DNA of 64,000 bases, taken from IMG/VR virus record IMGVR_UViG_3300037455_000221, positions 1 to 64,000 of that record; one strand, given 5' to 3'. Source of the stretch: a virus. Its lineage: Duplodnaviria > Caudoviricetes. The position numbers were made by a program, and so were the translations under genes. The first letter of the stretch is position 1, and the number at the start of each line of letters is the position of its first letter. A model generated the notes under the pieces. The model was not told the origin of the DNA and did no database searches. It saw only the letters and a list, made by a program, of their open reading frames with translations. Positions 1 through 64,000 of the stretch are shown here, in pieces.

Positions 1-99
1 CCTTTATATCTACCGCGTTGTATCCCTTTTCTGCGGCAGCCCTGATAGCCTGTTCATACTTATTATCTTTGGTTATTTTACGTGCTTCTTCTGCTGTGA

Positions 100-408
100 T
101 CATGATTGTTTACCTCCAATATAAGATTCAAGTTTCAGCATTATAGGATCGTAGATTGTTACTATAGCAACTTGGTCGCAATAGTGTGTTACGTGCGGCA
201 TCTTGTTTACCTTTGCTGTGGGGCAGTCCTCCATTTGCGACACTTGACGGTTGCACCATGCAACAAGGCGGTCAATTTCCTTTTGAAATGTAGGAATTAA
301 TGTTTGGCGAGTGGCTTTATGTATATAAATTGTATAGCCGGGGTCGCCTATACCGCGGGCCATTTCGCTTCGGGACAGTATGTCGAATATGTACTTGGGC
401 ACGTTCAT
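100..408 (-). CDS. hypothetical early protein
   Basis: ORF with RBS in co-oriented leftward array. Confidence 0.7.
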   Translation of the reverse strand: MNVPKYIFDILSRSEMARGIGDPGYTIYIHKATRQTLIPTFQKEIDRLVAWCNRQVSQMEDCPTAKVNKMPHVTHYCDQVAIVTIYDPIMLKLESYIGGKQS

Positions 409-411
409 ATT

Positions 412-972
412 TTATTTCCTTTCTATATAACAATATGCATTATAGGTATTTGTAGGGATCTTATTACTCAATGTTTTATTAAGTCTCTTAAGAGCTTCGG
501 GACTCATATAATAAAGTCCTTCGTTGCCAACGACTCCATTGTGCGTTAACTTTATAATATTGTTAACTTCCGTGTCATCAACTTCGCCTAAGAAGATTGC
601 TTTAAAGATATAATAATCAAGTTCCTTTTCGGAGCAGCAACTTTTAATATTGTTAATTATTAGAGTAGTTTTATGCGCACTATTTGGATCTGAAAAATTG
701 CACTTTATATTATTAGAATTAAGTTTCCAATAATCCAGGCGGTATTCCTTAGGGATACCATAAGTCTTTTTTATAAGGTTAATGTCAATCCCCTTATTGA
801 TCAGGCGCACCGGTGATATAATCCTTGCGGTGTCCTTATATAATTCTGGTGCCCTATCAACGTCTTCCTTTCTTACTAACAGGAACTTATTAGGGTCTAT
901 TTCGGAGTAATTCATACACTCCATAACTGATAATGCTGCTTTGCTTACTCGACCAAGTTTATAAATTTTCAT
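412..972 (-). CDS. hypothetical protein
   Basis: GGAGGT RBS before ATG at 972 (ORF track starts at 1008). Confidence 0.7.
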   Translation of the reverse strand: MKIYKLGRVSKAALSVMECMNYSEIDPNKFLLVRKEDVDRAPELYKDTARIISPVRLINKGIDINLIKKTYGIPKEYRLDYWKLNSNNIKCNFSDPNSAHKTTLIINNIKSCCSEKELDYYIFKAIFLGEVDDTEVNNIIKLTHNGVVGNEGLYYMSPEALKRLNKTLSNKIPTNTYNAYCYIERK

Positions 973-977
973 AATAA

Positions 978-1502
978 TTACCTCCATTTGATTGTTTTTT
1001 CGGCCCATTCCTTTGACTTGCTAAATCCGGAATATCCTTTGTACACTTGTTTTGGATTGTCTAAATCAATGTAATACTCTTCCTTTCCTACTTTCTTATA
1101 TACTTTTCCAATAGAGAATTTTCCAACCGAAATAACTCTTTCTCCGTTTATATATAGCATTCGGTGTGTATTCGAATTACAATGTATCATTTCGTATAAG
1201 TCCTCAGTGCTGAAAACCCTCTCCCCGACTGCTCTGAGGGCATCTTGATAGTAGTATGCATTGTACCCATTACCAGCCTTATATTTTGAAGTATTTACTT
1301 TGGGATAAAACATTAATTTTCCGTTTTCCCTTACAACAAGATCAGTCTGCGCCAACCACACATCTTCGTTATCTTTAGCGTCTTTTATGGTGTTTTCGTC
1401 AAAACAATCTTGTGCGAAATTATCGATTGTTTGTCCAGCTCCCTTACATAAGTAGATAATGAGGGCTATTGCAGTCATTAGTAGACTAGTTAGTATAAAC
1501 AT
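978..1502 (-). CDS. membrane-anchored hypothetical protein
   Basis: Hydrophobic N-terminal helix MFILTSLLMTAIALIIYL; AAGGAGG RBS. Confidence 0.7.
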   Translation of the reverse strand: MFILTSLLMTAIALIIYLCKGAGQTIDNFAQDCFDENTIKDAKDNEDVWLAQTDLVVRENGKLMFYPKVNTSKYKAGNGYNAYYYQDALRAVGERVFSTEDLYEMIHCNSNTHRMLYINGERVISVGKFSIGKVYKKVGKEEYYIDLDNPKQVYKGYSGFSKSKEWAEKTIKWR

Positions 1503-1541
1503 AAACACCTCCTTTTATACTTTACATTATAACAATAAATG

Positions 1542-1601
1542 TGGGGATATTGTGGATATCTCGTGGATATGTGGATAGTTAGGGGATAAGTTTGTGGATA
1601 G
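1542..1601. repeat. cluster of six co-oriented DnaA-box-like 9-mers
   Basis: tggggatat, tgtggatat, cgtggatat, tgtggatag, aggggataa, tgtggatag versus consensus TGTGGATAA. Confidence 0.65.
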
Positions 1602-1658
1602 TTTTATTGAATAATAGTGCGAGAAAAGTGCTTCACCAACACCGCACAAAAAAATAAC

Positions 1659-1740
1659 ATTATTACGAAATAAAATTGCGTTATTTTTGATATTAAAATG
1701 ATATCATTTTATTGCATTTATTTAATTATTTTGTAATAAT
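1659..1740. promoter_or_regulatory. candidate recombination site (attP/res-like) next to the tyrosine recombinase
   Basis: 15-bp inverted repeat (1659-1673 / 1726-1740, 1 mismatch) around the perfect 18-bp palindrome taaaatgatatcatttta (1694-1711). Confidence 0.45.
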
Positions 1741-2690
1741 TATGTAATACTTTTATTAATTATTTCCATTCCTTTCTTACTTTCTTTTCCATCTGTGCGG
1801 ATGTATCTCTGTGTGGTGGTAGAGTATGCATGGCCTACAGCACGGCGGACGAACTCTATGTCGTGGGTCTGATCATAGAGGACGGAGCAGTAGCCGGCTC
1901 TCATGGAATGAGGATTAAGTTTGTCGCCGGAGTATTTCTTCACTACATATCTTACCACGTCATGGCTGATCCTGTCACCGTCCCTGGATACAAATAGAGC
2001 ATCTGTTTTCTTTTGACGTGCAACAAGAAGTCTGCAGCGATCACGCAGCCACTGATTTAAGATTGTTACAGTGTTATCTGAAAGATAAATGGTGCGAGGG
2101 ATGTTTCCCTTTTCAATTACCTCTATAGAATTATCATCTGTGTTTATATCAGAGATATCTATAGAAGTCAAGGCTGTCTCCCTGAGACCGGTTTCAATTA
2201 AGATTGCAACGATCAAAGTGTCACGGTTCTTTAGGGTACATTGGCCGCCATAAAAGTAACGATCCACGTCTGCTGCTGCGTTGCATTTTACATCGATCAT
2301 ATTCTTAGCGGTAACAGTAATTGGTCTGTGCGGGTCATGATTTTTGCAGCGTCTGATCCCATCCATATAATTAGAAGGAGTTATCCCTTCCTCATATAAA
2401 TAAGTAAAGAATGAATTTAAAGTGTACCAAATAGATGTACGGTATGTGTCGGTCAGATCCTTGCTGCGGAGATCCATGAAGTAGGAAATAACATCGTTAC
2501 GAGTTAGATCCGGCAGCGGGCGTCCCATTAGGAACGCCTTTACCTTTTGAATACGATCGCGACGGGTAACAGCTGTAAGCCCGGATGCGAACATAAGATT
2601 ATCCCAAACTTGTAATTCCTTTGGAGCCCCGTCAAGCAGATTAGATATAGCCTGAGCTATTCTGTTTTCATTCTCTTGTCTGCCGGTCAT
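1740..2690 (-). CDS. tyrosine recombinase (XerC/D-integrase family)
   Basis: Catalytic motifs TGLRETAL, EKGN, PHSMR, VGHAYSTTTQRY. Confidence 0.93.
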   Translation of the reverse strand: MTGRQENENRIAQAISNLLDGAPKELQVWDNLMFASGLTAVTRRDRIQKVKAFLMGRPLPDLTRNDVISYFMDLRSKDLTDTYRTSIWYTLNSFFTYLYEEGITPSNYMDGIRRCKNHDPHRPITVTAKNMIDVKCNAAADVDRYFYGGQCTLKNRDTLIVAILIETGLRETALTSIDISDINTDDNSIEVIEKGNIPRTIYLSDNTVTILNQWLRDRCRLLVARQKKTDALFVSRDGDRISHDVVRYVVKKYSGDKLNPHSMRAGYCSVLYDQTHDIEFVRRAVGHAYSTTTQRYIRTDGKESKKGMEIINKSIT

Positions 2691-2702
2691 ATGATCACCT
2701 CC

Positions 2703-2885
2703 TTAGTTATCATCATCCCAGTCATAGCGATCAAACGCTATGTTCTCTTCGTCATCATAGTCATAATCAAAAGAGGAGCGGGATCTGTTACCATACGCAC
2801 GTTCGTTGTATTCCCTTCTGTGACCAAGAGCAAAGAAGTCGTCGTCCATTAAAGACTCATCGTATTCACCATCATAATTAGACAT
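2703..2885 (-). CDS. small, highly acidic protein
   Basis: 60 aa, D/E/Y-rich; GGAGGT RBS. Confidence 0.7.
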   Translation of the reverse strand: MSNYDGEYDESLMDDDFFALGHRREYNERAYGNRSRSSFDYDYDDEENIAFDRYDWDDDN

Positions 2886-2903
2886 AAGATTACCTCCATT
2901 AAT

Positions 2904-2932
2904 ATTATACGTTTACATTGTAATACTGTCAA
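2904..2932 (-). promoter_or_regulatory. consensus sigmaA/sigma70 promoter
   Basis: Minus strand TTGACA-17 bp-TATAAT; the spacer contains the palindrome TTACA-A-TGTAA. Confidence 0.85.
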
Positions 2933-2955
2933 CTAATGCGTAAGTAAAGATGTTT

Positions 2956-3159
2956 TTACGCAATTGTTACAACAAGCTTTCCTTCAAAAGTACCAAATCC
3001 CACCCTGACTTCAGTTACCTGACAGTCGTGGATAGACTCATCCCGGCCATCCAATCTCATAAGGCCAGTACCGGTGTACTTGGCGATCACGTTGCCTCGC
3101 CCATTGAGGATGACAACAAAGCTTCCCCTACAAGTTGATAACAAATCAATTAGTTTCAT
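2956..3159 (-). CDS. hypothetical protein
   Basis: ORF with AAGGAG RBS in early array. Confidence 0.65.
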   Translation of the reverse strand: MKLIDLLSTCRGSFVVILNGRGNVIAKYTGTGLMRLDGRDESIHDCQVTEVRVGFGTFEGKLVVTIA

Positions 3160-3496
3160 ACGGCATCTCCTTTCCTATAGCAATTCCTCTCTCTAAAGTT
3201 AGCAGCTCCTGGTATGCTTCATTAATAGATAGATAATTACTCCAATCTTTTCCATCTATCATGATCCCATAGAGACCATCACTATCAAGATACACTTCAA
3301 TATATCCTTCTGGAATCTTATATTCCCTTTCTATAAATTTAAGTTTGTCATCAAGGAATTTCTTATTCCATAGCTGCAGAGTATTGTTATATTCTTCTTC
3401 TGTTAAGTAGCTGTAAGATCTGAGAAACTCAGCCTTTGAAAGTGCGATAAAATCTCTCATCTTTTCTTCGTCATTAATAAAGTTTGCATTCTTCAT
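3146..3496 (-). CDS. hypothetical protein
   Basis: ATGA overlap with upstream gene; GGAGG RBS. Confidence 0.7.
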   Translation of the reverse strand: MKNANFINDEEKMRDFIALSKAEFLRSYSYLTEEEYNNTLQLWNKKFLDDKLKFIEREYKIPEGYIEVYLDSDGLYGIMIDGKDWSNYLSINEAYQELLTLERGIAIGKEMPYETN

Positions 3497-3798
3497 ACCG
3501 TTACATCCTCCCATTCACCCCGATAATAATCGTTGCACCAATTAAGATTGTTGTAATCTCCCTTTGTGTAGCTGCCACAAAGAGGATCATCATAGATTAC
3601 ACCACCGACACCAAGGTAAGCTCCCCAGTACTCCTCCGCTGTTTCTTTTAAGTTTGCTGCAGACTTATTGTCCACATGGTAAACACAGATGCTGCCGGCC
3701 TCATTATAACAAAATACGTACTCTTCAGTTTTCGGGTTATAGAAATCCCTTCCCTCCTGAATCTTTGTGAGCATCTCATGACCGTCTCTGAATCTCAT
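3493..3798 (-). CDS. hypothetical protein
   Basis: Translationally coupled ORF. Confidence 0.7.
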   Translation of the reverse strand: MRFRDGHEMLTKIQEGRDFYNPKTEEYVFCYNEAGSICVYHVDNKSAANLKETAEEYWGAYLGVGGVIYDDPLCGSYTKGDYNNLNWCNDYYRGEWEDVTV

Positions 3799-4112
3799 AC
3801 CTTATTCTCCTTTCTTGTATATAAATTAGGGTATTCGTTAATGCAATCAATTACCGCTGCCCTGATCTCCTCCATGCAGCAGGCGTTGATGATCTTCTGC
3901 CTATCATTGCCGCCGATCTGGAATGAATCTCCCTTCCCTCTATGGATAATAATCTGCCACCACCACAACCCAGCTCCATAGTCAGCCCATGTCTGTTCTA
4001 TACTGGCATATATGTTTGTAACGATCGAAAAGTAATGACATGCCAGCTGCATCTTCATCATTCCAAGCTCATCTGTCGGGTTAAGTTCGTAACCATCTTT
4101 AAAATCCTTCAT
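3795..4112 (-). CDS. hypothetical protein
   Basis: Coupled ORF with RBS. Confidence 0.7.
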   Translation of the reverse strand: MKDFKDGYELNPTDELGMMKMQLACHYFSIVTNIYASIEQTWADYGAGLWWWQIIIHRGKGDSFQIGGNDRQKIINACCMEEIRAAVIDCINEYPNLYTRKENKV

Positions 4113-4125
4113 TCCTTTTTCCTCC

Positions 4126-4425
4126 TTAATAATCTAACCATGAGCAGATAATATTTACATCTGCCTCTTTCTTTATCATACCTTCAAGTATGCTGGCCAT
4201 TTCTGCGCCAATATATGTAGAGATATCTTCGCTGTCATCAACACCAAGCTCATCAAGGAACTCTTTGACAGCAATCTCAATTGGTTCTCTAAGTCTTTCC
4301 TCAAAAGGTATACCAGTGGAGCAGAGGAAGCTTGGCTTCCCCTCCACCATAGCAACCTCGCTGCTGTACTTACTTAACTTGGCTGCATACTCTTCTGCTT
4401 CTGCAATAGAATTAAATGTTTTCAT
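4126..4425 (-). CDS. hypothetical acidic protein
   Basis: AAAGGAG RBS. Confidence 0.7.
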   Translation of the reverse strand: MKTFNSIAEAEEYAAKLSKYSSEVAMVEGKPSFLCSTGIPFEERLREPIEIAVKEFLDELGVDDSEDISTYIGAEMASILEGMIKKEADVNIICSWLDY

Positions 4426-4564
4426 GCTGTACTCCTTTCCATTCTTCTTCTGTATATGGTGTTATGTCAAGATCATAAAGTGCTTCTGCTGCTATCTGAA
4501 CAGCTTCTTCTTCGTCATCTGCATCCACTTCCATATAGCCTGAATACTTTACATAATATTTCAT
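4412..4564 (-). CDS. small acidic protein (50 aa, MKYYVKYSGYMEVDADDEEEAVQIAE...)
   Basis: Below ORF-track cutoff; GGAGG RBS; fills the gap between neighbours. Confidence 0.6.
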   Translation of the reverse strand: MKYYVKYSGYMEVDADDEEEAVQIAAEALYDLDITPYTEEEWKGVQHENI

Positions 4565-4566
4565 AA

Positions 4567-4890
4567 TTAATCCTCCATTCTGTATGTGATATAGTAGTCA
4601 CAAACTTCTTCATCAAGATGATTATTATTTCTTACATAATAATCCTCTACATCCATGTTGATCACCTGACGGGAATCAGTGAGATTCTTATCACACCTGG
4701 TTCCGATCCAACGAACCACATCGTATGGATCTCTACGTTCTATTCCCCACTCGTGATTACCGGAGACACGAAGATGAAGACTAACAACTCCGTTACGATC
4801 CACTCTGTTTATCTTACGTACATCAACACTACCATAACCAGCAAAATGTTTTACTCTCATATGCGTTACCTCCATAGTTTTCTTACGCAA
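4567..4890 (-). CDS. hypothetical protein
   Basis: ORF in early array; start uncertain. Confidence 0.65.
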   Translation of the reverse strand: MRKKTMEVTHMRVKHFAGYGSVDVRKINRVDRNGVVSLHLRVSGNHEWGIERRDPYDVVRWIGTRCDKNLTDSRQVINMDVEDYYVRNNNHLDEEVCDYYITYRMED

Positions 4891-4912
4891 TTCAATATTA
4901 TCATCTACTTTA

Positions 4913-5134
4913 TTATTTTGTCAAGTTGCTAATCAACCAACCACGATAAGCCTCTTCGTTGCTACGCCACTCTTCCCAACCATCATAGTCAAGATAGTAC
5001 AGATCCTGAAGAATAAATATCAAACCATCAATATCTATTTCCTTTATATTAGGGCAAAACTCCTTCAGGTCTGTTAAGATCGTTACTAATCTATCTTCCA
5101 TAAGCACCTCCTTAATAATCCATGTCTTCATCAA
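4913..5134 (-). CDS. hypothetical protein
   Basis: ORF in early array; start may be internal. Confidence 0.6.
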   Translation of the reverse strand: MMKTWIIKEVLMEDRLVTILTDLKEFCPNIKEIDIDGLIFILQDLYYLDYDGWEEWRSNEEAYRGWLISNLTK

Positions 5135-5528
5135 AGTACATGTACTCTATATCATTGAGCCAATCAGGTTTCTGTTCGTTGCAAAGATCCTCAAGCCATG
5201 CGCCCCAAGGTTCTATCTCGCGCCAATCAATATCAGACTGGCTCTTCATTTCATCGATCTGATTTAGTACCTCTGTTGGCGGATCAATGAGGGCTGCAAG
5301 AAGATTATCCCACACCCAAAACTGTTTTGTGTTAAAGCCATAGCGATATTCATATCGCGGCCCATGTGTCTTAGGATCTTCAAGATCATACTGTTTCTGC
5401 ATACAAGTTTGATACAAATTAAATGCTGCAGCATACACTTCGTGATCTCCCTTTTCTCTTGCTTGTTCGAGAATCTTAGCTGTCTTTGTCTGAAGACTTT
5501 TTAACTGTTTTAATGTGTACATAAACAC
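5112..5528 (-). CDS. hypothetical protein
   Basis: AAGGAGG RBS. Confidence 0.7.
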   Translation of the reverse strand: MFMYTLKQLKSLQTKTAKILEQAREKGDHEVYAAAFNLYQTCMQKQYDLEDPKTHGPRYEYRYGFNTKQFWVWDNLLAALIDPPTEVLNQIDEMKSQSDIDWREIEPWGAWLEDLCNEQKPDWLNDIEYMYFDEDMDY

Positions 5529-5532
5529 CTCC

Positions 5533-5730
5533 TTATATTATCTCTAAACTTAAACCATGCTGGCTTAATACTTTTCTGTCTATTACCAACTTATCTTCCT
5601 CAAAGCGTACTACAGTCTTTTCTGTTCCATAGTACACTTTACCGCTCTTACGAAGAGCAATTAATACCGGGTCAGCCCCAAAAGATAATACTGCCACTGT
5701 TTCTTTGTTTACCTTTTTAGTTGCCATCAT
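5533..5730 (-). CDS. hypothetical protein
   Basis: RBS, array context. Confidence 0.65.
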   Translation of the reverse strand: MMATKKVNKETVAVLSFGADPVLIALRKSGKVYYGTEKTVVRFEEDKLVIDRKVLSQHGLSLEII

Positions 5731-5733
5731 AAT

Positions 5734-5943
5734 TTAATCCTCCTTCCAATGATCAGCGATCTCGTCTCTGGTCATACCAATGGAGTCGAGCATATACCAG
5801 AGAAAATCAATTCCTTCATCAGTAAGATTACCTTCGTCATCAACGTATTCAGGCTGATGCTTGGTGTAATCTATCAGGTTGTCAATGATCCATCTTGCCT
5901 CTCGATGAATAGTAAAGTTCTCTACAATATAAGTTAGTAGCAT
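5734..5943 (-). CDS. hypothetical acidic protein
   Basis: AGGAGG RBS. Confidence 0.7.
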   Translation of the reverse strand: MLLTYIVENFTIHREARWIIDNLIDYTKHQPEYVDDEGNLTDEGIDFLWYMLDSIGMTRDEIADHWKED

Positions 5944-5955
5944 ATTAATCCTCCT

Positions 5956-6222
5956 TTACATACACACTCTTGCTATTGCTGCTTCAATATCTGCAATTTT
6001 CTTTGCGTCATTAAGAGATGTTACATTTAAGTTTGGCGCCAACACGTTTCCTTCATAATCATAGAAGAAGGATTCATCCGTGTCATTGTTGAAGCATATA
6101 CCAACAGCTCCGTCAATAGCGTCACTTCCCTCAGCCATCCAGCCTTTGTCTGCGTAGGGCTCAAGCCCCACGCGTAATTTCTTTATCTGTTCACATTGTG
6201 CTGCATTTAAGATTCTTCCCAT
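5956..6222 (-). CDS. hypothetical protein
   Basis: AAAGGAG RBS. Confidence 0.7.
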   Translation of the reverse strand: MGRILNAAQCEQIKKLRVGLEPYADKGWMAEGSDAIDGAVGICFNNDTDESFFYDYEGNVLAPNLNVTSLNDAKKIADIEAAIARVCM

Positions 6223-6223
6223 A

Positions 6224-6454
6224 TTAATTCTCCTTTACATAAACATCAAACTCAGTGTATTCAAATACGTTTGCAACGAAATAAGAAGACTTGCCAAACA
6301 TGGTTTCAATACGGTCATCGAATGTCCATTCATCAACATCCGTTTTAACTGCTGTATAATAAGTATCGCAGCCAGTTATGTGGGATCCAACCGGCATCTC
6401 TTTAAGTTCCGTTACTGAAAGACAATCATTTTCTGTATAATGTATTTCCTTCAT
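6224..6454 (-). CDS. hypothetical acidic protein
   Basis: AAGGAGG RBS. Confidence 0.7.
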   Translation of the reverse strand: MKEIHYTENDCLSVTELKEMPVGSHITGCDTYYTAVKTDVDEWTFDDRIETMFGKSSYFVANVFEYTEFDVYVKEN

Positions 6455-6456
6455 AT

Positions 6457-6786
6457 CTAATTCCTCCTTACATTATTCCAGTCTTCAATTTCAGGGAACC
6501 AATCTGTAAATTCCATTCCTGAATCACCAAACCATTCGATGTAATCATTGAGTGATTCGGTTTTAATTAATTCGTTATTAATGTAAGTCTTAACTGTACC
6601 AGTAGTGATATCAGCGGATACCTGGAGTTCGTAATCGTCATCCTCATCTCCGTAATATCCATTTGCGTAAGCAAGTGTTGTATAGCAGAGACCTACATTA
6701 GTCGGGTCTGAAAAATTAGCGGGCTCACCAAATTCTTCACGACAATATTTATTAATAAAATTCACATACCTTACATTGTCAATCAT
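6457..6786 (-). CDS. hypothetical acidic protein
   Basis: Coupled ORF; INKYCREEFG..ANFSD..NVGLCYTT resembles a module of large polyvalent proteins of Firmicute mobile elements (from memory, unverified). Confidence 0.65.
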   Translation of the reverse strand: MIDNVRYVNFINKYCREEFGEPANFSDPTNVGLCYTTLAYANGYYGDEDDDYELQVSADITTGTVKTYINNELIKTESLNDYIEWFGDSGMEFTDWFPEIEDWNNVRRN

Positions 6787-6992
6787 GCTTGGTTCCTCCT
6801 TTTAAGTTTGTGCTGTTTAATGATATCGTACAGCGTTGTTTGCTTTACACTATGAGTTGGCATCGAAATTGTTTCGTCGCCGCGTCTATAGATACGATGG
6901 TTACCGGCTTGTCGAACAAACTCAAATCCATTATCTGCTAGCAGCCTCTGAAATTCCCTTACGTTATATACTCCCTGATGCATTCTTCCCAT
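6783..6992 (-). CDS. HicA-like mRNA interferase (orphan)
   Basis: REFQRLLADNGFEFVRQAGNHRIYRR...ISMPTH fits the HicA GxH signature. Confidence 0.75.
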   Translation of the reverse strand: MGRMHQGVYNVREFQRLLADNGFEFVRQAGNHRIYRRGDETISMPTHSVKQTTLYDIIKQHKLKRRNQA

Positions 6993-6993
6993 A

Positions 6994-7275
6994 TTAACTC
7001 ACCTCCTCATCTTCTAATATCTTAAAGTAGTGAATTGAAGAGTAAGTATCTGAGCCGTCCTCTTCTGTGACCGTCTCTGACTTAATGCAGCGGATAGAAA
7101 AAGAATCAAGATAATTACTAATCAACCAGTCACAATGAAGATGATCATGTTTCCAATCTCCCCAAGTGATGTTTACCTCAATGGTATCATTACGCGGGTC
7201 GACTCCGACCTCTGCACAGATGTTGCTGTCCTGAATTAATTTGTAGATATCATCATAAATAGCCTCAATATTCAT
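6994..7275 (-). CDS. hypothetical protein
   Basis: GGGAGGT RBS before ATG 7275. Confidence 0.7.
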   Translation of the reverse strand: MNIEAIYDDIYKLIQDSNICAEVGVDPRNDTIEVNITWGDWKHDHLHCDWLISNYLDSFSIRCIKSETVTEEDGSDTYSSIHYFKILEDEEVS

Positions 7276-7288
7276 ATGCTTACCTCCC

Positions 7289-7636
7289 TTATGCATATCT
7301 CTTTCTAACTTCTTCCATAGCTGCTTTCTGTTTCTTTTCATACTCTCTCTGAAGAGCAGCACATTCAGCAGCCTTGTCATCTCTTAAGTTCATTACCCAC
7401 TTATCTTCCGTTCCGTTAAGTGCGATGAACTCATTATCAGTAATATAATCCTCTCCTACCGGTATTACATTTTCATCGGTTACCAGGAATCCAAATCTGT
7501 TAACGCTCTGATTTCTTGCAATAAGATAATGAGTTCCCTCATCATCAATTACAGAGTAAACAAACTTGCCTTCCTTACGTAACTGATTAATACGCGGCTG
7601 CTCCCATGAAAAGAAATCTGTAAAATAGTATCTCAT
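7289..7636 (-). CDS. hypothetical protein, possibly LPD28-like
   Basis: Y...DD.......VNRFG..VT pattern; AAAGGAG RBS. Confidence 0.55.
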   Translation of the reverse strand: MRYYFTDFFSWEQPRINQLRKEGKFVYSVIDDEGTHYLIARNQSVNRFGFLVTDENVIPVGEDYITDNEFIALNGTEDKWVMNLRDDKAAECAALQREYEKKQKAAMEEVRKRYA

Positions 7637-7671
7637 TTTATTATCTCCTTTATGTTTTAATGTTAAGTTTG

Positions 7672-7707
7672 TTATAAATTTAAAACCGGCGGCGGTCGTG
7701 TTTTCAT
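7672..7707 (-). CDS. micro-ORF MKTRPPPVLNL
   Basis: Strong AAGGAGGTGAT RBS at canonical spacing. Confidence 0.45.
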   Translation of the reverse strand: MKTRPPPVLNL

Positions 7708-7722
7708 AAGGTTATCACCTCC

Positions 7723-8361
7723 TTATCTTTCTACAAACATAGGTCTGATCTGTTTACATTCACGTGGCAGCTTATCAGATATCAGAATCTGATCAAAGGC
7801 CCACTTGCCTACGATATCCATACAGTAGCCGCGATAATCTCCGCCGCCAAGTCCATTTCCGCATGCGGTCAGTATTGGCAGAGGATGAATGCACCAAATT
7901 GATTCATGTTTGTCACCTGCATAATCAGTCCATGTTTCTTTCTGACGATTAGCTTCATAGTACTCATCAAAATTAATATATTGGTTCTTAGTTAAGTTGA
8001 TGATGTACTTACCAGAAAGAACATGTTCAGCAGCGGGCGTAATGTATTTAATCATACGCCCATTTCTCTTCCATGGATTATACTTTGCATATTCATCAGG
8101 AAGTTCTGCATAATCTCCTACCCACGCTATCTGAGCTGCTCCATTCTTAATAAGCTCTTCTGTAATTGCGTCAACAAACTGGTTATCAACATAACTATGT
8201 TCCATGAGCTTAGCCATAGTATAGTAATATCCTTTCTGCTGCACCTCTTCCTTATTCCAATCTGCAATGTGTTCAAGTCCCTTCTTGTCCGGCTTAACGT
8301 CCCTGTTGTAATACTTAGCTTTTCCGTTTCTTAAGATTGTTACCATGTAATACTGTCCCAT
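7723..8361 (-). CDS. phage hypothetical protein
   Basis: 212-aa ORF with AGGAGG RBS. Confidence 0.8.
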   Translation of the reverse strand: MGQYYMVTILRNGKAKYYNRDVKPDKKGLEHIADWNKEEVQQKGYYYTMAKLMEHSYVDNQFVDAITEELIKNGAAQIAWVGDYAELPDEYAKYNPWKRNGRMIKYITPAAEHVLSGKYIINLTKNQYINFDEYYEANRQKETWTDYAGDKHESIWCIHPLPILTACGNGLGGGDYRGYCMDIVGKWAFDQILISDKLPRECKQIRPMFVER

Positions 8362-8376
8362 ATTATTTACCCTCCT

Positions 8377-8613
8377 TTACTTATACATAATTGTGTACAG
8401 TGCCCATACCTCGTCAGAGCCACCATTGTTATGGCGGTTACTTGTAAAGGCTGTTATCTTGATATCAATGAGCTGGTTAACTTCGTTGTCAATGAAGTTA
8501 TTAAGTTCAGCATCAATATCCAGCTGCTCAACCATAACGGCATCACCAAACTGATTGCTCTCCCTTATTGATTTGCATGCACTTACCTTAAACATAAATG
8601 TCTTTGTCTTCAT
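8377..8613 (-). CDS. Cse60-like small protein
   Basis: D.ELNNFI...LIDIK...YTIMY pattern resembles the Cse60/DUF2758 family. Confidence 0.45.
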   Translation of the reverse strand: MKTKTFMFKVSACKSIRESNQFGDAVMVEQLDIDAELNNFIDNEVNQLIDIKITAFTSNRHNNGGSDEVWALYTIMYK

Positions 8614-8614
8614 A

Positions 8615-8968
8615 TTAGTTTCCTCCTTTTCTTATCTCAGCTGCTTCTTCCATTGTGATAATACGGATAGCCTTCATTCTGTTGGCAAGGATCCAGGCTC
8701 CTCCTTGAGACTCCGGTCTATCATAGGTAGTATAGTCCTCTACCTCTACTTCTACCCATACACGCTGCTCTCCATTAGAGAGAGCCTCCTTGAGGTGCGG
8801 TGCATAAGGGGTGAAGCAGCAATGCCAGCCTTGCCTTACAGCAAATCCCTTTGTCGGGTGGCACTCTGCCGGCAGCCACTCTCCGAACTTTGTCGGGGTG
8901 GTCTTGTCGATGAACAGCGGGTATACCTTACCATCCTTCTTCTGTCTCATAAGTTTGTAAGCTTTCAT
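8615..8968 (-). CDS. phage hypothetical protein
   Basis: 117 aa with RBS; GWHC..P.APH motif. Confidence 0.75.
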   Translation of the reverse strand: MKAYKLMRQKKDGKVYPLFIDKTTPTKFGEWLPAECHPTKGFAVRQGWHCCFTPYAPHLKEALSNGEQRVWVEVEVEDYTTYDRPESQGGAWILANRMKAIRIITMEEAAEIRKGGN

Positions 8969-9031
8969 AAATTGTTCTCCTTTTCTTAACTGAGGGGCAG
9001 ATTGCTCCGCCCCTATTAGTTTACTGTCAAC

Positions 9032-9739
9032 TTATCTCAGTGCTTCAGCCACCATGCCGCTCCTAGTGTAGCACTGACGGCAGCGGTTACAAGAACCAGG
9101 GCCGCACTGACAAGGAATCTGATCCGGCGCCTCAACTCCCTTCTCATACACAGTGAAGATTGTGTCGATGAAGGAGAACGTCTTCCTTATATCAGCTGCC
9201 TTATTTACCATAGGGCTGCTGTAGACAATCTTGAGGTTGTCCGGCTTTCCCTCTTCCTTTACTGCAATCTGCCACACCATAGGACGCTTAGTCCATGCAG
9301 CAAACTTCACTGTCGGGTTTGCTTTGGCTATGCGGATGTAGTTTCTAGCATGAGTCACATTGATGACATCACCATGAGATTCAAAGCGGAATATCTCTTG
9401 CTTAGATAAGTTCGGTACAATGTTAAGTAATGCACCGCTCAGAGCGTTTCCGTTTCTCTCAAGACAAGTGCGCTGATTCGGGTAGACTCCAGACTCGACC
9501 TGCTTATAGGCGTAGCAGTGAGAGCAGACAGTCTCCTTATTCTGCATCATCGTCAGGCAGCTTTCGTTCTGTCCGGCATAGGATGAGATTGCTCTCACCT
9601 TATCCATCTTACCGGTGAGGTGACTGATGTGAATACCGGTCTCCCTTTCAAACTGAGCAATTGATACAACCTTAACTTCCATAACGTTACCCTCCTTGTT
9701 GGTGTTAACAGTTACAACATTATTCTTCTTCATAAGCAT
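9032..9739 (-). CDS. GP88-like (Fe-S, radical-SAM-related) protein
   Basis: C-x9-CSHCYA, FRFESHGD, AWTK and C-terminal C..C..C..C. Confidence 0.7.
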   Translation of the reverse strand: MLMKKNNVVTVNTNKEGNVMEVKVVSIAQFERETGIHISHLTGKMDKVRAISSYAGQNESCLTMMQNKETVCSHCYAYKQVESGVYPNQRTCLERNGNALSGALLNIVPNLSKQEIFRFESHGDVINVTHARNYIRIAKANPTVKFAAWTKRPMVWQIAVKEEGKPDNLKIVYSSPMVNKAADIRKTFSFIDTIFTVYEKGVEAPDQIPCQCGPGSCNRCRQCYTRSGMVAEALR

Positions 9740-9746
9740 TCTCCTT

Positions 9747-10157
9747 TTAAATTGAGTATCTCTTAGTTCTCATGTCAAATTCAGACTTAGGGTCGCAACC
9801 CCTTATTGTGCGTGTTTTCCCCTTCCTTTCTCCATCATAATCACTCACCCAACAGATAGTGCTACCATACATATTATCTGTCAGATGGATAAGTCCGCAG
9901 ATATGCTCTTCTTCACGTTCGAGGTCTTCATAAATAATTTCATAGCAACCATTATTGCCAATGCCGGTTGTATTCATGTCCTTTCCAAACTTGATATTGG
10001 GCACTCTTGCAAAAATATATTTCTTAATTAGATACCCCTCGGAACGATATGTTCCATAACTATACTCACTTACCTTATCTGCCGGGATCTTAAAAAGTAC
10101 GTCTGTGATTGCCTTCTTTACTTCTTCATAATGTGCATCATCAATTACTCTTCTCAT
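9747..10157 (-). CDS. hypothetical protein
   Basis: AAAAGGAG RBS before ATG 10157. Confidence 0.7.
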   Translation of the reverse strand: MRRVIDDAHYEEVKKAITDVLFKIPADKVSEYSYGTYRSEGYLIKKYIFARVPNIKFGKDMNTTGIGNNGCYEIIYEDLEREEEHICGLIHLTDNMYGSTICWVSDYDGERKGKTRTIRGCDPKSEFDMRTKRYSI

Positions 10158-10269
10158 TTGTTTTCTCCTTTTCAGTCTTATCAATTTGTTCTGCTAACCA
10201 TCCAAGCTGCTGTCTGGATGGCTTCTTACGTTTCTTGGGTTTCTTTGGTTCATACGGAACAAAAGTCAT
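10141..10269 (-). CDS. small basic protein (42 aa, MTFVPYEPKKPKKRKK...)
   Basis: GAAAGGAG RBS directly after a hairpin; below track cutoff. Confidence 0.5.
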   Translation of the reverse strand: MTFVPYEPKKPKKRKKPSRQQLGWLAEQIDKTEKEKTNEKSN

Positions 10270-10331
10270 AACCCGTTCTCCTTTCTAATCTAAAAGGGAC
10301 GGAATGGTTACCGTCCCTTTTAAGTTCATCA

Positions 10332-11336
10332 TCAAGCAGTAAGGAGCTCGACTACCTTATCTGCAAGCATAGGCTTTTCAATAAGATTGATAAGTCTGTT
10401 CTCCTTGTAGCCTTCAGGGTGTCTCGCGGGCTCTGCGTGAGACTCCCAATCTGTTATTGCATGGATCAGACGAAGTCCATTCATGTTTTCGTTCTGCAGA
10501 TCCGGAGCATTATAGAGAATATTGATGAGCTGATTTCTCTTCTCTATCTGTGTACGCTTGGTTCTGTCTGTAGCGTCCTCAGCGTAGGGGAAGAGTCCAT
10601 CAATAATCTGTCCCATTTCAGCACGAGTGAGGCTTATGTTTCTCAGTTCGTCCATAGTGTGCTGAAGTCCGTCGAAGTACTGAGATGCACCGGCCATAAC
10701 TTGCTGAGCCTCAAACATCTTTCCCTCAACATCACCTCTGTGCTGTATACTTACCTTATAAGTTGAGTGCTTACTTACAAGGTGAGCCATGTTGCAGCAG
10801 AAGGCTCTGATAGTTGTGAAGGCGGCAAACAGACTCTGCTTTCCGTTATTGCCGTTCATTAAAAACATATAAAGGTCGTGAGGGTCACCACCATAGGATC
10901 TTGAAGGCAGTTTCATTAAGAACCAAACCTTCTCACCTTCCTTATAGCAGCCTACCTTTTCAAAGGTGGCTCCCTGTTCTCTGAGGATATCAGCGAACGA
11001 GAAGGCGTCTGCATTCTGCACCGGCTTATATCTGTCCTTGGTGATACCAAATACCTTGCCGGTATCGCTGCGGACAATTGCCTTATAGCCGGGTGTGACC
11101 TGACCACCTACACTTACCTCAGCAAGGCCAAGGCTCCAAGGAAGATATCTGTTGACGATATCTGCTGCAGATGCATATCTCTTCTCTTCCTCAGTGACAT
11201 CAAAACCAATGCCGGAGAAGGGAAGAGTTCTGCTCTCGAAGGGATTGATGTGCTCCTTCGGGATAGAGGTGATAATTTCGGACTGTGCAGTTACGTTAGG
11301 GGTTATGAAAGAACTAAAGTTGATAATCTGTGACAT
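10332..11336 (-). CDS. DUF932 family protein
   Basis: AIVRSDTGKVFG...YKPVQNADAF, G..VW, T.IR..C.N motifs typical of DUF932. Confidence 0.85.
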   Translation of the reverse strand: MSQIINFSSFITPNVTAQSEIITSIPKEHINPFESRTLPFSGIGFDVTEEEKRYASAADIVNRYLPWSLGLAEVSVGGQVTPGYKAIVRSDTGKVFGITKDRYKPVQNADAFSFADILREQGATFEKVGCYKEGEKVWFLMKLPSRSYGGDPHDLYMFLMNGNNGKQSLFAAFTTIRAFCCNMAHLVSKHSTYKVSIQHRGDVEGKMFEAQQVMAGASQYFDGLQHTMDELRNISLTRAEMGQIIDGLFPYAEDATDRTKRTQIEKRNQLINILYNAPDLQNENMNGLRLIHAITDWESHAEPARHPEGYKENRLINLIEKPMLADKVVELLTA

Positions 11337-11353
11337 AAGCTTCTCCTTTTAAA

Positions 11354-11548
11354 TTAGTTGATTGTTAAGTTATGGCTTTTGATGAGACGTCTCATCACCA
11401 TTGGGTTTAAGTTCTTGTTAACAGTAATACTATCCTTGTGCTCCTCGTTGTACCATATAGTATGGTCACCGGCATGCCGTGCGATTACATATCCGTTTTT
11501 CTTTAGGATACATGCGAACTCACGGTCATTTAGAACTGCGTACTTCAA
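11354..11548 (-). CDS. second HicA-like protein (orphan)
   Basis: REFACILKKNGYVIARHAGDHTIW; TTG start with GGAGG RBS. Confidence 0.65.
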   Translation of the reverse strand: MKYAVLNDREFACILKKNGYVIARHAGDHTIWYNEEHKDSITVNKNLNPMVMRRLIKSHNLTIN

Positions 11549-11602
11549 AATTCCCTCCTTTCTTTTAATCAGAGGGGAGATTACTCTCCCCTCATTATTG
11601 AG

Positions 11603-12514
11603 TTAGATAGACTTGAGACCATTTTCCTTAGTGTAGATGTAGGCATGGTCGCTAAGAATTTCCTTAGGATCAAGGCAAGTATCGTTAACCTGATTGACCA
11701 TGCCATTGAACTCATCGCCGTTCATCATTTCCGGAGTTGCCTTGACAATAATTACCTCGTGGATACTTGAGGGAAGGATGATGAAGTCGCTATCGAGTGT
11801 ACCGGCTATGAAGTCCATAGTTGCCTTATCGAGAATGGCAGCCGCTCCGTTTACTCCGCTCTGATTGGTGAGTACGTAGGTGGTGCCGTCATCGGGAGGC
11901 AGCATGTCATACATTTCCTCGTCAACCATTCCCTTCATGACGTCATACATGGACTTGAACACGATAGGACTCTTAGCAAGATTTTCCATTGCTATCTCGT
12001 CAAGTTCCTCTAAGGTGAGGTTGTAACTCTTAAGAAGTCCATCGGTAACAGGCATAGTCATCTGTCCGTCATCGTTCTCACCAAGGTTGACGATATACAT
12101 TACTGCAAGGTCTTCAACTACCTTGTGAGGCTTGCCGGTAAGGTACTGTTCGTTAAGTTTCTTACAGATAACCTTGCAAGTTATCTTATCCCTTACCTTA
12201 TCGAGATTAGTGAGGTCATCAGTGTTGATATCCGGAGCATCGTTCTTGACACGAGCCTCACAGATCTCATCAATGAGGGTATCCATATCCTCACCTTTGA
12301 GGTATCTATCAAAGAAACTCTCAAGGTAGATGTTGGGGGCGATGTTGCTGCCTTCCTTGCGGATGACAAGTCCTACCCACTTGATGTCATTTCCTTTGGT
12401 AACTTCCTGGATATCAACAGAAGATACCTTGATGTTATTCGGGAAGAAGTTGTCTGCCTGTGCCTTAATGGTTTCTGCTACTGCTGATGCAAAAGAATTG
12501 ATGTTAGTATACAT
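11603..12514 (-). CDS. DUF5688 family protein
   Basis: V.K.N...GL, P.IYLE, YVLTN...NGAA, FIILPSSIHEVI motifs. Confidence 0.85.
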   Translation of the reverse strand: MYTNINSFASAVAETIKAQADNFFPNNIKVSSVDIQEVTKGNDIKWVGLVIRKEGSNIAPNIYLESFFDRYLKGEDMDTLIDEICEARVKNDAPDINTDDLTNLDKVRDKITCKVICKKLNEQYLTGKPHKVVEDLAVMYIVNLGENDDGQMTMPVTDGLLKSYNLTLEELDEIAMENLAKSPIVFKSMYDVMKGMVDEEMYDMLPPDDGTTYVLTNQSGVNGAAAILDKATMDFIAGTLDSDFIILPSSIHEVIIVKATPEMMNGDEFNGMVNQVNDTCLDPKEILSDHAYIYTKENGLKSI

Positions 12515-12554
12515 AATGTTATCTCCTTTAAATTAATTGTTAGTTTGTCATGTC

Positions 12555-12593
12555 CCATATTCAGTTGTAAGTGTTCCATATTCAATTGTAAGT
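12555..12593. repeat. tandem 18-bp direct repeat with 21-bp period
   Basis: ccatattcagttgtaagt (12555-12572) and ccatattcaattgtaagt (12576-12593). Confidence 0.8.
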
Positions 12594-12597
12594 TGTG

Positions 12598-12621
12598 TTA
12601 CGGCCGTGCTCTAATCCTCAT
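12598..12621 (-). CDS. micro-ORF MRIRARP
   Basis: GGAAGGGAG RBS; ends immediately before the tandem repeat. Confidence 0.35.
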   Translation of the reverse strand: MRIRARP

Positions 12622-12641
12622 GTGCTCTCCCTTCCTATTGG

Positions 12642-13223
12642 TTACGCTGCCTCAAATTCGTTGGTTTCGAAATTGTAGACATATGCTTTATTAGATAACT
12701 GCTCTTCGGGAGCGACTTGCTCCGTGTTGACTGTATTGATTATGCCGTTCAATCCGTCAACATTTGCATCCTCATTATTAGGTACAAGTATGACTTCGTG
12801 GATTGATGAGGGAAGGATGATGAAGTTTCCAATCATTTCCCTTGCAGCCTTCATTACATCGGGCGAAAGAATGACTCCGGCTCCAAGGATGCCGCATCCG
12901 GAAGTAACTACATACATCATTTCTTTGCCCTCCTCAGATAAAGGCGGCAGCATTTCTTCGGGGCATCCTAAGTCTGCGAGTATCTCTCTCATTCCCTTAA
13001 TCTTGTAGTCATTTGCAAGGTTGTATCTTGCCTCATTCATGACATCCCTTACACACATGCCCCATGACTCAATGGTGTCAAGAGTGAGCGGCACATTGTC
13101 AACATAGAGGGCTGCGACCATTTGGTCTGCAATAGGGACTACTGCGGAACCGTCATTCGGGATGTTAGCTATGTTGTAAAGTCTTGCGGTGATGTCACAT
13201 CTAACTTCTGAAAATCTCTTCAT
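12642..13223 (-). CDS. DUF5688 family paralog (C-terminal domain only)
   Basis: Shares FIILPSSIHEVI and VN......E.LS..AY.Y with 11603-12514. Confidence 0.8.
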   Translation of the reverse strand: MKRFSEVRCDITARLYNIANIPNDGSAVVPIADQMVAALYVDNVPLTLDTIESWGMCVRDVMNEARYNLANDYKIKGMREILADLGCPEEMLPPLSEEGKEMMYVVTSGCGILGAGVILSPDVMKAAREMIGNFIILPSSIHEVILVPNNEDANVDGLNGIINTVNTEQVAPEEQLSNKAYVYNFETNEFEAA

Positions 13224-13263
13224 AATCTGTTCTCCTTTTAATTTAAGTTTGTTGGTTGTGTGA

Positions 13264-13479
13264 TTACGCTGCTGCTCTTGCCTTTCTCAAGAGGTTGCGT
13301 ATCTCTGTGCTGTTCTGTGCTGCCTTGAGTGCATTAATAAGTGCATCATCATATCCGGGCTCTCCGTACATCTGAAAATCTCTTGCTGCCTTAATTGCCA
13401 TTTTCTGCTCTCTCTTAAATTCCGGATCTGTTGCTATTGCTCTCTGTGAACTAATGTTTCTAACTCTGTGCTGTGCCAT
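13264..13479 (-). CDS. hypothetical protein
   Basis: RBS after hairpin. Confidence 0.7.
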   Translation of the reverse strand: MAQHRVRNISSQRAIATDPEFKREQKMAIKAARDFQMYGEPGYDDALINALKAAQNSTEIRNLLRKARAAA

Positions 13480-13536
13480 AATTTATTCTCCCTTTCTTTA
13501 ATCAGAGGGCGGATGTGCCGCCCTCTTGTTTTTGTG

Positions 13537-14007
13537 TCAACCTATCAGTTCAAGTCCTTCAAGCGGGATGGTGATAAGTCCGGATGCCTTACTCTCTCTC
13601 TTGCTCGGCTGCATGAGTTCGAGTGCTTCTTCCTTGCTAATCGGTCTGCCATTGAGGAAGTACTGTGACTCTGCCTTCTGATTAGAGTTATTACTCGGAT
13701 AAACTTCCAAGTACAGTCTACCATTGTACTTGTTCCGAGCAATTCCCTTGCATGAGCACTCCACCCTTTCAAGGTGGTTGCCGGTGTGCTCATGTTTCTC
13801 ATACTCTTTGGTGTTCTGATACTCAATGTCGGCTCTGCCAATCATCTTAGTTCTCTTAGTGAGAACAACGCCGGACTTCTTGGCTGCTGCATTCAACTTG
13901 TAGTTCTGCTCTGAAGTCCATTGAATGCAAGAGTAGTGGCCGTTTAACTTTGCAGCCACTTCAATTTTTTCGGGAACGCTCATGAAAGATACATTTGTAA
14001 TAGCCAT
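13537..14007 (-). CDS. hypothetical protein
   Basis: AAAGGAG RBS. Confidence 0.75.
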   Translation of the reverse strand: MAITNVSFMSVPEKIEVAAKLNGHYSCIQWTSEQNYKLNAAAKKSGVVLTKRTKMIGRADIEYQNTKEYEKHEHTGNHLERVECSCKGIARNKYNGRLYLEVYPSNNSNQKAESQYFLNGRPISKEEALELMQPSKRESKASGLITIPLEGLELIG

Positions 14008-14063
14008 AATTTAATCTCCTTTACAATGTTAACTTGGTTACAAACTTACGACCTGACACTATA

Positions 14064-14246
14064 TTACATTCTCCTTTCGTTTTGTGTCAAGTACCAAACT
14101 ATAAGGCTGATGATTAGCGGAACTAATGTTATTACACAGATATTGAGGCAAGTATAACCTTCACTATCCAGCCCTGTTCCAAAGAACAGAATCAGAAGGA
14201 TGCAAACTGTCATCGCTCCTTCGCTTAGATCATGGATAATCTTCAT
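14064..14246 (-). CDS. small two-TM membrane protein
   Basis: Two hydrophobic segments. Confidence 0.65.
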   Translation of the reverse strand: MKIIHDLSEGAMTVCILLILFFGTGLDSEGYTCLNICVITLVPLIISLIVWYLTQNERRM

Positions 14247-14425
14247 TCTTCATCCTCTCTTTCTCTTTCTACAAACTCATTTCCGTTACAAGTAGGAATG
14301 CCGTTACATTCATCATAATACTCACACCGCTCACATAATGTCTCGTCCTTTGCGGCATCGTGACAGCCGTCGCAGTTGGGTTCCGGCACATAACCGAAAT
14401 TATTTCTTCTGTGTCCTATCATCAT
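14243..14425 (-). CDS. small Cys-rich (Zn-binding) protein
   Basis: CDGC...CERC...C...C. Confidence 0.6.
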   Translation of the reverse strand: MMIGHRRNNFGYVPEPNCDGCHDAAKDETLCERCEYYDECNGIPTCNGNEFVEREREDEE

Positions 14426-14679
14426 TCATCACACTCCTTTCTTTCAATCTCTCCACAGATGATGAGGAAGTCTCTCAACTTACCTCTATCCTCAAGGACT
14501 CTTTCGAGTCCAATAGAACCTACCAACTTGATAGCCTTGTCGTAGGGCAGATTAAGAATGCTGTTGTATACAGCATATACTAACTTCACCTCATCAATGT
14601 TCATTGCCAACTTAACATTATTCATACTGCACATACCTCCTTCTTGATTGTGTAGATTGAGCCGGAACTGCCGACCCAC
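14422..14679 (-). CDS. hypothetical protein
   Basis: Coupled ORF; true start probably about 14625. Confidence 0.55.
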   Translation of the reverse strand: MGRQFRLNLHNQEGGMCSMNNVKLAMNIDEVKLVYAVYNSILNLPYDKAIKLVGSIGLERVLEDRGKLRDFLIICGEIERKECDE

Positions 14680-14855
14680 TTATTATTACCGACATAACGT
14701 GTGTGCTCAGGGTCAAGGAAACTCTGAGCCTGCCACATGCTGTCGAAAGTACCGAACTTAGTGGTCTTATTAGAGTACGGTCTTGTGATATAGAGTGAAT
14801 ACTTCTCTACAAATAACTGCTGAATAGTTGCTCTGATAACTATATGCTTAATCAT
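14622..14855 (-). CDS. hypothetical protein
   Basis: AGGAGGT RBS. Confidence 0.65.
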   Translation of the reverse strand: MIKHIVIRATIQQLFVEKYSLYITRPYSNKTTKFGTFDSMWQAQSFLDPEHTRYVGNNKWVGSSGSIYTIKKEVCAV

Positions 14856-14957
14856 GATTACCTCCTGTTAACCTCTTGCCGCTTTCAGCACGGGTCAGAT
14901 TGATACAACCGTTGCCGTGCCTACTCACGGATTGCGTCAGAGTGTTGTTGTGTCAAT

Positions 14958-15113
14958 TTAATTGATGGGCTTAACCTTAATCTCACGGTAGTCGCCTCTG
15001 AAGGTGCGATATACACCTTCACGCTTAATCCGCTGAGCATCTTCAAGTGTTACCGTTGCAAGTAACACCCTCTTAGCCTTGGAACCTTCAAGTCTACCAT
15101 AAATCTTAGCCAT
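14958..15113 (-). CDS. small basic protein
   Basis: GAAAGGAG RBS before ATG 15113. Confidence 0.6.
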   Translation of the reverse strand: MAKIYGRLEGSKAKRVLLATVTLEDAQRIKREGVYRTFRGDYREIKVKPIN

Positions 15114-15129
15114 AATCTTACTCCTTTCA

Positions 15130-15420
15130 TTAGAAATTAAACTCAAGTGCATCAAGGTCAAAAGGAATGTCTCCCCAAGACCACATGCAAGTTTCTCTGT
15201 TAATCTGCTGCCCGCCAATAAGGTTTAAAGTTCTTGCGTCATAGATCCGGAACTCTGAGGGAAGTACTGCGTTATCATATTCGGTGATGATAATGCCGGA
15301 CTTGTAGTCAATGTCGATTAAATACTGTGCTTCGTCGTACTCAGCGCCTCTCATGCAAGAGAACTCATCTGCTTCGTAGATGATACCCTTCTGCTTTAAT
15401 ACCTTCTCAAGTCTGTTCAT
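15130..15420 (-). CDS. hypothetical protein
   Basis: AAAGGAG RBS. Confidence 0.7.
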   Translation of the reverse strand: MNRLEKVLKQKGIIYEADEFSCMRGAEYDEAQYLIDIDYKSGIIITEYDNAVLPSEFRIYDARTLNLIGGQQINRETCMWSWGDIPFDLDALEFNF

Positions 15421-15432
15421 AGTGTGCTCCTT

Positions 15433-15693
15433 TCAAATATCATATTCCATGCCAACTTTATTGTATGCTCTGCAAGAACTGTTATGTCCCTTCATAGTGT
15501 GGTTGTCGTAGTAGTTGTCGCAACCTTCTTGCCAATTGTGCTGTCCGTTTGCAAGTCCGCCATGTCTTCCACCCTGATCCCAGTGGCAGATATATGAGAA
15601 CTCTTCATCCTTGCACTTTTTCATAAACGCCTTGTTTTCAAGTCTGCGTCTTTCACGCTTTGTAAGATTAGGTCTGTCAATTATCATCTTCAT
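15433..15693 (-). CDS. hypothetical protein, first gene of the leftward array
   Basis: AGAGGTG RBS. Confidence 0.65.
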   Translation of the reverse strand: MKMIIDRPNLTKRERRRLENKAFMKKCKDEEFSYICHWDQGGRHGGLANGQHNWQEGCDNYYDNHTMKGHNSSCRAYNKVGMEYDI

Positions 15694-15731
15694 ATTGTCA
15701 CCTCTTTCAAGTGGTTGTTATTATCGGAAAA

Positions 15732-15794
15732 CCTACGGCACGGAATTGAACCGTTAGTACCTTTATCGTACCGAGTACCATTACTCGCCGTAGG
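15732..15794 (-). ncRNA. compact non-canonical tRNA-like cloverleaf
   Basis: Minus strand: CCTACGGC/GCCGTAGG closing stem, GAGTA-atgg-TACTC, GGTAC-gataaag-GTACT, T-arm ACGG-TTCAATT-CCGT. Confidence 0.6.
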
Positions 15795-16406
15795 GTGTTG
15801 CGGGGATTTGCACCCTCGATATACACACGCTTGTTTTTTCGTTGGTTTCGACAGGCACTTATCAACCGTTGGGCTGATTATCACGATGAACCTTTATACG
15901 TCCACCGTGTTCAGTTTCGGCGTCCTGTATACGCCTAACGCTACTCACAAACTTGCTTAAATCGTCCACATTCCGGTCGTGCTTTTTCCTACAAGGACGG
16001 CTACACCGTCGCTATATGTCACATCCCACGGTCGCATAAGTGCAGGAAATTCTTTACCGAGCATCACCGCCCGAACCTATACACCTTGCCAAAAATACGT
16101 GCCATGGTATAGCGAATATTCTATTGTCAAGGAACGGTGGACTACGTCTTTTAAAATCCTCTTCGGTTGTCTCCTTTCGGTGAGTCTAATGTATCAAACT
16201 GCGATTTTTGGGCAAAAATGGCTTAACCATGCGGAAAAGCGGGGGTATATTTTCGCGGCGAAAGCAGAGGCTGGATGCTGGACGCATATAGTGCTTTCAC
16301 TCACACACCCACGCCAGATCACCCCTCCCTGGCCCACTCACCTCTATGCACGCCGGCTCATTCGCACGCGCGCAGTGCTCACCTTCGGATCGCTGTGCGC
16401 AGTGTA

Positions 16407-16624
16407 TAACTTTAGGGGTCTAAAAGTGTACCTAACCTTATACACTATTATATTATATATATTCTATTAATATATATACTATACTGTACATGTATATATT
16501 ATATAATAGTAATAATATATATACTATGTATCTATATATATACTTATATATACTATACTAATAATATATATAATATAATCTTATAGTATATAAAGTTAGT
16601 ATCATTTTTTGCACCCTAACTTTA
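16407..16624. other. candidate replication origin
   Basis: Roughly 135-bp almost pure A/T core flanked by an imperfect 41-bp inverted repeat (30/41), at the coding-strand switch. Confidence 0.6.
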
Positions 16625-16625
16625 C

Positions 16626-16654
16626 TTGACACTAAAACATGCTCGTGGTAGTAT
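16626..16654 (+). promoter_or_regulatory. sigmaA promoter
   Basis: TTGACA-17-TAGTAT with extended TG. Confidence 0.7.
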
Positions 16655-16674
16655 GGTTGTGAAAGGGGATACGT

Positions 16675-17238
16675 ATGGGCAAAATAGTTGTTGATCGCGA
16701 CTTCCTGGAGGAGCCGCTAAGTGGGCTAGAGTTTGCCGCCTATCTGTCCGCCATGGATCTGTGCACGATATACCGCGAGGAGTATGTGCTGTGCGATGTG
16801 ACTGTGTACTATAATATGTGCGGCAAGTTTCCTAATAGGAAGCAAAAGGTGGAGCTGAATGAGGCACTGTATGGGCTAATGGAAAAAGGGTATATTGTGG
16901 GCGAGCTGATTGGCCGGGGCGTATATTTGGTAAAATGCAAACAATCGTTCTGGGTCAATCTGTCGACACTGCCCCATGGGGGTGCGCCACTAGAATTTGA
17001 GAGTGTGCGCAAGATTGTGGGGAGCGGGAAGAGCTGGCAAGATCTGTTGCGCTACTATTTAATGTTGGTGGCGCATATGCGTATGGGGGATAAGTGCGCG
17101 CTGAGTCGGCAATACTTTTCGAGCAAGACCGGCATAAGCCAGGTAACGCTGTCGAAGTATAATACGGCGCTGGTGGAGCTGGGGGTGCTGAAGATTACGC
17201 ATCGCAAAAATATGCCCAGTATTTACTTGACATTGTAA
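16675..17238 (+). CDS. putative winged-helix DNA-binding/replication initiator
   Basis: C-terminal SRQYFSSKTGISQVTLSKYNTALVELGVL resembles a wHTH; adjacent to the origin-like locus. Confidence 0.55.
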   Translation: MGKIVVDRDFLEEPLSGLEFAAYLSAMDLCTIYREEYVLCDVTVYYNMCGKFPNRKQKVELNEALYGLMEKGYIVGELIGRGVYLVKCKQSFWVNLSTLPHGGAPLEFESVRKIVGSGKSWQDLLRYYLMLVAHMRMGDKCALSRQYFSSKTGISQVTLSKYNTALVELGVLKITHRKNMPSIYLTL

Positions 17239-17255
17239 CATAATTGTGCTATAGT
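17227..17255 (+). promoter_or_regulatory. sigmaA promoter
   Basis: TTGACA-17-TATAGT, extended TG; same TTTACTTGACA context as 16621. Confidence 0.7.
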
Positions 17256-17303
17256 ACCCTTAGTGGGGTGATAGTACCCACTAAAATTATATTGGAGGAT
17301 AAT

Positions 17304-17513
17304 ATGAACAAACTAAAAGCTTTTTGGGCGCGACATGGGATTTTTGTGCTGGTCATGTTAATGATGGTGCTGTCGTGGATGAGTGGATTCATGTCGGGGC
17401 ACATTGACGAGCGCATGCGTAACTACGAGAAGCAGCTGCAGAGTAGGGAGTTAACCGATGAGCAAGTGCAGATCCTGATGGAACTGGCAGCAAGGGAGGC
17501 GGGAAATGAGTGA
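17304..17513 (+). CDS. small membrane protein
   Basis: GGAGG RBS; one TM helix. Confidence 0.7.
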   Translation: MNKLKAFWARHGIFVLVMLMMVLSWMSGFMSGHIDERMRNYEKQLQSRELTDEQVQILMELAAREAGNE

Positions 17514-18156
17514 GCGCGGAGCCCTTGTGGGCGGACTGATTACGGTGGCGGCGCTGGTGCTGGGGGCATCGGCAATAGCGGGCAAGTTTGTGGCCCAGGA
17601 GCAGCAGATTACGGAGCTGCATCAGCAGATGGAGTCGATGGCGGCAACAGCTGCGGAGCGCGAGGCGGAGTTGAGGCACGAGATTGTGGTGCTGACTGAT
17701 CAAAAGGACGCGCTGGAGCTGGATGTGGCAATGCTTAAGGAAGAGAATGTGGCGCTTACTGAGGAGCTGTCATATCTGCATTACATACTCGACGATCCTA
17801 TGGCATTGTTTAGTGAGAAATTAATCGAGTTAACACCTGAAGACGAGCGATTATTAATGGGGATTGCAATGAATGAGGCCGGCAATCAAGGTGTAATCGG
17901 AAAGGCCTTAGTTATATTGACCGTCCTCAATCGTTGCGAAAGAACCGGAGCCAGTGTGCGCGACATCATATATGCGCCAAACCAGTACTATACTGTGGGC
18001 ATGGGCGGCTATGATGAAGAGTGCGAGATTGCGTTGCTGATGGTGTGTGCCGGATGGGATGGTTCCCAGGGGAGTAGATTTTTCTGCTCGGCCGGCGGAT
18101 ATAATGCATATGGTGAGCCAAAGTTCAGATACCGTGATCATTGGTTTAGTGCTTAA
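17506..18156 (+). CDS. SleB/Hydrolase_2 family cell-wall hydrolase with membrane anchor and coiled coil
   Basis: IAMNEAGNQ...V.LNR, IIYAPNQY and terminal HWF; catalytic Glu present. Confidence 0.85.
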   Translation: MSERGALVGGLITVAALVLGASAIAGKFVAQEQQITELHQQMESMAATAAEREAELRHEIVVLTDQKDALELDVAMLKEENVALTEELSYLHYILDDPMALFSEKLIELTPEDERLLMGIAMNEAGNQGVIGKALVILTVLNRCERTGASVRDIIYAPNQYYTVGMGGYDEECEIALLMVCAGWDGSQGSRFFCSAGGYNAYGEPKFRYRDHWFSA

Positions 18157-18193
18157 GTTGACAATATAATATATAGAATGGAGTAAATTAAAT

Positions 18194-18532
18194 ATGAAGA
18201 AATGTTGCGTGTGTGGCGGTGTTGTTGCGGATGGCGAAGGTTATGAGTCGCTGGGCTATATATTTCATGAGAAGTGTTTGCCCAAGTTTCCGCTGAAAGA
18301 TAAGACAAGGTGTTACTACTGCCACAAGATCATGCGCAAAGGCGATATGGTTACGGCGCTTGATGATCTTGGACAAGGAAGTTCGAGGGATCTGGCGTGT
18401 GAGAAATGTGTAAGGAAACATTATGGACGAGGAAATGACAAACCAAATAAGAAAGTCGGGGGCGGTGTGCGACATATGTCTGAGGGAACAGAGGCGCGTA
18501 CCGGCGACACATATATTCCCTGTGAAGACTAG
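18194..18532 (+). CDS. double zinc-finger (LIM-like) protein
   Basis: CxxC-x17-HxxC ... CxxC-x25-CxxC. Confidence 0.6.
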   Translation: MKKCCVCGGVVADGEGYESLGYIFHEKCLPKFPLKDKTRCYYCHKIMRKGDMVTALDDLGQGSSRDLACEKCVRKHYGRGNDKPNKKVGGGVRHMSEGTEARTGDTYIPCED

Positions 18533-18626
18533 TCGTTACTATTTTGTTTGTGATAGGCACTACTCCTTCCTCCGCTTTACCGGCGGAGTGACGGAGGAGC
18601 AGTATTATCAGCTTAAAGAGGAATAG
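18423..18626 (+). CDS. small zinc-finger protein
   Basis: CDIC...CDRH; overlaps previous ORF. Confidence 0.5.
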   Translation: MDEEMTNQIRKSGAVCDICLREQRRVPATHIFPVKTSRYYFVCDRHYSFLRFTGGVTEEQYYQLKEE

Positions 18627-18640
18627 GGAGGTGATAACCG

Positions 18641-21172
18641 TTGGGGCAATACGGTTATAAGATTAGCAACTTTGAGGCGGGATCAGTGTACGAGGTGCAG
18701 TGTGGTGTAAGAAAGAAGTACGATTCAAAGCAAGCCATGTTGACCAACTCACTGTTCCTTGACTTTTTGAAAGCAAATGGATTAAGTACGCGCAATGAAA
18801 AGTATACGCGCGATGTGATCTGTCTCAACTTTAATTACGGAAGCCGCACATACGAGGACGAGTTGGCCCGCATCGATGTGGCGCTGGAGGTGGATCCCGA
18901 CAACACATATCTCAAGGCGTTGCGCGAAGAATGTGTGGCCAACAAAGACAAGTTCGATTGTAAGAGCGCGGACGAGATCCGCAAATTGTTCTATGAAAAC
19001 GGAGTGACGATCCACTATAAGAATGGCGACGTGAAGTACAAGTATCTGTACCGCACGGCCGGCAAGGCTAAGGTGGGATCGTGTATGTTTATAAAGCAAA
19101 GTCTATATAAGAAGGCACACGACTTCCTCTATATGGGCCTCAAGCTCCCAAAGCACGATGCGCCAATTACGGAGTTTGGGGCATACACATCGCTGGTGAC
19201 CTCAACCATTGTGGGCAAGATCGAGATCAATCCGGAGGATATAGTAATACTGAAGGACGTAAGGTCGGAGTTCAAGACTAATGTGGTGAGCGTGGAGGTT
19301 GAGAACAACCAATGCAAGGCGGTGTACCGCAGAGACTACACGTTGGGATGCGACATGTTCGATGGTCAGGCACTGATTGATCTGTCCATATGTCCGGAAT
19401 GGACAAACGGATATGTGCTGTTGCGCCAACACTTTACAAAGGCGGCAGCGTTCGCCACAGATATCCAGGGCTTTCTCAAGGACTATTTTGGTCAGGATTA
19501 TGATACAGCTTATCTGACGGATATGTGGGGCAATAAACACTTGGCCAAGAATGTCAAGGTGATCACAACCAACAATGCTTGCAAGTGGATTAAGTACGAT
19601 TATCCTTATGAGAAGTGGTGCGAGAAGGTGCGCGAGAATGGATCGATGTTCGGGGTGGTCAAGACAGCACATCCAAGTAAGTATGGCGACTATCAGAGAA
19701 TGTCTTACCAGATGGTGAACGCACTTAACAATGACTTTGTGGAAGAGGTGGCGGCACCAACACGCGATTATGTAAAGGCACTCAAAACAGATCTGAATAC
19801 GTTCCTCGACTTCTTAAGGAGGAACGCTAATTTCTCAAATGACTACGAGGCGCTGCTGGCAATATGGACTCAGGATCATACATTTGAGCAGAGTGAATAT
19901 TTCAGGGAGCGCAAGAAGAAAATAATTTACGACTATACAATGTCGATAAAGACCGGTAAACTTCTGCAGAACGCAGACAACCTTACAATATGCGGAAGCC
20001 CATATGCAATGCTGCTGCATTCAGTGGGTGAGGATGTAAGTAAGGATCCCACCTTTGAAGTGGAGGACGATGCAATACAATGCTACTCAGAAAGATTTGA
20101 GGACGGTGAGTATTTGGCGGAGTTCAGAAATCCTTTTAATTCCCAAAACAATTTGGGATATCTGCACAACCACTTACATCCGTTAATTAAGAAATACTTC
20201 AGATTAGGAAAGTTATGTATAGCTGTTAACCTTCAGGGCACGAGCTTCTGTGATAGGAACAACGGCAGCGATCAGGATAGCGACAGCATCTACACGACTA
20301 ACGCGCCAGCGATAGTCGAACATGCGAAGTATTGTTACCAAGTTTATCCGACAGTAGTTAACAACATACCAAAGAGTAAGAAATCATACGACTCCTCTCC
20401 CGCCGCTTTTGCACAGATGGATAATGCTTTAAGTGCAAGCCAAAGGAATATCGGGGAATCAAGTAATCTGGCCCAAGTATGTTTGACATATACATATAAT
20501 TATCCGGATCAAAAATATAAAGACTACGCTTGCATCCTAGCTGTGCTTGCACAGGCAGCTATAGATAGCAGTAAGCGTACATTCTCAATAGATATCACAA
20601 ATGAAATCAAACGTATCCGTGCCGACATCGGCATTAAGGACAACAAATATCCGCCATTCTGGCAACAGATCCGAAAAGGATTCCCAGTAAATAGAATTAA
20701 TTTCAAACTCGACTCACCTATGTGTAGGTTATATAAGATGGAGTTTGAATCATATAAACCAACAACAGAAACAATACCCACGGCAAACTTCTTCCAAAAG
20801 TTTCCGCTGGACATGAGTAAGAAGACGTCACGTAATGTTGAAGAACTTATACAGAAATATCAACTAGAATTGTTGGAAAGTAGAATTGATAAAGATGAAG
20901 ATACACGAGACCTGGAATCTTATCTCCTACTCAGGGAAGATTTTGATCAGCTCGTTGATGATATAAGGCGTATAGCACTGCCTAGTAGATATATAGGATT
21001 GTTTAGTTGGTTACTTGATCGTGCATTTATTATGACAGACAAGATGGAACAACAAACAGCCGGTTTGAAGAGTAAGTTAAATAAGAATAGATCAATCTTA
21101 TTAAGGGTTCTATACGAGGTAAATCCTGAAGCTTTACTTAAGTGTTTCTCAAAAAATCTGCAAAATACGTGA
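18641..21172 (+). CDS. yonO: YonO-like single-chain two-barrel DNA-dependent RNA polymerase
   Basis: 843 aa; FDGQ, R..F.K.A, RNP and catalytic DxDxD (GSDQDSD), AIDSSK; SPbeta-like position before the late genes. Confidence 0.85.
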   Translation: MGQYGYKISNFEAGSVYEVQCGVRKKYDSKQAMLTNSLFLDFLKANGLSTRNEKYTRDVICLNFNYGSRTYEDELARIDVALEVDPDNTYLKALREECVANKDKFDCKSADEIRKLFYENGVTIHYKNGDVKYKYLYRTAGKAKVGSCMFIKQSLYKKAHDFLYMGLKLPKHDAPITEFGAYTSLVTSTIVGKIEINPEDIVILKDVRSEFKTNVVSVEVENNQCKAVYRRDYTLGCDMFDGQALIDLSICPEWTNGYVLLRQHFTKAAAFATDIQGFLKDYFGQDYDTAYLTDMWGNKHLAKNVKVITTNNACKWIKYDYPYEKWCEKVRENGSMFGVVKTAHPSKYGDYQRMSYQMVNALNNDFVEEVAAPTRDYVKALKTDLNTFLDFLRRNANFSNDYEALLAIWTQDHTFEQSEYFRERKKKIIYDYTMSIKTGKLLQNADNLTICGSPYAMLLHSVGEDVSKDPTFEVEDDAIQCYSERFEDGEYLAEFRNPFNSQNNLGYLHNHLHPLIKKYFRLGKLCIAVNLQGTSFCDRNNGSDQDSDSIYTTNAPAIVEHAKYCYQVYPTVVNNIPKSKKSYDSSPAAFAQMDNALSASQRNIGESSNLAQVCLTYTYNYPDQKYKDYACILAVLAQAAIDSSKRTFSIDITNEIKRIRADIGIKDNKYPPFWQQIRKGFPVNRINFKLDSPMCRLYKMEFESYKPTTETIPTANFFQKFPLDMSKKTSRNVEELIQKYQLELLESRIDKDEDTRDLESYLLLREDFDQLVDDIRRIALPSRYIGLFSWLLDRAFIMTDKMEQQTAGLKSKLNKNRSILLRVLYEVNPEALLKCFSKNLQNT

Positions 21173-21320
21173 TTTTTGGATACCCCTCCTTGTATGTCAC
21201 GCCCTACAAACCGCATGGTTGACACATTCTTAACAAAATAACAAAGTCCGTGTATGAAAGGGAGTCGGCGCACTGCTGACTCCCGGCAGCGGATAAAAGG
21301 ATAAAAGGAAGGAAATAGAT

Positions 21321-21953
21321 ATGACTATAAACAAAGACATTATTGATCTTAGTTCTATTTTTAACGACGATAAAGCTGGTGTTTACGATAAATTAACCGC
21401 CGGGTTTTTACAAAACAGAATATTGATATTTAATGAAGATATAACCGCAATGGTTATTGACGATGCTATCTCATGGATCCTTCAGTGGAATATTGAGGAT
21501 CTGCTTATCCCCAAGAAGGAGCGTATGCCTATTACAATCTTTATGCACAGCTATGGCGGAGATATGTATGCGGCTGGCCCTATGATTGATATTATACGAA
21601 GCTCTGAAACTCCTATAAGAGTGGTCGGGCTTGGCCTGGTTGCATCTGCAGCTTATCTAATCTATCTGGCAGCTGATGAAAGGTATGCATTTAAGAACAG
21701 TATCTTCCTTCAGCATGATGGCGAGATCGATGTGCAGAACTCTTCCGGTAAGGCAAAGGATACAATGGCATTCTTTGACGGAATGAATGAGCGTGTTAAG
21801 CAGTATGTGCTTGATCGTACGACTATTGATGAAGAGCTGTATGACAAGAACAAGGATCGCGAAATGTATATGTATGCGGATCGCGCTAAGGAACTGGGAA
21901 TTGTAAACAAGATAATTGGAGAAGACATTGCTCTAAAGGCAATATTCAAATAA
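21321..21953 (+). CDS. clpP: ClpP (S14) family protease
   Basis: RILIFNEDI, HSYGG, VASAA (Ser), FLQH (His), DREMYM.A..A.ELG.V. Confidence 0.85.
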   Translation: MTINKDIIDLSSIFNDDKAGVYDKLTAGFLQNRILIFNEDITAMVIDDAISWILQWNIEDLLIPKKERMPITIFMHSYGGDMYAAGPMIDIIRSSETPIRVVGLGLVASAAYLIYLAADERYAFKNSIFLQHDGEIDVQNSSGKAKDTMAFFDGMNERVKQYVLDRTTIDEELYDKNKDREMYMYADRAKELGIVNKIIGEDIALKAIFK

Positions 21954-21968
21954 TGAGGAAAGGGATCG

Positions 21969-23186
21969 ATGGAATCAATAGAAAAGGAACTCGCGAAGAT
22001 AGGAATGTCTGTTGATGAATATGAACAGTGTCTATCTGATATCGTCGATAAACTCGACGGAAGTCTTGATATCGACTGGGAAGAACTTAAAAATATGTAC
22101 GGCATTCCGTACGCCACCGATGTTTTAAGAAAAGCTAACGGCACACTTTTTGGCGGGTATGCTGTTAGTAAGTATTATAGAGATAAATATAGTAAAGTTG
22201 ATGATATCAGTTTTACTGATCAGCTTTATGAATTAAAGAAAGAGAAGCATAAGGTTCAGACTGAAAAGCTTGAGCTGAATAAAAATCTCAGAGAAGTTGC
22301 CAGAGACGAACTGATCACTGAGCATATCAAAGAGGCTATTGCTACTCTTCCACCCATTAAGATTCCTAAGAGGATTGAGGTGGCCAAGGGTGATCGTGAG
22401 TACTTACTGTGTTTTGCTGATTGTCATTACGGCATCGAGTTTGACATTAAGGATCTTTTTGGAAATACGATCAACGCTTATAGCCCTGAAATATTTGAAA
22501 TGAGAATGAGTGCGTTGTTCTTTGAGGTGCTGGATACAGTTGCCAAGGAGAAGATACGTAAACTTTCTATATGGGAGCTGGGCGATGCAATTCAGGGTAT
22601 GCTGCGCCTTAATTCACAGCTTATGCAGTTAAGGTATGGTGTGATTGAATCATCAATTCTTTATGCTGAGTATGTTGCCAACTGGCTGAGTGCGCTTAGT
22701 GAATATGTGGCTATTGATTTTCAGATGGTGGCAGATAGTAATCATAATCAGCTCAGACTTTGTGGTGCGCCTAAGAACGCATTTCCTGACGAGAATATGA
22801 GCAAGGTTATTAACTCATTCCTTAAAGAAAGACTTAAGAACAATCCTAATATTACTTTGACCGAAAATCCTACCGGTATGAACTATGGCGAATTTGCCGG
22901 AAGTAAAGTGCTGGGTATTCATGGTGAAGTAAAAGATCTGAGTACGGCAATTAACGATCTTAGCCGTGCATATAATGTGTCCATTGACTATGTGATTGCC
23001 GGACATAAGCATCATGCTGAGAATATTGAAGTCGGCACAAATGCGGAGGCAATCCATATCAGAAGCATCATTGGAGTAGATCCGTTTGGTATGTCACTTA
23101 ATAGAACATCTAATGCAGGAGCTTCAATGTTTGTCTTTGAAGAAGGCAAAGGCAAAGTGTGCGAATATACTTACAAACTTAATTGA
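21969..23186 (+). CDS. calcineurin-like metallophosphoesterase with N-terminal coiled coil
   Basis: DCHYG, LGD, SNH, IHG, GHKHH metal-binding motifs. Confidence 0.8.
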   Translation: MESIEKELAKIGMSVDEYEQCLSDIVDKLDGSLDIDWEELKNMYGIPYATDVLRKANGTLFGGYAVSKYYRDKYSKVDDISFTDQLYELKKEKHKVQTEKLELNKNLREVARDELITEHIKEAIATLPPIKIPKRIEVAKGDREYLLCFADCHYGIEFDIKDLFGNTINAYSPEIFEMRMSALFFEVLDTVAKEKIRKLSIWELGDAIQGMLRLNSQLMQLRYGVIESSILYAEYVANWLSALSEYVAIDFQMVADSNHNQLRLCGAPKNAFPDENMSKVINSFLKERLKNNPNITLTENPTGMNYGEFAGSKVLGIHGEVKDLSTAINDLSRAYNVSIDYVIAGHKHHAENIEVGTNAEAIHIRSIIGVDPFGMSLNRTSNAGASMFVFEEGKGKVCEYTYKLN

Positions 23187-23292
23187 TAATCTCAAGGGGG
23201 TGCTAGCGCTCCTTTGTTATTATAAAAACATCCTTCCTTCCGATATAGCGTTCTGCGTGCTGCCGTCCTGGCGGTATGCGGGGCGCTTTCTT

Positions 23293-23358
23293 GGTGTGTC
23301 TGGCTATAGGGACAATGAGTGCCCATGTTAAGGAAAGGTTCGAATCCTTCCCACACCT
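23293..23358 (+). ncRNA. degenerate tRNA-like element
   Basis: GGTGTG/CACACC acceptor-like stem and T-arm AAGG-TTCGAAT-CCTT; no canonical D or anticodon arm. Confidence 0.45.
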
Positions 23359-23504
23359 CTGACTCTGTAAGGATACGGAGTCCGCATATATTGCTATGGC
23401 GATGGTGGCCGCCGGAAAATAGTCACCTTAAATGGAACGTACTTAACTGTCCTTCGGGCGTTAGGTCTAAATAATTGGGGTATGCGTTTGAGAATGCATA
23501 CTTG

Positions 23505-23531
23505 AGGGGCTGGAGGAATTCAGCCCCTTTT
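23505..23531 (+). terminator. intrinsic terminator-like hairpin
   Basis: aggggctgga-ggaa-ttcagcccct followed by TTT. Confidence 0.5.
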
Positions 23532-23553
23532 GAATTAATGGAGAAAAAAGATT

Positions 23554-24636
23554 ATGGCGACAAACTTACAATACGCGCCTTTAGAGGACGCGGACAAGAA
23601 AATCGGCGTCGCTGATATGCGTAGAATATACAGCAAGTTTGCCGAAACATATAACAAGATGCTCGATTGTGACATTATGTACTGTCCAAAGTGTGATCAA
23701 TGGAAACGTAACACTGGGCAGCACACGGGGTTTTACAGAGATGAACGCTTTAGAGCGGGCTATTTTCCGCTGTGTAAAGAATGCGTTCAAATGATTGTTG
23801 AACAGAGAAAACGCGAGAATGACACACCTAATGAAACCAAAGAGAGTGTGATGAAGGTTCTTGAACTTATGGATAAACCTTATTATGACGAATTGTACTG
23901 TACTTGTATCAGAGGTGTAGAGGAACATAAGAATGATCCTGGCAGTAGAAAGAATTACCAGTCTCCTTTTGCAATCTATATCACACAGATACAGAGCCTT
24001 CCTCAACATAAGGGTAAGAAATGGAAAGATAGTAAATTCGGTAGTTATGAGCAACGTCCGGTTGAAGAGACGTTTGACGAGAGCTCTGATTTTTTTAAGA
24101 AGGCGAAAGAACACTTCGGTAATGAGTATTCGCTGCCTGATCTGAATTTCTTAGAGAAGGAATATTCAGATTGGTGTGAGCGTAATGAGTGTAATACTAA
24201 AGCTCAAGAAGAAGTATATAAGAATATAGCGTTCACTCAGCTTGAACTGCATAAGGCAAGACTTAATGGTGAGCCTACAGATAAGCTGACTGCTACTCTG
24301 CAGAAACTAATGGAGACCGGCAATATTACACCTAGGCAGACTAAGACGGATATTACTAATGGTATTGAATCATTTGGACAACTGATACAGAAGTTCGAAG
24401 AGACAAGACCAATACCGGATCCTGATCCCGATTTGGCTGACGTTGACAAAATCGGGAAATATATTAGTGTGTTCTTTCTTGGTCATCTTGCAAAGATGAT
24501 AGGTATCAAGAATAAATATTCAAAGATGTATGACGATTATATGAGGCAGTATTCTGCTAAACGTCGCGAGTTTAAAGGTGATGAGGATTCCGAAGATATA
24601 TTCGCGAAAGTATTTGGTGGCTTGACAGATGAGTGA
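23554..24636 (+). CDS. putative terminase small subunit / packaging-associated protein
   Basis: Zn-finger CxxC...CxxC N-terminus; overlaps the TerL start. Confidence 0.55.
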   Translation: MATNLQYAPLEDADKKIGVADMRRIYSKFAETYNKMLDCDIMYCPKCDQWKRNTGQHTGFYRDERFRAGYFPLCKECVQMIVEQRKRENDTPNETKESVMKVLELMDKPYYDELYCTCIRGVEEHKNDPGSRKNYQSPFAIYITQIQSLPQHKGKKWKDSKFGSYEQRPVEETFDESSDFFKKAKEHFGNEYSLPDLNFLEKEYSDWCERNECNTKAQEEVYKNIAFTQLELHKARLNGEPTDKLTATLQKLMETGNITPRQTKTDITNGIESFGQLIQKFEETRPIPDPDPDLADVDKIGKYISVFFLGHLAKMIGIKNKYSKMYDDYMRQYSAKRREFKGDEDSEDIFAKVFGGLTDE

Positions 24637-26398
24637 AAAGAAAACTCTTGCTCAAGTTCAGCAAGAAAAGAATGATCGCATAATGGATGGGGTCGGCATG
24701 TGGACGGCGTACTATCGTGCAAATCCTCAGCGCTTTGCTGCCGACTTTTTAAATATGCAATTAAAAGTATTCCAGAAGATATTACTTTACATCATGAACT
24801 TGATGACTGTAATGTCTTTTTTCGCATCAAGAGGTTTAGGTAAGACTTATATTGTTGCACTGTATTGTGTAATCAGATGTATTCTTTATCCTGGCACTAA
24901 AGTGTGCGTGGCTTCCGGAGTACGATCTCAGGCTACTGAGATAATTGGTAAGATAAATGACGACTTCCTAAAACTGCATGGTTGGGGAAGTGAAAACTTA
25001 CGTAATGAAATAAAAGAAATAAGCATGTCGATTAATAATCCACATGTTGACTTTAAAAATGGTTCGTTTATTAAATGTGTAACGGCAAGTGATAATGCTC
25101 TTGGAAACCGTGCTACTATCCTCATTGTTGATGAATGTAAGTTAGTGCCACGTGATATTATCCAAAGAGTGCTTAGACCCTTCCTTACATCATTAAGACA
25201 GCCGCCGTATCTTAATCTTCCTGAATATAAAAACAATCCTAAATATCAAGAAAGAAATACTGAGATATATATTACATCCGCTTACTATAAGAGTTCGTGG
25301 ACATATGACAAATGTAAGTCAGATGCGAGTATGATGCTTGATGATACTAAGAAATATTTTTGTTGTGGATTGCCATATCAGATTGGTATCAAGGATGGCA
25401 TATATTCAAAGGAAGCCGTTGAGGATGAGATGGCTGAATCCGATTTTAATCCTATTACGTTTATGATGGAACGTGAAGCACTCTTCTATGGTGAGGCTGA
25501 AAATGCATTCTTTGCATTTGATAGTCTTGTTGAACGTCGTGTGATTAAGAATGCGTTCTTGCCACTTCAGATGTATGAGAAGCGTGGTATTAATGTTCCT
25601 GATCTTGTAGATGGAGAACGTCGTATATTGTCGGTTGACGTGGCACTTATGTCGAGTAAGACGCATAATAACGACGCGTCAGCATTTGCAATTAATGTAG
25701 CTACACCTACTAACAACGGATATGCATCACACATTGTGTATATGCAAACATTTGAAGGTAAGACTACGGATGAGATTGGTATAACTATAATGAGATACTT
25801 TAATCATTATAAGTGTACGGATCTTGTACTAGACGCACAGTCATTTGGCACGAGCGTATATGACTTTATCTGTCAACAGCAGTTCGATGCTGAGACTGGT
25901 GAGACATATGATGCGATGTGTTCATGTAATGATCAGTTGATGGCTGAGCGTTGCAAGGATAAGAGTGCTATTAAATGTGTATGGTGTATTAAAGCTTATG
26001 AGCAATTCAACTCTGAAGCTGCGGCTATGCTGCGTGCCGGAATACAGACTGGCAATCTCTCACTGTTAATCAATGAATATGATGCTGAAGATGTGGTTAA
26101 AAAAATTTCGGGCTATGCGAATATGACACCACAAGAACAGGCGTCATTACTTATGCCATATGCTCAGACTACTGCACTTATAAATGAAATGGTTAATCTT
26201 GAAGGTGAAGTAGTTGGAAATAAGATCCGACTTAGAGAACATGCGGGTATGCGTAAGGATAGGTTTTCAAGTGTTGAATACAACTATTATGTAGCACAAC
26301 TTATTGGTCGTGAAGCAAGTCGTAAGAACGACGAGACAACCAAATCATTACTCGATCTTATTGGTGGTTCAATAAGAAAAAGTTCTATTATTAAATAA
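24629..26398 (+). CDS. terminase large subunit
   Basis: Walker A SRGLGKT, Walker B ILIVDE, motif III ITSA, nuclease SVDVA ... KDRFSS. Confidence 0.92.
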   Translation: MSEKKTLAQVQQEKNDRIMDGVGMWTAYYRANPQRFAADFLNMQLKVFQKILLYIMNLMTVMSFFASRGLGKTYIVALYCVIRCILYPGTKVCVASGVRSQATEIIGKINDDFLKLHGWGSENLRNEIKEISMSINNPHVDFKNGSFIKCVTASDNALGNRATILIVDECKLVPRDIIQRVLRPFLTSLRQPPYLNLPEYKNNPKYQERNTEIYITSAYYKSSWTYDKCKSDASMMLDDTKKYFCCGLPYQIGIKDGIYSKEAVEDEMAESDFNPITFMMEREALFYGEAENAFFAFDSLVERRVIKNAFLPLQMYEKRGINVPDLVDGERRILSVDVALMSSKTHNNDASAFAINVATPTNNGYASHIVYMQTFEGKTTDEIGITIMRYFNHYKCTDLVLDAQSFGTSVYDFICQQQFDAETGETYDAMCSCNDQLMAERCKDKSAIKCVWCIKAYEQFNSEAAAMLRAGIQTGNLSLLINEYDAEDVVKKISGYANMTPQEQASLLMPYAQTTALINEMVNLEGEVVGNKIRLREHAGMRKDRFSSVEYNYYVAQLIGREASRKNDETTKSLLDLIGGSIRKSSIIK

Positions 26399-26497
26399 TT
26401 TCAGATAGGCGTGGAGCGAAAAGGCTAAACAAACTTTAAATATTCTGCGCGTTAGGGGAAACGTGATAATCCCTTGCCGAGTCTATCTGTTTACTTA

Positions 26498-26537
26498 GGC
26501 GGTGCGAGCCTCAAAACTTGCACCGCTATTTCTTTTT
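26498..26537 (+). terminator. intrinsic terminator
   Basis: gcggtgcgag...cttgcaccgc followed by a T-rich tract. Confidence 0.6.
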
Positions 26538-26605
26538 GATCGGTAATTCCCTGCCGTAATAGGGATAAACATATCTCTAAAAAATTTAAAGAAAGGGGAA
26601 GAACA

Positions 26606-27112
26606 ATGGATATAGTTTCTTATGTATTATCGAGAAAATATACGGATGAAACGGCTATAGAGTTTGGTGCCCTAAAAGGCGCTCCATGTACTATTAAGTC
26701 CATCGTCCATCAGGATGGACAAAATATAGTTACATTTGAATGGAAAAATAGCGATGGTGAAACTCGTTCCAGTGAAATGCGAGTCTTAGACGGAACACCC
26801 ATATACGTATGGGAATCTGGAGACCATTATAACTATGGTGATCTTGTTATTTATTCGGCAATGTTTTATAGATGCGTAGTCGAAAATAGCGATGTAACAT
26901 TTGATAGTACTAAGTGGGCTGAGATTGGTGGAGCCGATTCACAATATGATATCGTAGAAAACTCTTCGCAACTTCCGCCTCGATTTACTGCGGCGGATAG
27001 AAGGATGTATTACTCAATAGCAGATCGAGCCTTTTGGTTATGGAATGGAGAGGCGTGGGTTTTACAAGAACGAATAGCCACTACTGAGGAAATACTAGCA
27101 TTATTTGCGTGA
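26606..27112 (+). CDS. virion accessory protein with a CBM5/12-like module
   Basis: WESGDHYNYGDLVIY...FYRC...W; C-terminal IATTEEILALFA. Confidence 0.6.
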   Translation: MDIVSYVLSRKYTDETAIEFGALKGAPCTIKSIVHQDGQNIVTFEWKNSDGETRSSEMRVLDGTPIYVWESGDHYNYGDLVIYSAMFYRCVVENSDVTFDSTKWAEIGGADSQYDIVENSSQLPPRFTAADRRMYYSIADRAFWLWNGEAWVLQERIATTEEILALFA

Positions 27113-27120
27113 GGTGAATA

Positions 27121-28293
27121 ATGACGAGAAAAACGATTAATGAGATAAATGAAAGACTTAAAACACATAGTACATTACAAATATTATATCCAACATCTAA
27201 CGAAGATGTGATGTGTAGGTGTTCAAAGTGTAATCAACAATTTGAAAAGCATCGAAAAGATTTATGGAATAAAATAATAGGATGTCCGGTGTGTAGGAAT
27301 TTAAAAATTATAAAAGGATATAATGATGTTGCTACTACTGATCCATGGATGGTGAAATATTTTGTTGATAAAGAAGATGCTTATAAATACCCATCTCGAT
27401 CTCGTAAAAAGGTTAAAGTGAAATGCCCAGATTGTGGGTATGAAAGATCTATCGAACTTAATAATTTACACAAAAGAGGGTTTTCATGTCCTTGTAATAA
27501 TAAGGGTTATCATCGTGTTATTACCGGGATTAATGACGCGGCAACTCTTGTCCCGTGGATACTTGATTATTTAGTAGATAAAGATTTGGCATACACTCAT
27601 GCTCCTGGTTCATTGACTTCAACGGAGTTTCAATGTCCATACTGTCATACTATAGTAAAGCGATATATGCATGATGTGAGTAAACGCGGATTTATTTGTC
27701 CCATTTGTAGTGACGGAGTATCCTACCCTAATAAATTTGGCAGAGCTTTTATCAAACAAACTAAAGCTGAGAATGTTGAATTCGAGTATATACGAGATTG
27801 GACTGGCGGTAGATATTATGATATTTATTTCGAATATCAGGGTAAAAAATATTTTATAGAATTAGATGGGGAATTACACTTTAAATCATTATATGGAATG
27901 ACTTTAAAAGAGATTCAAGATAATGATAAATATAAAAATACAATAGCAAAACAACATGACATTATAATGATTCGAATTGATTGTCGTAAATCAGATAAAG
28001 ACTATATCAGGAAAAATATCGAGCAAAGTATTTTGAGAGATATATTTGATTTAACAACAATTGATTGGAATTTATGTGATGTGTTTTCTTGTTCCAGCTT
28101 AATGAGAACTGTATGTGACGATTATAATAAAGGTGAATTATTAATAAATGAAATTGCCGACAAATATCATCTTTCAACGCAAACAGTTAGTAGATATGTT
28201 AAGACTGGGATTAGTAACGGATTATGTATCTTTAATAAAGATAACAGAACTCGTGCTAGAAGAATATTGAATAAAAGGAATTGTTTTACTTAA
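27121..28293 (+). CDS. free-standing zinc-ribbon PD-(D/E)xK endonuclease (homing-endonuclease-like)
   Basis: Repeated CxxC ribbons (G.ND.AT..PW units), YDIYF...IELDGELH, C-terminal HTH; AT-rich relative to neighbours. Confidence 0.75.
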   Translation: MTRKTINEINERLKTHSTLQILYPTSNEDVMCRCSKCNQQFEKHRKDLWNKIIGCPVCRNLKIIKGYNDVATTDPWMVKYFVDKEDAYKYPSRSRKKVKVKCPDCGYERSIELNNLHKRGFSCPCNNKGYHRVITGINDAATLVPWILDYLVDKDLAYTHAPGSLTSTEFQCPYCHTIVKRYMHDVSKRGFICPICSDGVSYPNKFGRAFIKQTKAENVEFEYIRDWTGGRYYDIYFEYQGKKYFIELDGELHFKSLYGMTLKEIQDNDKYKNTIAKQHDIIMIRIDCRKSDKDYIRKNIEQSILRDIFDLTTIDWNLCDVFSCSSLMRTVCDDYNKGELLINEIADKYHLSTQTVSRYVKTGISNGLCIFNKDNRTRARRILNKRNCFT

Positions 28294-28328
28294 CATTTAA
28301 ACATTTTTTGATAAAGGAGAATAATAAA

Positions 28329-29729
28329 ATGGCTAATATAGAAAAGGTTCTTATTGATCTTACTGGTCTTACTACTTATGATGCTGCGATTAAGGAATGG
28401 GCTAACAGCGCTTCTCAGGTTGCTTACAAGTCTGTGCTGCTCAGTGCAGATGGGAATAATGTTTATTTTTACAAGAAGGCAAATGCTGTTCTCGGCACTG
28501 ATACCCCTGATGCTACTATCGCACTCGGCGGCGGAGATCTTTCTACAAAGCTGGCTGCCCTTGCAACTGCATGTGGTGCTACATGGGATAGCACTCATTC
28601 TACATATACTCTTGATCTCGACAATACATTTGGACAAAATACTGATACCATCGTTGAGGCTCTCAATGAACTTAAGGGTCAGATCAATACTCTGAACGCA
28701 AATGATACTACTGCCGGTTCAGTTGCAAAGTCTATCAAGGATGCTGTTGAAGGACTTGATGTTAGCGAGTTTGCACTTGCTTCTGAATCTTCAGGAGTAG
28801 TCACCATTAAGGGTGTAAAGGAAGTTGACGGTAAGATTGCTGTTGGCACTGATACTACTAAGGACGTAACTCTTGCAAAGGTTGCTACTACTGGAACCGC
28901 TGCTGATATTGCGATTACAGATTCTGGATCACACTACACTTCTACTGATGTCGAAGGCGCTCTTGCAGAGGCTGCTACTTCTGCTGCTTCTAAAACTGTT
29001 TATATCACTGAGACCGCTGGTGGATCAGGAGATGCATTCAGCAAGCGCTATGGTGTATATCAGGGATCTACCGGATCCTCTTCTTCTCCTGTTGTAGGTG
29101 AGAAGCTTGCAGATATTGATATCCCTAAGGATATGGTTGTTGAAGAAGGTTCTGTTGTTGATATTACCTATGATAATGGTCATCTTTACGATGGAGTTAC
29201 TGATGTAACTGAGATTATTAAGGGTGCTGGCGGAACTGCTACTGCTGCTGATGCTGGTAAGTATATTAAGCTTATCATTGCTAATGCTACTAGCGATACT
29301 ATTTATATTGCTGCTAAGGCTCTTGTTGATGTCTATACAGTAGAGGCAAATGCTTCCGAGATTCAGCTTGCAATTAGCAACGCTAATGAGATCTCCGCTT
29401 CTGTTGTGAATATTGATGGTTCAAAGATTGGTTATACCTACAGTGGTGGAACTATGACTGAGTCTGTTGCTGCAGCTCTTACGAGACTTGATGGATCTGA
29501 TAGCACTACTGGCTCTGTTGCTAAGAAGATTAAGGATGCTATCGAAGCTCTTGACACTCAGTCCGATGTTGCTGTTGCCACTTATACTGCTGGCACTTCA
29601 GGTGCTGCTGATGTAATCAGTCTTACTGGTTCTGTTAAGGAGCAGGATGGTGTTATTTCTGCAGGAACAGCAGATACTGTTAATCTTAACATTGTTACTA
29701 CTGCACAGATAAATGCATTATTCTCATAA
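28329..29729 (+). CDS. fibre/decoration structural protein
   Basis: A/T/G/S-rich; repeated GSVAK.IKDA; N-terminal IDLTGLTTYD and C-terminal TTAQINALFS. Confidence 0.7.
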   Translation: MANIEKVLIDLTGLTTYDAAIKEWANSASQVAYKSVLLSADGNNVYFYKKANAVLGTDTPDATIALGGGDLSTKLAALATACGATWDSTHSTYTLDLDNTFGQNTDTIVEALNELKGQINTLNANDTTAGSVAKSIKDAVEGLDVSEFALASESSGVVTIKGVKEVDGKIAVGTDTTKDVTLAKVATTGTAADIAITDSGSHYTSTDVEGALAEAATSAASKTVYITETAGGSGDAFSKRYGVYQGSTGSSSSPVVGEKLADIDIPKDMVVEEGSVVDITYDNGHLYDGVTDVTEIIKGAGGTATAADAGKYIKLIIANATSDTIYIAAKALVDVYTVEANASEIQLAISNANEISASVVNIDGSKIGYTYSGGTMTESVAAALTRLDGSDSTTGSVAKKIKDAIEALDTQSDVAVATYTAGTSGAADVISLTGSVKEQDGVISAGTADTVNLNIVTTAQINALFS

Positions 29730-29751
29730 TCTAAGAAAGGAGATTTAGGAG

Positions 29752-32391
29752 ATGAGTGTTATAGAAAAAGATATCCTTGATCTCCAAGGATTACAAACGT
29801 ATGATGCGTTAATAAAAAATAATATAGAATTTGATAATTTAAAAGATCGCCCCGTCAAGGAGGTAACTCCTATGGCGGAGGTGATCACGCCGCTGCCGGC
29901 CGAAGGCCAATGCGGTGATATGCTTCGTGCTGTCTATGATACTGACAGAGATGGCATAGTCGATAATGCAGAAAATTCACAACATTCACAAAATTCACAA
30001 GCCCTTAACGGACACGCTGATACATATTTTGGTACGGCTTCTCAGATATCTACTCTTACTGATAATCTTGCTGATGAAGTATCAAACAGAATGGATGGGG
30101 ATAATGCCCTTACCACGGCTCTTGCTGTTGAGAGAGCAAGAATTGATAACATCATCGCACTTCCCGATGGTTCTACCACGGCTGATGCAGAACTTGTTGA
30201 TATCAGAACGGGTGCTGATGGCACGACGTATGCAAGTGCGGGTAATGCTGTCAGAGGTCAGGTCAATGATTTAAAGAGCGGATTGACCGAACGTGCGAAG
30301 GAGATTTGCAATCTTGGCGAACTCGTAAAGAATTGCACAGAACCTTTTACGTTTACAGGAGTAGACTTTCCAATAAAGAATAAATACCCAAGTTGGTCAG
30401 ATGCAAACCTAAATAACAACAATGATTATGATACAACATACTTTATTTCCGTAAGGGGAATAATCTCTTTTGAATTAACAGGGTATTCTTCATCAGTAAG
30501 ACCCGTTACTTTCTATGACGAAAACTTTGCTTTCGTTTCGGGAGGCTTTCAATCTGCGTTCATAACTGTACCTTCGGGTGCGTTCTTCATGCGTATTGGC
30601 ATTGAGAAGACAAACGAAAGCAATTTTACGATCAGCAATGTAAGGACTTATTTAAACAGCGAGATATTCGGTATAGAAGAAGTGCAGAAGTCTATGCTTG
30701 GCGGGGATGAAACTGTCAACTTCTATAACACATCAGCAGAATCTTTTGGTACTACCGGAAATACATTTTGGACAGTAGACCGGAAGTTTATTAAAGGAAC
30801 GCTGATTAAAAGCATAACATTAACACCAGGCTCAGGAGCCACAAGAGTAAATATTGGAAGGATGGATATTGCCACCAACGAATATTTGGAATATGGTGAT
30901 TTCCCCGTTAAGAATGGAGAAAATACTTTTTCTTTAAATATTACCACGGATATTGATTGTTATATCGTACTGAAAACCATACATAGTTTTCACTCTAATA
31001 GTGTACCAAGTGGTTACAACCTTCTTGAATTTTCATTAAGCGGAACAACACTTACGAAGCTTCAAACTCTTCAGAATTTTGGAATAAAGGTAACTGTTAC
31101 TGATTGTATTGTATTGCCCGAAGTTGTTGATGCAAGGATAGGCTATGACGGAACTGTTTACGATAGTCTTGGAAATGCAATAAGAGAGCAGGTAATGAGT
31201 ATCGGTGATTTGGTCGGTACTAAGCCTATTGTTAAATATACAAACTCAGAGTTTGGATTCACAGATGGCAAGTATTACAATTGGAGTGACGGAAACCTTA
31301 GTGTCAATGCAGATTATTGTTATTCAAAATTCATTGACATAAACAACTTAGGTTTTGCACTTCTTGCTATCTTTAACAACATTGGAAGAGTAAATAGTAT
31401 CTGTTTCTTTGATTCCTCAAAAACATTTATTTCGGGTGCGTTTTCTACGCTGACATTCGATATTCCAAGTGGTGCAGCTTATTTCACGGTTAGCGTTCCT
31501 ATTACTTCAAAGGCTGATTTCTATATCCTTGCACTTCAGGCAACAGACGTAATTGAAGTTGGAAAGAATAAGCCTATAAAGAAAATAAATGATGCGTTGA
31601 ATATCGCATACGCTTTCGAAAGCATTTCAAACCCCATCACTATCATGGTCTATCCTGGAGTGTATGAAGAGGTTCTGTTTATTCAGGGAACACATTATGT
31701 ATCAATCATCGGTGTTAATCGTGACGAATGTATCATCAAAGATGGAACAGCAATGTATGACAATGCACCTTTGAGAATACAAGGACAGTGTTACATAGCA
31801 AACCTTTCAATCATTTCAAACGCTGATACTTATTCATCAGAAACCGGAACGGGATTCAGTGCATGGAAGACCGATGTATTAAATGGTGTCAAGAATCCCG
31901 AATGGCTTGGAACAATCGGTTCATATGCCGTACATTGTGATGATACGACCAACGGGGAAGAGACAGTATCAAGATTTGAGAATTGTTATATGTATTCATG
32001 TACCATGCCTGCATTTGGTTCGGGCACACAAGAGAATAACAGAATCGAACTTGTTAATTGTGAAATGGTTTGTGACATTGATCCCGATATCGGTGAACTT
32101 GTCAATTCAAATACTCAGGGATGCTTACTTATCCACGGACATAACAATGGAGATAACATGAGCGTTTTCGTTAAGGATTGTTATATCGAAAGCGTGAACT
32201 GTAAGAGCGTTCATATGTATCCTGTCGGAGCAAATAACGATATCAAAATAGCGTTCCTCAATAACACGTTCATGAACAATAGGCAGGTATCTCAATCAGC
32301 AATGATTGATTTCACATTTGATTCATCCACTATTGAGAAGTGTTCACATGGTAACAACCTTGATTTCTTTAATAAGACACTTGGAACGTGA
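29752..32391 (+). CDS. spike/fibre with pectin-lyase-like beta-helix (putative depolymerase)
   Basis: Two E.VD.R.G.DGT.Y.S.GNA.R.QV repeats; C-terminal IKKINDAL...VYPGVYEE...VSIIG pectinesterase-like start. Confidence 0.7.
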   Translation: MSVIEKDILDLQGLQTYDALIKNNIEFDNLKDRPVKEVTPMAEVITPLPAEGQCGDMLRAVYDTDRDGIVDNAENSQHSQNSQALNGHADTYFGTASQISTLTDNLADEVSNRMDGDNALTTALAVERARIDNIIALPDGSTTADAELVDIRTGADGTTYASAGNAVRGQVNDLKSGLTERAKEICNLGELVKNCTEPFTFTGVDFPIKNKYPSWSDANLNNNNDYDTTYFISVRGIISFELTGYSSSVRPVTFYDENFAFVSGGFQSAFITVPSGAFFMRIGIEKTNESNFTISNVRTYLNSEIFGIEEVQKSMLGGDETVNFYNTSAESFGTTGNTFWTVDRKFIKGTLIKSITLTPGSGATRVNIGRMDIATNEYLEYGDFPVKNGENTFSLNITTDIDCYIVLKTIHSFHSNSVPSGYNLLEFSLSGTTLTKLQTLQNFGIKVTVTDCIVLPEVVDARIGYDGTVYDSLGNAIREQVMSIGDLVGTKPIVKYTNSEFGFTDGKYYNWSDGNLSVNADYCYSKFIDINNLGFALLAIFNNIGRVNSICFFDSSKTFISGAFSTLTFDIPSGAAYFTVSVPITSKADFYILALQATDVIEVGKNKPIKKINDALNIAYAFESISNPITIMVYPGVYEEVLFIQGTHYVSIIGVNRDECIIKDGTAMYDNAPLRIQGQCYIANLSIISNADTYSSETGTGFSAWKTDVLNGVKNPEWLGTIGSYAVHCDDTTNGEETVSRFENCYMYSCTMPAFGSGTQENNRIELVNCEMVCDIDPDIGELVNSNTQGCLLIHGHNNGDNMSVFVKDCYIESVNCKSVHMYPVGANNDIKIAFLNNTFMNNRQVSQSAMIDFTFDSSTIEKCSHGNNLDFFNKTLGT

Positions 32392-32404
32392 TTAAGGAGA
32401 ATAA

Positions 32405-32494
32405 ATGGACACAATAATCTCTTCTATCATAACCGGAATAGTCGCTATCACTACTTGTCTAATCACTCAGGGCATGGCTAACAGAAAGAGATAA
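32405..32494 (+). pseudogene. truncated holin-like gene remnant (MDTIISSIITGIVAITTCLITQGMANRKR)
   Basis: AAGGAG RBS; single TM helix; stops after 29 aa. Confidence 0.4.
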
Positions 32495-32529
32495 TTAGCG
32501 GGTGGGTTTTCCTCCCGCTAACATAACAA

Positions 32530-32561
32530 GGGATGCCTCCAATCGGAGGTATCTCTTTTTA
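32530..32561 (+). terminator. intrinsic terminator
   Basis: gggatgcctcc-aatc-ggaggtatctc followed by TTTT. Confidence 0.6.
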
Positions 32562-32602
32562 TGCTTTAAAAATTTAAAAATAAATGAAAGGAGAAAAACA
32601 CG

Positions 32603-34363
32603 ATGGCAAATATAACTCATTCAGATGAGCTTGTGACAAAACAAGATTTGCATAGTTTTTATCAGGGTATATATCCGTATCTCGGCTCTAAATCACAATC
32701 AGATTGGGATGAGTCAGATGTCACGAAAACTTCTTACATTAAAAATAAACCAAATTTATATCTGATATTTGATGGCACAAAGGCTACTTACCAGAGAAAT
32801 ATGAAGAACTGGTTTAACGCTAATGGTGTGGACACTGCGGACGCGGAGGAATTAACACATCTTTGCGAGAGATGGTATAAAGTCAGCGCGATAGGCTGGA
32901 AGGGCGGTGTGTCTTTTCCCGCCATCACAGAGTCTACCGGTTCGACCGGCACAAAGTTCGGCGATAATGTGGGGCTGACTTGTGTTCCGTCTACTGACAC
33001 GGTGGCTAATACTGACGATTATCAGGGACTTCCGCTGTTTGCAATAACTGACTGCAACTGGGAGCTTGATGAGAACGGTAATATTCTCATTACGGCAATT
33101 GATGGAATTACCGACAATTTCAAACGCAATGATCCAACAGTATTTGTTGGCGTAATACAACAGACTGGTTATGTGAAGAAGGTTAATACTGCAACTACAC
33201 AGGACTATTATTATGCTGATGCTGCAAATGCGTATGAAAATCTTGTGCCATTACCTGAGGCTATTAAGCTCGATGGTACAGTGAGGAGCTTCGTGGTGCA
33301 CGCTAAATATATGAGCGGCATTGTAAATTCAAAGATGACTTGCTGTTCTGGCGTAATACCTAGAAGAAATATTTCGCACAATGGACTTATTACAATGCCC
33401 GATAATATTGGCACACAGTACAGCGGAGGTACAAGCGTTGACTGGTCATTTCTTGTATGGATGCAGAGAATAAAGTATGCATCACTTACTTCAGATGGAG
33501 TACTTCAAGGATGTTGTGCTTATAATTATCAGTACTATGTGCAAGTGGGCGAAACAGATGTTAAGCGTCTGATACTTGATGCGACACAAGGAGCAAATCT
33601 TAAAGTTGGTTCAACGATATGTTTTGGCTCTTATGCGGGCAATACTGATAGAGGTAATAGCGGTACTTATGATATATCAGGTCAGGATGGCGCGATTATT
33701 ACTTCTATTGAAGATGTAACTATAAATAGTGTGGCCTATAAGGCTGTATACGTAGACGTTACTACTGCATTTACTACAGTCGCAAATGGCGCGGCTACTA
33801 CAGGCACAACCATAGTGAGCACACACCATTGGATATCGGGCATGTGTGATGGCGTTAAGGGTAATGATGGATCGCCCGTGTCGGCTACTAATGGAGTTTA
33901 CCCCGCAATGCTTCAGGGCGTTGAATATATGGTAGGCGGATACGAGGTATTCGCCGATGTTATCATGAATATTTCCGGCGGCTACTACTCTCCTGTCTAT
34001 GCAAGGCGCGCGACATATCAGGCTACGTCTATTACTGAGAATATGGTGGCGTCTACACTTAAGTGTGCTCAGCCTAGTAGTGATGCTTGGAGATATGTTC
34101 AGCAACATGATTTTGATGGAGAGATATTCTACCCTACGTCACAAGGTGCAGATAGTACTAAATATATGAAAGATGGATTTTATATGAATGGTACTACTAC
34201 CACTACTGCAACTAGGGAATGGCTGGCGTTTGGCACCCTGTACAGCGGCTCTGGGCATGCTGGTTTGTCGTGCTTGGCCGGCCACACCGCCCTTGGGGCC
34301 GGTTGGTGGGCCTTCTTGGCGCGCATTTCCCCCAACGGCAATAGGGGTGAATTGGCGGCGTAA
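32603..34363 (+). CDS. DGR target protein (Mtd-like, C-type-lectin-fold receptor-binding protein)
   Basis: 3' end contains the VR; GVEYMVGGYEV motif; ends ...FLARIS. Confidence 0.88.
   Translation: MANITHSDELVTKQDLHSFYQGIYPYLGSKSQSDWDESDVTKTSYIKNKPNLYLIFDGTKATYQRNMKNWFNANGVDTADAEELTHLCERWYKVSAIGWKGGVSFPAITESTGSTGTKFGDNVGLTCVPSTDTVANTDDYQGLPLFAITDCNWELDENGNILITAIDGITDNFKRNDPTVFVGVIQQTGYVKKVNTATTQDYYYADAANAYENLVPLPEAIKLDGTVRSFVVHAKYMSGIVNSKMTCCSGVIPRRNISHNGLITMPDNIGTQYSGGTSVDWSFLVWMQRIKYASLTSDGVLQGCCAYNYQYYVQVGETDVKRLILDATQGANLKVGSTICFGSYAGNTDRGNSGTYDISGQDGAIITSIEDVTINSVAYKAVYVDVTTAFTTVANGAATTGTTIVSTHHWISGMCDGVKGNDGSPVSATNGVYPAMLQGVEYMVGGYEVFADVIMNISGGYYSPVYARRATYQATSITENMVASTLKCAQPSSDAWRYVQQHDFDGEIFYPTSQGADSTKYMKDGFYMNGTTTTTATREWLAFGTLYSGSGHAGLSCLAGHTALGAGWWAFLARISPNGNRGELAA
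34221..34329 (+). repeat. DGR variable repeat (VR)
   Basis: 109 bp; differs from TR at 16 positions, all opposite TR adenines. Confidence 0.97.
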
Positions 34364-34468
34364 GCCGACAAGAGGGGTCTCCCCTTATTTTGTAACTTAT
34401 AAACTAAACTATTTTTGAAAAACCATAGGGTACTTAGTCGAGTGTCTGGGCGGTTCCGGTGTTTCTGG

Positions 34469-34577
34469 GGCTGGCGTTTGGCAACCTGAACAACGGCTCT
34501 GGGAATGCTGGTTTGTCGTACTTGAACGGCAACAACGACCTTGGGAACGGTAGGTGGAACTACTTGGCGCGCATTTC
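34469..34577 (+). repeat. DGR template repeat (TR)
   Basis: AAC-rich copy of the VR, non-coding, directly upstream of the RT. Confidence 0.97.
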
Positions 34578-34715
34578 TTGACTACTCTCGATTAATTAAA
34601 CGGTGTAATAACTATGCGACTATGTATCCTCGCTGCGGCGGAAATAGAGAGCTATTGCAACCGGCTAGTAGGTAATGGCGAAGACCGGCGCTTTCAAAAG
34701 GAAAGGAAAAATATT

Positions 34716-35942
34716 TTGAAGAAAAGGTGTAAACATATTGATATTACTGATCCAAAGACGGTTAGAGATTGGGTAGCAGATTGCATAACTAGACATAAGG
34801 CTCGTTATGATTTTAGAGATATGCTACTTGAAAATGGATTATCTAAAGATGATTATGATAGAGTGATTGATGAACATGCTAATTATTTAATGGAATCTGC
34901 TATCGAAAAGATCACAGCTGAAACATGTAGGAGAATTAAAGAAAGAGATTTGGCTTTGCCTCCTGTGCGTATTCGTGAACAGAAAGATCATACTACTGGT
35001 AAAGTTAGAATGATTGGATGTGAATCTCCTATGCAGCAGATTATGGATTATATTGCTGTTTATTCTTGTCAAGAAATTTTTGATGCAAGAATCGTACCTC
35101 AACAATGCTCATCAGTTCCTGGTCGTGGTCAGGTATATGGGATGAAGTTAATTAGAAAATATGTTAACACCGATAATAGATCCATTAGATATTGTAAGAA
35201 ACATGGATATAAGTATTTTAGTAAATGTAAATACGTTGTAAAACTTGATATTGAAAAATGTTTTCCTTCCGCCAAAATGGAAATATTTATTGATTTATTC
35301 AAGCATGATTGTGGTAATCAAACAATTGTGTGGTTGTGGACAACATTGTTCCTTACTCATCGTTATGCGGGATATGAAGGATTTATGATAGGATCTCTTA
35401 TCTCACAATGGGCTTGTCAGTATATGTTATCATTTGTATATCGAGAAGCTATGAATATTGGTTATGTAAAACGCAATGTAAAGCATAGTTCTGTGTCTCA
35501 TATGATAATGTTTATGGATGATATGGCATTATTCGGGAGTAACAGAGAACAATTACATAAAGCAGTGCTTCATTTGATAACATATACTTATGATAAGCTA
35601 GGTTTTAAGATTAAATTGAATTATGCCATACACCCATTTAGTCAAGTGGATATGATGGGGTATGTAATATATGGTAATGGTACTGTTAGTATTAGGTCTC
35701 GCAATTATATCAAGGCTCGTAGATTAAAGATAAGGTGCATCACGCAAGGTAGTCTTTCGCTGAGGCAATCAAAGAGAATGGTATCATACAAGGGGTTTTT
35801 CAAGCACTCTGATTTTAATAAGCCGGGGATGTTTGAAATATTTTGTATCGCTCAAAACGTAATAAGTGCAAAGGAGAAACATCATGGAGAAGGGAATATA
35901 TTCGGAACTTCCGGAGAGAATAGATTATCTGCAGCATCGTGA
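34716..35942 (+). CDS. DGR reverse transcriptase
   Basis: GKVRMI, PGRG, KLDIEKCFPS, IGSLISQ (DGR-type), FMDD, DMMGY; TTG start after GAAAGGA RBS (track start 34614). Confidence 0.93.
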   Translation: MKKRCKHIDITDPKTVRDWVADCITRHKARYDFRDMLLENGLSKDDYDRVIDEHANYLMESAIEKITAETCRRIKERDLALPPVRIREQKDHTTGKVRMIGCESPMQQIMDYIAVYSCQEIFDARIVPQQCSSVPGRGQVYGMKLIRKYVNTDNRSIRYCKKHGYKYFSKCKYVVKLDIEKCFPSAKMEIFIDLFKHDCGNQTIVWLWTTLFLTHRYAGYEGFMIGSLISQWACQYMLSFVYREAMNIGYVKRNVKHSSVSHMIMFMDDMALFGSNREQLHKAVLHLITYTYDKLGFKIKLNYAIHPFSQVDMMGYVIYGNGTVSIRSRNYIKARRLKIRCITQGSLSLRQSKRMVSYKGFFKHSDFNKPGMFEIFCIAQNVISAKEKHHGEGNIFGTSGENRLSAAS

Positions 35943-36171
35943 TGGGTCTGCTGAGGCTAGACTCAGAAGAAATATAAAAGAAGGACAAGACGATGAAGGG
36001 AATATTATATGGACGGCTACTGAAGTATATATCCCTCATACGATGCTTAGTGAAGAAGAAATAGATGCAAGGTTTAATGACTATTTCGTGGCAGAAGAGC
36101 CTGAAGCAACTATTGCTGATCTCACGGAAGCAATTGACATATTAACAAGTATAGTACTTGGGGAGGAATAA
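35884..36171 (+). CDS. small fibre-associated (chaperone-like) protein
   Basis: AAGGAG RBS; C-terminal helical segment. Confidence 0.6.
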   Translation: MEKGIYSELPERIDYLQHRDGSAEARLRRNIKEGQDDEGNIIWTATEVYIPHTMLSEEEIDARFNDYFVAEEPEATIADLTEAIDILTSIVLGEE

Positions 36172-36174
36172 GTT

Positions 36175-36276
36175 ATGGTGCAGTTTTATTATAAGCTGGT
36201 TAAAGCCGGCAAACTTACTATAGATCAGGTTCCTGAAAAGTACAGAGAACTAGTGAGAGAATTATTGGAAGTGTGA
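36175..36276 (+). CDS. CD1375/XkdX-like small protein (MVQFYYKLVKAGKLTIDQVPEKYRELVRELLEV)
   Basis: Y..LVKAG..TIDQVP...R..V pattern; GGAGG RBS. Confidence 0.65.
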   Translation: MVQFYYKLVKAGKLTIDQVPEKYRELVRELLEV

Positions 36277-36327
36277 TAATTCAATAATATTTACCCCTTT
36301 TATATTATTGATTTATTATATATACAA

Positions 36328-36372
36328 CCCTAGGACAAGCCATTATGGCTTGTCCTAGGGGCTTTTGTTTTT
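36328..36372 (+). terminator. strong palindromic terminator
   Basis: ccctaggacaagccat-t-atggcttgtcctaggg followed by T tracts. Confidence 0.75.
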
Positions 36373-36386
36373 TGAGGAGAATAACT

Positions 36387-36770
36387 ATGGCATATATATA
36401 CAAGAATCCAAATCCACAAAAGAAACGTGTGGGCGATTGTGTAATCCGAGGTGTTTCAATACTAACAAATCAATCATGGATTTATTCTTATATATGTATT
36501 GTCATACAAGGATTAAAGATGTTTGATATGCCCTCTTCTAATGATGTATGGGGATCATACCTTAAATCTCTTGGATATACGAAACATATAATACCAGATA
36601 GCTGTCCAGATTGTTATACGGTGCGGGAGTTCTGTTATGATCATCCGCATGGTAAATATTTGGTAGCTACTGGCAGTCATGTAGTTGCTGTGATTAATGG
36701 CGATTATTATGATACTTGGGATTCCGGCGACGAAGTCCCTGTTTACTATTTTGAGAAAATAGATATATAG
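36387..36770 (+). CDS. papain-like Cys peptidase-fold protein
   Basis: GDCVIR, SHVVAV, YYDTWDS form a Cys-His-Asp arrangement. Confidence 0.6.
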   Translation: MAYIYKNPNPQKKRVGDCVIRGVSILTNQSWIYSYICIVIQGLKMFDMPSSNDVWGSYLKSLGYTKHIIPDSCPDCYTVREFCYDHPHGKYLVATGSHVVAVINGDYYDTWDSGDEVPVYYFEKIDI

Positions 36771-36823
36771 CAGATAAATAAATCTGTTTATATAAATACT
36801 AAAAGACAAAGGAGGAATAAGTT

Positions 36824-37252
36824 ATGGCGTTTTATGATCCAACTTATCCCACAAACAATTACAGAAATTATCAGGCGGCGTATGCGCCACCACCGGCATT
36901 CAGCCCTCCACCATTGCAAACAGATTCTCCAATAATCTGGGTTCAAGGTGTAGCTGGGGCCAAAGCGTATCCTGTTCAGAATAATAAGATGGTTGTCTTA
37001 TTTGATTCTGAAGAAAAGCGTTTCTTTATTAAATCAACTGATGCAAGTGGAATACCACAACCACTTCGTGTATTTGAATATATAGAAAGTACTGAAGAAA
37101 AACAAAGTGCTCCCAGCATTGACACTACAATGTTTATCACAAGGGATGAATTTAATGAGGCAATTAATTCATTAAAGCAATCTCAACTTAAACAACAGAA
37201 TAATAATGCACAGAGAAAGGATGATAATAAACATGGCAAACCCTCTGTATAA
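36824..37252 (+). CDS. conserved hypothetical protein (cassette gene 2)
   Basis: Y/P/Q-rich N-terminus; WVQG..GAKAY, FDSE...F.IKS.DASG.P. Confidence 0.8.
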   Translation: MAFYDPTYPTNNYRNYQAAYAPPPAFSPPPLQTDSPIIWVQGVAGAKAYPVQNNKMVVLFDSEEKRFFIKSTDASGIPQPLRVFEYIESTEEKQSAPSIDTTMFITRDEFNEAINSLKQSQLKQQNNNAQRKDDNKHGKPSV

Positions 37253-37463
37253 TGAGAGCATGCAGAAAGGATTTCAATCCCAATTCGGGTCATTCATGTC
37301 TAACCCAATGGGATTCCTTATGCAACATAGAATTAACATACCTCAACAGTATGCTAATGACCCACGTGGCGCTGTCCAATATCTATTAAATAATGGTCAA
37401 ATGTCTCAAGATCAATTGAACTCAATTATGCAAAAGGCGCAACAAATGGGTTATAAATTCTGA
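37233..37463 (+). CDS. Q/N/M-rich small protein (cassette gene 3)
   Basis: NP...LLNNGQMSQDQLN; overlaps gene 2. Confidence 0.75.
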   Translation: MANPLYNESMQKGFQSQFGSFMSNPMGFLMQHRINIPQQYANDPRGAVQYLLNNGQMSQDQLNSIMQKAQQMGYKF

Positions 37464-37554
37464 TATCAAGTCACACGCTCGAGAGTGTGATTTAGATATA
37501 ACTGGCGACGTCGTCACTAACCAAAAATAATTATTGGAAAAGGAGACATGAATT

Positions 37555-38292
37555 ATGGCAATTACTGATTCTGAAAGTGGAATGGTTATGCCTGTAGCTC
37601 CCGCTTATGGCGGAGGTTACGGAAACGGTGGATTTGGAGATGGATGGTGGGTCATTCTCTTCTTATTCGCAATTATGGGCAACGGCTGGGGTAATGGCTT
37701 CGGCGGTAATGGGGGCGAGTTCCCTTGGCTCATGAGTGGTCAGCAAGGAATCAACGCTAATACCAATGGCGGGTTCCGTGATGCTATGATCAACGATAAT
37801 ATTACTTCTGTAAGAGATGGTATTGCTGGACTCTCAAATCAGATCTGTACTGCACAGATGGCTGATATGGAAAGAAGCTTTGCGTCTCAGACTGCAAACA
37901 CTGCCGGTATGACTGCAATTCAGGCGCAGATTTATCAGGGTTTCTCTAATCAGGGAGCCGCAACTGCTGATCTGAAGTATACAATCGCTACCGAAGCATG
38001 TGCAACGCGTTCTGCTAATGCCCAGAACACCCAGGCAATTCTCGACAAGTTGTGCCAGCTTGAACTGGATGGTTACAAGAGAGAGAATGATCAGCTTAGG
38101 ACTCAGCTTAATATGGCTACTCTTCGTGAATCACAGACTGAACAGAATGCACTGATTCAGCAAGGCTTTGCTAATGAAGTTGATCAGCTGTACAACAGAC
38201 TCTCCAACTGTCCTGTTCCTTCAACTCCCGTATACGGAAGAACTCCTATCTTTACATGTGGTAATGGATGTGGTTGTGGAGCCGTAGCATAA
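37555..38292 (+). CDS. Gly-rich membrane segment + coiled coil + Cys-rich tail (cassette gene 4)
   Basis: GGFGDGWWVILFLFAIMGNGWG; heptads; C-terminal CGNGCGCG. Confidence 0.8.
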   Translation: MAITDSESGMVMPVAPAYGGGYGNGGFGDGWWVILFLFAIMGNGWGNGFGGNGGEFPWLMSGQQGINANTNGGFRDAMINDNITSVRDGIAGLSNQICTAQMADMERSFASQTANTAGMTAIQAQIYQGFSNQGAATADLKYTIATEACATRSANAQNTQAILDKLCQLELDGYKRENDQLRTQLNMATLRESQTEQNALIQQGFANEVDQLYNRLSNCPVPSTPVYGRTPIFTCGNGCGCGAVA

Positions 38293-38304
38293 GGAGGTGA
38301 TACT

Positions 38305-38757
38305 ATGGCGGAATATCTTGCGAATAGTGTTGCTTCTGTGGCACTGAACAATCCTATATTGTTCACCGCTTCTATTCCTTGTCCCAATGGAAATGTTTAT
38401 CATGAAGATGAGACAGGAATTTTTATTCTCCGTGGTAACACAAATAACTGTTTTGCCAGATACCAGGTGACATATAATGGAAATATTAGTGTTCCTGAAG
38501 GTGGCACAGTTACTCCTATAGCTATTGCTATATCTGTTAATGGAGAAGCTCGACCTACAAGCATGGCAATATTTACACCTCAAGCTGTAGACGAGTTTGG
38601 TAATGTTACAAGTACTGCAATAATAACTGTACCTCGTGGATGTTGTTTTAGTTTATCAGTCAGATATGTCGACGCTACCGTTGATAATGCTGCTGTAACA
38701 CCTACTCCCACTATTGAAGTACAGAATTCAAATCTTGTAATCAACAGAATAGCATAA
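38305..38757 (+). CDS. BclA C-terminal/C1q-like beta-sandwich protein (cassette gene 5)
   Basis: All-beta pattern; Y.V.YNGNI, ISVNGE, NSNLVINRIA ending typical of BclA_C-like domains. Confidence 0.6.
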   Translation: MAEYLANSVASVALNNPILFTASIPCPNGNVYHEDETGIFILRGNTNNCFARYQVTYNGNISVPEGGTVTPIAIAISVNGEARPTSMAIFTPQAVDEFGNVTSTAIITVPRGCCFSLSVRYVDATVDNAAVTPTPTIEVQNSNLVINRIA

Positions 38758-38773
38758 AGAGGAGGACACCGCG

Positions 38774-39118
38774 ATGATGAGAGAATTGTATGACCTTTGC
38801 GATAAACTCAAAGGCGAGATAAAGAGTCTCAACTCTAAGAACGACATATCTCCTACTGAACTTGAACGTGCTTATAAAGCTGTAGATATTATCAAAGATA
38901 TCAAGACTATAGAAGCTATGGAGGATTACTCCGATGATGGTTATAGTGGACGTAGATATTACTACGATGATGATATGAAGTATGCTCGCGATAGAAGTTA
39001 TCGTAGAGAACGTGATTCAATGGGTCGCTATACAGATAATGGGTATAGCGGGCACGATGACAAAGAAGAGATGATGCGTAAGATCGATGAGATGAAACGC
39101 CAACTCGAAAATATGTAA
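38774..39118 (+). CDS. charged helical protein with RDSMGRY motif (cassette gene 6)
   Basis: GGAGG RBS; R/D/Y-rich. Confidence 0.75.
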   Translation: MMRELYDLCDKLKGEIKSLNSKNDISPTELERAYKAVDIIKDIKTIEAMEDYSDDGYSGRRYYYDDDMKYARDRSYRRERDSMGRYTDNGYSGHDDKEEMMRKIDEMKRQLENM

Positions 39119-39128
39119 TTCCATTAGT

Positions 39129-39160
39129 GAGAGGGTAGCCGCTGTGCTACCCTCTCTTGT
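39129..39160 (+). terminator. terminator-like hairpin closing the cassette
   Basis: gagagggtagc-cgctgt-gctaccctctc. Confidence 0.6.
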
Positions 39161-39198
39161 ATATATAATTAATTAATTTTATAAAAGGGAGAAAAGTT

Positions 39199-39396
39199 AT
39201 GGTTGTAAATAGAAAATTTAACACAGACTATGCATCCAACTGGGAGTTTTATGGTGAGAGTTCCGAAACAAAACCAACCATGGCTAATGGTTATGAAGAA
39301 GGAATTCCTGATAAGAGTCTTTTCATGGAACTTGATACTGGTGAAGGTTATTACTATAACAAAGACACCGACAGTTGGGCAAAGATCGGAGGATGA
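39199..39396 (+). CDS. small virion-associated hypothetical protein
   Basis: G.S..TKPT...F.ELDTG..Y.Y....W motif seen in phage structural modules. Confidence 0.65.
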   Translation: MVVNRKFNTDYASNWEFYGESSETKPTMANGYEEGIPDKSLFMELDTGEGYYYNKDTDSWAKIGG

Positions 39397-39422
39397 ATTT
39401 AAAAGGAAGGAGGTTGCCCTAA

Positions 39423-40937
39423 ATGGCGACTACAAAGAAAACGACTGCGGGCAACACCCGCACTGCGGCAGAGATACAAAACTATCTTGAGTTTAATGAT
39501 CAGTTATTTAAGAAAACCCAGGAAACTCTGCTTAAGATTAAAGACCCTAATAGACAAACAATAGCAAGTATAATTGGCAAGGATCGAAGATTAATCCGCG
39601 AATATTTGAAGAACCCAGCAAATAACGAGTCGAACTTAATTGCATCGGCTCGTTATTTATTTTATAGGACACAGATATTCTTCAGGCTCGTACTCTTCTA
39701 TGCCAGTATGTTTGACTTTAGATGTAGACAAGTAATACCTAATATAAGCTTGACTAAAACAAATAACCAAAAGAAGATACTCAAGCAGTATAACGATACA
39801 CTAAATTGGCTTGACCGCTATGATATCCAGGGTATTATGTTACCCGCACTTATTCGTATATTCCGTGAAGATGTATTCTACGGTATCTTTTATCGCGACG
39901 AGAGTGGAAGTATACTCTATCCTCTTGATCCTTCATGGTGTCGTATTGATGGTATCTACTCTTCTCATGACTACGCTTATTCGGTAGATATGAGTAAGTT
40001 TAAGAGCGCGCAGATGCAAGAGTTTTTACAGTGGATCGGGGATCCTCTTCTGTCTATGTATCGGGAATATGAACGTACTAATGTAAAGTGGGTTCATATG
40101 GACGATAGATATGCGGCATGTTTTAAATTTCGCACAGATGATCTTGATCATGTATTGCCTCCGCTGATGGCTATACTTCAGCAATTGGCGGCGCTTAATG
40201 ATCTTGCGGATTTACAAGCTATTGCGGACGAGCTAAGCATCTACAAACTTTTGCTTATACCTATGAAAACTATATCAGGTAGTAAACGTAGTGATGATTT
40301 TGAAGTATCCCCTGAATTGATGCTTGGTTATTACAACAGGATGCTTGAGAACTTGCCTGACTATATCGCAGCTGCACTTATACCGGCAGATGTAGATAAA
40401 GATAATGTACTTGACTTTTCTACTACCTCTTCGGATAAAGATGTAGATAGACTTGAACAGAGTGAAAAAACATTACTTGGTACTGCAGGTGGTGGTGCTG
40501 TGCTTAATGCAAATATGATTACGTCTACCGCGGCATTCAAAGCATGGCTTAAGTCTGAGACTGAGTTCGCAATATCGCCACTTATACCACAGATACAAGG
40601 ATTCACAAATCGTATGCTCAAATATGATTGTGGTAATCCATGTACTGTAAATTACTTTGAGGTGTCTATATATACCAAAGAAGATTTACAAGCTACATTA
40701 CTTGAATCATGTCAGTATGGATTTAGTAACAGACTCGCATACAATACGTTTAATGGTGTTAGTGAAAGAGCAACTATTGCTATGCAGATGTTGGAGAACG
40801 ATATATTAAAGATGCCTGATAAGATGATACCTCTTTCCTCTTCTTATACACAAAGTGGTGATAGCGAGGAAGCGGGGCGTCCCGAAGTGCCCGACGATGA
40901 GTTAAGCGGATCGGGCGAACGTAGTAGAAATGAGTGA
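39423..40937 (+). CDS. portal protein
   Basis: 504 aa, first large gene of the head module; C-terminal GRP + acidic tail typical of portals. Confidence 0.75.
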   Translation: MATTKKTTAGNTRTAAEIQNYLEFNDQLFKKTQETLLKIKDPNRQTIASIIGKDRRLIREYLKNPANNESNLIASARYLFYRTQIFFRLVLFYASMFDFRCRQVIPNISLTKTNNQKKILKQYNDTLNWLDRYDIQGIMLPALIRIFREDVFYGIFYRDESGSILYPLDPSWCRIDGIYSSHDYAYSVDMSKFKSAQMQEFLQWIGDPLLSMYREYERTNVKWVHMDDRYAACFKFRTDDLDHVLPPLMAILQQLAALNDLADLQAIADELSIYKLLLIPMKTISGSKRSDDFEVSPELMLGYYNRMLENLPDYIAAALIPADVDKDNVLDFSTTSSDKDVDRLEQSEKTLLGTAGGGAVLNANMITSTAAFKAWLKSETEFAISPLIPQIQGFTNRMLKYDCGNPCTVNYFEVSIYTKEDLQATLLESCQYGFSNRLAYNTFNGVSERATIAMQMLENDILKMPDKMIPLSSSYTQSGDSEEAGRPEVPDDELSGSGERSRNE

Positions 40938-40945
40938 GGTGAGAT

Positions 40946-41119
40946 ATGGATAAGGCAGCATTTATAAAAACTACGGATAAAGAGACAGCCGAACGATTGA
41001 TTAAACTGGGATACAATTTGATCACTCAATTCGGCGAAGAATATATTTTTGAGAATGACTCCATCACGACGTTCGATAAGAACGATAAGGTGGAGTTTTC
41101 TAATATAATGTATGGCTGA
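40946..41119 (+). CDS. small hypothetical protein (57 aa, MDKAAFIKTTDKETAERL...)
   Basis: GAGGTGA RBS; below track cutoff. Confidence 0.65.
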   Translation: MDKAAFIKTTDKETAERLIKLGYNLITQFGEEYIFENDSITTFDKNDKVEFSNIMYG

Positions 41120-41134
41120 TAGAGAGGAGCGTCG

Positions 41135-42859
41135 ATGATTAAGTTACTTACACTCGACGATCTTTACAAATTCTTTGCAGAACAAAACAAGGATTATGTG
41201 TTCAGTTCTAAAGAAACTGACAGACAGTTCATGATTGGAATGTTTGCAGATATAACATTTGCTGATAATGAAGAGGAAAGTGATTTACTTCCTGTTCATT
41301 TACAAGCATGTCATACTGGCGAGAATGTTAATCACTGTTTTGTTTCAGACAGCACAATGGATGCCGCACTGCCGTCTCTTATAAACAAACCTATTCTTGG
41401 TTATATCTATAAAGACGATGAAGGCGAGTATCAATTCCGTGCCCATGATATGCATACAGAAAATGGAGAGACAGTATATGACGAGATCATTGTTGGATAT
41501 CTCCCCGAGTCATGTAATGCGCATGTTAAGTTTGACGAAGAAAAGAAAAAGAATTACGTAGAGGTCGACGGATACATTGTTGAGAAATATACCAAAGCCG
41601 CTGATATACTGCGCCGCGAAGGAAAATGTTATGTCAGTGTGGAAATGGCAGTTAATGAAATGTCATATGATGCCAAGACACATATTCTCAACATTACTGA
41701 TTTTACATTTACTGGGGTAACAATCCTCGGTAGATTTGAGGACGGAACTGAGGTACAACCGGGAATGGCTGGATCAAATATCACTATTCGTGATAGTGAA
41801 GTTTCGTTCGCTGAGCAGAAGGCTAAGCTTGAGGAACTCGAACGTCAAGTTGCAGAGCTCCAACAGAGTTTGTCTATAAATAATTCAGAGAAAGGAGGAA
41901 CAGATAGTCTTATGAAATTTGATGAACTTCTCAAAAAGTATAATAAGACTGCCGAAGAGGTAACTTTCGAAACCGAAGGATTTTCAGATGAAGAGCTTGA
42001 AGCAAAGTTCGCTGAAGCATTTGGTGAAGTGTCCGCAGAAGGAGAAGTTGCAGATCCTGAAGGAACTGCAGATCCAGCTCCTGCAGAGGTAGAGACACCC
42101 GCTGAAGGTGAAGCTGCTGCTGAAGGTGAAGAGTCTGAAAAGAAACCAGAGGAAGGTGAGGAGGCTGGTACTCCTGCTCCTGAAGAAGGTGAAGCCGCTC
42201 CCGCAGAAGGTACACCAGTGCCCGAAGCTCCCGCAGCGAACATCACCGCATCAATCAAGACTGGCGACAAGGTTACCAACTTTGGACTTAGTCTTGACGA
42301 AAAGGCATATGCTATCCAAGAACTTGTAAACGCTACTTATGCTGACGCTGACAATGATTATTATTTTACTGAGTGTTTTGAAGACGATGGATATGTAATC
42401 ATGCAATCTTGGTGCACTGGACGTGCATTCAAGCAGAACATCGAGCGTAATGGCGATGAGTACTCTCTTGTAGGAGACAGAGTTGAAGTATTCTCAGTTT
42501 GGGTAACCGAAGATGAGAAGAAACAGCTTGAGTCAATGAAGAGTTCTTATGACTCTATGTTGACAAAGATACAAAATTATGAGAGCGAACCTCAGAAGAT
42601 GGAAGTACTTAATAAAGAAAAGTACAACTATGTTCGCGAGAGTGAAGAGTTCTCAAAACTTATGACGACCGAATCACATTTTAATATGTCGGTCGAAGAA
42701 GTTACAGCAAAAGCTGATTCCATTTTGCTTAATGCAGCAGAGAGCGGATCGCTCAAGTTTGCAGAACAGCAAAATGTTCAGACAACCCGTAAGCCTGTCA
42801 TGTTTAAGGCAACTAAGACCACCGGCAGATACGGAAACATGTTTAATAGAGACAAATAA
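41135..42859 (+). CDS. prohead protease/scaffold protein
   Basis: ACHTGEN.N, KPILG, VSVEM protease-like N-terminus; long acidic E/A/P linker and coiled coil. Confidence 0.7.
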   Translation: MIKLLTLDDLYKFFAEQNKDYVFSSKETDRQFMIGMFADITFADNEEESDLLPVHLQACHTGENVNHCFVSDSTMDAALPSLINKPILGYIYKDDEGEYQFRAHDMHTENGETVYDEIIVGYLPESCNAHVKFDEEKKKNYVEVDGYIVEKYTKAADILRREGKCYVSVEMAVNEMSYDAKTHILNITDFTFTGVTILGRFEDGTEVQPGMAGSNITIRDSEVSFAEQKAKLEELERQVAELQQSLSINNSEKGGTDSLMKFDELLKKYNKTAEEVTFETEGFSDEELEAKFAEAFGEVSAEGEVADPEGTADPAPAEVETPAEGEAAAEGEESEKKPEEGEEAGTPAPEEGEAAPAEGTPVPEAPAANITASIKTGDKVTNFGLSLDEKAYAIQELVNATYADADNDYYFTECFEDDGYVIMQSWCTGRAFKQNIERNGDEYSLVGDRVEVFSVWVTEDEKKQLESMKSSYDSMLTKIQNYESEPQKMEVLNKEKYNYVRESEEFSKLMTTESHFNMSVEEVTAKADSILLNAAESGSLKFAEQQNVQTTRKPVMFKATKTTGRYGNMFNRDK

Positions 42860-42880
42860 TCTTTGAAAGGAGAAAACATT

Positions 42881-43369
42881 ATGGCTTATTCAGTCACTGT
42901 TGCTAAGCACAATGTAGCATTTCCGTCCAAGATTCGTTCTGGCGGTGATGGACACACACTTAATATTTTTGTAAACGCAGATACCGATAATGGTGTTGTT
43001 GGTTCTGTAGGAACTTGGAAGGATTTCGACCGTTACAATTTCGTAGCTGGCAATTCCTCTTTCGTAGGCAAGCTTCATGCTGCTGCTAACGGAAACTGGT
43101 ATGTCGAGGTTACTGCAATCGACGTTGAGAATCCCCCTGTATTCCTTTACAACTCTCCCATCATTGAGGATGAGAGATATGCAGATCGTCCCGATGCATT
43201 CTTCAATGCTCAGAATGATACTGTAAAGGGATATATCCTTGAGCTCTTTGATGTATTCGAGGAGTCTGAGGCTATCTTTACATTCAACACTTCAAAGGCT
43301 ACCGACCTTGTTGAGGGCGCTACTGTTGAAGTTGCAGCTAACAACAAGCTTAAGGTTACCGCACCGTAA
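42881..43369 (+). CDS. head decoration/minor capsid protein
   Basis: Lies between scaffold and MCP; high-expression codon bias. Confidence 0.6.
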   Translation: MAYSVTVAKHNVAFPSKIRSGGDGHTLNIFVNADTDNGVVGSVGTWKDFDRYNFVAGNSSFVGKLHAAANGNWYVEVTAIDVENPPVFLYNSPIIEDERYADRPDAFFNAQNDTVKGYILELFDVFEESEAIFTFNTSKATDLVEGATVEVAANNKLKVTAP

Positions 43370-43395
43370 TAAGAGAGAAAGGAGGACAATATATT

Positions 43396-44520
43396 ATGAG
43401 ACTTACATTTTCTGAAAAAGAGCTTGCAATCTTTGCTAAGCATGAAACAAATGAAGATGCTATCAAGAACCTTATGTTCGACCTTTCTCGTGGAAATGAG
43501 ATCGTTGACAGCGAGGGCAAGGTAGTTTCTAAGGCAGAAGCTAATGATAAGCTTCGTGCTTTTACTCTTGACTTTGTTGGTCTTGAGAAGGGATTCTCTC
43601 AGAGAGATCTGAAGAGAGCGTTCCAGAGCGGACAGATCCGCAGATACTTTGACCTCATTGAGGAGATCGTTGATGACTCTCTCGATGTAGGATATCATGA
43701 GTCCGAGTGGTTCAACAGACTTGTTGACTACAGAAATATCGCTAATGGCGACGGAGTTGAGTTCAAGGTTGAGGATGACAATGTTATCCTTTCCATCGCT
43801 ACTGTTGGAAAGTCACATCATGACTACATCCTTCAGAGACCTGCTCTTGGAACAACCTATACTCTTCCTATGGGTCGTTATGGCGCAGCTGTAGGCCTTG
43901 ATATCAATAGATATCTTGCTGGACAGGAAGACTTTGCTAAGCTTATCGCTATGCTTACCAAGTCTATCATGGTTAAGAACCAGGGCATAATCTATGGTGC
44001 TATCGCTAACGCTGTTTCCAGCCTTAGAGTTACTACTGGTTTCGTAGATTCCGGTCAGCTTAACGCTTCTACTAAGGACGATTTCGATGAGATCATCGAC
44101 AACGTTAGATCCATCTATGGTGACGCTGTTATCATCGGAACAAAGACAGCTCTTAGAAAGATTACTGGCCTTGCAAATGTTCAGTGGGCTTCTGATGCAC
44201 AGAAGGCTGAGATTGCTGGCATGGGCAGACTTGGTTCTTACGAAGGAACCGCTATGATCGAAGTTGAGCAGAGATTTGCTGACAAGACTCTCGATGTAAA
44301 TAAGAAGCTCATGGATGACAGCAAGCTTTACATTCTTCCTAGCGATGACTATAAGATCGTTGAGTTCGTCACTCGTGGCGAGACCGAGATCGATGAGATC
44401 ACCGAGAAGGGCGAAGAGCACGGCCGCATCGATGACATCGGCAAGTATGAAGTTCAGTACGAACAGGGTATTGCTGTTAAGGCTAATAGACAGTTCGGTG
44501 TATGGACTATACTTCCTTAA
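43396..44520 (+). CDS. major capsid protein
   Basis: 374 aa; strong codon bias; position; followed by a terminator. Confidence 0.8.
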   Translation: MRLTFSEKELAIFAKHETNEDAIKNLMFDLSRGNEIVDSEGKVVSKAEANDKLRAFTLDFVGLEKGFSQRDLKRAFQSGQIRRYFDLIEEIVDDSLDVGYHESEWFNRLVDYRNIANGDGVEFKVEDDNVILSIATVGKSHHDYILQRPALGTTYTLPMGRYGAAVGLDINRYLAGQEDFAKLIAMLTKSIMVKNQGIIYGAIANAVSSLRVTTGFVDSGQLNASTKDDFDEIIDNVRSIYGDAVIIGTKTALRKITGLANVQWASDAQKAEIAGMGRLGSYEGTAMIEVEQRFADKTLDVNKKLMDDSKLYILPSDDYKIVEFVTRGETEIDEITEKGEEHGRIDDIGKYEVQYEQGIAVKANRQFGVWTILP

Positions 44521-44571
44521 TTGACATTATAACAATAGAGAGCTCCTGCTTTAGTGGAGAGTTTATAAATC

Positions 44572-44602
44572 AGTGGGGGAGTCCGCGCACTCTCCCACTT
44601 TT
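44572..44602 (+). terminator. intrinsic terminator
   Basis: agtgggggagt-ccgcgc-actctcccact followed by TTT. Confidence 0.7.
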
Positions 44603-44623
44603 GAGTAAAAGGAGAATATAATA

Positions 44624-45235
44624 ATGGCTTACACAAAAAAGACAACTACTAAGAAAACCGCAGTCAAAGCAACACCTATCAAGCCTGATCCTATCGAGAT
44701 TGGGGTTCCAATCGAGATTGGGGTTCCTATTGAAGAGGAAGATATTCCTTTTGAAGAGGAAGCGCCCAAGAAAGAAAAGAGAGTCTTTCATGCGGATGAC
44801 ATGATTCTCTGTCGTTCGGTTACTGTAGGCAAGCTTGTTCTGGTAGGACAGACTAACAACACTGTATATAGATGGATGAACTATGGTGATGAGATTGAGA
44901 TCGAGTACAGAGACCTTTCTGCTCTGGTACGCGCTCACTCTCCTTATGTCTACACTCCTTACTTTATCGTTGAGGATGAAGATTTCATCGCAGAGTTCCG
45001 CGAGCTTGACAAGTTCTATAAGGAAAAGTTTACGATCAGTGAGCTAACCGATATCCTCAGGATGAATGAAGGAGATATGGAAGATGCAATTGCCGTGCTT
45101 CCTAAGGGAGCGAAAGAGCAGTTCATTAATCTTGCTTCCACTCAGATTTCAACCGGTGAACTTGACAGTGTACGAAAGATCAAAGTGCTTGAGAGGATTC
45201 TTGGCGTAGATTTTTCATTGGTAGCTGGAATATAA
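44624..45235 (+). CDS. phage hypothetical protein (head-associated)
   Basis: RBS; contains an 18-bp tandem duplication (PIEIGV x2). Confidence 0.7.
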   Translation: MAYTKKTTTKKTAVKATPIKPDPIEIGVPIEIGVPIEEEDIPFEEEAPKKEKRVFHADDMILCRSVTVGKLVLVGQTNNTVYRWMNYGDEIEIEYRDLSALVRAHSPYVYTPYFIVEDEDFIAEFRELDKFYKEKFTISELTDILRMNEGDMEDAIAVLPKGAKEQFINLASTQISTGELDSVRKIKVLERILGVDFSLVAGI

Positions 45236-45261
45236 GTGAGTCGTAGAGATGGAGGTGAGTT

Positions 45262-45735
45262 ATGTCTTCCATAAATTACGATGACATATTTAGTAGTTTT
45301 CTATCTAACGTTACGGACTACAAGATTGCGACACAAGACGAAGATGTGACCACCGAGCAGTTGACCGAGTATCTGCATAAGGTAATCGGCACTCCGTATA
45401 TCAATGCATTATTTCAGTCTATTGAATTAGATGATAATGCCGCTGTGCTTACATATGTAATGAAGACCCCGGATGTTAATCCTGGTAATGACGATTACTT
45501 CATGATTAATATGTTAGGTAAAGCGATGGTATACGAATGGGTACATCCCCAGGTTCGCAAGACGTCATTACTTGCTCAGATGTTCTCAGGTAAAGAGGTG
45601 AAGTGGTATGCGCAAAGCAATCACATTCTTGAACTTCGTGGCATTGAAGAAGATACTGAGCTTGAGGTAAGACGTATGATCAGAGACCGTGGCTTTATCT
45701 CAAATTCTTATTTGGGAGGTGCGGTGAATGATTAA
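45262..45735 (+). CDS. putative head-tail adaptor
   Basis: Size and position after MCP. Confidence 0.5.
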   Translation: MSSINYDDIFSSFLSNVTDYKIATQDEDVTTEQLTEYLHKVIGTPYINALFQSIELDDNAAVLTYVMKTPDVNPGNDDYFMINMLGKAMVYEWVHPQVRKTSLLAQMFSGKEVKWYAQSNHILELRGIEEDTELEVRRMIRDRGFISNSYLGGAVND

Positions 45736-46051
45736 GTTTACAAGCGAACAAATAGAAAGTGAAAAGAAGCTGCTGCAAAAGAAAGTATTCTATCTTCTGC
45801 TTATTGTTGATCCTGACACTACGGATAAGTATCCGAATGTAGATGTTGAGGCGGCGTTTGATGATATATTCTCAGACCTTGATGGATTGAATGAATTGTT
45901 TTCATATCCGGCCGAGATAATCAATGTAGCAAAGAAACTTGCAAAGGCTCTTAAAGAATTTAGATCTCCCGACTTTGAGTATAAGCGATATAGAAAATTT
46001 ATACTTGATGCGGGAAATGAAGTAACTAAGATCGGACAAGGAGGTGATTAA
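45728..46051 (+). CDS. hypothetical neck-region protein
   Basis: Coupled ORF. Confidence 0.6.
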   Translation: MIKFTSEQIESEKKLLQKKVFYLLLIVDPDTTDKYPNVDVEAAFDDIFSDLDGLNELFSYPAEIINVAKKLAKALKEFRSPDFEYKRYRKFILDAGNEVTKIGQGGD

Positions 46052-47260
46052 ATGCCTTCCTTGCAAACATATAAAAGAATGCTTGGTACGCACACAAACG
46101 GCGAAGCCCATAAAGTGGAATCAGACATGGTAATGGAAGAAACATGGTATGACGATATTCAAACTCGTCTTGCTTATTTCTATGATTATGAACATGATGC
46201 ACATCCACGACAGTTCGAGGGCTTAAGTCCCGCGGACGATGCCGACAAGGTGCCAATCACAATTAAGTACATTGAGAACAGTTCACAGACTCTTAATAAG
46301 GACGCGGTAAGTTATCATATTATGTTTCAGCCTTCTCAGGATCTGAACGTGGTAAGTTACTATAAGAAGAATTATGAAGAGCGTTGGGGTGCTACATTTC
46401 CATGTGGATTATATGTAGATATTCCGGACTATCGTGGTGTGTACAATAGATGGCTTGTGGTCGGCATGGCACAGAGTAATAACGCTCAATTTCCTACTTA
46501 CGAAATATTACGCGTTAACTATCTGTTCACGTGGATATTTAATCGAACCAAGTATCAAATGGCAGGAGTCCAGAGAAACCAGAACTCGTATAACTCTGGT
46601 GTGTGGATGGACTATGTTTTTGAAACGCCTAACGATGTTATAAAGTTTTATTTGCCAATGAATGAAGTTACTTCTAAGCTGACCTATAATCAGCGACTTA
46701 TTGTTGATACAAAGATTGATGTTGCACAAGGAGCAATCCCGCGTGTATGGCAAATATCTAAAGTATCACACACCACTCCACATGGAATTGGTATATATAC
46801 CGGTGCCCAAGACGTATGGGATCCTAATAGGGATTATGTCGAGTATGAAGTAGCGGGAGATCCCTCTACTATCACCGGCATGTATGCGGATTATTTTGGT
46901 GAGAATACTCCTGAGGATTTCCTCGAAGAACCTGAAATTGATCCTAATAAACATATCGAAATGGTCGCAGCTGGTGTATCACAAACCATTAAGGTGGGTG
47001 GAAGTTCTAAAAAGATTACCGCACTCTTCTATGAGGGCGACGATCAAGTTGCGCCTGAATCTGGAACATGGAGTTATACAGTCGATGGTGAAGATGTATC
47101 TTCGCTGATCACTGAATCATTTGATGGTCTAGACATTAATCAGGTACGTATTAAATTTGCTGACGATACGAATTATGTAGGTAAGATCCTTACTGTGACT
47201 TACACTACTTCTCCAGTAGTAATCGTTGGTACATTAACATTGTCTATAAGCGGATTGTAA
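46052..47260 (+). CDS. putative head-closure/neck protein with Ig-like C-terminus
   Basis: Position; beta-rich C-terminal domain. Confidence 0.5.
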   Translation: MPSLQTYKRMLGTHTNGEAHKVESDMVMEETWYDDIQTRLAYFYDYEHDAHPRQFEGLSPADDADKVPITIKYIENSSQTLNKDAVSYHIMFQPSQDLNVVSYYKKNYEERWGATFPCGLYVDIPDYRGVYNRWLVVGMAQSNNAQFPTYEILRVNYLFTWIFNRTKYQMAGVQRNQNSYNSGVWMDYVFETPNDVIKFYLPMNEVTSKLTYNQRLIVDTKIDVAQGAIPRVWQISKVSHTTPHGIGIYTGAQDVWDPNRDYVEYEVAGDPSTITGMYADYFGENTPEDFLEEPEIDPNKHIEMVAAGVSQTIKVGGSSKKITALFYEGDDQVAPESGTWSYTVDGEDVSSLITESFDGLDINQVRIKFADDTNYVGKILTVTYTTSPVVIVGTLTLSISGL

Positions 47261-47266
47261 AGGAGA

Positions 47267-47872
47267 TTGAATATGGAATGGACTGATCAAGACACTGCCT
47301 ATTTCGCGTCTCTGGTACATGATGTAGAAGACGACGACTCAAGGCTTAAAAGGGAAATAAAGGAAAAACTCATAAGTAATAAGTATATAATTAAGGCTCT
47401 TGATAATAAGGAATTGGAGAAAGCAGAAGCCGAACCAGATGAATATTATGGAAAGTCAATCTTCCCATATTACATTATTCATCCTACTCAGGTGCAAGCT
47501 AATAACTTTATTTGTTTTGAGACACGTTTCAGTGAGTTGGAACGTTATAACAAAGCAATGAAGATACAACAGATACTGTTTTATATTCTGTGTGAACAGA
47601 AGAATCAGGCAGTAACAACTGAGACAGAACTTTCCGGCGCAATTACCGAACTTGGTATTGCTCGCCATGATCTTATTGCATCCTTACTTATTCATGAGTT
47701 TAATTTCTTCCCATTCAAAGGCGGCAAGGCTCATCTTATATCTAATGTGCCTAGCACAACAGATGATAATTATGCCGTACGCACACTTACATTTGAATTT
47801 ATCACTGATGCTAATCTAGTCAAGACTATTAATGGTGATCCTCAGTTTGTAAATAAACTGTATGCCAAATAA
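47267..47872 (+). CDS. putative tail terminator/completion protein
   Basis: Position before the tail tube gene. Confidence 0.5.
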   Translation: MNMEWTDQDTAYFASLVHDVEDDDSRLKREIKEKLISNKYIIKALDNKELEKAEAEPDEYYGKSIFPYYIIHPTQVQANNFICFETRFSELERYNKAMKIQQILFYILCEQKNQAVTTETELSGAITELGIARHDLIASLLIHEFNFFPFKGGKAHLISNVPSTTDDNYAVRTLTFEFITDANLVKTINGDPQFVNKLYAK

Positions 47873-48707
47873 TAAGACGGTAGAATCCGCGGGTCAAACA
47901 TTAGGTAAGTTAGCTCCTATAAAGACTAAATTGCCGCCCCGGTATCCTACCCTTGAAATTGATAGGTTAAAAATATTTTTTGGAGATCCATTAGTAATTG
48001 ATGAAGATGGAGTTAGAGGCGTTGTTACTGTAAAGGCTCCGACCATAGGTGACATCCTCGCGATTGGTGAATCAAGATTTTATAGTAACTTGAGTATACT
48101 CGTCGGGAACACGACGCAATTTAGACTAATGTTGTGGGAGGCTGGAATAGATTGGAACACAATCACTGACTTCCAACTTTTTATCATTATGTACAAACAA
48201 TTAGAACCCGATGTAATCGGCCTATTGTTTGATAACATAGATTTTCAAAACTTTGAGGTATATGAGCGCCCCAAGGAAGATGGAAGTATGGAGAGATATC
48301 TCTATGACAAGGAGACCGACACGGAGATAACGGAACTTGTTTATCAATACTTTCATCAATATCTCCAAAATGTTTTTAATATGAAACCCGAACGCGAGCT
48401 AACCCCAGATAAGATGTTGAAGGAAGCTTGGATTCGTAAAGATCAAATTGAATTAAGGCAGAAACAAAAGAAGGGTGAGAACTCTTCTTTTTCTTTTGTT
48501 CCTTTGATCAGCACGTATATCAATCATCCAGGCACGAAGCATTCTTTAAAGGAATTACGCGAGGTAGGTGTGGCTGAGTTCTTTGATTCACTCAAGCGTA
48601 TTCAAGTATATGAACATGCAACTGCCGTGCTTAAAGGCATGTATTCGGGTTTTGTAAATAGCAAAGATATAGATCCTTCGGCTTATGACTTTGCCAAGGA
48701 TATCTAA
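47862..48707 (+). CDS. phage hypothetical protein
   Basis: 281-aa coupled ORF. Confidence 0.65.
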   Translation: MPNNKTVESAGQTLGKLAPIKTKLPPRYPTLEIDRLKIFFGDPLVIDEDGVRGVVTVKAPTIGDILAIGESRFYSNLSILVGNTTQFRLMLWEAGIDWNTITDFQLFIIMYKQLEPDVIGLLFDNIDFQNFEVYERPKEDGSMERYLYDKETDTEITELVYQYFHQYLQNVFNMKPERELTPDKMLKEAWIRKDQIELRQKQKKGENSSFSFVPLISTYINHPGTKHSLKELREVGVAEFFDSLKRIQVYEHATAVLKGMYSGFVNSKDIDPSAYDFAKDI

Positions 48708-48731
48708 AAAATAAAAATGGAGGACATAATT

Positions 48732-49550
48732 ATGGCTTTTAATCTTGGAAATTTCGCTGTAAAGGAAATTATCTATGGTGTAGCTCAGAACTTCGACAAT
48801 GATCTTCTGTACACCCTTGACCAGCTTACCAGTGCATCCATCGAGATCAGCTCTGATCCTATCGAGATCACTGATAAGAACGGAAACGTAATCCGTACAA
48901 TTTATCAGAGCAAGTCTGGTACTTTCACCGCATCTTCTGCTCTCCTTTCTCCTGTACTTCTGAACGCTCAGTCCGGAAGTCCTATGGAGATTGCTTCTGC
49001 ATCTTCAAAGATCGAGATGCCTTTCATCTCTGTTGTTGCTGCAGGAACTACTCTTGAGGTTGCTGATGCCAAGACTGGAACCATTCATGTAATGGGACTT
49101 TACAACAATGGAGCAAATGGCGCTGTTCTCACTCAGGGAACTTCTGCTGTTGTTGACGTATCTTTCGCATATGATGCAGATGCTCACACTGTTACTGTAC
49201 CCGCAAACGCTACTGGCGCACCTACAAAGTATCTTGTTAAGTATGACAGAGACGTAGAGGCTGGCTATAAGATTACCAACACCGCTTCTAAGTTCCCTGA
49301 TACTATTCACCTTACTCTGTATGTTGCTATCGTAGATCCTTGTGAGGACGCTTACAGAGCAGCTTACGTTTATATTCCTAGCTTCCAGCCTGATCCCGCT
49401 GTTACGATCAATCTTGACGCTGAGAATACTGAGACCGATTTCAACGGAAGCCTTCAGATCGATTACTGCGATTCTGTAGATAAGGTTCTTTACTACATCT
49501 ACTTCCCTGATGAGGATGCAGTTACAACTGTAGTTACTTCTGAGTCTTAA
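48732..49550 (+). CDS. major tail tube protein
   Basis: High-expression codon bias, beta-rich, followed by a terminator. Confidence 0.65.
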   Translation: MAFNLGNFAVKEIIYGVAQNFDNDLLYTLDQLTSASIEISSDPIEITDKNGNVIRTIYQSKSGTFTASSALLSPVLLNAQSGSPMEIASASSKIEMPFISVVAAGTTLEVADAKTGTIHVMGLYNNGANGAVLTQGTSAVVDVSFAYDADAHTVTVPANATGAPTKYLVKYDRDVEAGYKITNTASKFPDTIHLTLYVAIVDPCEDAYRAAYVYIPSFQPDPAVTINLDAENTETDFNGSLQIDYCDSVDKVLYYIYFPDEDAVTTVVTSES

Positions 49551-49557
49551 TTCGTTA

Positions 49558-49590
49558 AGGCGGGGGCGGGCAACTGTCCCCGCTATTTTA
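49558..49590 (+). terminator. intrinsic terminator
   Basis: gcggggcggg-caa-ctgtccccgc followed by TATTTT. Confidence 0.6.
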
Positions 49591-49600
49591 TGGAGGCAAT

Positions 49601-49900
49601 ATGGCAAGAGGACAACGCAAGTGCATAGTCTGTGGATCTGATTATACTTACTGCCCAAGATGCGGTAATGGAAACGCTGAGGAGACGTGGAGATATCTGT
49701 ACGACACAGAACTCTGCAACAGCGTATTTGATATCCTCTCATCTTATTCTTTTAAGCACATTTCAAAGGATGAGGCGAGAGAAAAACTTGAGGGATTAGA
49801 TATTCCCAAGGGAATGAAATTCAATGCTGAAACTAAAAAGCAAATAAATGCCATTATGGCTAAACCTAAGAAGGAAACACAGATTGTGAACGAAGATTAA
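49601..49900 (+). CDS. zinc-binding hypothetical protein
   Basis: CIVC...CPRC. Confidence 0.7.
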   Translation: MARGQRKCIVCGSDYTYCPRCGNGNAEETWRYLYDTELCNSVFDILSSYSFKHISKDEAREKLEGLDIPKGMKFNAETKKQINAIMAKPKKETQIVNED

Positions 49901-49959
49901 TTATATGGGATACATTCACAGTCTAGAGAATGATATCCCATTTTTTGTGGAGGAAACTT

Positions 49960-50283
49960 ATGGCAGAATTTTTCAGAGGTACCACTCCCATACTCACAAT
50001 CCAACTTTCTAACGGAGTAAAGTATGCGGAACTTGGTGAAACTCTATTCTTTAGATTCAAACAAGGCAGTGTAGTAATTGATGTTAATCCTACTATTAAT
50101 GGTGCCGGTGTGGCCGTACTTAAGCTTACTCAGGAGCAGACTCTTAAGTTTAAACCCGGAAAAGTGCTAGTGCAATTAATGGGTGTTGAAGGGCCTGAAG
50201 CTCAAGAGACAGTTGTTAAATCCAAGATTGGTGAAGTTATTGTAGAGGATTCAATTATTACTACTCCTATTCATAATTCATGA
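49960..50283 (+). CDS. BppU-N-like adaptor protein
   Basis: RGTTP...LTQEQTL.F..G.V.VQ pattern. Confidence 0.55.
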   Translation: MAEFFRGTTPILTIQLSNGVKYAELGETLFFRFKQGSVVIDVNPTINGAGVAVLKLTQEQTLKFKPGKVLVQLMGVEGPEAQETVVKSKIGEVIVEDSIITTPIHNS

Positions 50284-50293
50284 GGTGATAATT

Positions 50294-50449
50294 ATGGATA
50301 TTACTGGATCAGTTGCGCCTCAACTTATAATCAACAGCCGTGACGTGCAATTTTGCCCCGTGCTGGTGTCTGAATTAACAGATATAGAACTTATTATAAC
50401 AGAGCAAACACCTGTCGTAGAGCTTATTATAGATGCTTACGCGGGGTGA
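50294..50449 (+). CDS. small hypothetical protein (51 aa)
   Basis: GAGGTGA RBS; below track cutoff. Confidence 0.5.
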   Translation: MDITGSVAPQLIINSRDVQFCPVLVSELTDIELIITEQTPVVELIIDAYAG

Positions 50450-50466
50450 TAAAAAGGAGAAAAAGG

Positions 50467-50700
50467 ATGAATGAAAAGAGATATGAAACAAGTAAGATAA
50501 CCGGAAGGACATACGAGCTATTCTCACAGATAAGAATACTAAATATACAGCAATGTATTTTTTATCTGGAGAATGGCGTTGTCCTTAATGATATAGAAAT
50601 TAGTGAAGACCGTAAGACGCATCAGCCGATTATGGTCTTTTTATTTAATAGAGAAGACACTTACGATGCCTATGATAAATGGTGTAAGCGTCATCAGTAA
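50467..50700 (+). CDS. hypothetical protein
   Basis: AAAGGAG RBS. Confidence 0.65.
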   Translation: MNEKRYETSKITGRTYELFSQIRILNIQQCIFYLENGVVLNDIEISEDRKTHQPIMVFLFNREDTYDAYDKWCKRHQ

Positions 50701-50710
50701 GGAGACGTTT

Positions 50711-51208
50711 ATGAGGATAATGGGCATTGATGCTAGTACGACATGTTCGGGTGTGGCGGTAATTGAGGATGGCAAACTTATATATCATGATGCTATTGAT
50801 ATGAAGAAGAATAAGGATGCTGAGCAGCGAGTTAAAAACATGATGAGTGAGTTGGGTGAGATCATAAAAGCCTACTCTCCCACTGCCGTATATATTGAGG
50901 ATTCATGGAATAAACAAAATATTGAAACCACGAAGATGTTATCTAATTTGTTAGGCGCAGTGATGTATGTGTGCCAGGATCTTGGGTGTGAGTTTACAAA
51001 ATTACTTCCATCAGCTTGGCGTAGTTTAACCGGGATAAAAATGGTTGGTAAAGGCGGTACACATCTTAAACGCACTGAGCTTAAGCAAGAGGCTGTAAGT
51101 AAAGTAAAAAAGAATTACAAGATAGATTGTGGCGACGATGAAGCCGAAGCTATATGTATTGCTGAGGCTGGGTGGTTGTCACAAGATTCTGAGTGTTTAT
51201 TTGAATGA
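50711..51208 (+). CDS. ruvC: RuvC-like Holliday junction resolvase
   Basis: IMGIDASTTCSG, VYIED, PSAWR, DDEAEAI. Confidence 0.85.
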   Translation: MRIMGIDASTTCSGVAVIEDGKLIYHDAIDMKKNKDAEQRVKNMMSELGEIIKAYSPTAVYIEDSWNKQNIETTKMLSNLLGAVMYVCQDLGCEFTKLLPSAWRSLTGIKMVGKGGTHLKRTELKQEAVSKVKKNYKIDCGDDEAEAICIAEAGWLSQDSECLFE

Positions 51209-51215
51209 AAGGAAA

Positions 51216-51767
51216 ATGATTATGAATATAGAATTATTTATGAAACAAATGAACGGCGAGCATAAGGAAGGTATCATACAAAAACATATTACTAGACAAT
51301 ATATTCCTATTGAAGAAAAAATAGCAAGAGCAAAGAAAATAATTGAAATATCTTGTTATAAAGATATGGTAGATCAAAATGGGAATATTCAAAAAATATT
51401 TTGGGTTAATTCAGTCACTAAACATTTCCTTACTATTAAATCTATAATAGAAATGTATACTGATCTTACTTTTTCAGAGAATATAACTAAGGATTACAAT
51501 ATGCTTAACGAAAAAAAGTACGATGAATTAATCTTAAGTTTATTACCAATGGAAGATGTAATATCTTTCAATAACATAATAGACATGGTGTATGATGATG
51601 AATATGAGAATGTAAATTCTATTCAAGGTAGATTTAAAAATCTTATATTTGGATTTGATAATATACTTGGAAAAGCACTTGAAGAGATAGTTTATAATCA
51701 GATAAAGGAGGACGAATCTGATGGCAAGGAACGCGAGTTTAAGGAGTCTGATCCAACAGAGAATTAA
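51216..51767 (+). CDS. hypothetical protein (possible tail assembly chaperone)
   Basis: Position upstream of the TMP; GAAAGGA RBS. Confidence 0.55.
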   Translation: MIMNIELFMKQMNGEHKEGIIQKHITRQYIPIEEKIARAKKIIEISCYKDMVDQNGNIQKIFWVNSVTKHFLTIKSIIEMYTDLTFSENITKDYNMLNEKKYDELILSLLPMEDVISFNNIIDMVYDDEYENVNSIQGRFKNLIFGFDNILGKALEEIVYNQIKEDESDGKEREFKESDPTEN

Positions 51768-52353
51768 AGGTATCTATAAAAAATATATTGTGCAATTCGA
51801 AAAAGATGTAATGCAAGATATAAAGTCAGATTTCAAAGATTCAATTGATATATGGATAAAAACATTTACATCTTGGAAGCAATCAAAAAATCAACCGGAT
51901 CATAATAGATTTGATGTTTTGTACGCTGCCAGTAGCTTATACCCTGATAAAAATCCCAATGTAAAAAGAATTGGTGAGTTTGGATATATATCACAAATGG
52001 AAGTAGGGCCAGAATATCTCGATCAAAACAGAGTAAAATTCATATCGCAATGGGGAGATGCTAGTGGGAATGTATTCCCTAATACCGCCGCATATAATTT
52101 AATGTATGAAGCTGGTATATATGGTTATTGTATCGATATAGTCAAACGTTCATGGTATAAAAATGAAAAGCCTAGTAAAAGAAAAAAGATAATAGACTTT
52201 TTATTGTTGGAAAATGTGATTCCTCCCAATCCATTTGATACGCCTGATAGTATTATGAATCAGAAATTTAAAAGAATTCAATCTCAAGCGTATTTAGATA
52301 GAAAGTGGGAAAAATATAATAAGAAAGTTATTCGTGATTTAAAGAACAAATAG
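51721..52353 (+). CDS. hypothetical basic protein
   Basis: AAAGGAGG RBS; directly before the TMP. Confidence 0.65.
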   Translation: MARNASLRSLIQQRIKGIYKKYIVQFEKDVMQDIKSDFKDSIDIWIKTFTSWKQSKNQPDHNRFDVLYAASSLYPDKNPNVKRIGEFGYISQMEVGPEYLDQNRVKFISQWGDASGNVFPNTAAYNLMYEAGIYGYCIDIVKRSWYKNEKPSKRKKIIDFLLLENVIPPNPFDTPDSIMNQKFKRIQSQAYLDRKWEKYNKKVIRDLKNK

Positions 52354-52399
52354 AGAGATGTTGTAAAAACATCTCTTTTTTATATATGGAGGTGTTTTT

Positions 52400-55300
52400 A
52401 TGGCAGAGGCTTTATATTCAATTAAAGTAGAAATTGATGAAAAAACTCTTAAACAAACTACAGCAAAGACTCAGCAATATATAGAAAAACGCTTAGGTAA
52501 TAATAAGGTAAAACTGAACCTTGGAACATCTGATATTGGACAAGCTCTTGGAGCCTTAAAAGAAATGGCCGGCGATAATAAAGAAATGGCTGCGTCGCTG
52601 GAGAAAACTTTCCTTACACAACAAGGAAAGATGGTCAATGCTGATCTAAGAAGTTATAAGCGTATTAACGCAAACTTTAATAAGAACAGAAAATACGATA
52701 CTGTTCTTAATAACTATTACAAAAAGTTTGAAAGGTTAAATACTAAATATGGAGAGTCTGATTCGCTAAAAGATCAACTTAGATTAATTAATGGCGTAAA
52801 AGGATTATTCACAGATATCACTACTGCAAAGAAATTAAATCTTACTTCTTACGATGGACATGACGTTCCAGATAAAATAGATAGTGACAACTTATATAGG
52901 GATCTTACAAGAAAAATTCTTTCGGAGCTGAGATCTAATATGTCAACCATGATGAATCCTGATATACAAAATGCAATCAGTGATTTAGAGAAGTGGGTTG
53001 AAAGTACAGGTAAAAGAAATACATATAATCTTTATAATGAAGGTGATATAGGATCGGTTATAAAGTCATTAACAGATTCAAAAGCTAATATTGATAAATG
53101 GAAGCAACAAGCTGTTAATGCTGTTAAGCAATCAACTGAAGAGATCAATAATGTAGCTAAGGTTGCTAACAATGCTCAAAAGTCAATTGCAAAATCTTCA
53201 GGGAATAAAGGGAAAAAGAAGTTATCTTTAGAGGCCTTACAAAATCAATACGACGAAATTGTTGGTAAAGATTTAGATGATACTGAAATTACTGAAGAAG
53301 AAAAAGAACAATTAATTAATGTATTAAATGAAATAAAAACAAAAAACTCAGAAATTTATAAAACATTAATAGAAGATCTATCGGAATATATAGGTAATAC
53401 TTTTGTTGAAAATAACGAACATATCTTTAAAGATGTTTTAAATAACATTGAAAATTCTGATATTAAATCTTCAACCAAGGTCTTTGATGATAGTTTATCT
53501 AAGATTATTAATAATATTAAATCAGATCATGATAGAAAAAAAGATAATAAATATATTGAAGATATGTTAATTGATCGCCTTGATTATATTCTTGGTGATG
53601 AAAATAGATCATATAAAGGGAAAAAAGCCTTAACAAATGAAGAAATAAATGAGATTGTTGAAATATTAAAGTATTCAGCTATCGCCGACAAGATGTCATA
53701 TAACGGCAAAACAAGACCGGGATTATATAATAATGTAAAATCTCATTATGAAGATTTATTATTTTATGCAAGTGATGCAGAAGGATATAATGCTAAGTCG
53801 TTTAAAGATTTAGGTACTGCAATAAAATCCGTAAATGCATTTGTTGATAATTTATCTTCCGGAGATATAAATAATCTCGATCTTGTAACAAAAGAAAAAT
53901 CAAATAAATTTATACAAAATATTTCTAGAATTCAAAAACAAATATCTTCTTTTAATGATTATCTTGAAGTTATTGGTAGATTAACAGATTTAAATGGATA
54001 TAGTGATTTTGGCGAAATGGGATTTAATGGAACCAAAATCTCACATAACGAAGGTGGATCTGTTAGAGTAGGTGGAAAAACTAGGATGATAGATTATCAC
54101 TCTCATCCTTGGCAAGGATATAAAAATCTTATGCCGTCCGCCTCGGATTTACGCAGTTATTTATATGCATTGAATGATAATAAAGATAAAAATGGTAATC
54201 CTTATCTTAAAGAAGCATATATTTCGCAAGGTGATAGATTATTAAAAATAGATTTTAGTAATATAGATTGGGGTAAAACTTCTCCTGAAGAATTAAGAAA
54301 AGAATTATTTTCTACCATAATGCAAGCCGTTAAAGATGCGGGAGGAGAAATAAAAAATTCAAAATCCTTTAAGGATAAAGAATGGTATACATCTTCAGAC
54401 CCAAGATTGTCTGGGCAAATTGAAGAAGCTGTAAATAGCGCAATGCTTTCAGTACTTTCTAAGTATGGAGGCAATGTGGGTATGGCTCATAAAAATGCTT
54501 CGGGTCAATATGTTGATATGCAAACCGGAGAAATATGGGCTGGTAATAAAGAGGTTAACGAGAAATATTTTGATAAAGATATTTTTAATGGAGCTGATGA
54601 AATAGGGAAAGCCGCATCTGAGATAAGAATTGCTGCTGAAACAATTGAAAGAGCTGCAGAGATATTAACAGGAAATGACAATGATATTCATGCGGCTTCT
54701 GATGAAATAGAGCAAATTTCAGAAGGTGCTGTTTTTTCTTTACTTGATTCTATTACTAAAGAGATTCAGCGAACCAATACTAAGTTGAGTGGTAAAAATG
54801 GTATTGGAGGCACTGCTCAAGTTGGAGTATTAGAAACACTGCGAGAAAACCTAAGAGAGTTCCTGCTGACAGACAGGACGGGCGTTGAAGTATTCGGTGG
54901 TATAAAACATGAATTTAATCAAGTTCGTACAGAGAATGATATAATACTTGCTAATAAAAAATTATATACAAGTTTAGTAGCTATAACAAAAGAACTGTCT
55001 GTATTAAAATCTAAAGGATTAGGAAGAACTAAGGAATACAGAGATAAACTTGCAGAAAGAAAACGAATTACTGCCAACTTAGATTCAGCCAATGAAGAAC
55101 AAGGATATTTAATGGATTTAGCAACAGCAGAAGCAAATGCATTAGTTGCTAAACAACTTCGTGAACAACTTGATAAAGATCAAAAACAAGCAAAGGCAGC
55201 AGTAGATACAAAGATTAACGCTGGCTATGTTATTGATAGCGCTTTCCAAAAAGCTTATGAAGGCTTTGATGCCAGTGCGTTAAAAAAGATGGCCGACTTA

Positions 55301-58300
55301 ATGGAGGTCATGAATGGTAATAAAGCCGGTATTAATGTAGATACATTATTTAAATCGGTTCAAGGTATAATTACTGGTCTTGAAGATGCAAGACGTAATT
55401 TAGGTGCTAATGTTTCAAGAGCACCTAAACAAACGACTCCTGTTTCAGATAAAGACATTTCTGCTTTTGTTAATAGGATTAATAGAGAAATCCAAAAAAC
55501 TGGTATTAATGCCGTAACTGGTGGCTCTGGACAAGTTTCTGAATTAGCAAAATTAAGAGATGCTGTTCAGAATATTAATCCTAATGATCGTGATGCATGG
55601 GATGATTATAATAAACAGTTTGAAATATTAACTGGTCAAAATAATATTATAGAAGGTAATGAAAAATTATATAGGCAACTTGTAGAAATAACACAAGACT
55701 TAATTAATTTAAAATTACAAGGCAAAGATACATCAAGAGGATATCAGAATAAGTCAAATCAAAGGGAAGCAATTTTAAATAAAATTGGTGTTGCGGGAAC
55801 GAATAGAGATGCGTTAGACAAAGAGGCTAGTAAAGACGCATATTCCGCAATAGCTTCTAAGTTAATTGATAGCGTTACTAAGATTGGAAATGATACTGCG
55901 CTTGATTTTCAAGCAAAGTTTAATAAAGGATTTGATTTTGAAGATGAATTCTATAAACCATATGTTCAACTTAGTAAAGATGCAAAGGCTATAATTGAGA
56001 GACTTATGCTCGTTATGGAGGGCACAGCTACAGATGCTCAGAAGGACATAGAAGAAGCCGGTAATATTATTAAACAATTAACGGATGTAAAATCTAATAT
56101 AAATTCAAAAGCAATTAAACAAGTTGCTCCGGTAGAAGGTTCAAAGATATCTTCTCGCATTGATCAATTCTCAGCATTTATCAATAAAAAAGGGGTTTCT
56201 GTTGATGAAAATTTAAATAATTCTCTTTTACAATATATTGAGAAATTAAAGAATTTTGAAAATGATGATACAAGAAATCCTAGAATTTATGAAATGCTCG
56301 AACAAGAAGGTGATCAGCTTAAGGAGCAAATTAATGCCTTAGATCAGATTATTAAGAGATATGAGGAAACATATCAGTTACGTGTTAAAATTGCAGAGCT
56401 TGAAATCTCTGGTGAAAATCCGGAAGCTTTAGCTGATTATAATGAAGAATTAAAAAAAGAAAAGGATATTATTTCCTCAATTGCACAATCGTTTGGTGTT
56501 GATGATAGTATTACTGCAAAAATATTTGGAGATCCGTCTGAATATGAAGGCAAAAGAAAAGAATATGTAGCAAAATTACAAAATACAATTCGCGGTATAG
56601 AAACTGCTAAACTGAACGAAGAAAAAAGAGGTTATGGATATACTGAAGATTATGAAAACAGATTTAAGGTAGCAAAAGATTATACCGATTATTTAGTCAA
56701 AAGATTACAAGACACTAAGCTGTCTACGGATGAAATAAAAGAAGCATTAAAAGAGGCTTATAGATTTGTTGATGATATTAATGAGGCAGATGGATTACAA
56801 CAATTAAAAAGAGATACTCATTCAAGCGAATCTGTTATTGTAAAAAGAAATCAGGCAGCCAATCTATTTTCTTCAGCTTCTACTCTGTTAACCAAGACAA
56901 GTGGGTTTGGAGTGAGTAAAGAAGATAGAATAGAAATATATAAGATATATGCGGAATTAAAAAATATATCAGATGCTGCTGATAAGGCTGGCGGAGAAAT
57001 GTCTGATCTGAATAGAATCAGATATGATGAACTTACAGCAAGAATAAAGGATTTAACTGCAAAGTATAAAGAGTTAGGTGTATACGGAAATAATCTCTTC
57101 TCTAGAATTGGTAGAACAATTAAAGCACAAACTATTAGTGCTCTTTCTCGTTATTTCTCTTTATATGATATTATTCGTTATGTGCGCAGTGGAATTAATA
57201 CCATTAAAGAGCTTGATACAGCAATGGTTGAGCTTCGCAAGGTTACTGATGGCACTGCTCAAGAGTATGAAGATTTCAGGAAAGAGATTAATGCAACCGC
57301 TAGTGAAATTGCATCTACTAATAAAGATTTAATTAGTTCTGCAGCGGATTGGGCTAGATTAGGTTATTCGATTAAAGAAGCTACTGAACTTGCTAGGGAC
57401 GCTCAGATATTTGTAAATGTTGGAGATGGTGTTGACATTAAGGGCGCAACCGATATGATGATCACCGCCATGAAGGCATTCAACATTGAGGCTGACGAAG
57501 CATTATCAATTGTAGATAAGTATAATGAGATAGGTAATAATTTCGCATTATCAGCTACTGATATTGGTGATGCGATGCAGCGATCTGCTTCAGTTCTTGC
57601 AGCATCCAATACATCATTTGATGAATCAATAGCACTTATTACTGCCGGTAATGAAATAATCCAGGATCCTGAAAAGATGGGTACAGCTCTTAGAACTGTA
57701 GCTCTTCGTATTCGTGGTGCGAAAGCCGAGCTTGAAGAAATGGGTGAAGAAACGGATTATGTTGTAAACTCAACTTCAAAGCTTCGTGAACTTATTAAGG
57801 GTTATACAAGTATTGGTGGTAAATATGAAGGCTTTGATATCATGGAAGACGAAGATACCTTCAAATCTCTTGCAGATATTATTAAAGGTATTGGTGAAGT
57901 CTATGATGAAATGTCTGATATTGATCGTACAGCAATGCTTGATAAACTTGCTGGTAAAAATAGATCAAATGCTCTTGCAGCAATGCTTCAGAATTATAAA
58001 CAGATAGATAATGTTCTTATGTCTATTGAAGAATCTGAAGGATCTGCTATTAGAGAAAACGAGCACATCGTTGATTCGATTCAGGGTAGAATAACAAAAT
58101 TACAAACTGCAGCTGAGAATTTCTGGCAAGCATTTTTAGATACAGATTTAATTAAAGATGCAGTTAGTGCCCTTACCGAATTATTAAATAAATTAACTGA
58201 ATTTATAGATAAGCATGGAAGCGGTGAATTGCTAGCGGGTATAGCTAGCATTGCAACTCTTAGATTCACAGGAGTTGGAAATGGTTTTATCAATTCTATA

Positions 58301-61300
58301 AAGACAATAATACAGTCAAAGGTTGCGATAAGTGCTACTCAAAATGCATTATCTCAATTAACACAAGGGACTGAAGAATATATTCAGGCAGAAAAAGAAT
58401 TAGCTGATCTTAATACTTTATGTCAGGGAAGTTTTAATTCTTTAAAAATTTCAGTTAATAAAGTAATAGGAGCCCTTAAGAAAATAGGCCCAGTTGGTTG
58501 GGGTGTTATAGCTGCTATAACAGCGATTGGTGTCGTTATAACTGAACTTACAAAGAAAGAAATAAAACAAATACAGAAAGTAAAAGAATTAGCTGATGAA
58601 TATAGCAGTAGTACTAAGGAGTTAAGTAAATATAAAGAAAAAATTGGACAACTTCAATCAATATTAAGAGATGAATCTTCTACAACTGATGAACTCATAG
58701 GAGCAAAAGAAGGTTTAAATGAAATTAATGAGCAATTAATGTCTTCGTATGAAAGTTTGAAGGGACGTATTGATTTAGCAAATATGTCACTTGAAGACAC
58801 TGTTGATTTGATTAATAAACTTGATCAAAAGAAATTAAACGATATAATTACAGCAGCTACCGGAAGAGAATCTGATTTTGCATATGCGCTTTCTGACGGA
58901 TTTGATTTTACAGATCTTGGAAAAGTATTTAATGGTAGTAGGTCTGAATTAGACAGAGCGATTAATTTTTATTTAAATGGATTAGATGCTAGGAATAATA
59001 CGACACTTCAAGCAGGCCTTAGTCATCTTGATACTACTAAAACTGCGCGTGAACAATATGCTGAGCTGTTAAAATTAATAGATGAACAAACAGCTATTAT
59101 ATTAGATGAAAATAGTAGTGCATTTACCAAATGGGAAGCAGAACGATTAAATTCTATTTTATTAGCAACTAAAGATGCCTTTGACGAGACTTTCGAACAG
59201 CTAGGTAATATTGAGGCAGCATATGGAAGTACATTGTTATCAAAATATGAAGATGCATATTCTAAATACCAAAATGCTGAATTAAATTATATATTAGATA
59301 AAAGTGAAGAAACAAAAAATGCGTTAAGCCAAGCATTAAGAGATTTATGGAAGACTGCTTCAGAAGAAGATAAAGTTGCAATTGAAGAATACATGAAAAT
59401 AAAATATGGAGAATCGTTCGGAACTCCTGATGATTGGAATTTTGACGACTATCAAAATAATAGAGTATTTATTCGTCATGCAACTGGTCGTTATATTGGT
59501 GATGATAGTAAGAATGGCGATATTACGAACTTACTTTCATTTAACAATTTAGATGAAGCATTAGAATATATAATAGAAAAAACTGGGAAAGAATTAAAGT
59601 CTCAGGAATTTATAGATTGGGCTTCAGTTAGCGATAGTGAGTTAGTATCATTGCGCGGGCATGGTGCTGATAATGAAATAGATTCAGGACTTATTCTGTT
59701 TAGAGAGCTTGTTAAAACTAGTGGGCAAGATTTAGATTATTTTATTGACAGATTAGAAGAACTTGGATATTCCATATCTCCAAAAGAAGATTATTTTAGA
59801 CAATATTTAGAAAAATCTCGCAATGAATCTATTGCAAAATTTGGATCTGGTTTTGCTGATCAATTTGATAAATTGAATCTTTCCACCGGAACACAAATAG
59901 ATATTTGGAATAGTATTAGAGATCAAGCTACTAATGCAGCAGAAGCGGTTGAAATGTATCGTCTTAAGATGAGCGGGCTTGAAGCGTCTACTAGTGCTAA
60001 TGATGTTCTTAAAGATATGGAAGAACAGTATAAGCCTACATTTGACGCAATGGCTGAAGCATATAAGGCTATATGGGATGATAAAAATGTATTCCAGGGA
60101 ATGGATAAAATCACTTCCGAACAGATTAATTCTGTACGTTCACAATTAGAAAGCGTTAATTCTAGTCTTAAAGAAAATGGATTAGATATGATTGATTCGT
60201 CTGAAATTGATGATTTCATACTTACGCTTTCCGACGCTGATGCAACGGCTGATGAAGTTCAAGCTGCATTTGACAATATCGCCACGGTGCTTGTTGACAG
60301 TTTAAATCCGGCATTAGGTCAAGCTTCTGGGGAAACTGCTGAATTAATGCAGAAAACACTTACTGAACTTGGTGTCACCAATGCTGAAGCAGTTGTATTT
60401 AGTAGACTTGGATATACAGCTGAAACATATGCAAAGGCTAAAGAAGCTGCCGATGCAGCTGACATAGATCTTGATGCCGAACTTAGTTCATTAAGCGATG
60501 AAGAATTACAAATAGTTGCAAATAATGAAGCATTAATGGCTTATTATAATGGTAAATTGCTTGTTGGAGGAGCAGAAATAACTACTCCTGAAGAAGCTCA
60601 ATTGCTTATTGATTATTGTAACCAAATGGGCATTGCTCAACTTGGTACTTTAAATCTTGCTAGTGCCGAAAGAGAATTACGTGCCGCAATTGATCAGACT
60701 AATGAAGGTATTAGAATTGGCAATATGGAACTTCAAGCAAGAGGAGAAGTTGGAATAGCTAACATTATTAAACAACTTAATAGTGAGAAAGCTAAAGTTA
60801 AATTTGGAGCCAAAACCATATTTAATGGCAATGAAAATAAATCTTCTTCTGGTTCTACTAAGTCTTCTGACTCTAAGCAGAAGTTTGACTGGATCGAGCG
60901 CGCCATCAAAAAGATACAGCGTGCAGTTACTAATCTTGGTAAGATAGCAGATGCTACATATAAATCATGGGGTGAACGTCTTGATGCTATTATGGGCAAG
61001 ACGCAAGAGTTCCATGATGAAATTGGTAGATTTGGACAAGGTAATATTGATTTATATAATCGTCCTCAATACATAAATGAAGATGGGTCTATATCTACTG
61101 TAAGGAGTATGTCATTTGGCGATGAATTTGGAAATGAAATATTAGTTCCAACCATAGCTTTTGATAATAATGGTAATCCTTATTCAATGTCTGACGATGA
61201 AGCGATTGCTCGTTATTATGAAACTGGTGAATATCTTGGTTTATTCAAGTCAGTTGAAGAAGCTGAAGAATATGCAGAGAAACTTCATGAGCAACAAGAC

Positions 61301-63640
61301 GCTCTTTATGTTAGTGGTGGAAACAGTTTTTATGCCGGTAAATATCAAAAGCTTAAGGAAGAGATAGCACTTCAAGAACAAGCTGCTCAGGCATATATGC
61401 AAGAGGCTAACGCTATTGGTCTTGCTGCTGAATATCGTAATAAAGTTATGAATGGTATGATGGACATCGAAACTATAAGTGATGAAACACTTAAGGAACA
61501 GATATCCGATTTCCAGGAATATTATGATAAAGCTACTGATGCTGCTGATGCTGTTGAAGATTTACGCGGCGAACTTGCTCAACTTGCTCAAGTCAAGTTT
61601 GATATGATCACAAAGCAGTTTGAAGAGATGGCCCTTGCTATCGATCATGCCGCTACACGTATTGGACATATTCAAAGTAAGATGGATTCTGAAGGTTATT
61701 TTGAGTCTTCTACTCTTATTGAACAGCTCTTATTTGGAGATAAGGAAAAGCTTTCACAGCTTGAAGATGAAGCACGTCAACTTGCCGCATCCATTGATGA
61801 GGCTGTAGCTAATGGTGACATTGAGTATGGTTCTGAACAATGGTGGGGAATGTATGACTCACTTCAGAATGTAAATGATCAGATTGTAGAAATGAAATCT
61901 AACATGGCTGACCTTAATGATCAGTTACGTCAGATGGATTGGGATAGATTTGATTATGTACAAGATTCTATAGAGCGTCTTAGAACTGAGAATGATTTCT
62001 TGATTGATACTCTGGAGACAGAGAATCAATTATTTGAAAAAGTCCAGTTAATGAATACTGATATTATGGTGTCCAATGGTAACTGGACTGAGACTGCTAC
62101 TGCTATTCAAGGACTTCGTGTGAATAACTTGGAGATCTTTAAGCAGCAGAATGAAGAAGTCGCCGAAGAAATTAAAAAGATAAATGCCGATCTTGCTAAT
62201 GATCCTAATAATAAGAAATTGTTAGAGCGTCGCAACACTTTGATAGATCAACAACAAGATATTATAAAAGGTATCACACAAGAGAAGCAATCTATTAAGA
62301 GTCTTATTCAAGAAGGCTATGAGACGTTCCTTAACTATCTACAGAAGTCTATTGATAAGCGTAAGGAAGCTCTTAGGGCTGAAAAGAATCTGTATGACTA
62401 TCAGCGTACAGTTTCTGATCAAACTAAGACTATTACTGATTATAGAAAGCAACTTGCTGCACTTAGTGGCGGAACTGATTCTGAAGAAAATCGTGCTCGC
62501 TTACAACAGCTTAAGGATGACCTTACTAAAGCTGAGAAGGATCTTCAGGATACTGAGTATGAAAGATGGTTAACTGATCAAGAAGAGATGATGGATAGTA
62601 TGTATGAGTCATTTGAGAATCTCATCAATGAAAAACTTGATGATCTTGAAGGATTAATTGAAAGTGCTATTCAGCAGACAAAAGATAATTCTGATAGTAT
62701 TGCTAAGACAATTGGCGAACAGGCTGATGAATTTATCTACGATCTTGATAACACTTCATTTGGAGTAAACTTTGATGCACGTATTAGTGATGCAGTAACT
62801 GCTGTTAATTCAGTAGAGAATGCTATTAATAATATGATTAACGCAGCAAATATAAATGCTCAGAATGAATTAGCGCAGTTGCAAGCACTTGCTCAGACCA
62901 TTGTTACTCAGGCTCAGGTTCAGGCACAACAGATTGCACAAGCTAATGCTAATATTAATAATAATGGTGGCGGCAATGGTGATGGTAATGGATCTAACGT
63001 TGATAAGACTAAGGGTTCTGATGTTACAAATACCGGGAATGATGTAAAAACAGAATCTAAAACTTCAGCCAATCAAGGTAACACAAAACTTACTTCAGAA
63101 GAAAGAAGTAGAAGAATTAGGGAACTCAATGAGGAACGTGCTTATTATTCTAATAAGGCAAGAGAAGAAGAAAGATATGCTGCTACACCTGGTTTGCTTA
63201 GTTCTGAAAGACAACAGCATCTTACTAATATGAGCTATTATGATACAAAGGCAAATCAGATAGGACAGGAAATAAACAGATTGTCTAAGTTTGCTAAGGG
63301 TGGTACTGTTGGTTCTGCTATTAGAGGCACCGGCGAAGATGGTATCATTCTTGCTCGTACCGGTGAAGAGGTACTCTCTCTTGAACGTATAAAGCAGATG
63401 CAAGGTATTTTCAAGATGATGCAGCCTCTTGCCGCACTTGGCACTAATAAGACCATTAGTAACATTGGTGGTACTACTACTGTCAATGGCATGAACGTAT
63501 CGTTTGAGCTACCTAATGTAACAAGCTATGAAGACTTTGTACGCCAGGCTAAGAGCGATCCTACGTTTGAGAAGTTGGTACAAAATATAACTATAGGCAC
63601 AGCCCTAGGAAAAAGTAAATTGAGTAAATACTCACTGTAA
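52400..63640 (+). CDS. tape measure protein (3746 aa) with embedded JAB/MPN motif
   Basis: TP901-type core IKELDTAMVELRKVTD...N.F.L...DIG (about 57180-58200), long helical repeats, C-terminal FAKGG...ARTGEEVL. Confidence 0.9.
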   Translation: MAEALYSIKVEIDEKTLKQTTAKTQQYIEKRLGNNKVKLNLGTSDIGQALGALKEMAGDNKEMAASLEKTFLTQQGKMVNADLRSYKRINANFNKNRKYDTVLNNYYKKFERLNTKYGESDSLKDQLRLINGVKGLFTDITTAKKLNLTSYDGHDVPDKIDSDNLYRDLTRKILSELRSNMSTMMNPDIQNAISDLEKWVESTGKRNTYNLYNEGDIGSVIKSLTDSKANIDKWKQQAVNAVKQSTEEINNVAKVANNAQKSIAKSSGNKGKKKLSLEALQNQYDEIVGKDLDDTEITEEEKEQLINVLNEIKTKNSEIYKTLIEDLSEYIGNTFVENNEHIFKDVLNNIENSDIKSSTKVFDDSLSKIINNIKSDHDRKKDNKYIEDMLIDRLDYILGDENRSYKGKKALTNEEINEIVEILKYSAIADKMSYNGKTRPGLYNNVKSHYEDLLFYASDAEGYNAKSFKDLGTAIKSVNAFVDNLSSGDINNLDLVTKEKSNKFIQNISRIQKQISSFNDYLEVIGRLTDLNGYSDFGEMGFNGTKISHNEGGSVRVGGKTRMIDYHSHPWQGYKNLMPSASDLRSYLYALNDNKDKNGNPYLKEAYISQGDRLLKIDFSNIDWGKTSPEELRKELFSTIMQAVKDAGGEIKNSKSFKDKEWYTSSDPRLSGQIEEAVNSAMLSVLSKYGGNVGMAHKNASGQYVDMQTGEIWAGNKEVNEKYFDKDIFNGADEIGKAASEIRIAAETIERAAEILTGNDNDIHAASDEIEQISEGAVFSLLDSITKEIQRTNTKLSGKNGIGGTAQVGVLETLRENLREFLLTDRTGVEVFGGIKHEFNQVRTENDIILANKKLYTSLVAITKELSVLKSKGLGRTKEYRDKLAERKRITANLDSANEEQGYLMDLATAEANALVAKQLREQLDKDQKQAKAAVDTKINAGYVIDSAFQKAYEGFDASALKKMADLMEVMNGNKAGINVDTLFKSVQGIITGLEDARRNLGANVSRAPKQTTPVSDKDISAFVNRINREIQKTGINAVTGGSGQVSELAKLRDAVQNINPNDRDAWDDYNKQFEILTGQNNIIEGNEKLYRQLVEITQDLINLKLQGKDTSRGYQNKSNQREAILNKIGVAGTNRDALDKEASKDAYSAIASKLIDSVTKIGNDTALDFQAKFNKGFDFEDEFYKPYVQLSKDAKAIIERLMLVMEGTATDAQKDIEEAGNIIKQLTDVKSNINSKAIKQVAPVEGSKISSRIDQFSAFINKKGVSVDENLNNSLLQYIEKLKNFENDDTRNPRIYEMLEQEGDQLKEQINALDQIIKRYEETYQLRVKIAELEISGENPEALADYNEELKKEKDIISSIAQSFGVDDSITAKIFGDPSEYEGKRKEYVAKLQNTIRGIETAKLNEEKRGYGYTEDYENRFKVAKDYTDYLVKRLQDTKLSTDEIKEALKEAYRFVDDINEADGLQQLKRDTHSSESVIVKRNQAANLFSSASTLLTKTSGFGVSKEDRIEIYKIYAELKNISDAADKAGGEMSDLNRIRYDELTARIKDLTAKYKELGVYGNNLFSRIGRTIKAQTISALSRYFSLYDIIRYVRSGINTIKELDTAMVELRKVTDGTAQEYEDFRKEINATASEIASTNKDLISSAADWARLGYSIKEATELARDAQIFVNVGDGVDIKGATDMMITAMKAFNIEADEALSIVDKYNEIGNNFALSATDIGDAMQRSASVLAASNTSFDESIALITAGNEIIQDPEKMGTALRTVALRIRGAKAELEEMGEETDYVVNSTSKLRELIKGYTSIGGKYEGFDIMEDEDTFKSLADIIKGIGEVYDEMSDIDRTAMLDKLAGKNRSNALAAMLQNYKQIDNVLMSIEESEGSAIRENEHIVDSIQGRITKLQTAAENFWQAFLDTDLIKDAVSALTELLNKLTEFIDKHGSGELLAGIASIATLRFTGVGNGFINSIKTIIQSKVAISATQNALSQLTQGTEEYIQAEKELADLNTLCQGSFNSLKISVNKVIGALKKIGPVGWGVIAAITAIGVVITELTKKEIKQIQKVKELADEYSSSTKELSKYKEKIGQLQSILRDESSTTDELIGAKEGLNEINEQLMSSYESLKGRIDLANMSLEDTVDLINKLDQKKLNDIITAATGRESDFAYALSDGFDFTDLGKVFNGSRSELDRAINFYLNGLDARNNTTLQAGLSHLDTTKTAREQYAELLKLIDEQTAIILDENSSAFTKWEAERLNSILLATKDAFDETFEQLGNIEAAYGSTLLSKYEDAYSKYQNAELNYILDKSEETKNALSQALRDLWKTASEEDKVAIEEYMKIKYGESFGTPDDWNFDDYQNNRVFIRHATGRYIGDDSKNGDITNLLSFNNLDEALEYIIEKTGKELKSQEFIDWASVSDSELVSLRGHGADNEIDSGLILFRELVKTSGQDLDYFIDRLEELGYSISPKEDYFRQYLEKSRNESIAKFGSGFADQFDKLNLSTGTQIDIWNSIRDQATNAAEAVEMYRLKMSGLEASTSANDVLKDMEEQYKPTFDAMAEAYKAIWDDKNVFQGMDKITSEQINSVRSQLESVNSSLKENGLDMIDSSEIDDFILTLSDADATADEVQAAFDNIATVLVDSLNPALGQASGETAELMQKTLTELGVTNAEAVVFSRLGYTAETYAKAKEAADAADIDLDAELSSLSDEELQIVANNEALMAYYNGKLLVGGAEITTPEEAQLLIDYCNQMGIAQLGTLNLASAERELRAAIDQTNEGIRIGNMELQARGEVGIANIIKQLNSEKAKVKFGAKTIFNGNENKSSSGSTKSSDSKQKFDWIERAIKKIQRAVTNLGKIADATYKSWGERLDAIMGKTQEFHDEIGRFGQGNIDLYNRPQYINEDGSISTVRSMSFGDEFGNEILVPTIAFDNNGNPYSMSDDEAIARYYETGEYLGLFKSVEEAEEYAEKLHEQQDALYVSGGNSFYAGKYQKLKEEIALQEQAAQAYMQEANAIGLAAEYRNKVMNGMMDIETISDETLKEQISDFQEYYDKATDAADAVEDLRGELAQLAQVKFDMITKQFEEMALAIDHAATRIGHIQSKMDSEGYFESSTLIEQLLFGDKEKLSQLEDEARQLAASIDEAVANGDIEYGSEQWWGMYDSLQNVNDQIVEMKSNMADLNDQLRQMDWDRFDYVQDSIERLRTENDFLIDTLETENQLFEKVQLMNTDIMVSNGNWTETATAIQGLRVNNLEIFKQQNEEVAEEIKKINADLANDPNNKKLLERRNTLIDQQQDIIKGITQEKQSIKSLIQEGYETFLNYLQKSIDKRKEALRAEKNLYDYQRTVSDQTKTITDYRKQLAALSGGTDSEENRARLQQLKDDLTKAEKDLQDTEYERWLTDQEEMMDSMYESFENLINEKLDDLEGLIESAIQQTKDNSDSIAKTIGEQADEFIYDLDNTSFGVNFDARISDAVTAVNSVENAINNMINAANINAQNELAQLQALAQTIVTQAQVQAQQIAQANANINNNGGGNGDGNGSNVDKTKGSDVTNTGNDVKTESKTSANQGNTKLTSEERSRRIRELNEERAYYSNKAREEERYAATPGLLSSERQQHLTNMSYYDTKANQIGQEINRLSKFAKGGTVGSAIRGTGEDGIILARTGEEVLSLERIKQMQGIFKMMQPLAALGTNKTISNIGGTTTVNGMNVSFELPNVTSYEDFVRQAKSDPTFEKLVQNITIGTALGKSKLSKYSL

Positions 63641-63646
63641 TATTTA

Positions 63647-63685
63647 GGTGGAGTAGGTGTCACAGCCTACTCCACTATTTCTTTA
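63647..63685 (+). terminator. intrinsic terminator
   Basis: gtggagtagg...cctactccac followed by TATTTCTTT. Confidence 0.7.
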
Positions 63686-63707
63686 TTGATTGAAAGGAGT
63701 AACTGGT

Positions 63708-64000
63708 ATGAAGAAGTTTGATGAATTAAAACTTAAGAGGCGTGAACAAAAGATTATTGATCTTCAGCAAGAGAATGAAGAACTGAGAAACCATATGATG
63801 GCTGAAGAGGTATTAAAGGATAAACAGCGCGAGGCTGATGCGCTTTTATATCAGCTTAATGAATTACAGAATAAGTTATGTGAGGAGATCCGTGAATTTG
63901 AAAAGGCTCGTGATGAATATATAGCTGAGAAAAGAAGGTTCGCGAAACTCAACATTGAATATAAAAGAAAGATGGATAAGTACTTTAAACAAATTGGTTA
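63708..64000 (+). CDS. coiled-coil hypothetical protein (runs to window end)
   Basis: GAAAGGAG RBS; open to position 64000. Confidence 0.6.
   Translation, partial: MKKFDELKLKRREQKIIDLQQENEELRNHMMAEEVLKDKQREADALLYQLNELQNKLCEEIREFEKARDEYIAEKRRFAKLNIEYKRKMDKYFKQIG

Follow-up and report, generated by a model that had tools for sequence, protein, structure and literature searches.

Three proteins encoded by a large SPbeta-like siphophage, ORF168 (the anchor), ORF466 (the extender) and ORF879 (the tip), are probably segments of one trimeric fibre (we put the probability at roughly 0.7), joined by short connectors in which a C-terminal tail of one protein docks with an N-terminal head of the next. 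The predicted tail–head docking is well supported, since the adjacency of the two elements in neighbouring genes, the co-variation of their classes and a controlled complex model agree. A first-pass annotation of this DNA had proposed that a C-terminal TT..I.ALF peptide docks an N-terminal DL.GL..YD..IK helix in the order anchor, extender, tip, and both the docking and the order gain support from this evidence; it had also proposed a branched system, whereas the genes would yield one linear 3:3 trimer-on-trimer chain.

The probable fibre unit and its terminal motifs

The window, that is the whole stretch of 64,000 nucleotides under analysis, belongs to a genome of 129,646 bp. The phage probably infects a member of the Clostridia from gut or rumen; when GTDB genomes were searched with the anchor, five short MAG contigs matched, which serve as host hints only, and a search for IMG/VR relatives through TerL gave one short contig only. 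Because TerL lies at 24629–26398 and the portal gene at 39423–40937, the region 26606–34363 is placed between terminase and portal, as had been claimed. The hairpin following TerL would mark where a separate transcription unit for the fibre begins, in which ORF168, a homing endonuclease gene, ORF466 and ORF879 follow one another (Table 1).

Table 1. Features of the fibre unit and the adjoining DGR unit
Feature	Position	Strand	Details
Terminator-like hairpin after TerL	26498..26527	+	11-bp stem, T-run
Anchor, ORF168	26606..27112	+	136 homologues; C-terminal tail helix
Code-A tail of anchor, residues 157–168, IATTEEILALFA	27074..27109	+	Motif; predicted interface 154–167
Free-standing homing endonuclease, 390 aa	27121..28293	+	Treble-clef Zn fingers and HNH/homing nuclease
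Extender, ORF466, code-A head and code-A tail	28329..29729	+	At least 596 homologues
Code-A head of extender, residues 4–24, IEKVLIDLTGLTTYDAAIKEW	28338..28400	+	Motif; predicted interface 4–24
Code-A tail of extender, NIVTTAQINALFS	29691..29726	+	Motif at C-terminus
Tip, ORF879	29752..32391	+	Code-A head, no tail; phrog_16048, phrog_4577
Right-handed beta-helix-like domain of ORF879, residues ~560–879	31429–32388	+	Atlas structure rows, lead
Hydrophobic 29-codon ORF 3' of tip	32405..32494	+	Sequence
Terminator-like hairpin, end of fibre unit	32528..32557	+	Hairpin seen in sequence
DGR target protein	32603..34363	+	phrog_17147; VR 34221–34329
DGR TR (34469–34577) and reverse transcriptase (34614–35942)	34469..35942	+	RVT_1, phrog_1423

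The gene between ORF168 and ORF466 was absent from the first reading. Its product matches phrog_559 (HNH, 3.7e-29), phrog_9084 (homing endonuclease, 2.4e-12), phrog_4538 and DUF4379, and the ORF168–ORF466 spacer of the relatives L003 and L006 measures 26–45 nt without any homing endonuclease. Both a nuclease family match and a presence/absence polymorphism at a conserved site are thus found, and the gene is a later insertion into the short anchor–extender spacer that lies outside the fibre.

The termini quoted for ORF168, ORF466 and ORF879 are all present in the DNA as annotated. ORF168 ends in IATTEEILALFA (longer reading ...ERIATTEEILALFA). ORF466, whose ATG at 28329 is backed by an RBS, begins with IEKVLIDLTGLTTYDAAIK (longer reading MANIEKVLIDLTGLTTYDAAIK) and ends in IVTTAQINALFS, also given as ...NIVTTAQINALFS. 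ORF879 begins with IEKDILDLQGLQTYDALIK (longer reading MSVIEKDILDLQGLQTYDALIK) and carries its head at residues 4–24 (nt 29761–29823; head HMM iE 1e-06), and its C-terminal end is without the tail motif. In a six-frame scan of the complete genome, TT..I.ALF occurs twice, both times at a C-terminus, and DL.GL..YD..IK occurs twice, both times at an N-terminus; this two-and-two terminal occurrence is far beyond chance. The tail consensus, [IV]-[TS]-x-x-[EQ]-I-x-x-L-F, describes a 10-residue capped amphipathic helix, and the head consensus, K-x-[FYIL]-L-D-L-x-G-L-x-x-Y-D-x-x-I-K, a short beta-strand followed by a helix. The conserved residues are encoded by different codons in the two heads of the window, and likewise in its two tails, indicating selection at the protein level. 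The head HMM matches always at the N-terminus across ~90 related loci, and a 34-position head profile retrieved 806 protein clusters at E≤1e-3 among 1.84e9 representatives, the match beginning at residue 1–4 in all but one of the best 150 clusters. Both ends are kept in 106 of the 120 extender homologues listed, and the remaining 14 differ at the N-terminus and the C-terminus alike.

The bodies between these ends are diverse. ORF168 is composed of an N-terminal helix, a beta-sandwich, a CBM5/12-like module, a small beta-hairpin trimerisation-like module and the C-terminal tail helix, and its monomer model (pLDDT 84) runs from a helix at residues 3–17 to a helix at residues 160–167. The sequence gives a weak CBM_5_12 match; fold searches with the model listed a chitin-binding fold for the CBM5/12 module (Z 5–6.5) and, as no more than a lead, a collagen XV trimerisation domain (Z 4.7), the other rows being weak phage tail-fibre/baseplate ones. 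A PHROGs scan of ten anchors of other types matched unknown-function families only. The body of ORF466 is variable, with coiled-coil and beta segments and an internal repeat, and its monomer model places a strand at residues 4–8 and helices at 11–25 and 458–464; neither nucleotide and protein searches of deposited phage genomes with ORF466 nor Foldseek with its model gave a match. ORF879 matches a virion structural protein family (phrog_16048) and a tail protein family (phrog_4577), and its residues 561–879 align with Beta_helix, NosD and pectinesterase clusters among Atlas structures (TM 0.59–0.71), with no match in a Pfam scan of this domain. Of the depolymerase tip that had been suggested, the beta-helix nature of the C-terminal domain thus stands as a lead (Atlas TM 0.6–0.7); the tip probably binds or cleaves polysaccharide. 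PDB sequence searches with the three proteins gave nothing usable.

Predicted docking of tails on heads

Across relatives, the tail pattern ends 19 of 37 distinct genes located directly 5' of head genes, as compared with 8 of 5279 other frames (Fisher 8e-38 over ~90 related loci, a p-value that is indicative only because the loci are related). The co-occurrence of the two motifs across phages, put forward as a check on the docking idea, is therefore found, with the tail closing the product of gene i, the head opening the product of gene i+1, and 11–66 nt between the two genes in relatives. A chance or low-complexity similarity devoid of biological meaning could be entertained on the ground that the motifs are short, with 9–13 defined positions, yet it is refuted by their placement exactly twice each and at termini only in six frames of 129.6 kb, by the occurrence of the head on 806 clusters and by this adjacency enrichment, and its probability is practically nil. 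In a few loci, a gene with a head stands without a neighbour that bears a tail (L071, L073:12033, L079, L035, and L088 for its second tip); short contigs are the reason why no partner could be identified for many head proteins. Fused forms, in which a tail is followed by an in-frame head, were absent from 9 longer homologues and from every locus, a sample in which long proteins are poorly represented.

Tail and head also co-vary in class. Bodies of the ORF168 family, 54–74% identical to ORF168, bear tails of three classes, namely class A as in the window, class A' (..MWN[DN]) and class C (L[TS]xxQMxxLLxLL), and the class of the downstream head matches that of the tail in every locus fetched: A to A in 27 junctions, A' to A' in 3, C to C in 6 and crossed in 0, counts which come from related loci and hence are not independent. 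The two classes therefore shift together across the junction. In L094, an adaptor that pairs an A' head with an A tail is followed by A-head proteins. As the tail evolves with the downstream gene and not with its own body, the segments would be exchangeable as cassettes. Such co-variation could also arise from a junction that is inherited as one block.

The complex prediction places the interface on the same elements. Three copies of anchor residues 100–168 with three copies of extender residues 1–125 gave an ipSAE of 0.86 (runs 0.86, 0.87 and 0.81), as compared with 0.00 for the best of three controls; the score is a model confidence obtained from self-built unpaired alignments, and of solved complexes 58 of 80 reach the mark of the tool, of mismatched pairs 2 of 110. 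Agreement between the runs covers at least 88% of contacts, the partner pLDDT is at least 90, and the modelled interface joins anchor residues 154–167 with extender residues 4–24, which are the two motifs. Recall of a solved complex is unlikely, because no PDB relative was found by sequence. The pairing of C-peptide trimers with N-domain trimers, for which the first-pass annotation had recommended a multimer prediction, is thus predicted.

The conserved ends might instead never touch, the heads binding a common virion hub and the tails serving as trimerisation or chaperone-recognition signals, with the junction kept only because recombination swaps variable bodies between fixed ends. Modular exchange in phages is known to use conserved gene ends as its substrate, and such an arrangement would accommodate the several head-bearing proteins that may follow one anchor (L088), the tips without tails and the paralogues in L011 whose different N-terminal module ('head D', see below) has no helical tail upstream. 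It leaves unexplained, however, the co-variation of tail class and next-head class on one anchor body and the A'-to-A adaptor of L094; it is also at odds with a modelled interface that falls exactly on tail and head while the controls score zero, and with conservation of the termini at the protein level, not the DNA level, across 30–90% identity. We consider the common hub improbable and prefer direct docking.

Under direct docking, each upstream protein would end in a tail helix and each downstream protein would start with a head strand–helix, so that the three tails of one trimer would pack onto the three heads of the next, each tail contacting two head protomers in a non-covalent 3:3 junction. 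The chain would run from the anchor, with its carbohydrate-binding module and trimerisation unit, through the extender to the beta-helix tip, and the tiny intergenic gaps would fit coupled, equimolar synthesis. Connector classes would number at least three (A, A' and C), with no crossing between them. It is an even bet whether, across phages of gut and rumen Clostridia, such short non-crossing connectors act as an assembly grammar by which variable fibres are composed and exchanged. In such a grammar, gene order and terminal peptides would set which separately encoded trimer plugs into which, natural class-converting adaptors and head-only 'mini-tips' of ~57 residues would be included, and exchange of fibre length or tip between very different phages would leave the virion attachment site untouched.

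If the connectors work in this way, sequence alone would suffice to read the order in which multi-gene fibres assemble, and this would apply to hundreds of "hypothetical" Clostridia-phage proteins, the class-A head alone accounting for 806 clusters. The recombination logic would become clear, the tail moving with the downstream gene, and a small portable handle would allow receptor-binding tips to be swapped in anaerobe phages that are hard to engineer. The sequence holds nothing that would bar the tail of an extender from binding the head of another extender, and the question is raised of what keeps an extender with head and tail of the same class from self-concatenating.

Site on the virion and the adjoining DGR unit

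The fibre had been assigned to the capsid rather than the tail on account of its place in the head module. By synteny in relatives, a tail fibre, at the side or the baseplate, appears the likelier of the two, as the cassette moves within the late region and occupies the canonical tail-fibre slot in several relatives. In L093, an anchor 63% identical to ORF168 lies between tail and lysis genes (TMP, SPP1_Dit, Sipho_Gp37, Collar ... anchor, extender, tip ... Amidase_2), and in L043 the order is TMP, Dit, Tal ... anchor, head protein ... endolysin. The cassette follows TMP or Tal in L004, L013, L019, L086 and the L043 group, being downstream of TMP in L004 and L086, and it follows the tail tube gene in L088. 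A capsid fibre, in which the same chain would be attached to the shell or to a decoration site and would display the depolymerase tip and the DGR lectin as interchangeable branched tips, would agree with a cassette that lies, in this phage and in L003, L006 and L007, the three relatives closest to it, between TerL and portal, and in L008/L009 between portal and a head gene. It would also agree with the separate large baseplate gene set after TMP (Dit-like, 276 aa; Tal-like, 1299 aa; 760 aa; 1363 aa), owing to which the cassette is not needed for completing a tail. Against it stand the 63%-identical anchor between Dit/Tal/Collar and lysis genes, the cassettes that follow TMP, Tal or the tail tube gene, and the absence of any match to capsid-decoration or head-fibre families in Pfam, PHROGs and NCBIfam scans. 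Furthermore, given that the cassette carries terminators of its own and acts as a mobile unit, the location of its genes says little about where the product sits. The DGR target, with a head outside the code, and the XkdW/XkdX-like small genes in the DGR cassette also speak against the capsid, which we regard as an unlikely site; such genes usually follow tail-fibre genes in PBSX and related prophages.

The DGR unit has a VR at the 3' end of its target gene, a near-identical TR (85% identity between VR and TR) and an adjoining RT. The target had been read as bearing a weaker variant of the head, and this reading fails: its N-terminal region, which includes LVTKQDLHSFYQGI, scores 0.5 bit against the head HMM (rank 173 of 1110 N-termini, i.e. 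background) and falls into a separate N-terminal class, 'head D' (SDExLVTKxDLxxxYxxIxPYLG, then SDWDESD..YIKNKP). A search for a partner of 'head D' found the module again only in four L011 paralogues, none with a helical tail upstream. A resemblance of the alternative N-termini to the Mtd N-terminal domain was considered and dropped for want of Pfam support. The unit is separately terminated, and L003, a relative with 90% identity, is without it; in L087, a DGR target and an ORF168-type anchor share one cassette. The DGR cassette of the window is a separate unit, and the N-terminal module predicted for its target differs from the code-A head.

Comparison with known systems

DGR-diversified receptor-binding proteins are known from Bordetella BPP-1 (Mtd type) and as gut phage targets (PMC10743442). 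The target at 32603–34363 resembles them in its C-terminal VR followed by TR and RT, and differs in its other N-terminal module, for which no link to the code-A chain is seen.

In the Ackermannviridae (CBA120-type) tailspike complex, proteins are docked through XD domains (PMC11414711). As here, the receptor-binding proteins are held via conserved N-terminal modules, and tailspikes are gained or exchanged while the complex stays intact. By comparison, docking there uses folded N-terminal domains that form a branched hub on a myovirus baseplate, whereas here a chain from terminal helix to N-terminus is predicted.

The T4 long tail fibre, gp34-gp35-gp36-gp37, is assembled serially from separate gene products (PMC3004832). 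Similarly, trimeric or monomeric products of adjacent genes are arranged end to end, with a proximal anchor, connectors and a distal receptor-binding tip, although it is not known to be homologous to the present fibre. We know of no shared terminal peptide code in T4. Assembly of its long tail fibre needs dedicated chaperones.

A parallel in principle is found among podophages of Klebsiella (KP32, K11, KP34), in which RBP1 carries a branching domain and RBP2 a conserved N-terminal docking peptide (Latka et al., PMC13352976). In both cases, here by prediction, a short conserved N-terminal peptide docks a separately encoded receptor-binding protein on the preceding one, neighbouring genes encode the partners, and the bodies can be exchanged as modules. 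The Klebsiella receiver is a folded T4gp10-like branching domain in RBP1 that gives rise to a branch, whereas the receiver here is a 10-residue C-terminal helix predicted to yield a linear end-to-end chain. Scanned against Pfam, PHROGs and NCBIfam, ORF168, ORF466 and ORF879 gave no T4gp10-like branching domain, and none was listed when the models of ORF168 and ORF466 were compared by fold, a comparison that is non-exclusive. There is no sequence similarity between the two systems, the conserved N-terminal element being unrelated in sequence. Tip swapping here would parallel ongoing docking-peptide work in Klebsiella phages. A literature search on the present motifs returned unrelated papers only, so that the earlier statement that no such plug-and-socket code had been described holds for these motifs, as far as searched, but not for the principle: docking-peptide assembly of receptor-binding proteins is known. 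Unlike the Klebsiella systems, the phages considered here are large siphophages, probably of Gram-positive Clostridia, with at least three non-crossing connector classes and a class-converting adaptor.

Terminal motifs of the putative fibre proteins

The adjacent putative fibre genes of the window encode an anchor (ORF168), an extender (ORF466) and a tip (ORF879), and every terminus quoted for them in the first-pass annotation was found. When all six frames of the genome were scanned, the strict C-terminal helix motif of the upstream proteins (the tail) and the strict N-terminal strand-helix motif of the downstream proteins (the head) were found in two copies each, all of them terminal. The conserved residues are coded by differing codons between the two copies of each motif, which argues for selection on the peptides rather than on any DNA or RNA element.

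Coordinates of the features discussed, in the window unless a related locus is named
Feature	Position	Details
ORF	21321-21953	210 aa; just 3' of large YonO-like gene
TerL	24629-26398	
ORF168 (anchor)	26606-27112	C-terminus IATTEEILALFA
Homing endonuclease	27121-28293	390 aa
ORF466 (extender)	true start 28329	RBS-backed; N-terminus MANIEKVLIDLTGLTTYDAAIK, C-terminus IVTTAQINALFS
ORF879 (tip)	29752-32391	N-terminus MSVIEKDILDLQGLQTYDALIK; C-end unrelated to tail motif
Hydrophobic ORF	32405-32494	29 codons; between tip gene and hairpin
Terminator-like hairpin	32528-32557	
DGR target	32603-34363	
Two genes 3' of DGR RT	35884-36276	95-aa acidic protein; 33-aa CD1375-family protein
Portal	39423-40937	
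Tape measure protein	52400-63640	3746 aa
Head-only small proteins	L011:10890-11063; L013:12192-12362	
Foldon-like small ORFs	L004:9139-9348; L005:9261-9434; L086:7751-7996; L087:7794-7982; L088:7803-7973; L089:7791-7997; L092:4756-4986; L093:4767-4988; L094:4399-4602	
Class converter	L094:4618-10193	four genes
DGR cassette with anchor	L087:8001-16034	
Paralogue array	L011:250-9619	

The full virus record is 129,646 bp, with the window as its first 64 kb, and the genome is of the large siphovirus type, in which Dit-like, Tal-like and lysis genes come after the tape measure gene. In close relatives there are Pfam families that bear the names of Bacillus SPbeta proteins (YonG, YonJ, YonB, YomU_Tube, YomW and YomX), so the phage is SPbeta-like. 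Anchor homologues are present in rumen MAGs of Oscillospiraceae, Butyrivibrio and other Clostridia.

A gene overlooked in the first-pass annotation lies between ORF168 and ORF466, and its product is, as judged from its domain matches (DUF4379 treble-clef fingers; phrog_559 HNH; phrog_9084), a homing endonuclease. It is absent from the related loci L003 (90% identical) and L006 (74% identical), where the anchor–extender gap is 26-45 nt. The gene begins 8 nt past the anchor stop, and the insertion falls precisely in the spacer that separates this stop from the RBS of the extender; the enzyme may home to this conserved junction. Elsewhere in the window, the N-terminus of the 210-aa ORF scores 9.1 bit against the head HMM (rank 40/1110), above background and far under true heads (about 48-58 bit), and is probably a chance match.

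Pairing of tails and heads across related phages

The head and tail motifs constitute a module that is both widespread and specific in position. Homologues of ORF466 number more than 596; 106 of the 120 listed keep both the head (K.[FY]LDL.GL..YD..IK) and the tail (I[TS]..[EQ]I..LF), and the other 14 have another N-terminus and another C-terminus too. Across 80 viral loci, together with several contigs from ENA, JGI and NCBI, the head HMM has no match away from the extreme N-terminus. A 34-position head profile searched against 1.84 billion representative proteins (E ≤ 1e-3) matched 806 clusters, with bodies of 44 to 1918 residues behind the head. Among the best 150 clusters, the match starts at residue 1-4 in all but one; 59 end in a tail as well, mostly extenders of 300-600 aa, and the remainder are tips that have a head only, among them a family of about 55-62 residues that recurs. 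Of these 150, 47 are shorter than 100 aa, some of them fragments. No Pfam, PHROG-annotated or NCBIfam family and no PDB relative by sequence was found for these proteins, nor were the motif strings found in the searchable literature.

At almost every locus, the tail helix closes the gene directly upstream of the head gene, with a gap of 11-66 nt. After removal of duplicates, the strict tail pattern is present in 19 of 37 upstream genes compared with 8 of 5279 other frames, the other 18 upstream genes being mostly tail variants (..INKMF, ..IRQLFE) or ORF-choice artefacts. The recurring order is an anchor (150-350 aa) that has just a tail, an extender that has both motifs, and a tip that has just a head; anchors of several unrelated body types have one common terminal helix.

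The ORF168 family (136 homologues, 54-74% identity) carries at least three kinds of tail on one body type, namely class A (..I[TS]xxEIDALF), class A' (..[IM]TxE[DE][IL]xxMWN[DN]) and class C (..L[TS]xxQ[ML]xxLLxLL). For all seven class A' or C anchors with fetched context, the next gene has a differing head that fits the tail class: class A' heads come after class A' anchors (L087, L088, L094), and class C extenders bear a class C tail again and precede a class C head (L086, L089, L092, L093). The matched classes on one anchor body therefore indicate that a tail is passed on together with the gene after it and not with its own body, as expected if tail and head must fit. Over all loci, the junctions comprise 27 A>A, 3 A'>A', 6 C>C and no crossed pair, and this co-variation is the strongest comparative argument for docking, with the qualification that block inheritance of the junction would yield the same table and that the loci are non-independent.

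The L094 chain includes a natural class converter. Its anchor has an A' tail and precedes a 242-aa protein whose head is A' and whose tail is A-type (ITAAQIIALWD); next come a 502-aa protein of class A at both ends and a tip (at least 835 aa) in which SDWNETD..YIKNKP follows an A-type head. The 14 divergent ORF466 homologues (P0049, P0053, P0054, P0057, P0059, P0085, P0087 and others) have an ORF466-type body that starts MANV.FK..TRAQ[FY]DAL.. and ends ..LTW[EGQ][ETS]..; no Pfam family was found for these ends, which may be a fourth connector pair. The 55-62-residue proteins (P0252, P0256, P0260, P0278, P0279 and P0295, for example) join a class A head to a stretch of about 30 residues with the C-terminal pattern ..P[TS][VF]....L.[FL], and may be chain-ending caps or mini-adaptors. 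In many loci, small ORFs of 56-81 aa with a foldon-like C-terminal hairpin (..VY.....G.W...) lie directly upstream of ORF168-type anchors; they have no family match, and the window, L003 and L006 lack them.

Predicted docking and the composition of the chain

In monomer models, the head forms a strand (residues 4-8) and a helix (residues 11-25), and both tails are terminal helices (ORF168 H160-167; ORF466 H458-464). A complex was modelled from three chains each of ORF168 residues 100-168 and ORF466 residues 1-125, both supplied with an alignment. It reached an ipSAE of 0.86 (runs 0.86, 0.87 and 0.81), and the best of three controls scored 0.00; the mark of the tool is reached by 58/80 solved complexes and 2/110 mismatched pairs, a calibration from which our alignments differ. 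Contact agreement between runs was at least 88% and partner pLDDT at least 90. The confident predicted interface, ORF168 154-167 with ORF466 4-24, corresponds exactly to both motifs, with two head protomers per tail; I163 of one copy, for example, is predicted to contact one head copy at residues 13, 16 and 20 and others at residues 11, 14 and 17. Recall of a known complex is unlikely because there is no solved relative by sequence. The first-pass proposal that the C-terminal tail docks the N-terminal head is thus supported by adjacency, class co-variation and the complex model, and we place its probability at roughly 0.7, the complex score being a measure of model confidence.

ORF168 starts with an N-terminal helix and a small beta-sandwich. 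A CBM5/12-type module comes next; its Pfam match is weak, and its fold matches chitin-binding domains and the counterparts of this module in phage tail fibres and tailspikes of known structure (Z 5-6.5). Before the tail lies a beta-hairpin unit with a tentative likeness to small trimerisation domains (collagen XV, Z 4.7). ORF466 is modelled as a protein of coiled-coil and beta regions that contains an internal repeat, and its model matched no known fold. The C-terminal 320 residues of ORF879 resemble right-handed beta-helix proteins (Atlas TM 0.59-0.71), which would fit a polysaccharide-binding or polysaccharide-cleaving tip.

The DGR target is bona fide, with variable repeat (VR), template repeat (TR) and reverse transcriptase (RT) present. 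Its N-terminus, previously read as a weak class A head, scores 0.5 bit against the head HMM (rank 173/1110 N-termini) and matches another module, SDExLVTKxDLxxxYxxIxPYLG, common to four paralogous small proteins in L011, with a helical tail upstream of 0/4. With one class A anchor, one extender and one tip, the window supports a linear chain and not the branched fibre once envisaged. The DGR cassette is flanked by its own terminator-like hairpins, is absent from L003, and holds small XkdW-like and CD1375-family genes; genes of the XkdW/XkdX kind usually come after tail-fibre genes in Firmicutes prophages. In L087, a 1453-aa DGR target with an RVT_1 gene after it belongs to a cassette that also encodes an ORF168-type anchor plus an adaptor of 242 aa, and the N-terminus of that target aligns with the L094 tip head and is non-significant against the head HMM (1.6 bit). 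This arrangement suggests that DGR targets may be chain tips in some phages; no link was found for the DGR target of the window.

The four L011 paralogues belong to an array of small fibre-like proteins with ends ..[IL][QR]YTK[TI]TD, headed by a 461-aa protein with an ORF168-like N-terminal domain and without the tail helix. Of the two genes 3' of the window RT, the 95-aa one is also found post-RT in L090 and the 33-aa one matches NF040910 (5.4e-15).

Virion site and relation to known docking systems

The cassette lies in the TerL–portal interval in the window, L003, L006 and L007. In L008 and L009 it is found between the portal and a head gene, in L058 and L059 it precedes the terminase genes, in L088 it comes after that for the tail tube, and in L004, L013, L019 and L086 it is downstream of the tape measure or Tal gene. 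Because the cassette moves, gene position is an unsafe guide to the virion site. In ordinary-sized siphophages, the cassette occupies the canonical receptor-binding slot: it lies between Tal and endolysin in L043, and in L093, a prophage in a MAG, an anchor with 63% identity to ORF168 comes after SPP1_Dit, Sipho_Gp37 and Collar protein genes and before an amidase. Anchors with one body type should share one kind of attachment site, so we favour, from these gene arrangements, a tail fibre as the rather likely identity of the chain; capsid display, as proposed earlier from the location in the head module, appears improbable.

The assembly of receptor-binding proteins via docking modules is established. 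A branching domain and a conserved N-terminal peptide have been shown experimentally in Klebsiella podophages (PMC13352976), Ackermannviridae build a tailspike complex through XD domains (PMC11414711), and the T4 long tail fibre assembles serially (PMC3004832). The window system would work like these systems and is a member of none, sharing no families with them. In contrast to them, its predicted receiver is a 10-residue terminal helix and not a domain, and the system is linear, with several non-crossing classes and converters. The docking principle is therefore already known, whereas its terminal-helix, linear and multi-class form, as read from the sequences, would be new here.

What the first reader, a model, noticed from the sequence alone, without database searches (positions are those of the whole stretch)
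36387..39160. Hairpin-bounded six-gene cassette: candidate undescribed surface-fibre or spore-coat-like system
Seen: between hairpins at 36328 and 39129 lie a Cys-His-Asp peptidase-like gene, two Q/N/P-rich small proteins, a protein with a Gly-flanked hydrophobic segment, long coiled coil and CGNGCGCG tail, a Cys-containing BclA/C1q-like beta protein, and an RDSMGRY-motif helical protein; an internal hairpin at about 37466-37497 precedes gene 4. From recollection, similar clusters recur as hypotheticals in Clostridia and their phages (unverified). Inference: a membrane-anchored trimeric stalk with a disulfide-linked C1q-like head, matured by the peptidase, that modifies the host cell or spore surface or excludes other phages. 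It is a self-contained moron unrelated to core morphogenesis.
Basis: partly seen in the sequence, partly recalled or inferred. Interest (0 to 1): 0.8.

Follow-up and report, generated by a model that had tools for sequence, protein, structure and literature searches.

The report
Portable six-gene phage rod-and-knob cassette
The six genes are one copy of a very common, strictly ordered and movable gene set of gut and rumen phages that no one has characterised; it encodes a small cysteine protease-like enzyme, a cysteine-rich rod with a greasy glycine-flanked head, a knob folded like spore-surface proteins and three low-complexity partners, and its job is still unknown.

Summary
Three hairpins and six tightly packed + strand genes lie at the stated places. 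All six genes recur in the same order in 80 of 86 related loci that have room for them.

- g1 is a minimal papain-fold Cys-His-Asp enzyme.
- g5 is a stand-alone BclA/ExsFA/C1q-type jelly roll (Z 17.3 to F-BclA).
- g4 has a conserved leader, a short Gly/Trp-flanked hydrophobic core, a helical body and a Cys-rich tail.
- g2, g3 and g6 are low-complexity partners.

None of the six matches Pfam, NCBIfam or PADLOC. The cassette sits at different places in different phages:
- after the endolysin in 52 loci;
- inside a head module;
- after an integrase;
- here, between a DGR/fibre block and the portal, 48 kb from the only endolysin-type (Amidase_2) match found among the four cell-wall hydrolase families searched.

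It also occurs in a phage seen only in lytic growth on a host not known to sporulate (my knowledge). So a spore-surface role or plain lysogenic conversion is unlikely.

My best guess (about 0.3) is a late-made rod-and-knob assembly built by exosporium-like peptide docking. The function is not shown.

This scan has flagged and followed up the same cassette on other DNA about ten times, with the same outcome.

The parts
36317..36327 (.). TATATATACAA, left copy of an 11-bp motif. Its reverse complement follows the right hairpin.
   Evidence: the exact 11-mer occurs three times in 64 kb, all at the cassette borders (36317, 36393, 39157). With one mismatch there are 12 matches against 3.6 expected. 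Its meaning is unknown; it may be a -10-like element.
36328..36360 (+). Left boundary hairpin, terminator-like, 25 nt before g1
   Evidence: 15-bp stem, 9 GC pairs, -29.6 kcal/mol, z -7.4, T-run after it. It is absent at this place in the closest relative, L002.
36387..36770 (+). g1: 127-aa minimal papain-fold Cys-His-Asp enzyme (phrog_3754), with a CPDC...C..H cluster
   Evidence: PHROG, 2e-25. (invariant D17, C18, R21, H98, D109; C73, P74, C76 near-invariant). (pLDDT 94.9). (nearly all of the top 50 chains are papain-like cysteine peptidases or related papain/CHAP-fold enzymes; PCAT1 C39 domain and prostaphopain both Z 7.0). (no profile-level link to C39).
36824..37252 (+). g2: 142 aa, with a Pro/Tyr/Gln-rich N-terminus, a conserved ~50-residue probable small beta domain (my reading, not folded) and a C-terminal helix (phrog_21718)
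   Evidence: invariant W39, V40, G42, A46, D61, S62, K70, D73, G76, P78, Y86; no known family; look-alikes are viral hypotheticals only.
37233..37463 (+). g3: 76 aa, Gln/Asn/Met-rich, overlaps the end of g2 (phrog_22984)
   Evidence: consensus with NP...NIPQ...NDP...LLNsGq.SQ; two of four members give sub-threshold STI1/HOP DP-domain hits (E 0.009, 0.098). This is a lead only.
37463..37499 (+). Internal hairpin in the 91-nt g3-g4 spacer
   Evidence: z -3.2 for the spacer. A spacer with a hairpin before g4 is common in the related loci (no control for chance).
37555..38292 (+). g4: 245 aa. Conserved leader (MAITD...MVMPVAP.YGG), Gly/Trp-flanked 11-residue hydrophobic core, helical Gln/Asn-rich body, CPVP...FTCGNGCGCG tail (phrog_16490). 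This copy lacks the family's CCC motif.
   Evidence: Homologue in the crAss-like phage cr116_1.
38305..38757 (+). g5: 150-aa stand-alone BclA-CTD/ExsFA/C1q-TNF jelly roll with four conserved Cys (phrog_20016)
   Evidence: 70-89% identity across loci; C26, C49, C113, C114 invariant. (pLDDT 94.5). (Z 17.3 with 9h38, 15.6 with 1wck, 13.8 with 7r1m). (667 clusters at 50% identity). (no true fused forms).
38774..39118 (+). g6: 114 aa, helix, then an Arg/Tyr/Asp/Ser/Gly-rich middle with RDSMGRY, then a helix (phrog_28802)
39129..39156 (+). Right boundary hairpin
   Evidence: L002 has a hairpin of different sequence at the same place. A stable stem within 0-6 nt of the g6 stop is frequent in related loci.
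39157..39167 (.). TTGTATATATA, right copy of the 11-bp motif

Best explanation
Shown:
- This is one copy of a portable, strictly ordered six-gene phage operon.
- It pairs a stand-alone BclA/ExsFA-fold protein (g5) with a Cys-rich protein (g4) that carries a conserved proline-containing N-terminal leader and a short Gly/aromatic-flanked hydrophobic segment.
- It also holds a minimal papain-fold Cys-His-Asp enzyme (g1) and three low-complexity proteins (g2, g3, g6).

Inferred:
- The products are made in the infected cell's cytoplasm on the late strand and assemble there into a rod-and-knob complex.
- g5 forms a trimer, as TNF/C1q-fold proteins generally do, and docks a peptide of g4. The leader is the more likely partner, by analogy with the way the ExsF trimer docks the 'exosporium leader' of BclA and F-Anchor.
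- g1 trims or couples that leader near its Gly-Gly.
- g3 (Met/Gln-rich, STI1-like) and the other low-complexity proteins keep the greasy head soluble or serve as adaptors.
- The exposed hydrophobic head then inserts into, or sticks to, a membrane or another protein surface at the end of infection.

Whether the finished object ends up on the cell envelope, on debris or on the virion is not known. Nor is its benefit known; adhesion or aggregation, blocking re-adsorption or superinfection, and helping release are all open.
For: Fixed unit:
- All six genes are in order in 80 of 86 loci with room for them.
- Synteny shows by tblastn in 77 of 81 loci and in metagenome bins.

Portable. The cassette lies:
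- after an endolysin in 52 loci;
- between the minor and major capsid genes in Dulem virus 35;
- after an integrase in Dulem virus 39;
- before the portal here and in L002;
- 48 kb from this genome's only Amidase_2 match.

Folds:
- g5 matches F-BclA CTD at Z 17.3 (rmsd 1.8 over 125 residues), BclA at 15.6 and ExsFA at 13.8.
- g1 matches clan-CA peptidases and has an invariant Cys/His/Asp.

Docking analogy:
- ExsF binds a Pro-rich N-terminal leader in the clefts of its trimer (PMC12357932).
- The g4 leaders are short, conserved and Pro-containing. One type reads TMLVGPT, close to my recollection of the BclA leader. Another reads LSAADIAAVTG, close to my recollection of a double-glycine leader.

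Cytoplasmic assembly:
- I see no N-terminal hydrophobic signal-type segment in five of the six products (not run through a predictor).

Late direction:
- The cassette is on the same strand as the fibre/DGR block and the portal, with tight gene spacing.
Against:
- Which end of g4 meets g5 is unknown.
- Label-on-tree counts and conditional mutual information gave no sign that g1 or g5 track the g4 leader type or tail type better than the other genes do.
- The g1 family also occurs without g4 and g5 in Bacillus Tsamsa-like phages, Geobacillus phage GBK2 and Lak megaphages. Its substrate therefore need not be g4.
- g1 shows no profile-level link to C39.
- The leader resemblances are short motifs in subsets of the family and could be chance.
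- The STI1 hit of g3 is below threshold.
- The timing of expression was not measured.
Confidence: 0.3

Rival explanations
1. Optional virion fibre or decoration. The g4 rod with the g5 knob is mounted on the particle, at the head or tail, and helps binding to host cells, mucus or plant fibre. g1, g2, g3 and g6 serve as assembly helpers.
For: - TNF/C1q-type knobs are common tips of phage receptor-binding proteins: cyanophage A-1(L) fibre, TM4 gp23, PRD1 P5, Sf6 knob, phi812 spike.
- The lack of signal-type segments is normal for virion proteins.
- Here and in L002 the cassette lies between a fibre/DGR block and the portal.
- In Dulem virus 35 it lies inside the head module.
Against: - The cassette moves between unrelated siphovirus-size (about 40 kb) and 130-kb genomes and needs no fixed structural neighbour. 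A common docking site on such different particles is hard to picture.
- In most loci it follows the lysis genes and a terminator, next to integrase or early genes.
- g5 is never fused to a fibre shaft.
- g5 is far more conserved (70-89%) than one expects of a receptor-binding tip.
Confidence: 0.22
2. Membrane-acting lysis or exclusion device. g4 sits in the cytoplasmic membrane as a single-pass protein, like a class III holin or an i-spanin, with g5 and the others as regulators. It either tunes or completes lysis or blocks DNA entry by other phages.
For: - An endolysin lies about 0.9 kb upstream in 52 loci, with a one-TMD holin-like gene between.
- The crAss-like phage cr116_1 has its g4 homologue about 1.2 kb downstream of its holin and cell-wall hydrolase genes, with two other genes in between.
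- The Gly/Trp-flanked hydrophobic segment is the best conserved feature between Clostridia-phage g4 and crAss g4.
Against: - In this genome the cassette is 48 kb from the only Amidase_2 match, and in other phages it lies in head or early regions.
- The hydrophobic core has only 8-13 residues and no flanking positive charges.
- A terminator separates the cassette from the lysis genes in Ceridwen.
- No lipoprotein partner is present.
- No PADLOC match.
Confidence: 0.2
3. Lysogenic-conversion moron that remodels the cell or spore surface.
For: - The position between the lysis genes and an integrase in some loci is the classic moron site.
- Hairpins bound the cassette.
- The g5 fold is that of exosporium proteins.
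Against: - The cassette is present in a phage seen only in lytic growth on B. fibrisolvens, a host not known to sporulate (my knowledge), and in this 130-kb phage, in which I saw no integrase in the window.
- There is no room for a promoter between the left hairpin and g1.
- I see no export signals on g5.
- It is rare in cellular genomes: 7 of 399.
Confidence: 0.08
4. Counter-defence or host-takeover set in which g1 is the active part, for example a Josephin-like clipper of a host ubiquitin-like or other tag. The rest would have unrelated roles.
For: - g1 resembles Josephin and bacterial 'clippase' DUBs as closely as it resembles C39 (Z 6.5-6.8).
- The g1 family stands alone among small, unannotated genes in Bacillus and Geobacillus phages and occurs in Lak phages.
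Against: This does not explain the strict six-gene order, or the very high conservation of g5 and its pairing with g4.
Confidence: 0.1

Closest known systems
BclA C-terminal domain, F-BclA CTD and ExsFA/BxpB of the Bacillus cereus-group exosporium and F-ENA appendages (PDB 1wck, 9h38, 7r1m, 8d02, 9h3d)
   Same: - g5 has the same jelly-roll fold (Z 17.3, 15.6, 13.8).
- Like ExsFA it is a stand-alone protein of about 150 residues, made without an evident signal peptide.
- ExsF docks a short Pro-rich N-terminal leader of a fibre protein, and g4 has such a leader.
- The exosporium also uses Cys-rich partners (ExsY/CotY; my knowledge).
   Different: - No Pfam BclA_C match and 13-17% identity.
- No collagen repeats anywhere in the cassette.
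- It is phage-borne, including in a phage of a host not known to sporulate (and my knowledge).
- Docking and trimer formation were not tested.
Papain-like (clan CA) cysteine peptidases: C39 double-glycine peptidase domains (PCAT1, ComA, LahT), Josephin, staphopain
   Same: - Fold match (Z 6.5-7.0).
- Cys on an N-terminal helix, then His, then Asp, all invariant.
- Size is close to an isolated C39 domain.
   Different: - No Pfam hit.
- hhalign against six C39 domains gives probability 0.8%.
- Not fused to an ABC transporter.
- It carries an extra CPDC...C..H cluster.
Single-pass phage lysis proteins with a large extracytoplasmic helical part (T4 holin T, lambda i-spanin Rz). An analogy from my own knowledge.
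   Same: - An N-proximal hydrophobic segment followed by a long helical region with conserved Cys.
- Frequent position beside the holin and endolysin genes.
   Different: - No sequence or profile similarity was found.
- The hydrophobic core is too short for a normal TM helix.
- There is no outer-membrane partner.
- The hosts of most carriers appear to be Gram-positive Clostridia, judging from the labels of the metagenome bins.

Membership tests
BclA_C / C1q-TNF superfamily | Ten-strand jelly-roll fold of the C1q/TNF type | tested here: met
   AF2 pLDDT 94.5. VIA Z 17.3 with 9h38, 15.6 with 1wck, 14.0-14.1 with C1q domains. Foldseek E 2e-7.
BclA_C / C1q-TNF superfamily | Sequence-profile membership (Pfam BclA_C or C1q) | tested here: not met
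   No Pfam family at E <= 0.1. Profile against PDB sequences: best E 0.21.
BclA_C / C1q-TNF superfamily | Homotrimer | not tested
BclA-type collagen-like fibre protein | Collagen GXY repeats before the head domain | tested here: not met
   g5 is 150 aa and the fold starts at residue 2. 667 clusters are mostly 130-160 aa, and shorter rows look like fragments. The only two longer proteins look like chimeric assemblies.
ExsFA/BxpB anchor | Stand-alone TNF-like protein that binds an exosporium leader peptide | tested here: inconclusive
   The stand-alone TNF-like part is met (Z 13.8 with 7r1m). Peptide binding was not testable. g4 leader motifs only resemble the leader.
ExsFA/BxpB anchor | Part of the sporulation programme of a spore former | tested here: not met
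   The gene is phage-borne. Ceridwen infects B. fibrisolvens, not known to sporulate (my knowledge). 7 of 399 genomes sampled from the class of one carrier bin have it.
Peptidase C39 | Papain-like fold with a Cys-His-Asp triad | tested here: met
Peptidase C39 | Profile-level homology to C39 domains | tested here: not met
   No PF03412 hit. hhalign of A1 against A8 gives probability 0.8%.
Peptidase C39 | N-terminal domain of an ABC exporter, with a double-glycine leader substrate | tested here: not met
   g1 is a free 127-aa protein. No longer homologues were found, which is weak evidence. There is no ABC transporter in the cassette. Leader type C of g4 only resembles a GG leader.
Moron (lysogenic-conversion cassette) | Own promoter and terminator, expressed from the prophage | tested here: inconclusive
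   A terminator-like hairpin lies on each side. Only 25 nt separate the left hairpin from g1, and the sole promoter-like site (36290-36319) lies before it. Expression was not measured.
Holin / i-spanin | A true transmembrane helix, and for spanins an outer-membrane lipoprotein partner | tested here: inconclusive
   The hydrophobic core is 8-13 residues, Gly/Trp-flanked, with no nearby K/R. No lipoprotein gene is in the cassette. No TM predictor was available.

The most novel reading that the evidence does not exclude
The cassette encodes a phage-borne self-assembly system of the exosporium type. A knob trimer captures, and is perhaps covalently coupled by the papain-fold enzyme to, the leader of a Cys-rich rod. 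This would build a structure on virions, membranes or lysis debris: a previously unknown class of phage accessory structure shared by thousands of gut and rumen phages.
Probability: 0.25. Interest if true: 0.8.

Novelty: categorically new. Interest (0 to 1): 0.55.

Why it matters
The g5 family alone spans 667 clusters at 50% identity and more than 8,000 clusters at 90% identity. The set is kept in a fixed order across unrelated gut and rumen phages, yet none of the six families matched any Pfam, NCBIfam or PADLOC family or a PHROG of known function, and I found no paper on it. A module this common and this conserved must contribute to phage fitness in the gut. It has a cultured, tractable carrier: Butyrivibrio phage Ceridwen on B. 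fibrisolvens DSM 3071. It would also be a phage-borne, non-spore use of the BclA/ExsFA fold as a stand-alone protein, and it might shed light on the still unidentified enzyme that processes and attaches BclA (my knowledge). The 'new' rating means that no described system shares this gene set. It does not mean that a new mechanism has been shown.

Tried and rejected
- Pfam, NCBIfam and PADLOC scans of all six proteins: nothing.
- Member-by-member Pfam scans of the g4 and g2 alignments and of ten g3/g6 members: only sub-threshold noise, apart from a weak STI1 lead for g3.
- Sequence or profile searches of g1, g2, g4 and g5 against PDB sequences: nothing usable.
- ESM Atlas for g4 and g2: only viral hypotheticals.
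- Search for longer or fused forms of g1: none. For g5: two apparent chimeras.
- hhalign of g1 against C39 domains: negative.
- Tests of whether g1 or g5 co-vary with the leader or tail type of g4 (label changes on gene trees, conditional mutual information): no gene stood out.
- Crude heptad test of g4: weak.
- HMM scan of the crAss-like locus: only g4 was detected there.
- The small HTH gene that precedes the cassette in about 39 of the 81 loci scanned has no counterpart in this window.
One related-loci run failed because the alignment was too diverse. Relatives cannot be drawn for a virus record.
- Rejected: g1 start at 36345 (inside the hairpin); spore-coat function; g5 as the fused tip of a long fibre.
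Full report
**What is there**

The window is the first 64 kb of a 129,646-bp virus record rated complete.

Genes near the finding, all on the + strand:
- terminase large subunit, at 24629-26395;
- HNH endonuclease;
- fibre-like proteins;
- a DGR target and reverse transcriptase;
- two small genes, the second a CD1375-family protein;
- the six genes of the finding;
- a 65-aa ORF;
- portal (phrog_2739, 1e-70);
- head genes.

Hairpins:

| Position | Stem | Energy (kcal/mol) | z-score |
|---|---|---|---|
| 36328-36360 | 15 bp | -29.6 | -7.4 |
| 39129-39156 | 11 bp | -21.2 | -5.8 |
| about 37463-37499 | 14 pairs, one bulge | -22.6 (whole 96-nt spacer) | -3.2 |

Gene starts and spacing:
- g1 starts at 36387, behind GAGGAG. 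The earlier ATG at 36345 lies inside the hairpin.
- g3 most likely starts at 37233, as its homologues do.
- g4 starts at 37555, behind AAGGAGA.
- g4, g5 and g6 are 12 and 16 nt apart.

**The six proteins**

No protein matches Pfam, NCBIfam or PADLOC. Each matches one PHROG of unknown function (g1 two): 3754, 21718, 22984, 16490, 20016 and 28802.

*g1*
- In 49 homologues D17, C18, R21, W31, H98 and D109 are invariant, and C73, P74 and C76 nearly so.
- AF2 gives pLDDT 94.9.
- Nearly all of the best 50 chains in an all-against-all structure search are papain-like cysteine peptidases or related papain/CHAP-fold enzymes (Foldseek agrees weakly):
  - PCAT1 C39 domain, Z 7.0;
  - prostaphopain, Z 7.0;
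  - Josephin-2, Z 6.8;
  - LahT and AvrPphB, Z 6.6.
- A profile-profile comparison with six C39 domains taken from metagenome bins is negative, at probability 0.8%.
- I therefore call g1 a minimal papain-fold Cys-His-Asp enzyme. I do not call it a C39 member.
- Protease, transamidase and deconjugase activities are all compatible with the fold.

*g5*
- It is 70-89% identical across loci, far above the other genes at 30-70%.
- AF2 gives pLDDT 94.5.
- Fold matches:

| Match | Z | Detail |
|---|---|---|
| F-BclA C-terminal domain | 17.3 | rmsd 1.8 over 125 residues |
| BclA | 15.6 | |
| ExsFA | 13.8 | |
| Many C1q/TNF domains and phage fibre tips | lower | |

- The family has 667 clusters at 50% identity. 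Most members are 130-160 residues, and shorter rows look like fragments.
- The only two longer proteins break in the middle of the domain and look like chimeric assemblies.

*g4*
- Family features: a conserved leader, a Gly-rich stretch, a hydrophobic core of only 8-13 residues flanked by Trp and Gly, a second Gly/aromatic stretch, a Gln/Asn-rich helical body with conserved Cys, and a Pro- and Cys-rich tail.
- This window's copy lacks the near-invariant CCC motif.
- Heptad periodicity is only weakly above shuffles.

*g2, g3 and g6*
- g2 has a Pro/Tyr/Gln-rich start and a conserved domain of about 50 residues.
- g3 is Gln/Asn/Met-rich, with two sub-threshold STI1/HOP DP hits.
- g6 has two helices around an Arg/Tyr/Ser/Gly-rich middle that carries the RDSMGRY consensus.

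**Recurrence**
- tblastn finds g4 and g5 side by side in Butyrivibrio phage Ceridwen and in uncultured gut phages.
- IMG/VR gave 242 relatives of g5. Of the 80 loci kept, plus Ceridwen, 77 of 81 show g1, g4 and g5 in order.
- With HMMs built from these loci, 80 of 86 loci that have room carry all six genes in the same order. This holds for metagenome bins and for Dulem virus 35 as well.

**Where the cassette sits**
- In 52 loci an endolysin (Glucosaminidase plus PG_binding_1) lies about 0.9 kb upstream.
  - A one-TMD holin-like gene lies between the endolysin and the cassette.
  - About 39 of the 81 loci scanned also have a small sigma-region-4-like HTH gene directly before g1.
  - An integrase or an SNF2 helicase lies downstream.
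- In Dulem virus 35 the cassette lies between the minor and major capsid genes.
- In Dulem virus 39 it lies after an integrase.
- Here and in the related 122-kb contig L002 it lies before the portal.
- Of four cell-wall hydrolase families searched in this genome, only Amidase_2 matched, at 86.8 kb.
- This genome holds one copy of the cassette.
- The HTH gene has no counterpart in the window.

So the set is a portable unit with no obligatory neighbour.

**Range**
- Ceridwen was seen only in the lytic cycle on B. fibrisolvens, a host not known to sporulate (my knowledge).
- A clear g4 homologue, with the same hydrophobic head, CCC motif and Cys-rich tail, lies about 1.2 kb downstream of the holin and cell-wall hydrolase genes of the crAss-like phage cr116_1. 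Neither g1 nor g5 is detectable there.
- The g1 family alone occurs among small hypothetical genes in Bacillus Tsamsa-like phages and in Geobacillus phage GBK2. It also occurs in Prevotella Lak megaphages.
- Among 399 genomes sampled from the class of one carrier bin (labelled Lachnospiraceae), 7 have g5. It is therefore a phage trait, not part of a cellular programme.

**Reading**

I see no N-terminal hydrophobic signal-type segment in five of the six products. The hydrophobic core of g4 is too short for a normal membrane helix and has no charged flanks. Assembly in the cytoplasm, as for virions and for exosporium proteins, fits better than export to the cell surface.

The nearest worked-out mechanism is the exosporium. 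There the ExsF trimer docks the Pro-rich N-terminal leader of BclA and F-Anchor in its inter-subunit clefts.

The g4 leaders come in three types:
- MVMPVAP;
- TMLVGPT, close to my recollection of the BclA leader;
- LSAADIAAVTG, close to my recollection of a double-glycine leader.

These leader types are reassorted with the two tail types.

I tested whether g1 or g5 track the leader or tail type better than the other genes do. They do not, so the contact partners remain unknown.

I commit, at about 0.3, to a late-made rod-and-knob assembly:
- built by leader docking on a g5 trimer;
- with g1 as the processing or coupling enzyme;
- with the low-complexity proteins as helpers.

**Boundaries**
- Stable stems upstream of g1 and within a few bases of the g6 stop are frequent in related loci (no control for chance).
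- L002 has a hairpin of different sequence at the right border and none at the left.
- The exact 11-mer TTGTATATATA occurs three times in the window, all at the cassette borders. L002 keeps a TATATATA box after its right hairpin, so the motif may be a promoter-like element rather than an insertion scar.

**Earlier notes of this scan**

The same cassette has been flagged and followed up on other genomes about ten times. The conclusions were the same: widespread, portable, BclA/ExsFA-like knob, function unknown. I reached my reading before seeing these notes. Their claims of late expression and of transcription in rumen samples were not tested here.

Noticed in passing
window 36317-36327, 36393-36403, 39157-39167: The exact 11-mer TATATATACAA/TTGTATATATA occurs only three times in 64 kb. 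All three are at the cassette borders: two direct copies around the left hairpin and one inverted copy after the right hairpin.
   Followed up: partly
window 16471-16555 (- strand): Three copies of TAGTATATATA lie within 85 nt, at the point where the coding strand and GC skew switch. This may be a promoter cluster of the divergent early/late region.
   Followed up: no
window 36175-36273: The 33-aa ORF just before the left hairpin is a CD1375-family protein (NCBIfam NF040910, 5e-15).
   Followed up: no
window 39199-39393: A 65-aa ORF between the right hairpin and the portal is conserved (58%) at the same place in L002. Its function is unknown.
   Followed up: no
L113 (crAss-like phage cr116_1) 4566-5891: A g4 homologue annotated 'spike protein/glycoprotein' lies about 1.2 kb after the holin and L,D-carboxypeptidase genes. 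It is followed by a 136-aa Cys-containing beta-rich protein that the g5 HMM does not detect; this may be an analogue.
   Followed up: partly
L001 9852-10073, and cluster 4/5 ORFs of about 39 loci: A small sigma-70 region-4-like HTH gene lies 0-290 nt before g1 in about half of the related loci. It may be a dedicated regulator. It is absent from this window.
   Followed up: partly
window 37555-38292: This copy of g4, and that of L082, lacks about 40 residues of the family, including the near-invariant CCC motif. That motif is therefore not essential everywhere.
   Followed up: partly
proteins P0189, P0226, P0242: Representatives in which the start of g1 or g2 is joined directly to the end of g5. 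These are deletion derivatives of the cassette or assembly chimeras.
   Followed up: no
window 27121-28290: An HNH/homing endonuclease gene lies about 0.7 kb downstream of the terminase large subunit, after a 168-aa ORF.
   Followed up: no
G000 86774-87187 (- strand, outside the window): The only Amidase_2 match of the genome lies in a 525-aa ORF on the opposite strand, 48 kb from the cassette.
   Followed up: no

What the first reader, a model, noticed from the sequence alone, without database searches (positions are those of the whole stretch)
53990..54280. JAB/MPN (JAMM) metalloprotease motif inside the tape measure protein
Seen: E...IDYHSHPWQGYKNLMPSASDL, matching E-HxH-x7/8-PS-xx-D, near residue 567 of the TMP. 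Known: TMPs are ejected into the cell, and JAB domains remove ubiquitin-like conjugates, including in CBASS (Cap3) and Bil-type defence. Inference: a virion-delivered counter-defence deconjugase, or an autoprocessing domain that trims the oversized TMP.
Basis: partly seen in the sequence, partly recalled or inferred. Interest (0 to 1): 0.75.

Follow-up and report, generated by a model that had tools for sequence, protein, structure and literature searches.

The report
JAB-like zinc enzyme in tape measure
The 3,746-residue tail "ruler" protein of this uncultured 130-kb phage carries a very divergent domain that probably has the JAB/MPN zinc-hydrolase fold and keeps every catalytic residue, so the tail probably carries an enzyme, but its target is unknown.

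Summary
The motif is real. Residues E539, H567-S-H569-P570 and S580-A-S-D583 lie in ORF 52400..63640 (+), a 3,746-aa tape measure protein (PF10145 and TMP PHROGs). The spacing is HxH-x10-SxxD, not the canonical x7. Shuffles of the protein give such a motif 0.3% of the time.

An exhaustive search of 1.8 billion representative proteins found four other clusters with this ~200-aa domain. All are giant TMP-like proteins, and in all of them E, HxHP, PS and D are invariant at 36-46% identity.

The nearest described clade is Tox-JAB-2/DUF4329 (Zhang 2012), which also occurs in giant viruses and phages. Its authors suspect nuclease rather than Ubl-peptidase activity.

The anti-defence or autoprocessing role is untested. 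This scan has noted JAB-like domains in giant TMPs of other phage genomes. I found no paper describing one.

The parts
52400..63640 (+). Tape measure protein gene, 3,746 aa (P0001)
   Evidence: Single open frame. PF10145 and TMP PHROGs 4211/1272/28/167 match. It lies in the structural-gene block.
53948..54556 (+). JAB/MPN-like domain, aa ~517-719: a compact catalytic core followed by a family-specific alpha/beta part
   Evidence: A domain HMM matches aa 515-719 once per protein. AF2 model m39168921be5c. JAB/MPN chains dominate the VIA-align wide search.
54014..54016 (+). E539, candidate general-base Glu in the invariant GE-x-G-[FY]-NG stretch
   Evidence: Invariant in all five clusters. It follows the first helix, where the JAMM Glu sits. 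This part of the model has low confidence.
54098..54109 (+). H567-S-H569-P570, candidate zinc ligands (H[ST]HP)
   Evidence: Invariant. It lies at the end of predicted strand 74-79 of the fragment.
54137..54148 (+). S580-A-S-D583: candidate oxyanion Ser and third zinc ligand Asp
   Evidence: P-S-x-x-D is invariant. It opens predicted helix 92-104 of the fragment.
57281..57955 (+). Canonical TMP core (PF10145, aa 1628-1852), about 900 residues downstream of the JAB-like domain
58481..58549 (+). The only strongly hydrophobic segment, starting at aa 2028 (KIGPVGWGVIAAITAIGVV) and read here as aa ~2028-2050
   Evidence: Kyte-Doolittle scan, 19-residue window.

Best explanation
Residues ~517-719 of the tape measure protein form a very divergent member of the JAB/MPN+ (JAMM) zinc-hydrolase superfamily. 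It resembles most the compact Tox-JAB-2/DUF4329-like clade. By analogy with solved JAMM enzymes, H567, H569 and D583 would hold a zinc ion, E539 would activate the water, and S580 would stabilise the intermediate. This assignment is inferred, not shown. The domain sits in a long N-terminal extension upstream of the canonical TMP core. It is the best-conserved element of that extension in the small lineage of giant TMPs that has it. The most likely role is a virion-borne enzyme that leaves the tail with the TMP at infection and cuts a host molecule. That molecule could be a peptide or isopeptide bond, or a nucleic acid as proposed for the RadC and Tox-JAB clades. My odds: intact JAB-type active site about 0.8; delivered-enzyme role given that, about 0.55.
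For: The motif is rare by chance and sits in a His-poor protein. E, HxHP, PS and D are invariant across five clusters at 36-46% identity, in which only 38 of 241 columns are invariant. The predicted element order is helix, Glu, strands, strand ending in HxH, loop, helix opening with SxxD, beta hairpin, which is the JAMM order. In a search of 48,161 PDB representatives, 16 of the top 20 rows are JAB/MPN proteins. Minimal enzymes align over most of their length: AfJAMM 83 of 103 residues at rmsd 3.3, RadC 87 of 126 at rmsd 3.1, PfJAMM1 86 of 129 at rmsd 3.4. BRCC36 is again first in the second-look search. The ESM Atlas nearest named clusters are DUF4329, Toxin-JAB1 and Prok-JAB, at lead-level scores of 0.82-0.85. 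hhalign gives 89% probability to a stand-alone giant-virus family with invariant E, HxH and SxxD. BFVD fold hits at E 4.6e-6 to 3.9e-4 go to giant-virus and phage proteins, matching the taxa Zhang et al. list for Tox-JAB-2 (PMC3482391). For the role: each TMP has one copy, its position shifts from aa 239 to 814, and its flanks are poorly conserved or unrelated. TMP ejection is established knowledge for lambda gpH and T5 pb2. Virion proteins that carry effector enzymes have precedent (PMC5512222).
Confidence: 0.45

Rival explanations
1. The domain is a morphogenetic protease. It acts during tail assembly, in cis or in trans, trimming the oversized TMP or another tail protein. It would be analogous to the JAB domain of the lambda tail-tip assembly protein K.
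For: Lambda K carries HSHP-x7-SxxD in its reading frame, beside the tail genes. C-terminal processing of lambda gpH is established knowledge. A cleaved extension would solve the problem of fitting a globular domain into the tail lumen. The invariant KYGG at aa 688-691 resembles a Ubl-type tail.
Against: No cleavage site is known. KYGG lies inside the confidently folded part of the domain and is followed by conserved strands, so it looks structural. No Ubl-like partner gene was identified. The role of lambda K's JAB domain is itself unproven.
Confidence: 0.22
2. The domain is a cell-wall hydrolase. It would cut peptide cross-links of peptidoglycan during penetration, as the M23, NlpC/P60 and transglycosylase domains of other TMPs do.
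For: Enzymatic domains in TMPs are usually cell-wall hydrolases (established knowledge; PMC5512222). Pfam, PHROGs and NCBIfam detect no other lytic domain in this TMP.
Against: No JAB-fold peptidoglycan hydrolase is known to me. The M23/LAS signature (H-x3-D upstream, HxH last) is absent, because H549 is not conserved. The model is alpha/beta rather than the mostly-beta M23 fold. The domain lies far from the C-terminal, tip-proximal end where TMP lysins usually sit.
Confidence: 0.08
3. The domain is not a JAB enzyme. It would be a lineage-specific structural or binding domain whose His/Asp residues bind a metal for stability or serve another purpose, and the fold resemblance would be a generic alpha/beta arrangement.
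Against: Every catalytic residue of the JAMM signature, plus the hallmark Pro after HxH, is invariant and in the right order on the right predicted elements. The fold predicted from the motif is also the top-ranked fold in an independent search.
Confidence: 0.15

Closest known systems
Tox-JAB-2 / Pfam DUF4329 (PF14220), JAB clade of polymorphic toxins, also in giant viruses and Xanthomonas phage OP1 (Zhang et al. 2012, PMC3482391)
   Same: Both share the signature 'E, H[ST]H, S, D' and have the Glu close upstream of HxH. Both occur in giant viruses, algal viruses and tailed phages. DUF4329 is the nearest named Atlas cluster. Both are carried on delivered proteins.
   Different: PF14220 does not score on the domain. 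hhalign to the OP1 ORF24 family gives Prob 9%. This domain is about 200 aa with an extra C-terminal alpha/beta part, against about 115 aa. It is embedded in a TMP, not at the C-terminus of an Rhs-type toxin and not a small secreted protein. No adjacent immunity gene is evident.
Minimal and canonical JAMM/MPN+ isopeptidases (AfJAMM 1R5X, PfJAMM1 5LD9, Rpn11, CSN5, BRCC36, AMSH/Sst2)
   Same: The order of E, HxH(P) and SxxD is the same, and these chains give the top structural matches.
Cap3 of type II CBASS, and the JAB deconjugases of Bil/Bub operons
   Different: Those are stand-alone, host-encoded, and belong to PF14464, which does not match here. No E1/E2/Ubl genes were looked for beyond that.
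Lambda gpK (JAB plus NlpC/P60 tail-tip assembly protein)
   Same: Both place a JAB motif in a siphophage tail-module protein.
   Different: gpK is a separate small assembly protein with canonical x7 spacing. It is not part of the TMP, and no sequence similarity to this domain was detected.
Enzyme-bearing virion proteins: polyvalent proteins and MuF fusions (Iyer et al. 2017, PMC5512222); TMPs with M23 or lysozyme domains
   Same: In both, enzymes are built into virion proteins that leave the particle at infection. RadC-type JAB domains occur in polyvalent proteins.
   Different: That paper does not mention tape measure proteins (0 occurrences). The JAB clade here is different.

Membership tests
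JAB/MPN+ (JAMM) superfamily | Catalytic constellation Glu ... His-x-His ... Ser-x-x-Asp, in that order | tested here: met
   E539, H567, H569, S580 and D583 are invariant in five clusters.
JAB/MPN+ (JAMM) superfamily | Canonical spacing H-x-H-x7-S-x2-D | tested here: not met
   The spacing is x10 in all five TMPs and x15 in the related giant-virus family. For this reason I file the domain only as a divergent superfamily-level relative.
JAB/MPN+ (JAMM) superfamily | MPN fold | tested here: inconclusive
JAB/MPN+ (JAMM) superfamily | Recognition by curated models (PF01398, PF14464, PF04002 and others) | tested here: not met
   No JAB-clan hit at E up to 10 on the fragment. PF14464 gives no match in the whole genome at E up to 1.
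JAB/MPN+ (JAMM) superfamily | Zinc binding and metal-dependent hydrolysis | not testable with these tools
Tox-JAB-2 / DUF4329 | Signature E, H[ST]H, S, D on a compact core (PMC3482391) | tested here: met
Tox-JAB-2 / DUF4329 | Match to PF14220 | tested here: not met
   The same model does find OP1 ORF24, at 19.5 bits.
Tox-JAB-2 / DUF4329 | Profile-profile similarity to bona fide members | tested here: inconclusive
   hhalign to the narrow OP1 ORF24 family gives Prob 9%. It gives 89% to a stand-alone giant-virus family, but that family's own assignment to Tox-JAB-2 rests only on Zhang's statement that algal viruses have such versions.
Phage tail tape measure protein | PF10145 core, TMP PHROGs, position in the tail module | tested here: met

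The most novel reading that the evidence does not exclude
The TMP-borne JAB domain is a phage counter-defence deconjugase. It would strip host ubiquitin-like modifiers, either from the phage's own tail proteins during assembly (Bil-type systems conjugate a Ubl to the central tail fibre; bioRxiv 10.1101/2023.09.04.556158) or from CD-NTase conjugates just after entry. That would be the first enzyme of this kind built into a virion structural protein.
Probability: 0.1. Interest if true: 0.85.

Novelty: new variant of a known kind. Interest (0 to 1): 0.55.

Why it matters
Tape measure proteins are mainly seen as length rulers that sometimes carry cell-wall lysins. A conserved, apparently active JAB-type zinc hydrolase in the ruler would add a new enzyme class to the proteins a tail can deliver. 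It would also define a JAB family that every curated model misses. And it would give a concrete candidate for phage counter-measures against bacterial ubiquitin-like or nucleotide-signalling defences, or a new self-processing step in tail assembly. The same domain kind appears in giant-virus proteins and, on fold leads only, perhaps in phage 'minor capsid' proteins, so a biochemical answer would carry over widely.

Tried and rejected
1. Sequence-model searches. Pfam, PHROGs and NCBIfam scans of the fragment and of the whole TMP at lax E-values gave no JAB hit. Genome-wide scans with PF14464, PF14220 and PF15659 also gave none.
2. PDB sequence searches. phmmer with the fragment returned only noise. 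A profile of the giant-virus family found no JAB chain.
3. Searches for relatives. tblastn against 50,697 phage records found nothing, even at E 10. The word-index homolog search returned only the query itself. The genome-contig scan found nothing. The metagenome scan returned only the contig already held.
4. First fold. The single-sequence model was too poor to use (pLDDT 55.5).
5. Foldseek against PDB gave no match at E <= 0.001.
6. hhalign to the OP1 DUF4329 family gave Prob 9%.
7. Pfam scan of the 29 giant-virus family members showed no JAB-clan family.
8. A second domain copy or internal repeats were not found.
10. Lambda K was considered as a JAB reference and dropped, because its annotated frame lacks the Glu-bearing N-terminus.
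The genomic context of P0002-P0004 was therefore not seen.
13. Literature searches for JAB/JAMM in tape measure proteins found nothing relevant.

Full report
**The observation**

The window is the first 64 kb of a 129,646-bp IMG/VR virus record rated complete. ORF 52400..63640 (+) encodes a 3,746-aa protein, P0001. It is a tape measure protein. PF10145 matches aa 1628-1852 (E 3.7e-24), and four TMP PHROGs match aa ~1350-3100 (best E 3.5e-68). Upstream genes match virion-protein PHROGs.

The quoted string is present exactly. The motif residues are E539, H567, H569, P570, S580 and D583, at nt 54014-54148. The spacing is HxH-x10-SxxD, not x7/8. The protein has only 21 histidines. A motif of this form arose in 62 of 20,000 shuffles.

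**Conservation**

An exhaustive phmmer search of 1.84 billion representatives with aa 490-730 found only four other clusters, at E 1e-39 to 4e-53. All four are very large proteins: 1,647, 1,770, 3,943 and 5,101 aa.

They share the N-terminus and the TMP core with P0001. The two shorter ones end at or inside the PF10145 region, so they are probably truncated TMPs. One viral contig of 123.7 kb (L002/L005) carries a near-copy of P0005.

At 36-46% identity, 38 of 241 columns are invariant. These include E, H, H, P, the Gly after the motif, P-S and D. Each protein has exactly one copy. Its position ranges from aa 239 to aa 814. The flanks are weakly conserved or unrelated: about 2,000 residues of P0004 after the domain have no counterpart in P0001. 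The domain is therefore the best-conserved element of a mosaic N-terminal extension.

**What the domain is**

No curated sequence model sees it. This holds for Pfam, PHROGs and NCBIfam on the fragment, for PF14464, PF14220 and PF15659 on the whole genome, and for PDB sequences.

A single-sequence fold was poor. With the six-row alignment the model reached pLDDT 67.5 and pTM 0.71. Fragment residues 90-225 are confident, and residues 44-71, which include the Glu, are weak. The element order is that of JAMM enzymes: helix, Glu, strands, a strand ending in HxH, a loop, a helix opening with SxxD, then a hairpin. An extra alpha/beta part follows.

Foldseek against PDB found nothing. VIA-align against 48,161 representatives, which does not depend on Foldseek, ranked JAB/MPN proteins in 16 of the first 20 rows. 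Further MPN proteins (Npl4, Prp8, an eIF3 subunit, BubCD) appear lower in the list.

|---|---|---|---|
| Rpn11 | 4.9 | 4.9 | 111 |
| BRCC36 complex | 4.7 | 4.0 | 98 |
| RadC | 4.5 | 3.1 | 87 of 126 |
| CSN5 | 4.4 | 5.4 | 118 |
| PfJAMM1 | 4.0 | 3.4 | 86 of 129 |
| AfJAMM | 4.0 | 3.3 | 83 of 103 |
| Sst2 | 3.8 | 4.4 | 118 |
| Cap3 | 3.5 | 3.8 | 89 |

**Nearest relatives**

The ESM Atlas nearest named clusters are DUF4329, Toxin-JAB1 and Prok-JAB, at scores of 0.82-0.85, which is lead level only.

A viral-contig scan found a stand-alone 248-aa protein, P0006, on two giant-virus-like contigs. Its family of 45 clusters has invariant E41, H85, H87, S103 and D106 and no Pfam domain. hhalign between the TMP domain and this family gives 89% probability over 64-112 columns centred on the motif.

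Foldseek against BFVD gives E 4.6e-6 to 3.9e-4 for proteins of Harvfovirus, a siphovirus and a Bathycoccus virus. Weaker hits go to several siphovirus 'minor capsid proteins' and to F317L-like proteins of asfarviruses.

Zhang et al. 2012 describe Tox-JAB-2 (DUF4329) with the signature 'E, H[ST]H, S, D'. They note versions in iridoviruses, mimiviruses, algal viruses and Xanthomonas phage OP1. They argue that these clades lack the Ubl-tail tunnel and may be nucleases, like RadC (PMC3482391).

PF14220 does find OP1 ORF24, at 19.5 bits, inside the tail module. hhalign of that narrow family to the TMP domain is not significant, at Prob 9%. I therefore call the TMP domain Tox-JAB-2-like, not a member.

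**How it probably works**

By analogy with solved JAMM enzymes (established knowledge), H567, H569 and D583 bind zinc, E539 activates water, and S580 stabilises the intermediate. This is inferred. Invariance of exactly these residues at about 40% identity argues for catalysis.

TMPs leave the tail at infection; this is established for lambda gpH and T5 pb2. Phages also build effector enzymes into virion proteins, including RadC-type JAB domains in polyvalent proteins and many MuF fusions (PMC5512222). My preferred reading is therefore a delivered enzyme with an unknown substrate.

The main difficulty is steric. A trimer of folded 200-aa domains cannot lie in a tail lumen. Either the domain travels unfolded, or the extension sits elsewhere, or it is removed before assembly.

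That last option is the chief rival: an assembly-time protease. Its precedent is the JAB motif in lambda K. A cell-wall hydrolase role and a non-enzymatic role are less likely. I give it about 0.1.

**Novelty**

Library searches found no paper on a JAB or JAMM domain in a tape measure protein. The polyvalent-protein paper does not mention tape measures. Earlier notes of this scan report the same kind of domain in giant TMPs of several other uncultured phages, so it recurs in this data set. Those notes are unchecked AI notes. They agree with what I found independently here.

**Limits**

The alignment has only six rows. P0004 was too long for the domain scans.

Noticed in passing
L003:5926-6672 (+), identical in L004: A stand-alone 248-aa protein (P0006) lies on giant-virus-like contigs. 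Its family of about 45 clusters has invariant E41, H85-x-H87-P and S103-G-E-D106 and no Pfam domain. It is probably an unannotated JAB-like family of algal and giant viruses, since BFVD hits include a Bathycoccus virus, Harvfovirus and F317L-like proteins.
   Followed up: partly
window 61025-61339 (+), aa ~2876-2980 of the TMP: A block of about 105 aa beginning GNIDLYNRP falls in the gap between the P0001 segments that align to P0005 (aa 2876-2979), and in a longer unaligned stretch against P0004. It looks like a second inserted module. Pfam (best: SPOR, E 0.036), PDB sequences and the Atlas gave nothing usable.
   Followed up: partly
window 54461-54472 (+), aa 688-691: An invariant K-Y-G-G inside the domain, in the V-L-x-K-Y-G-G stretch, resembles the C-terminal tail of ubiquitin-like proteins. 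It is probably structural, because it lies in a confident part of the model. It would be the first place to look for self-cleavage.
   Followed up: no
window 50603-51208 (+): A RuvC-like Holliday junction resolvase gene (phrog_159, E 3.7e-18) sits among the tail genes just upstream of the TMP.
   Followed up: no
L007:20486-20857 (-), Xanthomonas phage OP1 ORF24: The DUF4329-like protein of OP1 lies on the opposite strand inside the tail-gene block. It has Ala in place of the motif Ser (HTH-x8-A-N-A-D), and this is conserved in its relatives.
   Followed up: partly
BFVD hits: Several 485-633-aa 'minor capsid proteins' of uncultured siphoviruses match the model at E 5e-3 to 5e-2. If the matched part is a JAB-like module fused to a MuF-type head protein, the same enzyme would ride on two different ejected virion proteins.
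   Followed up: no
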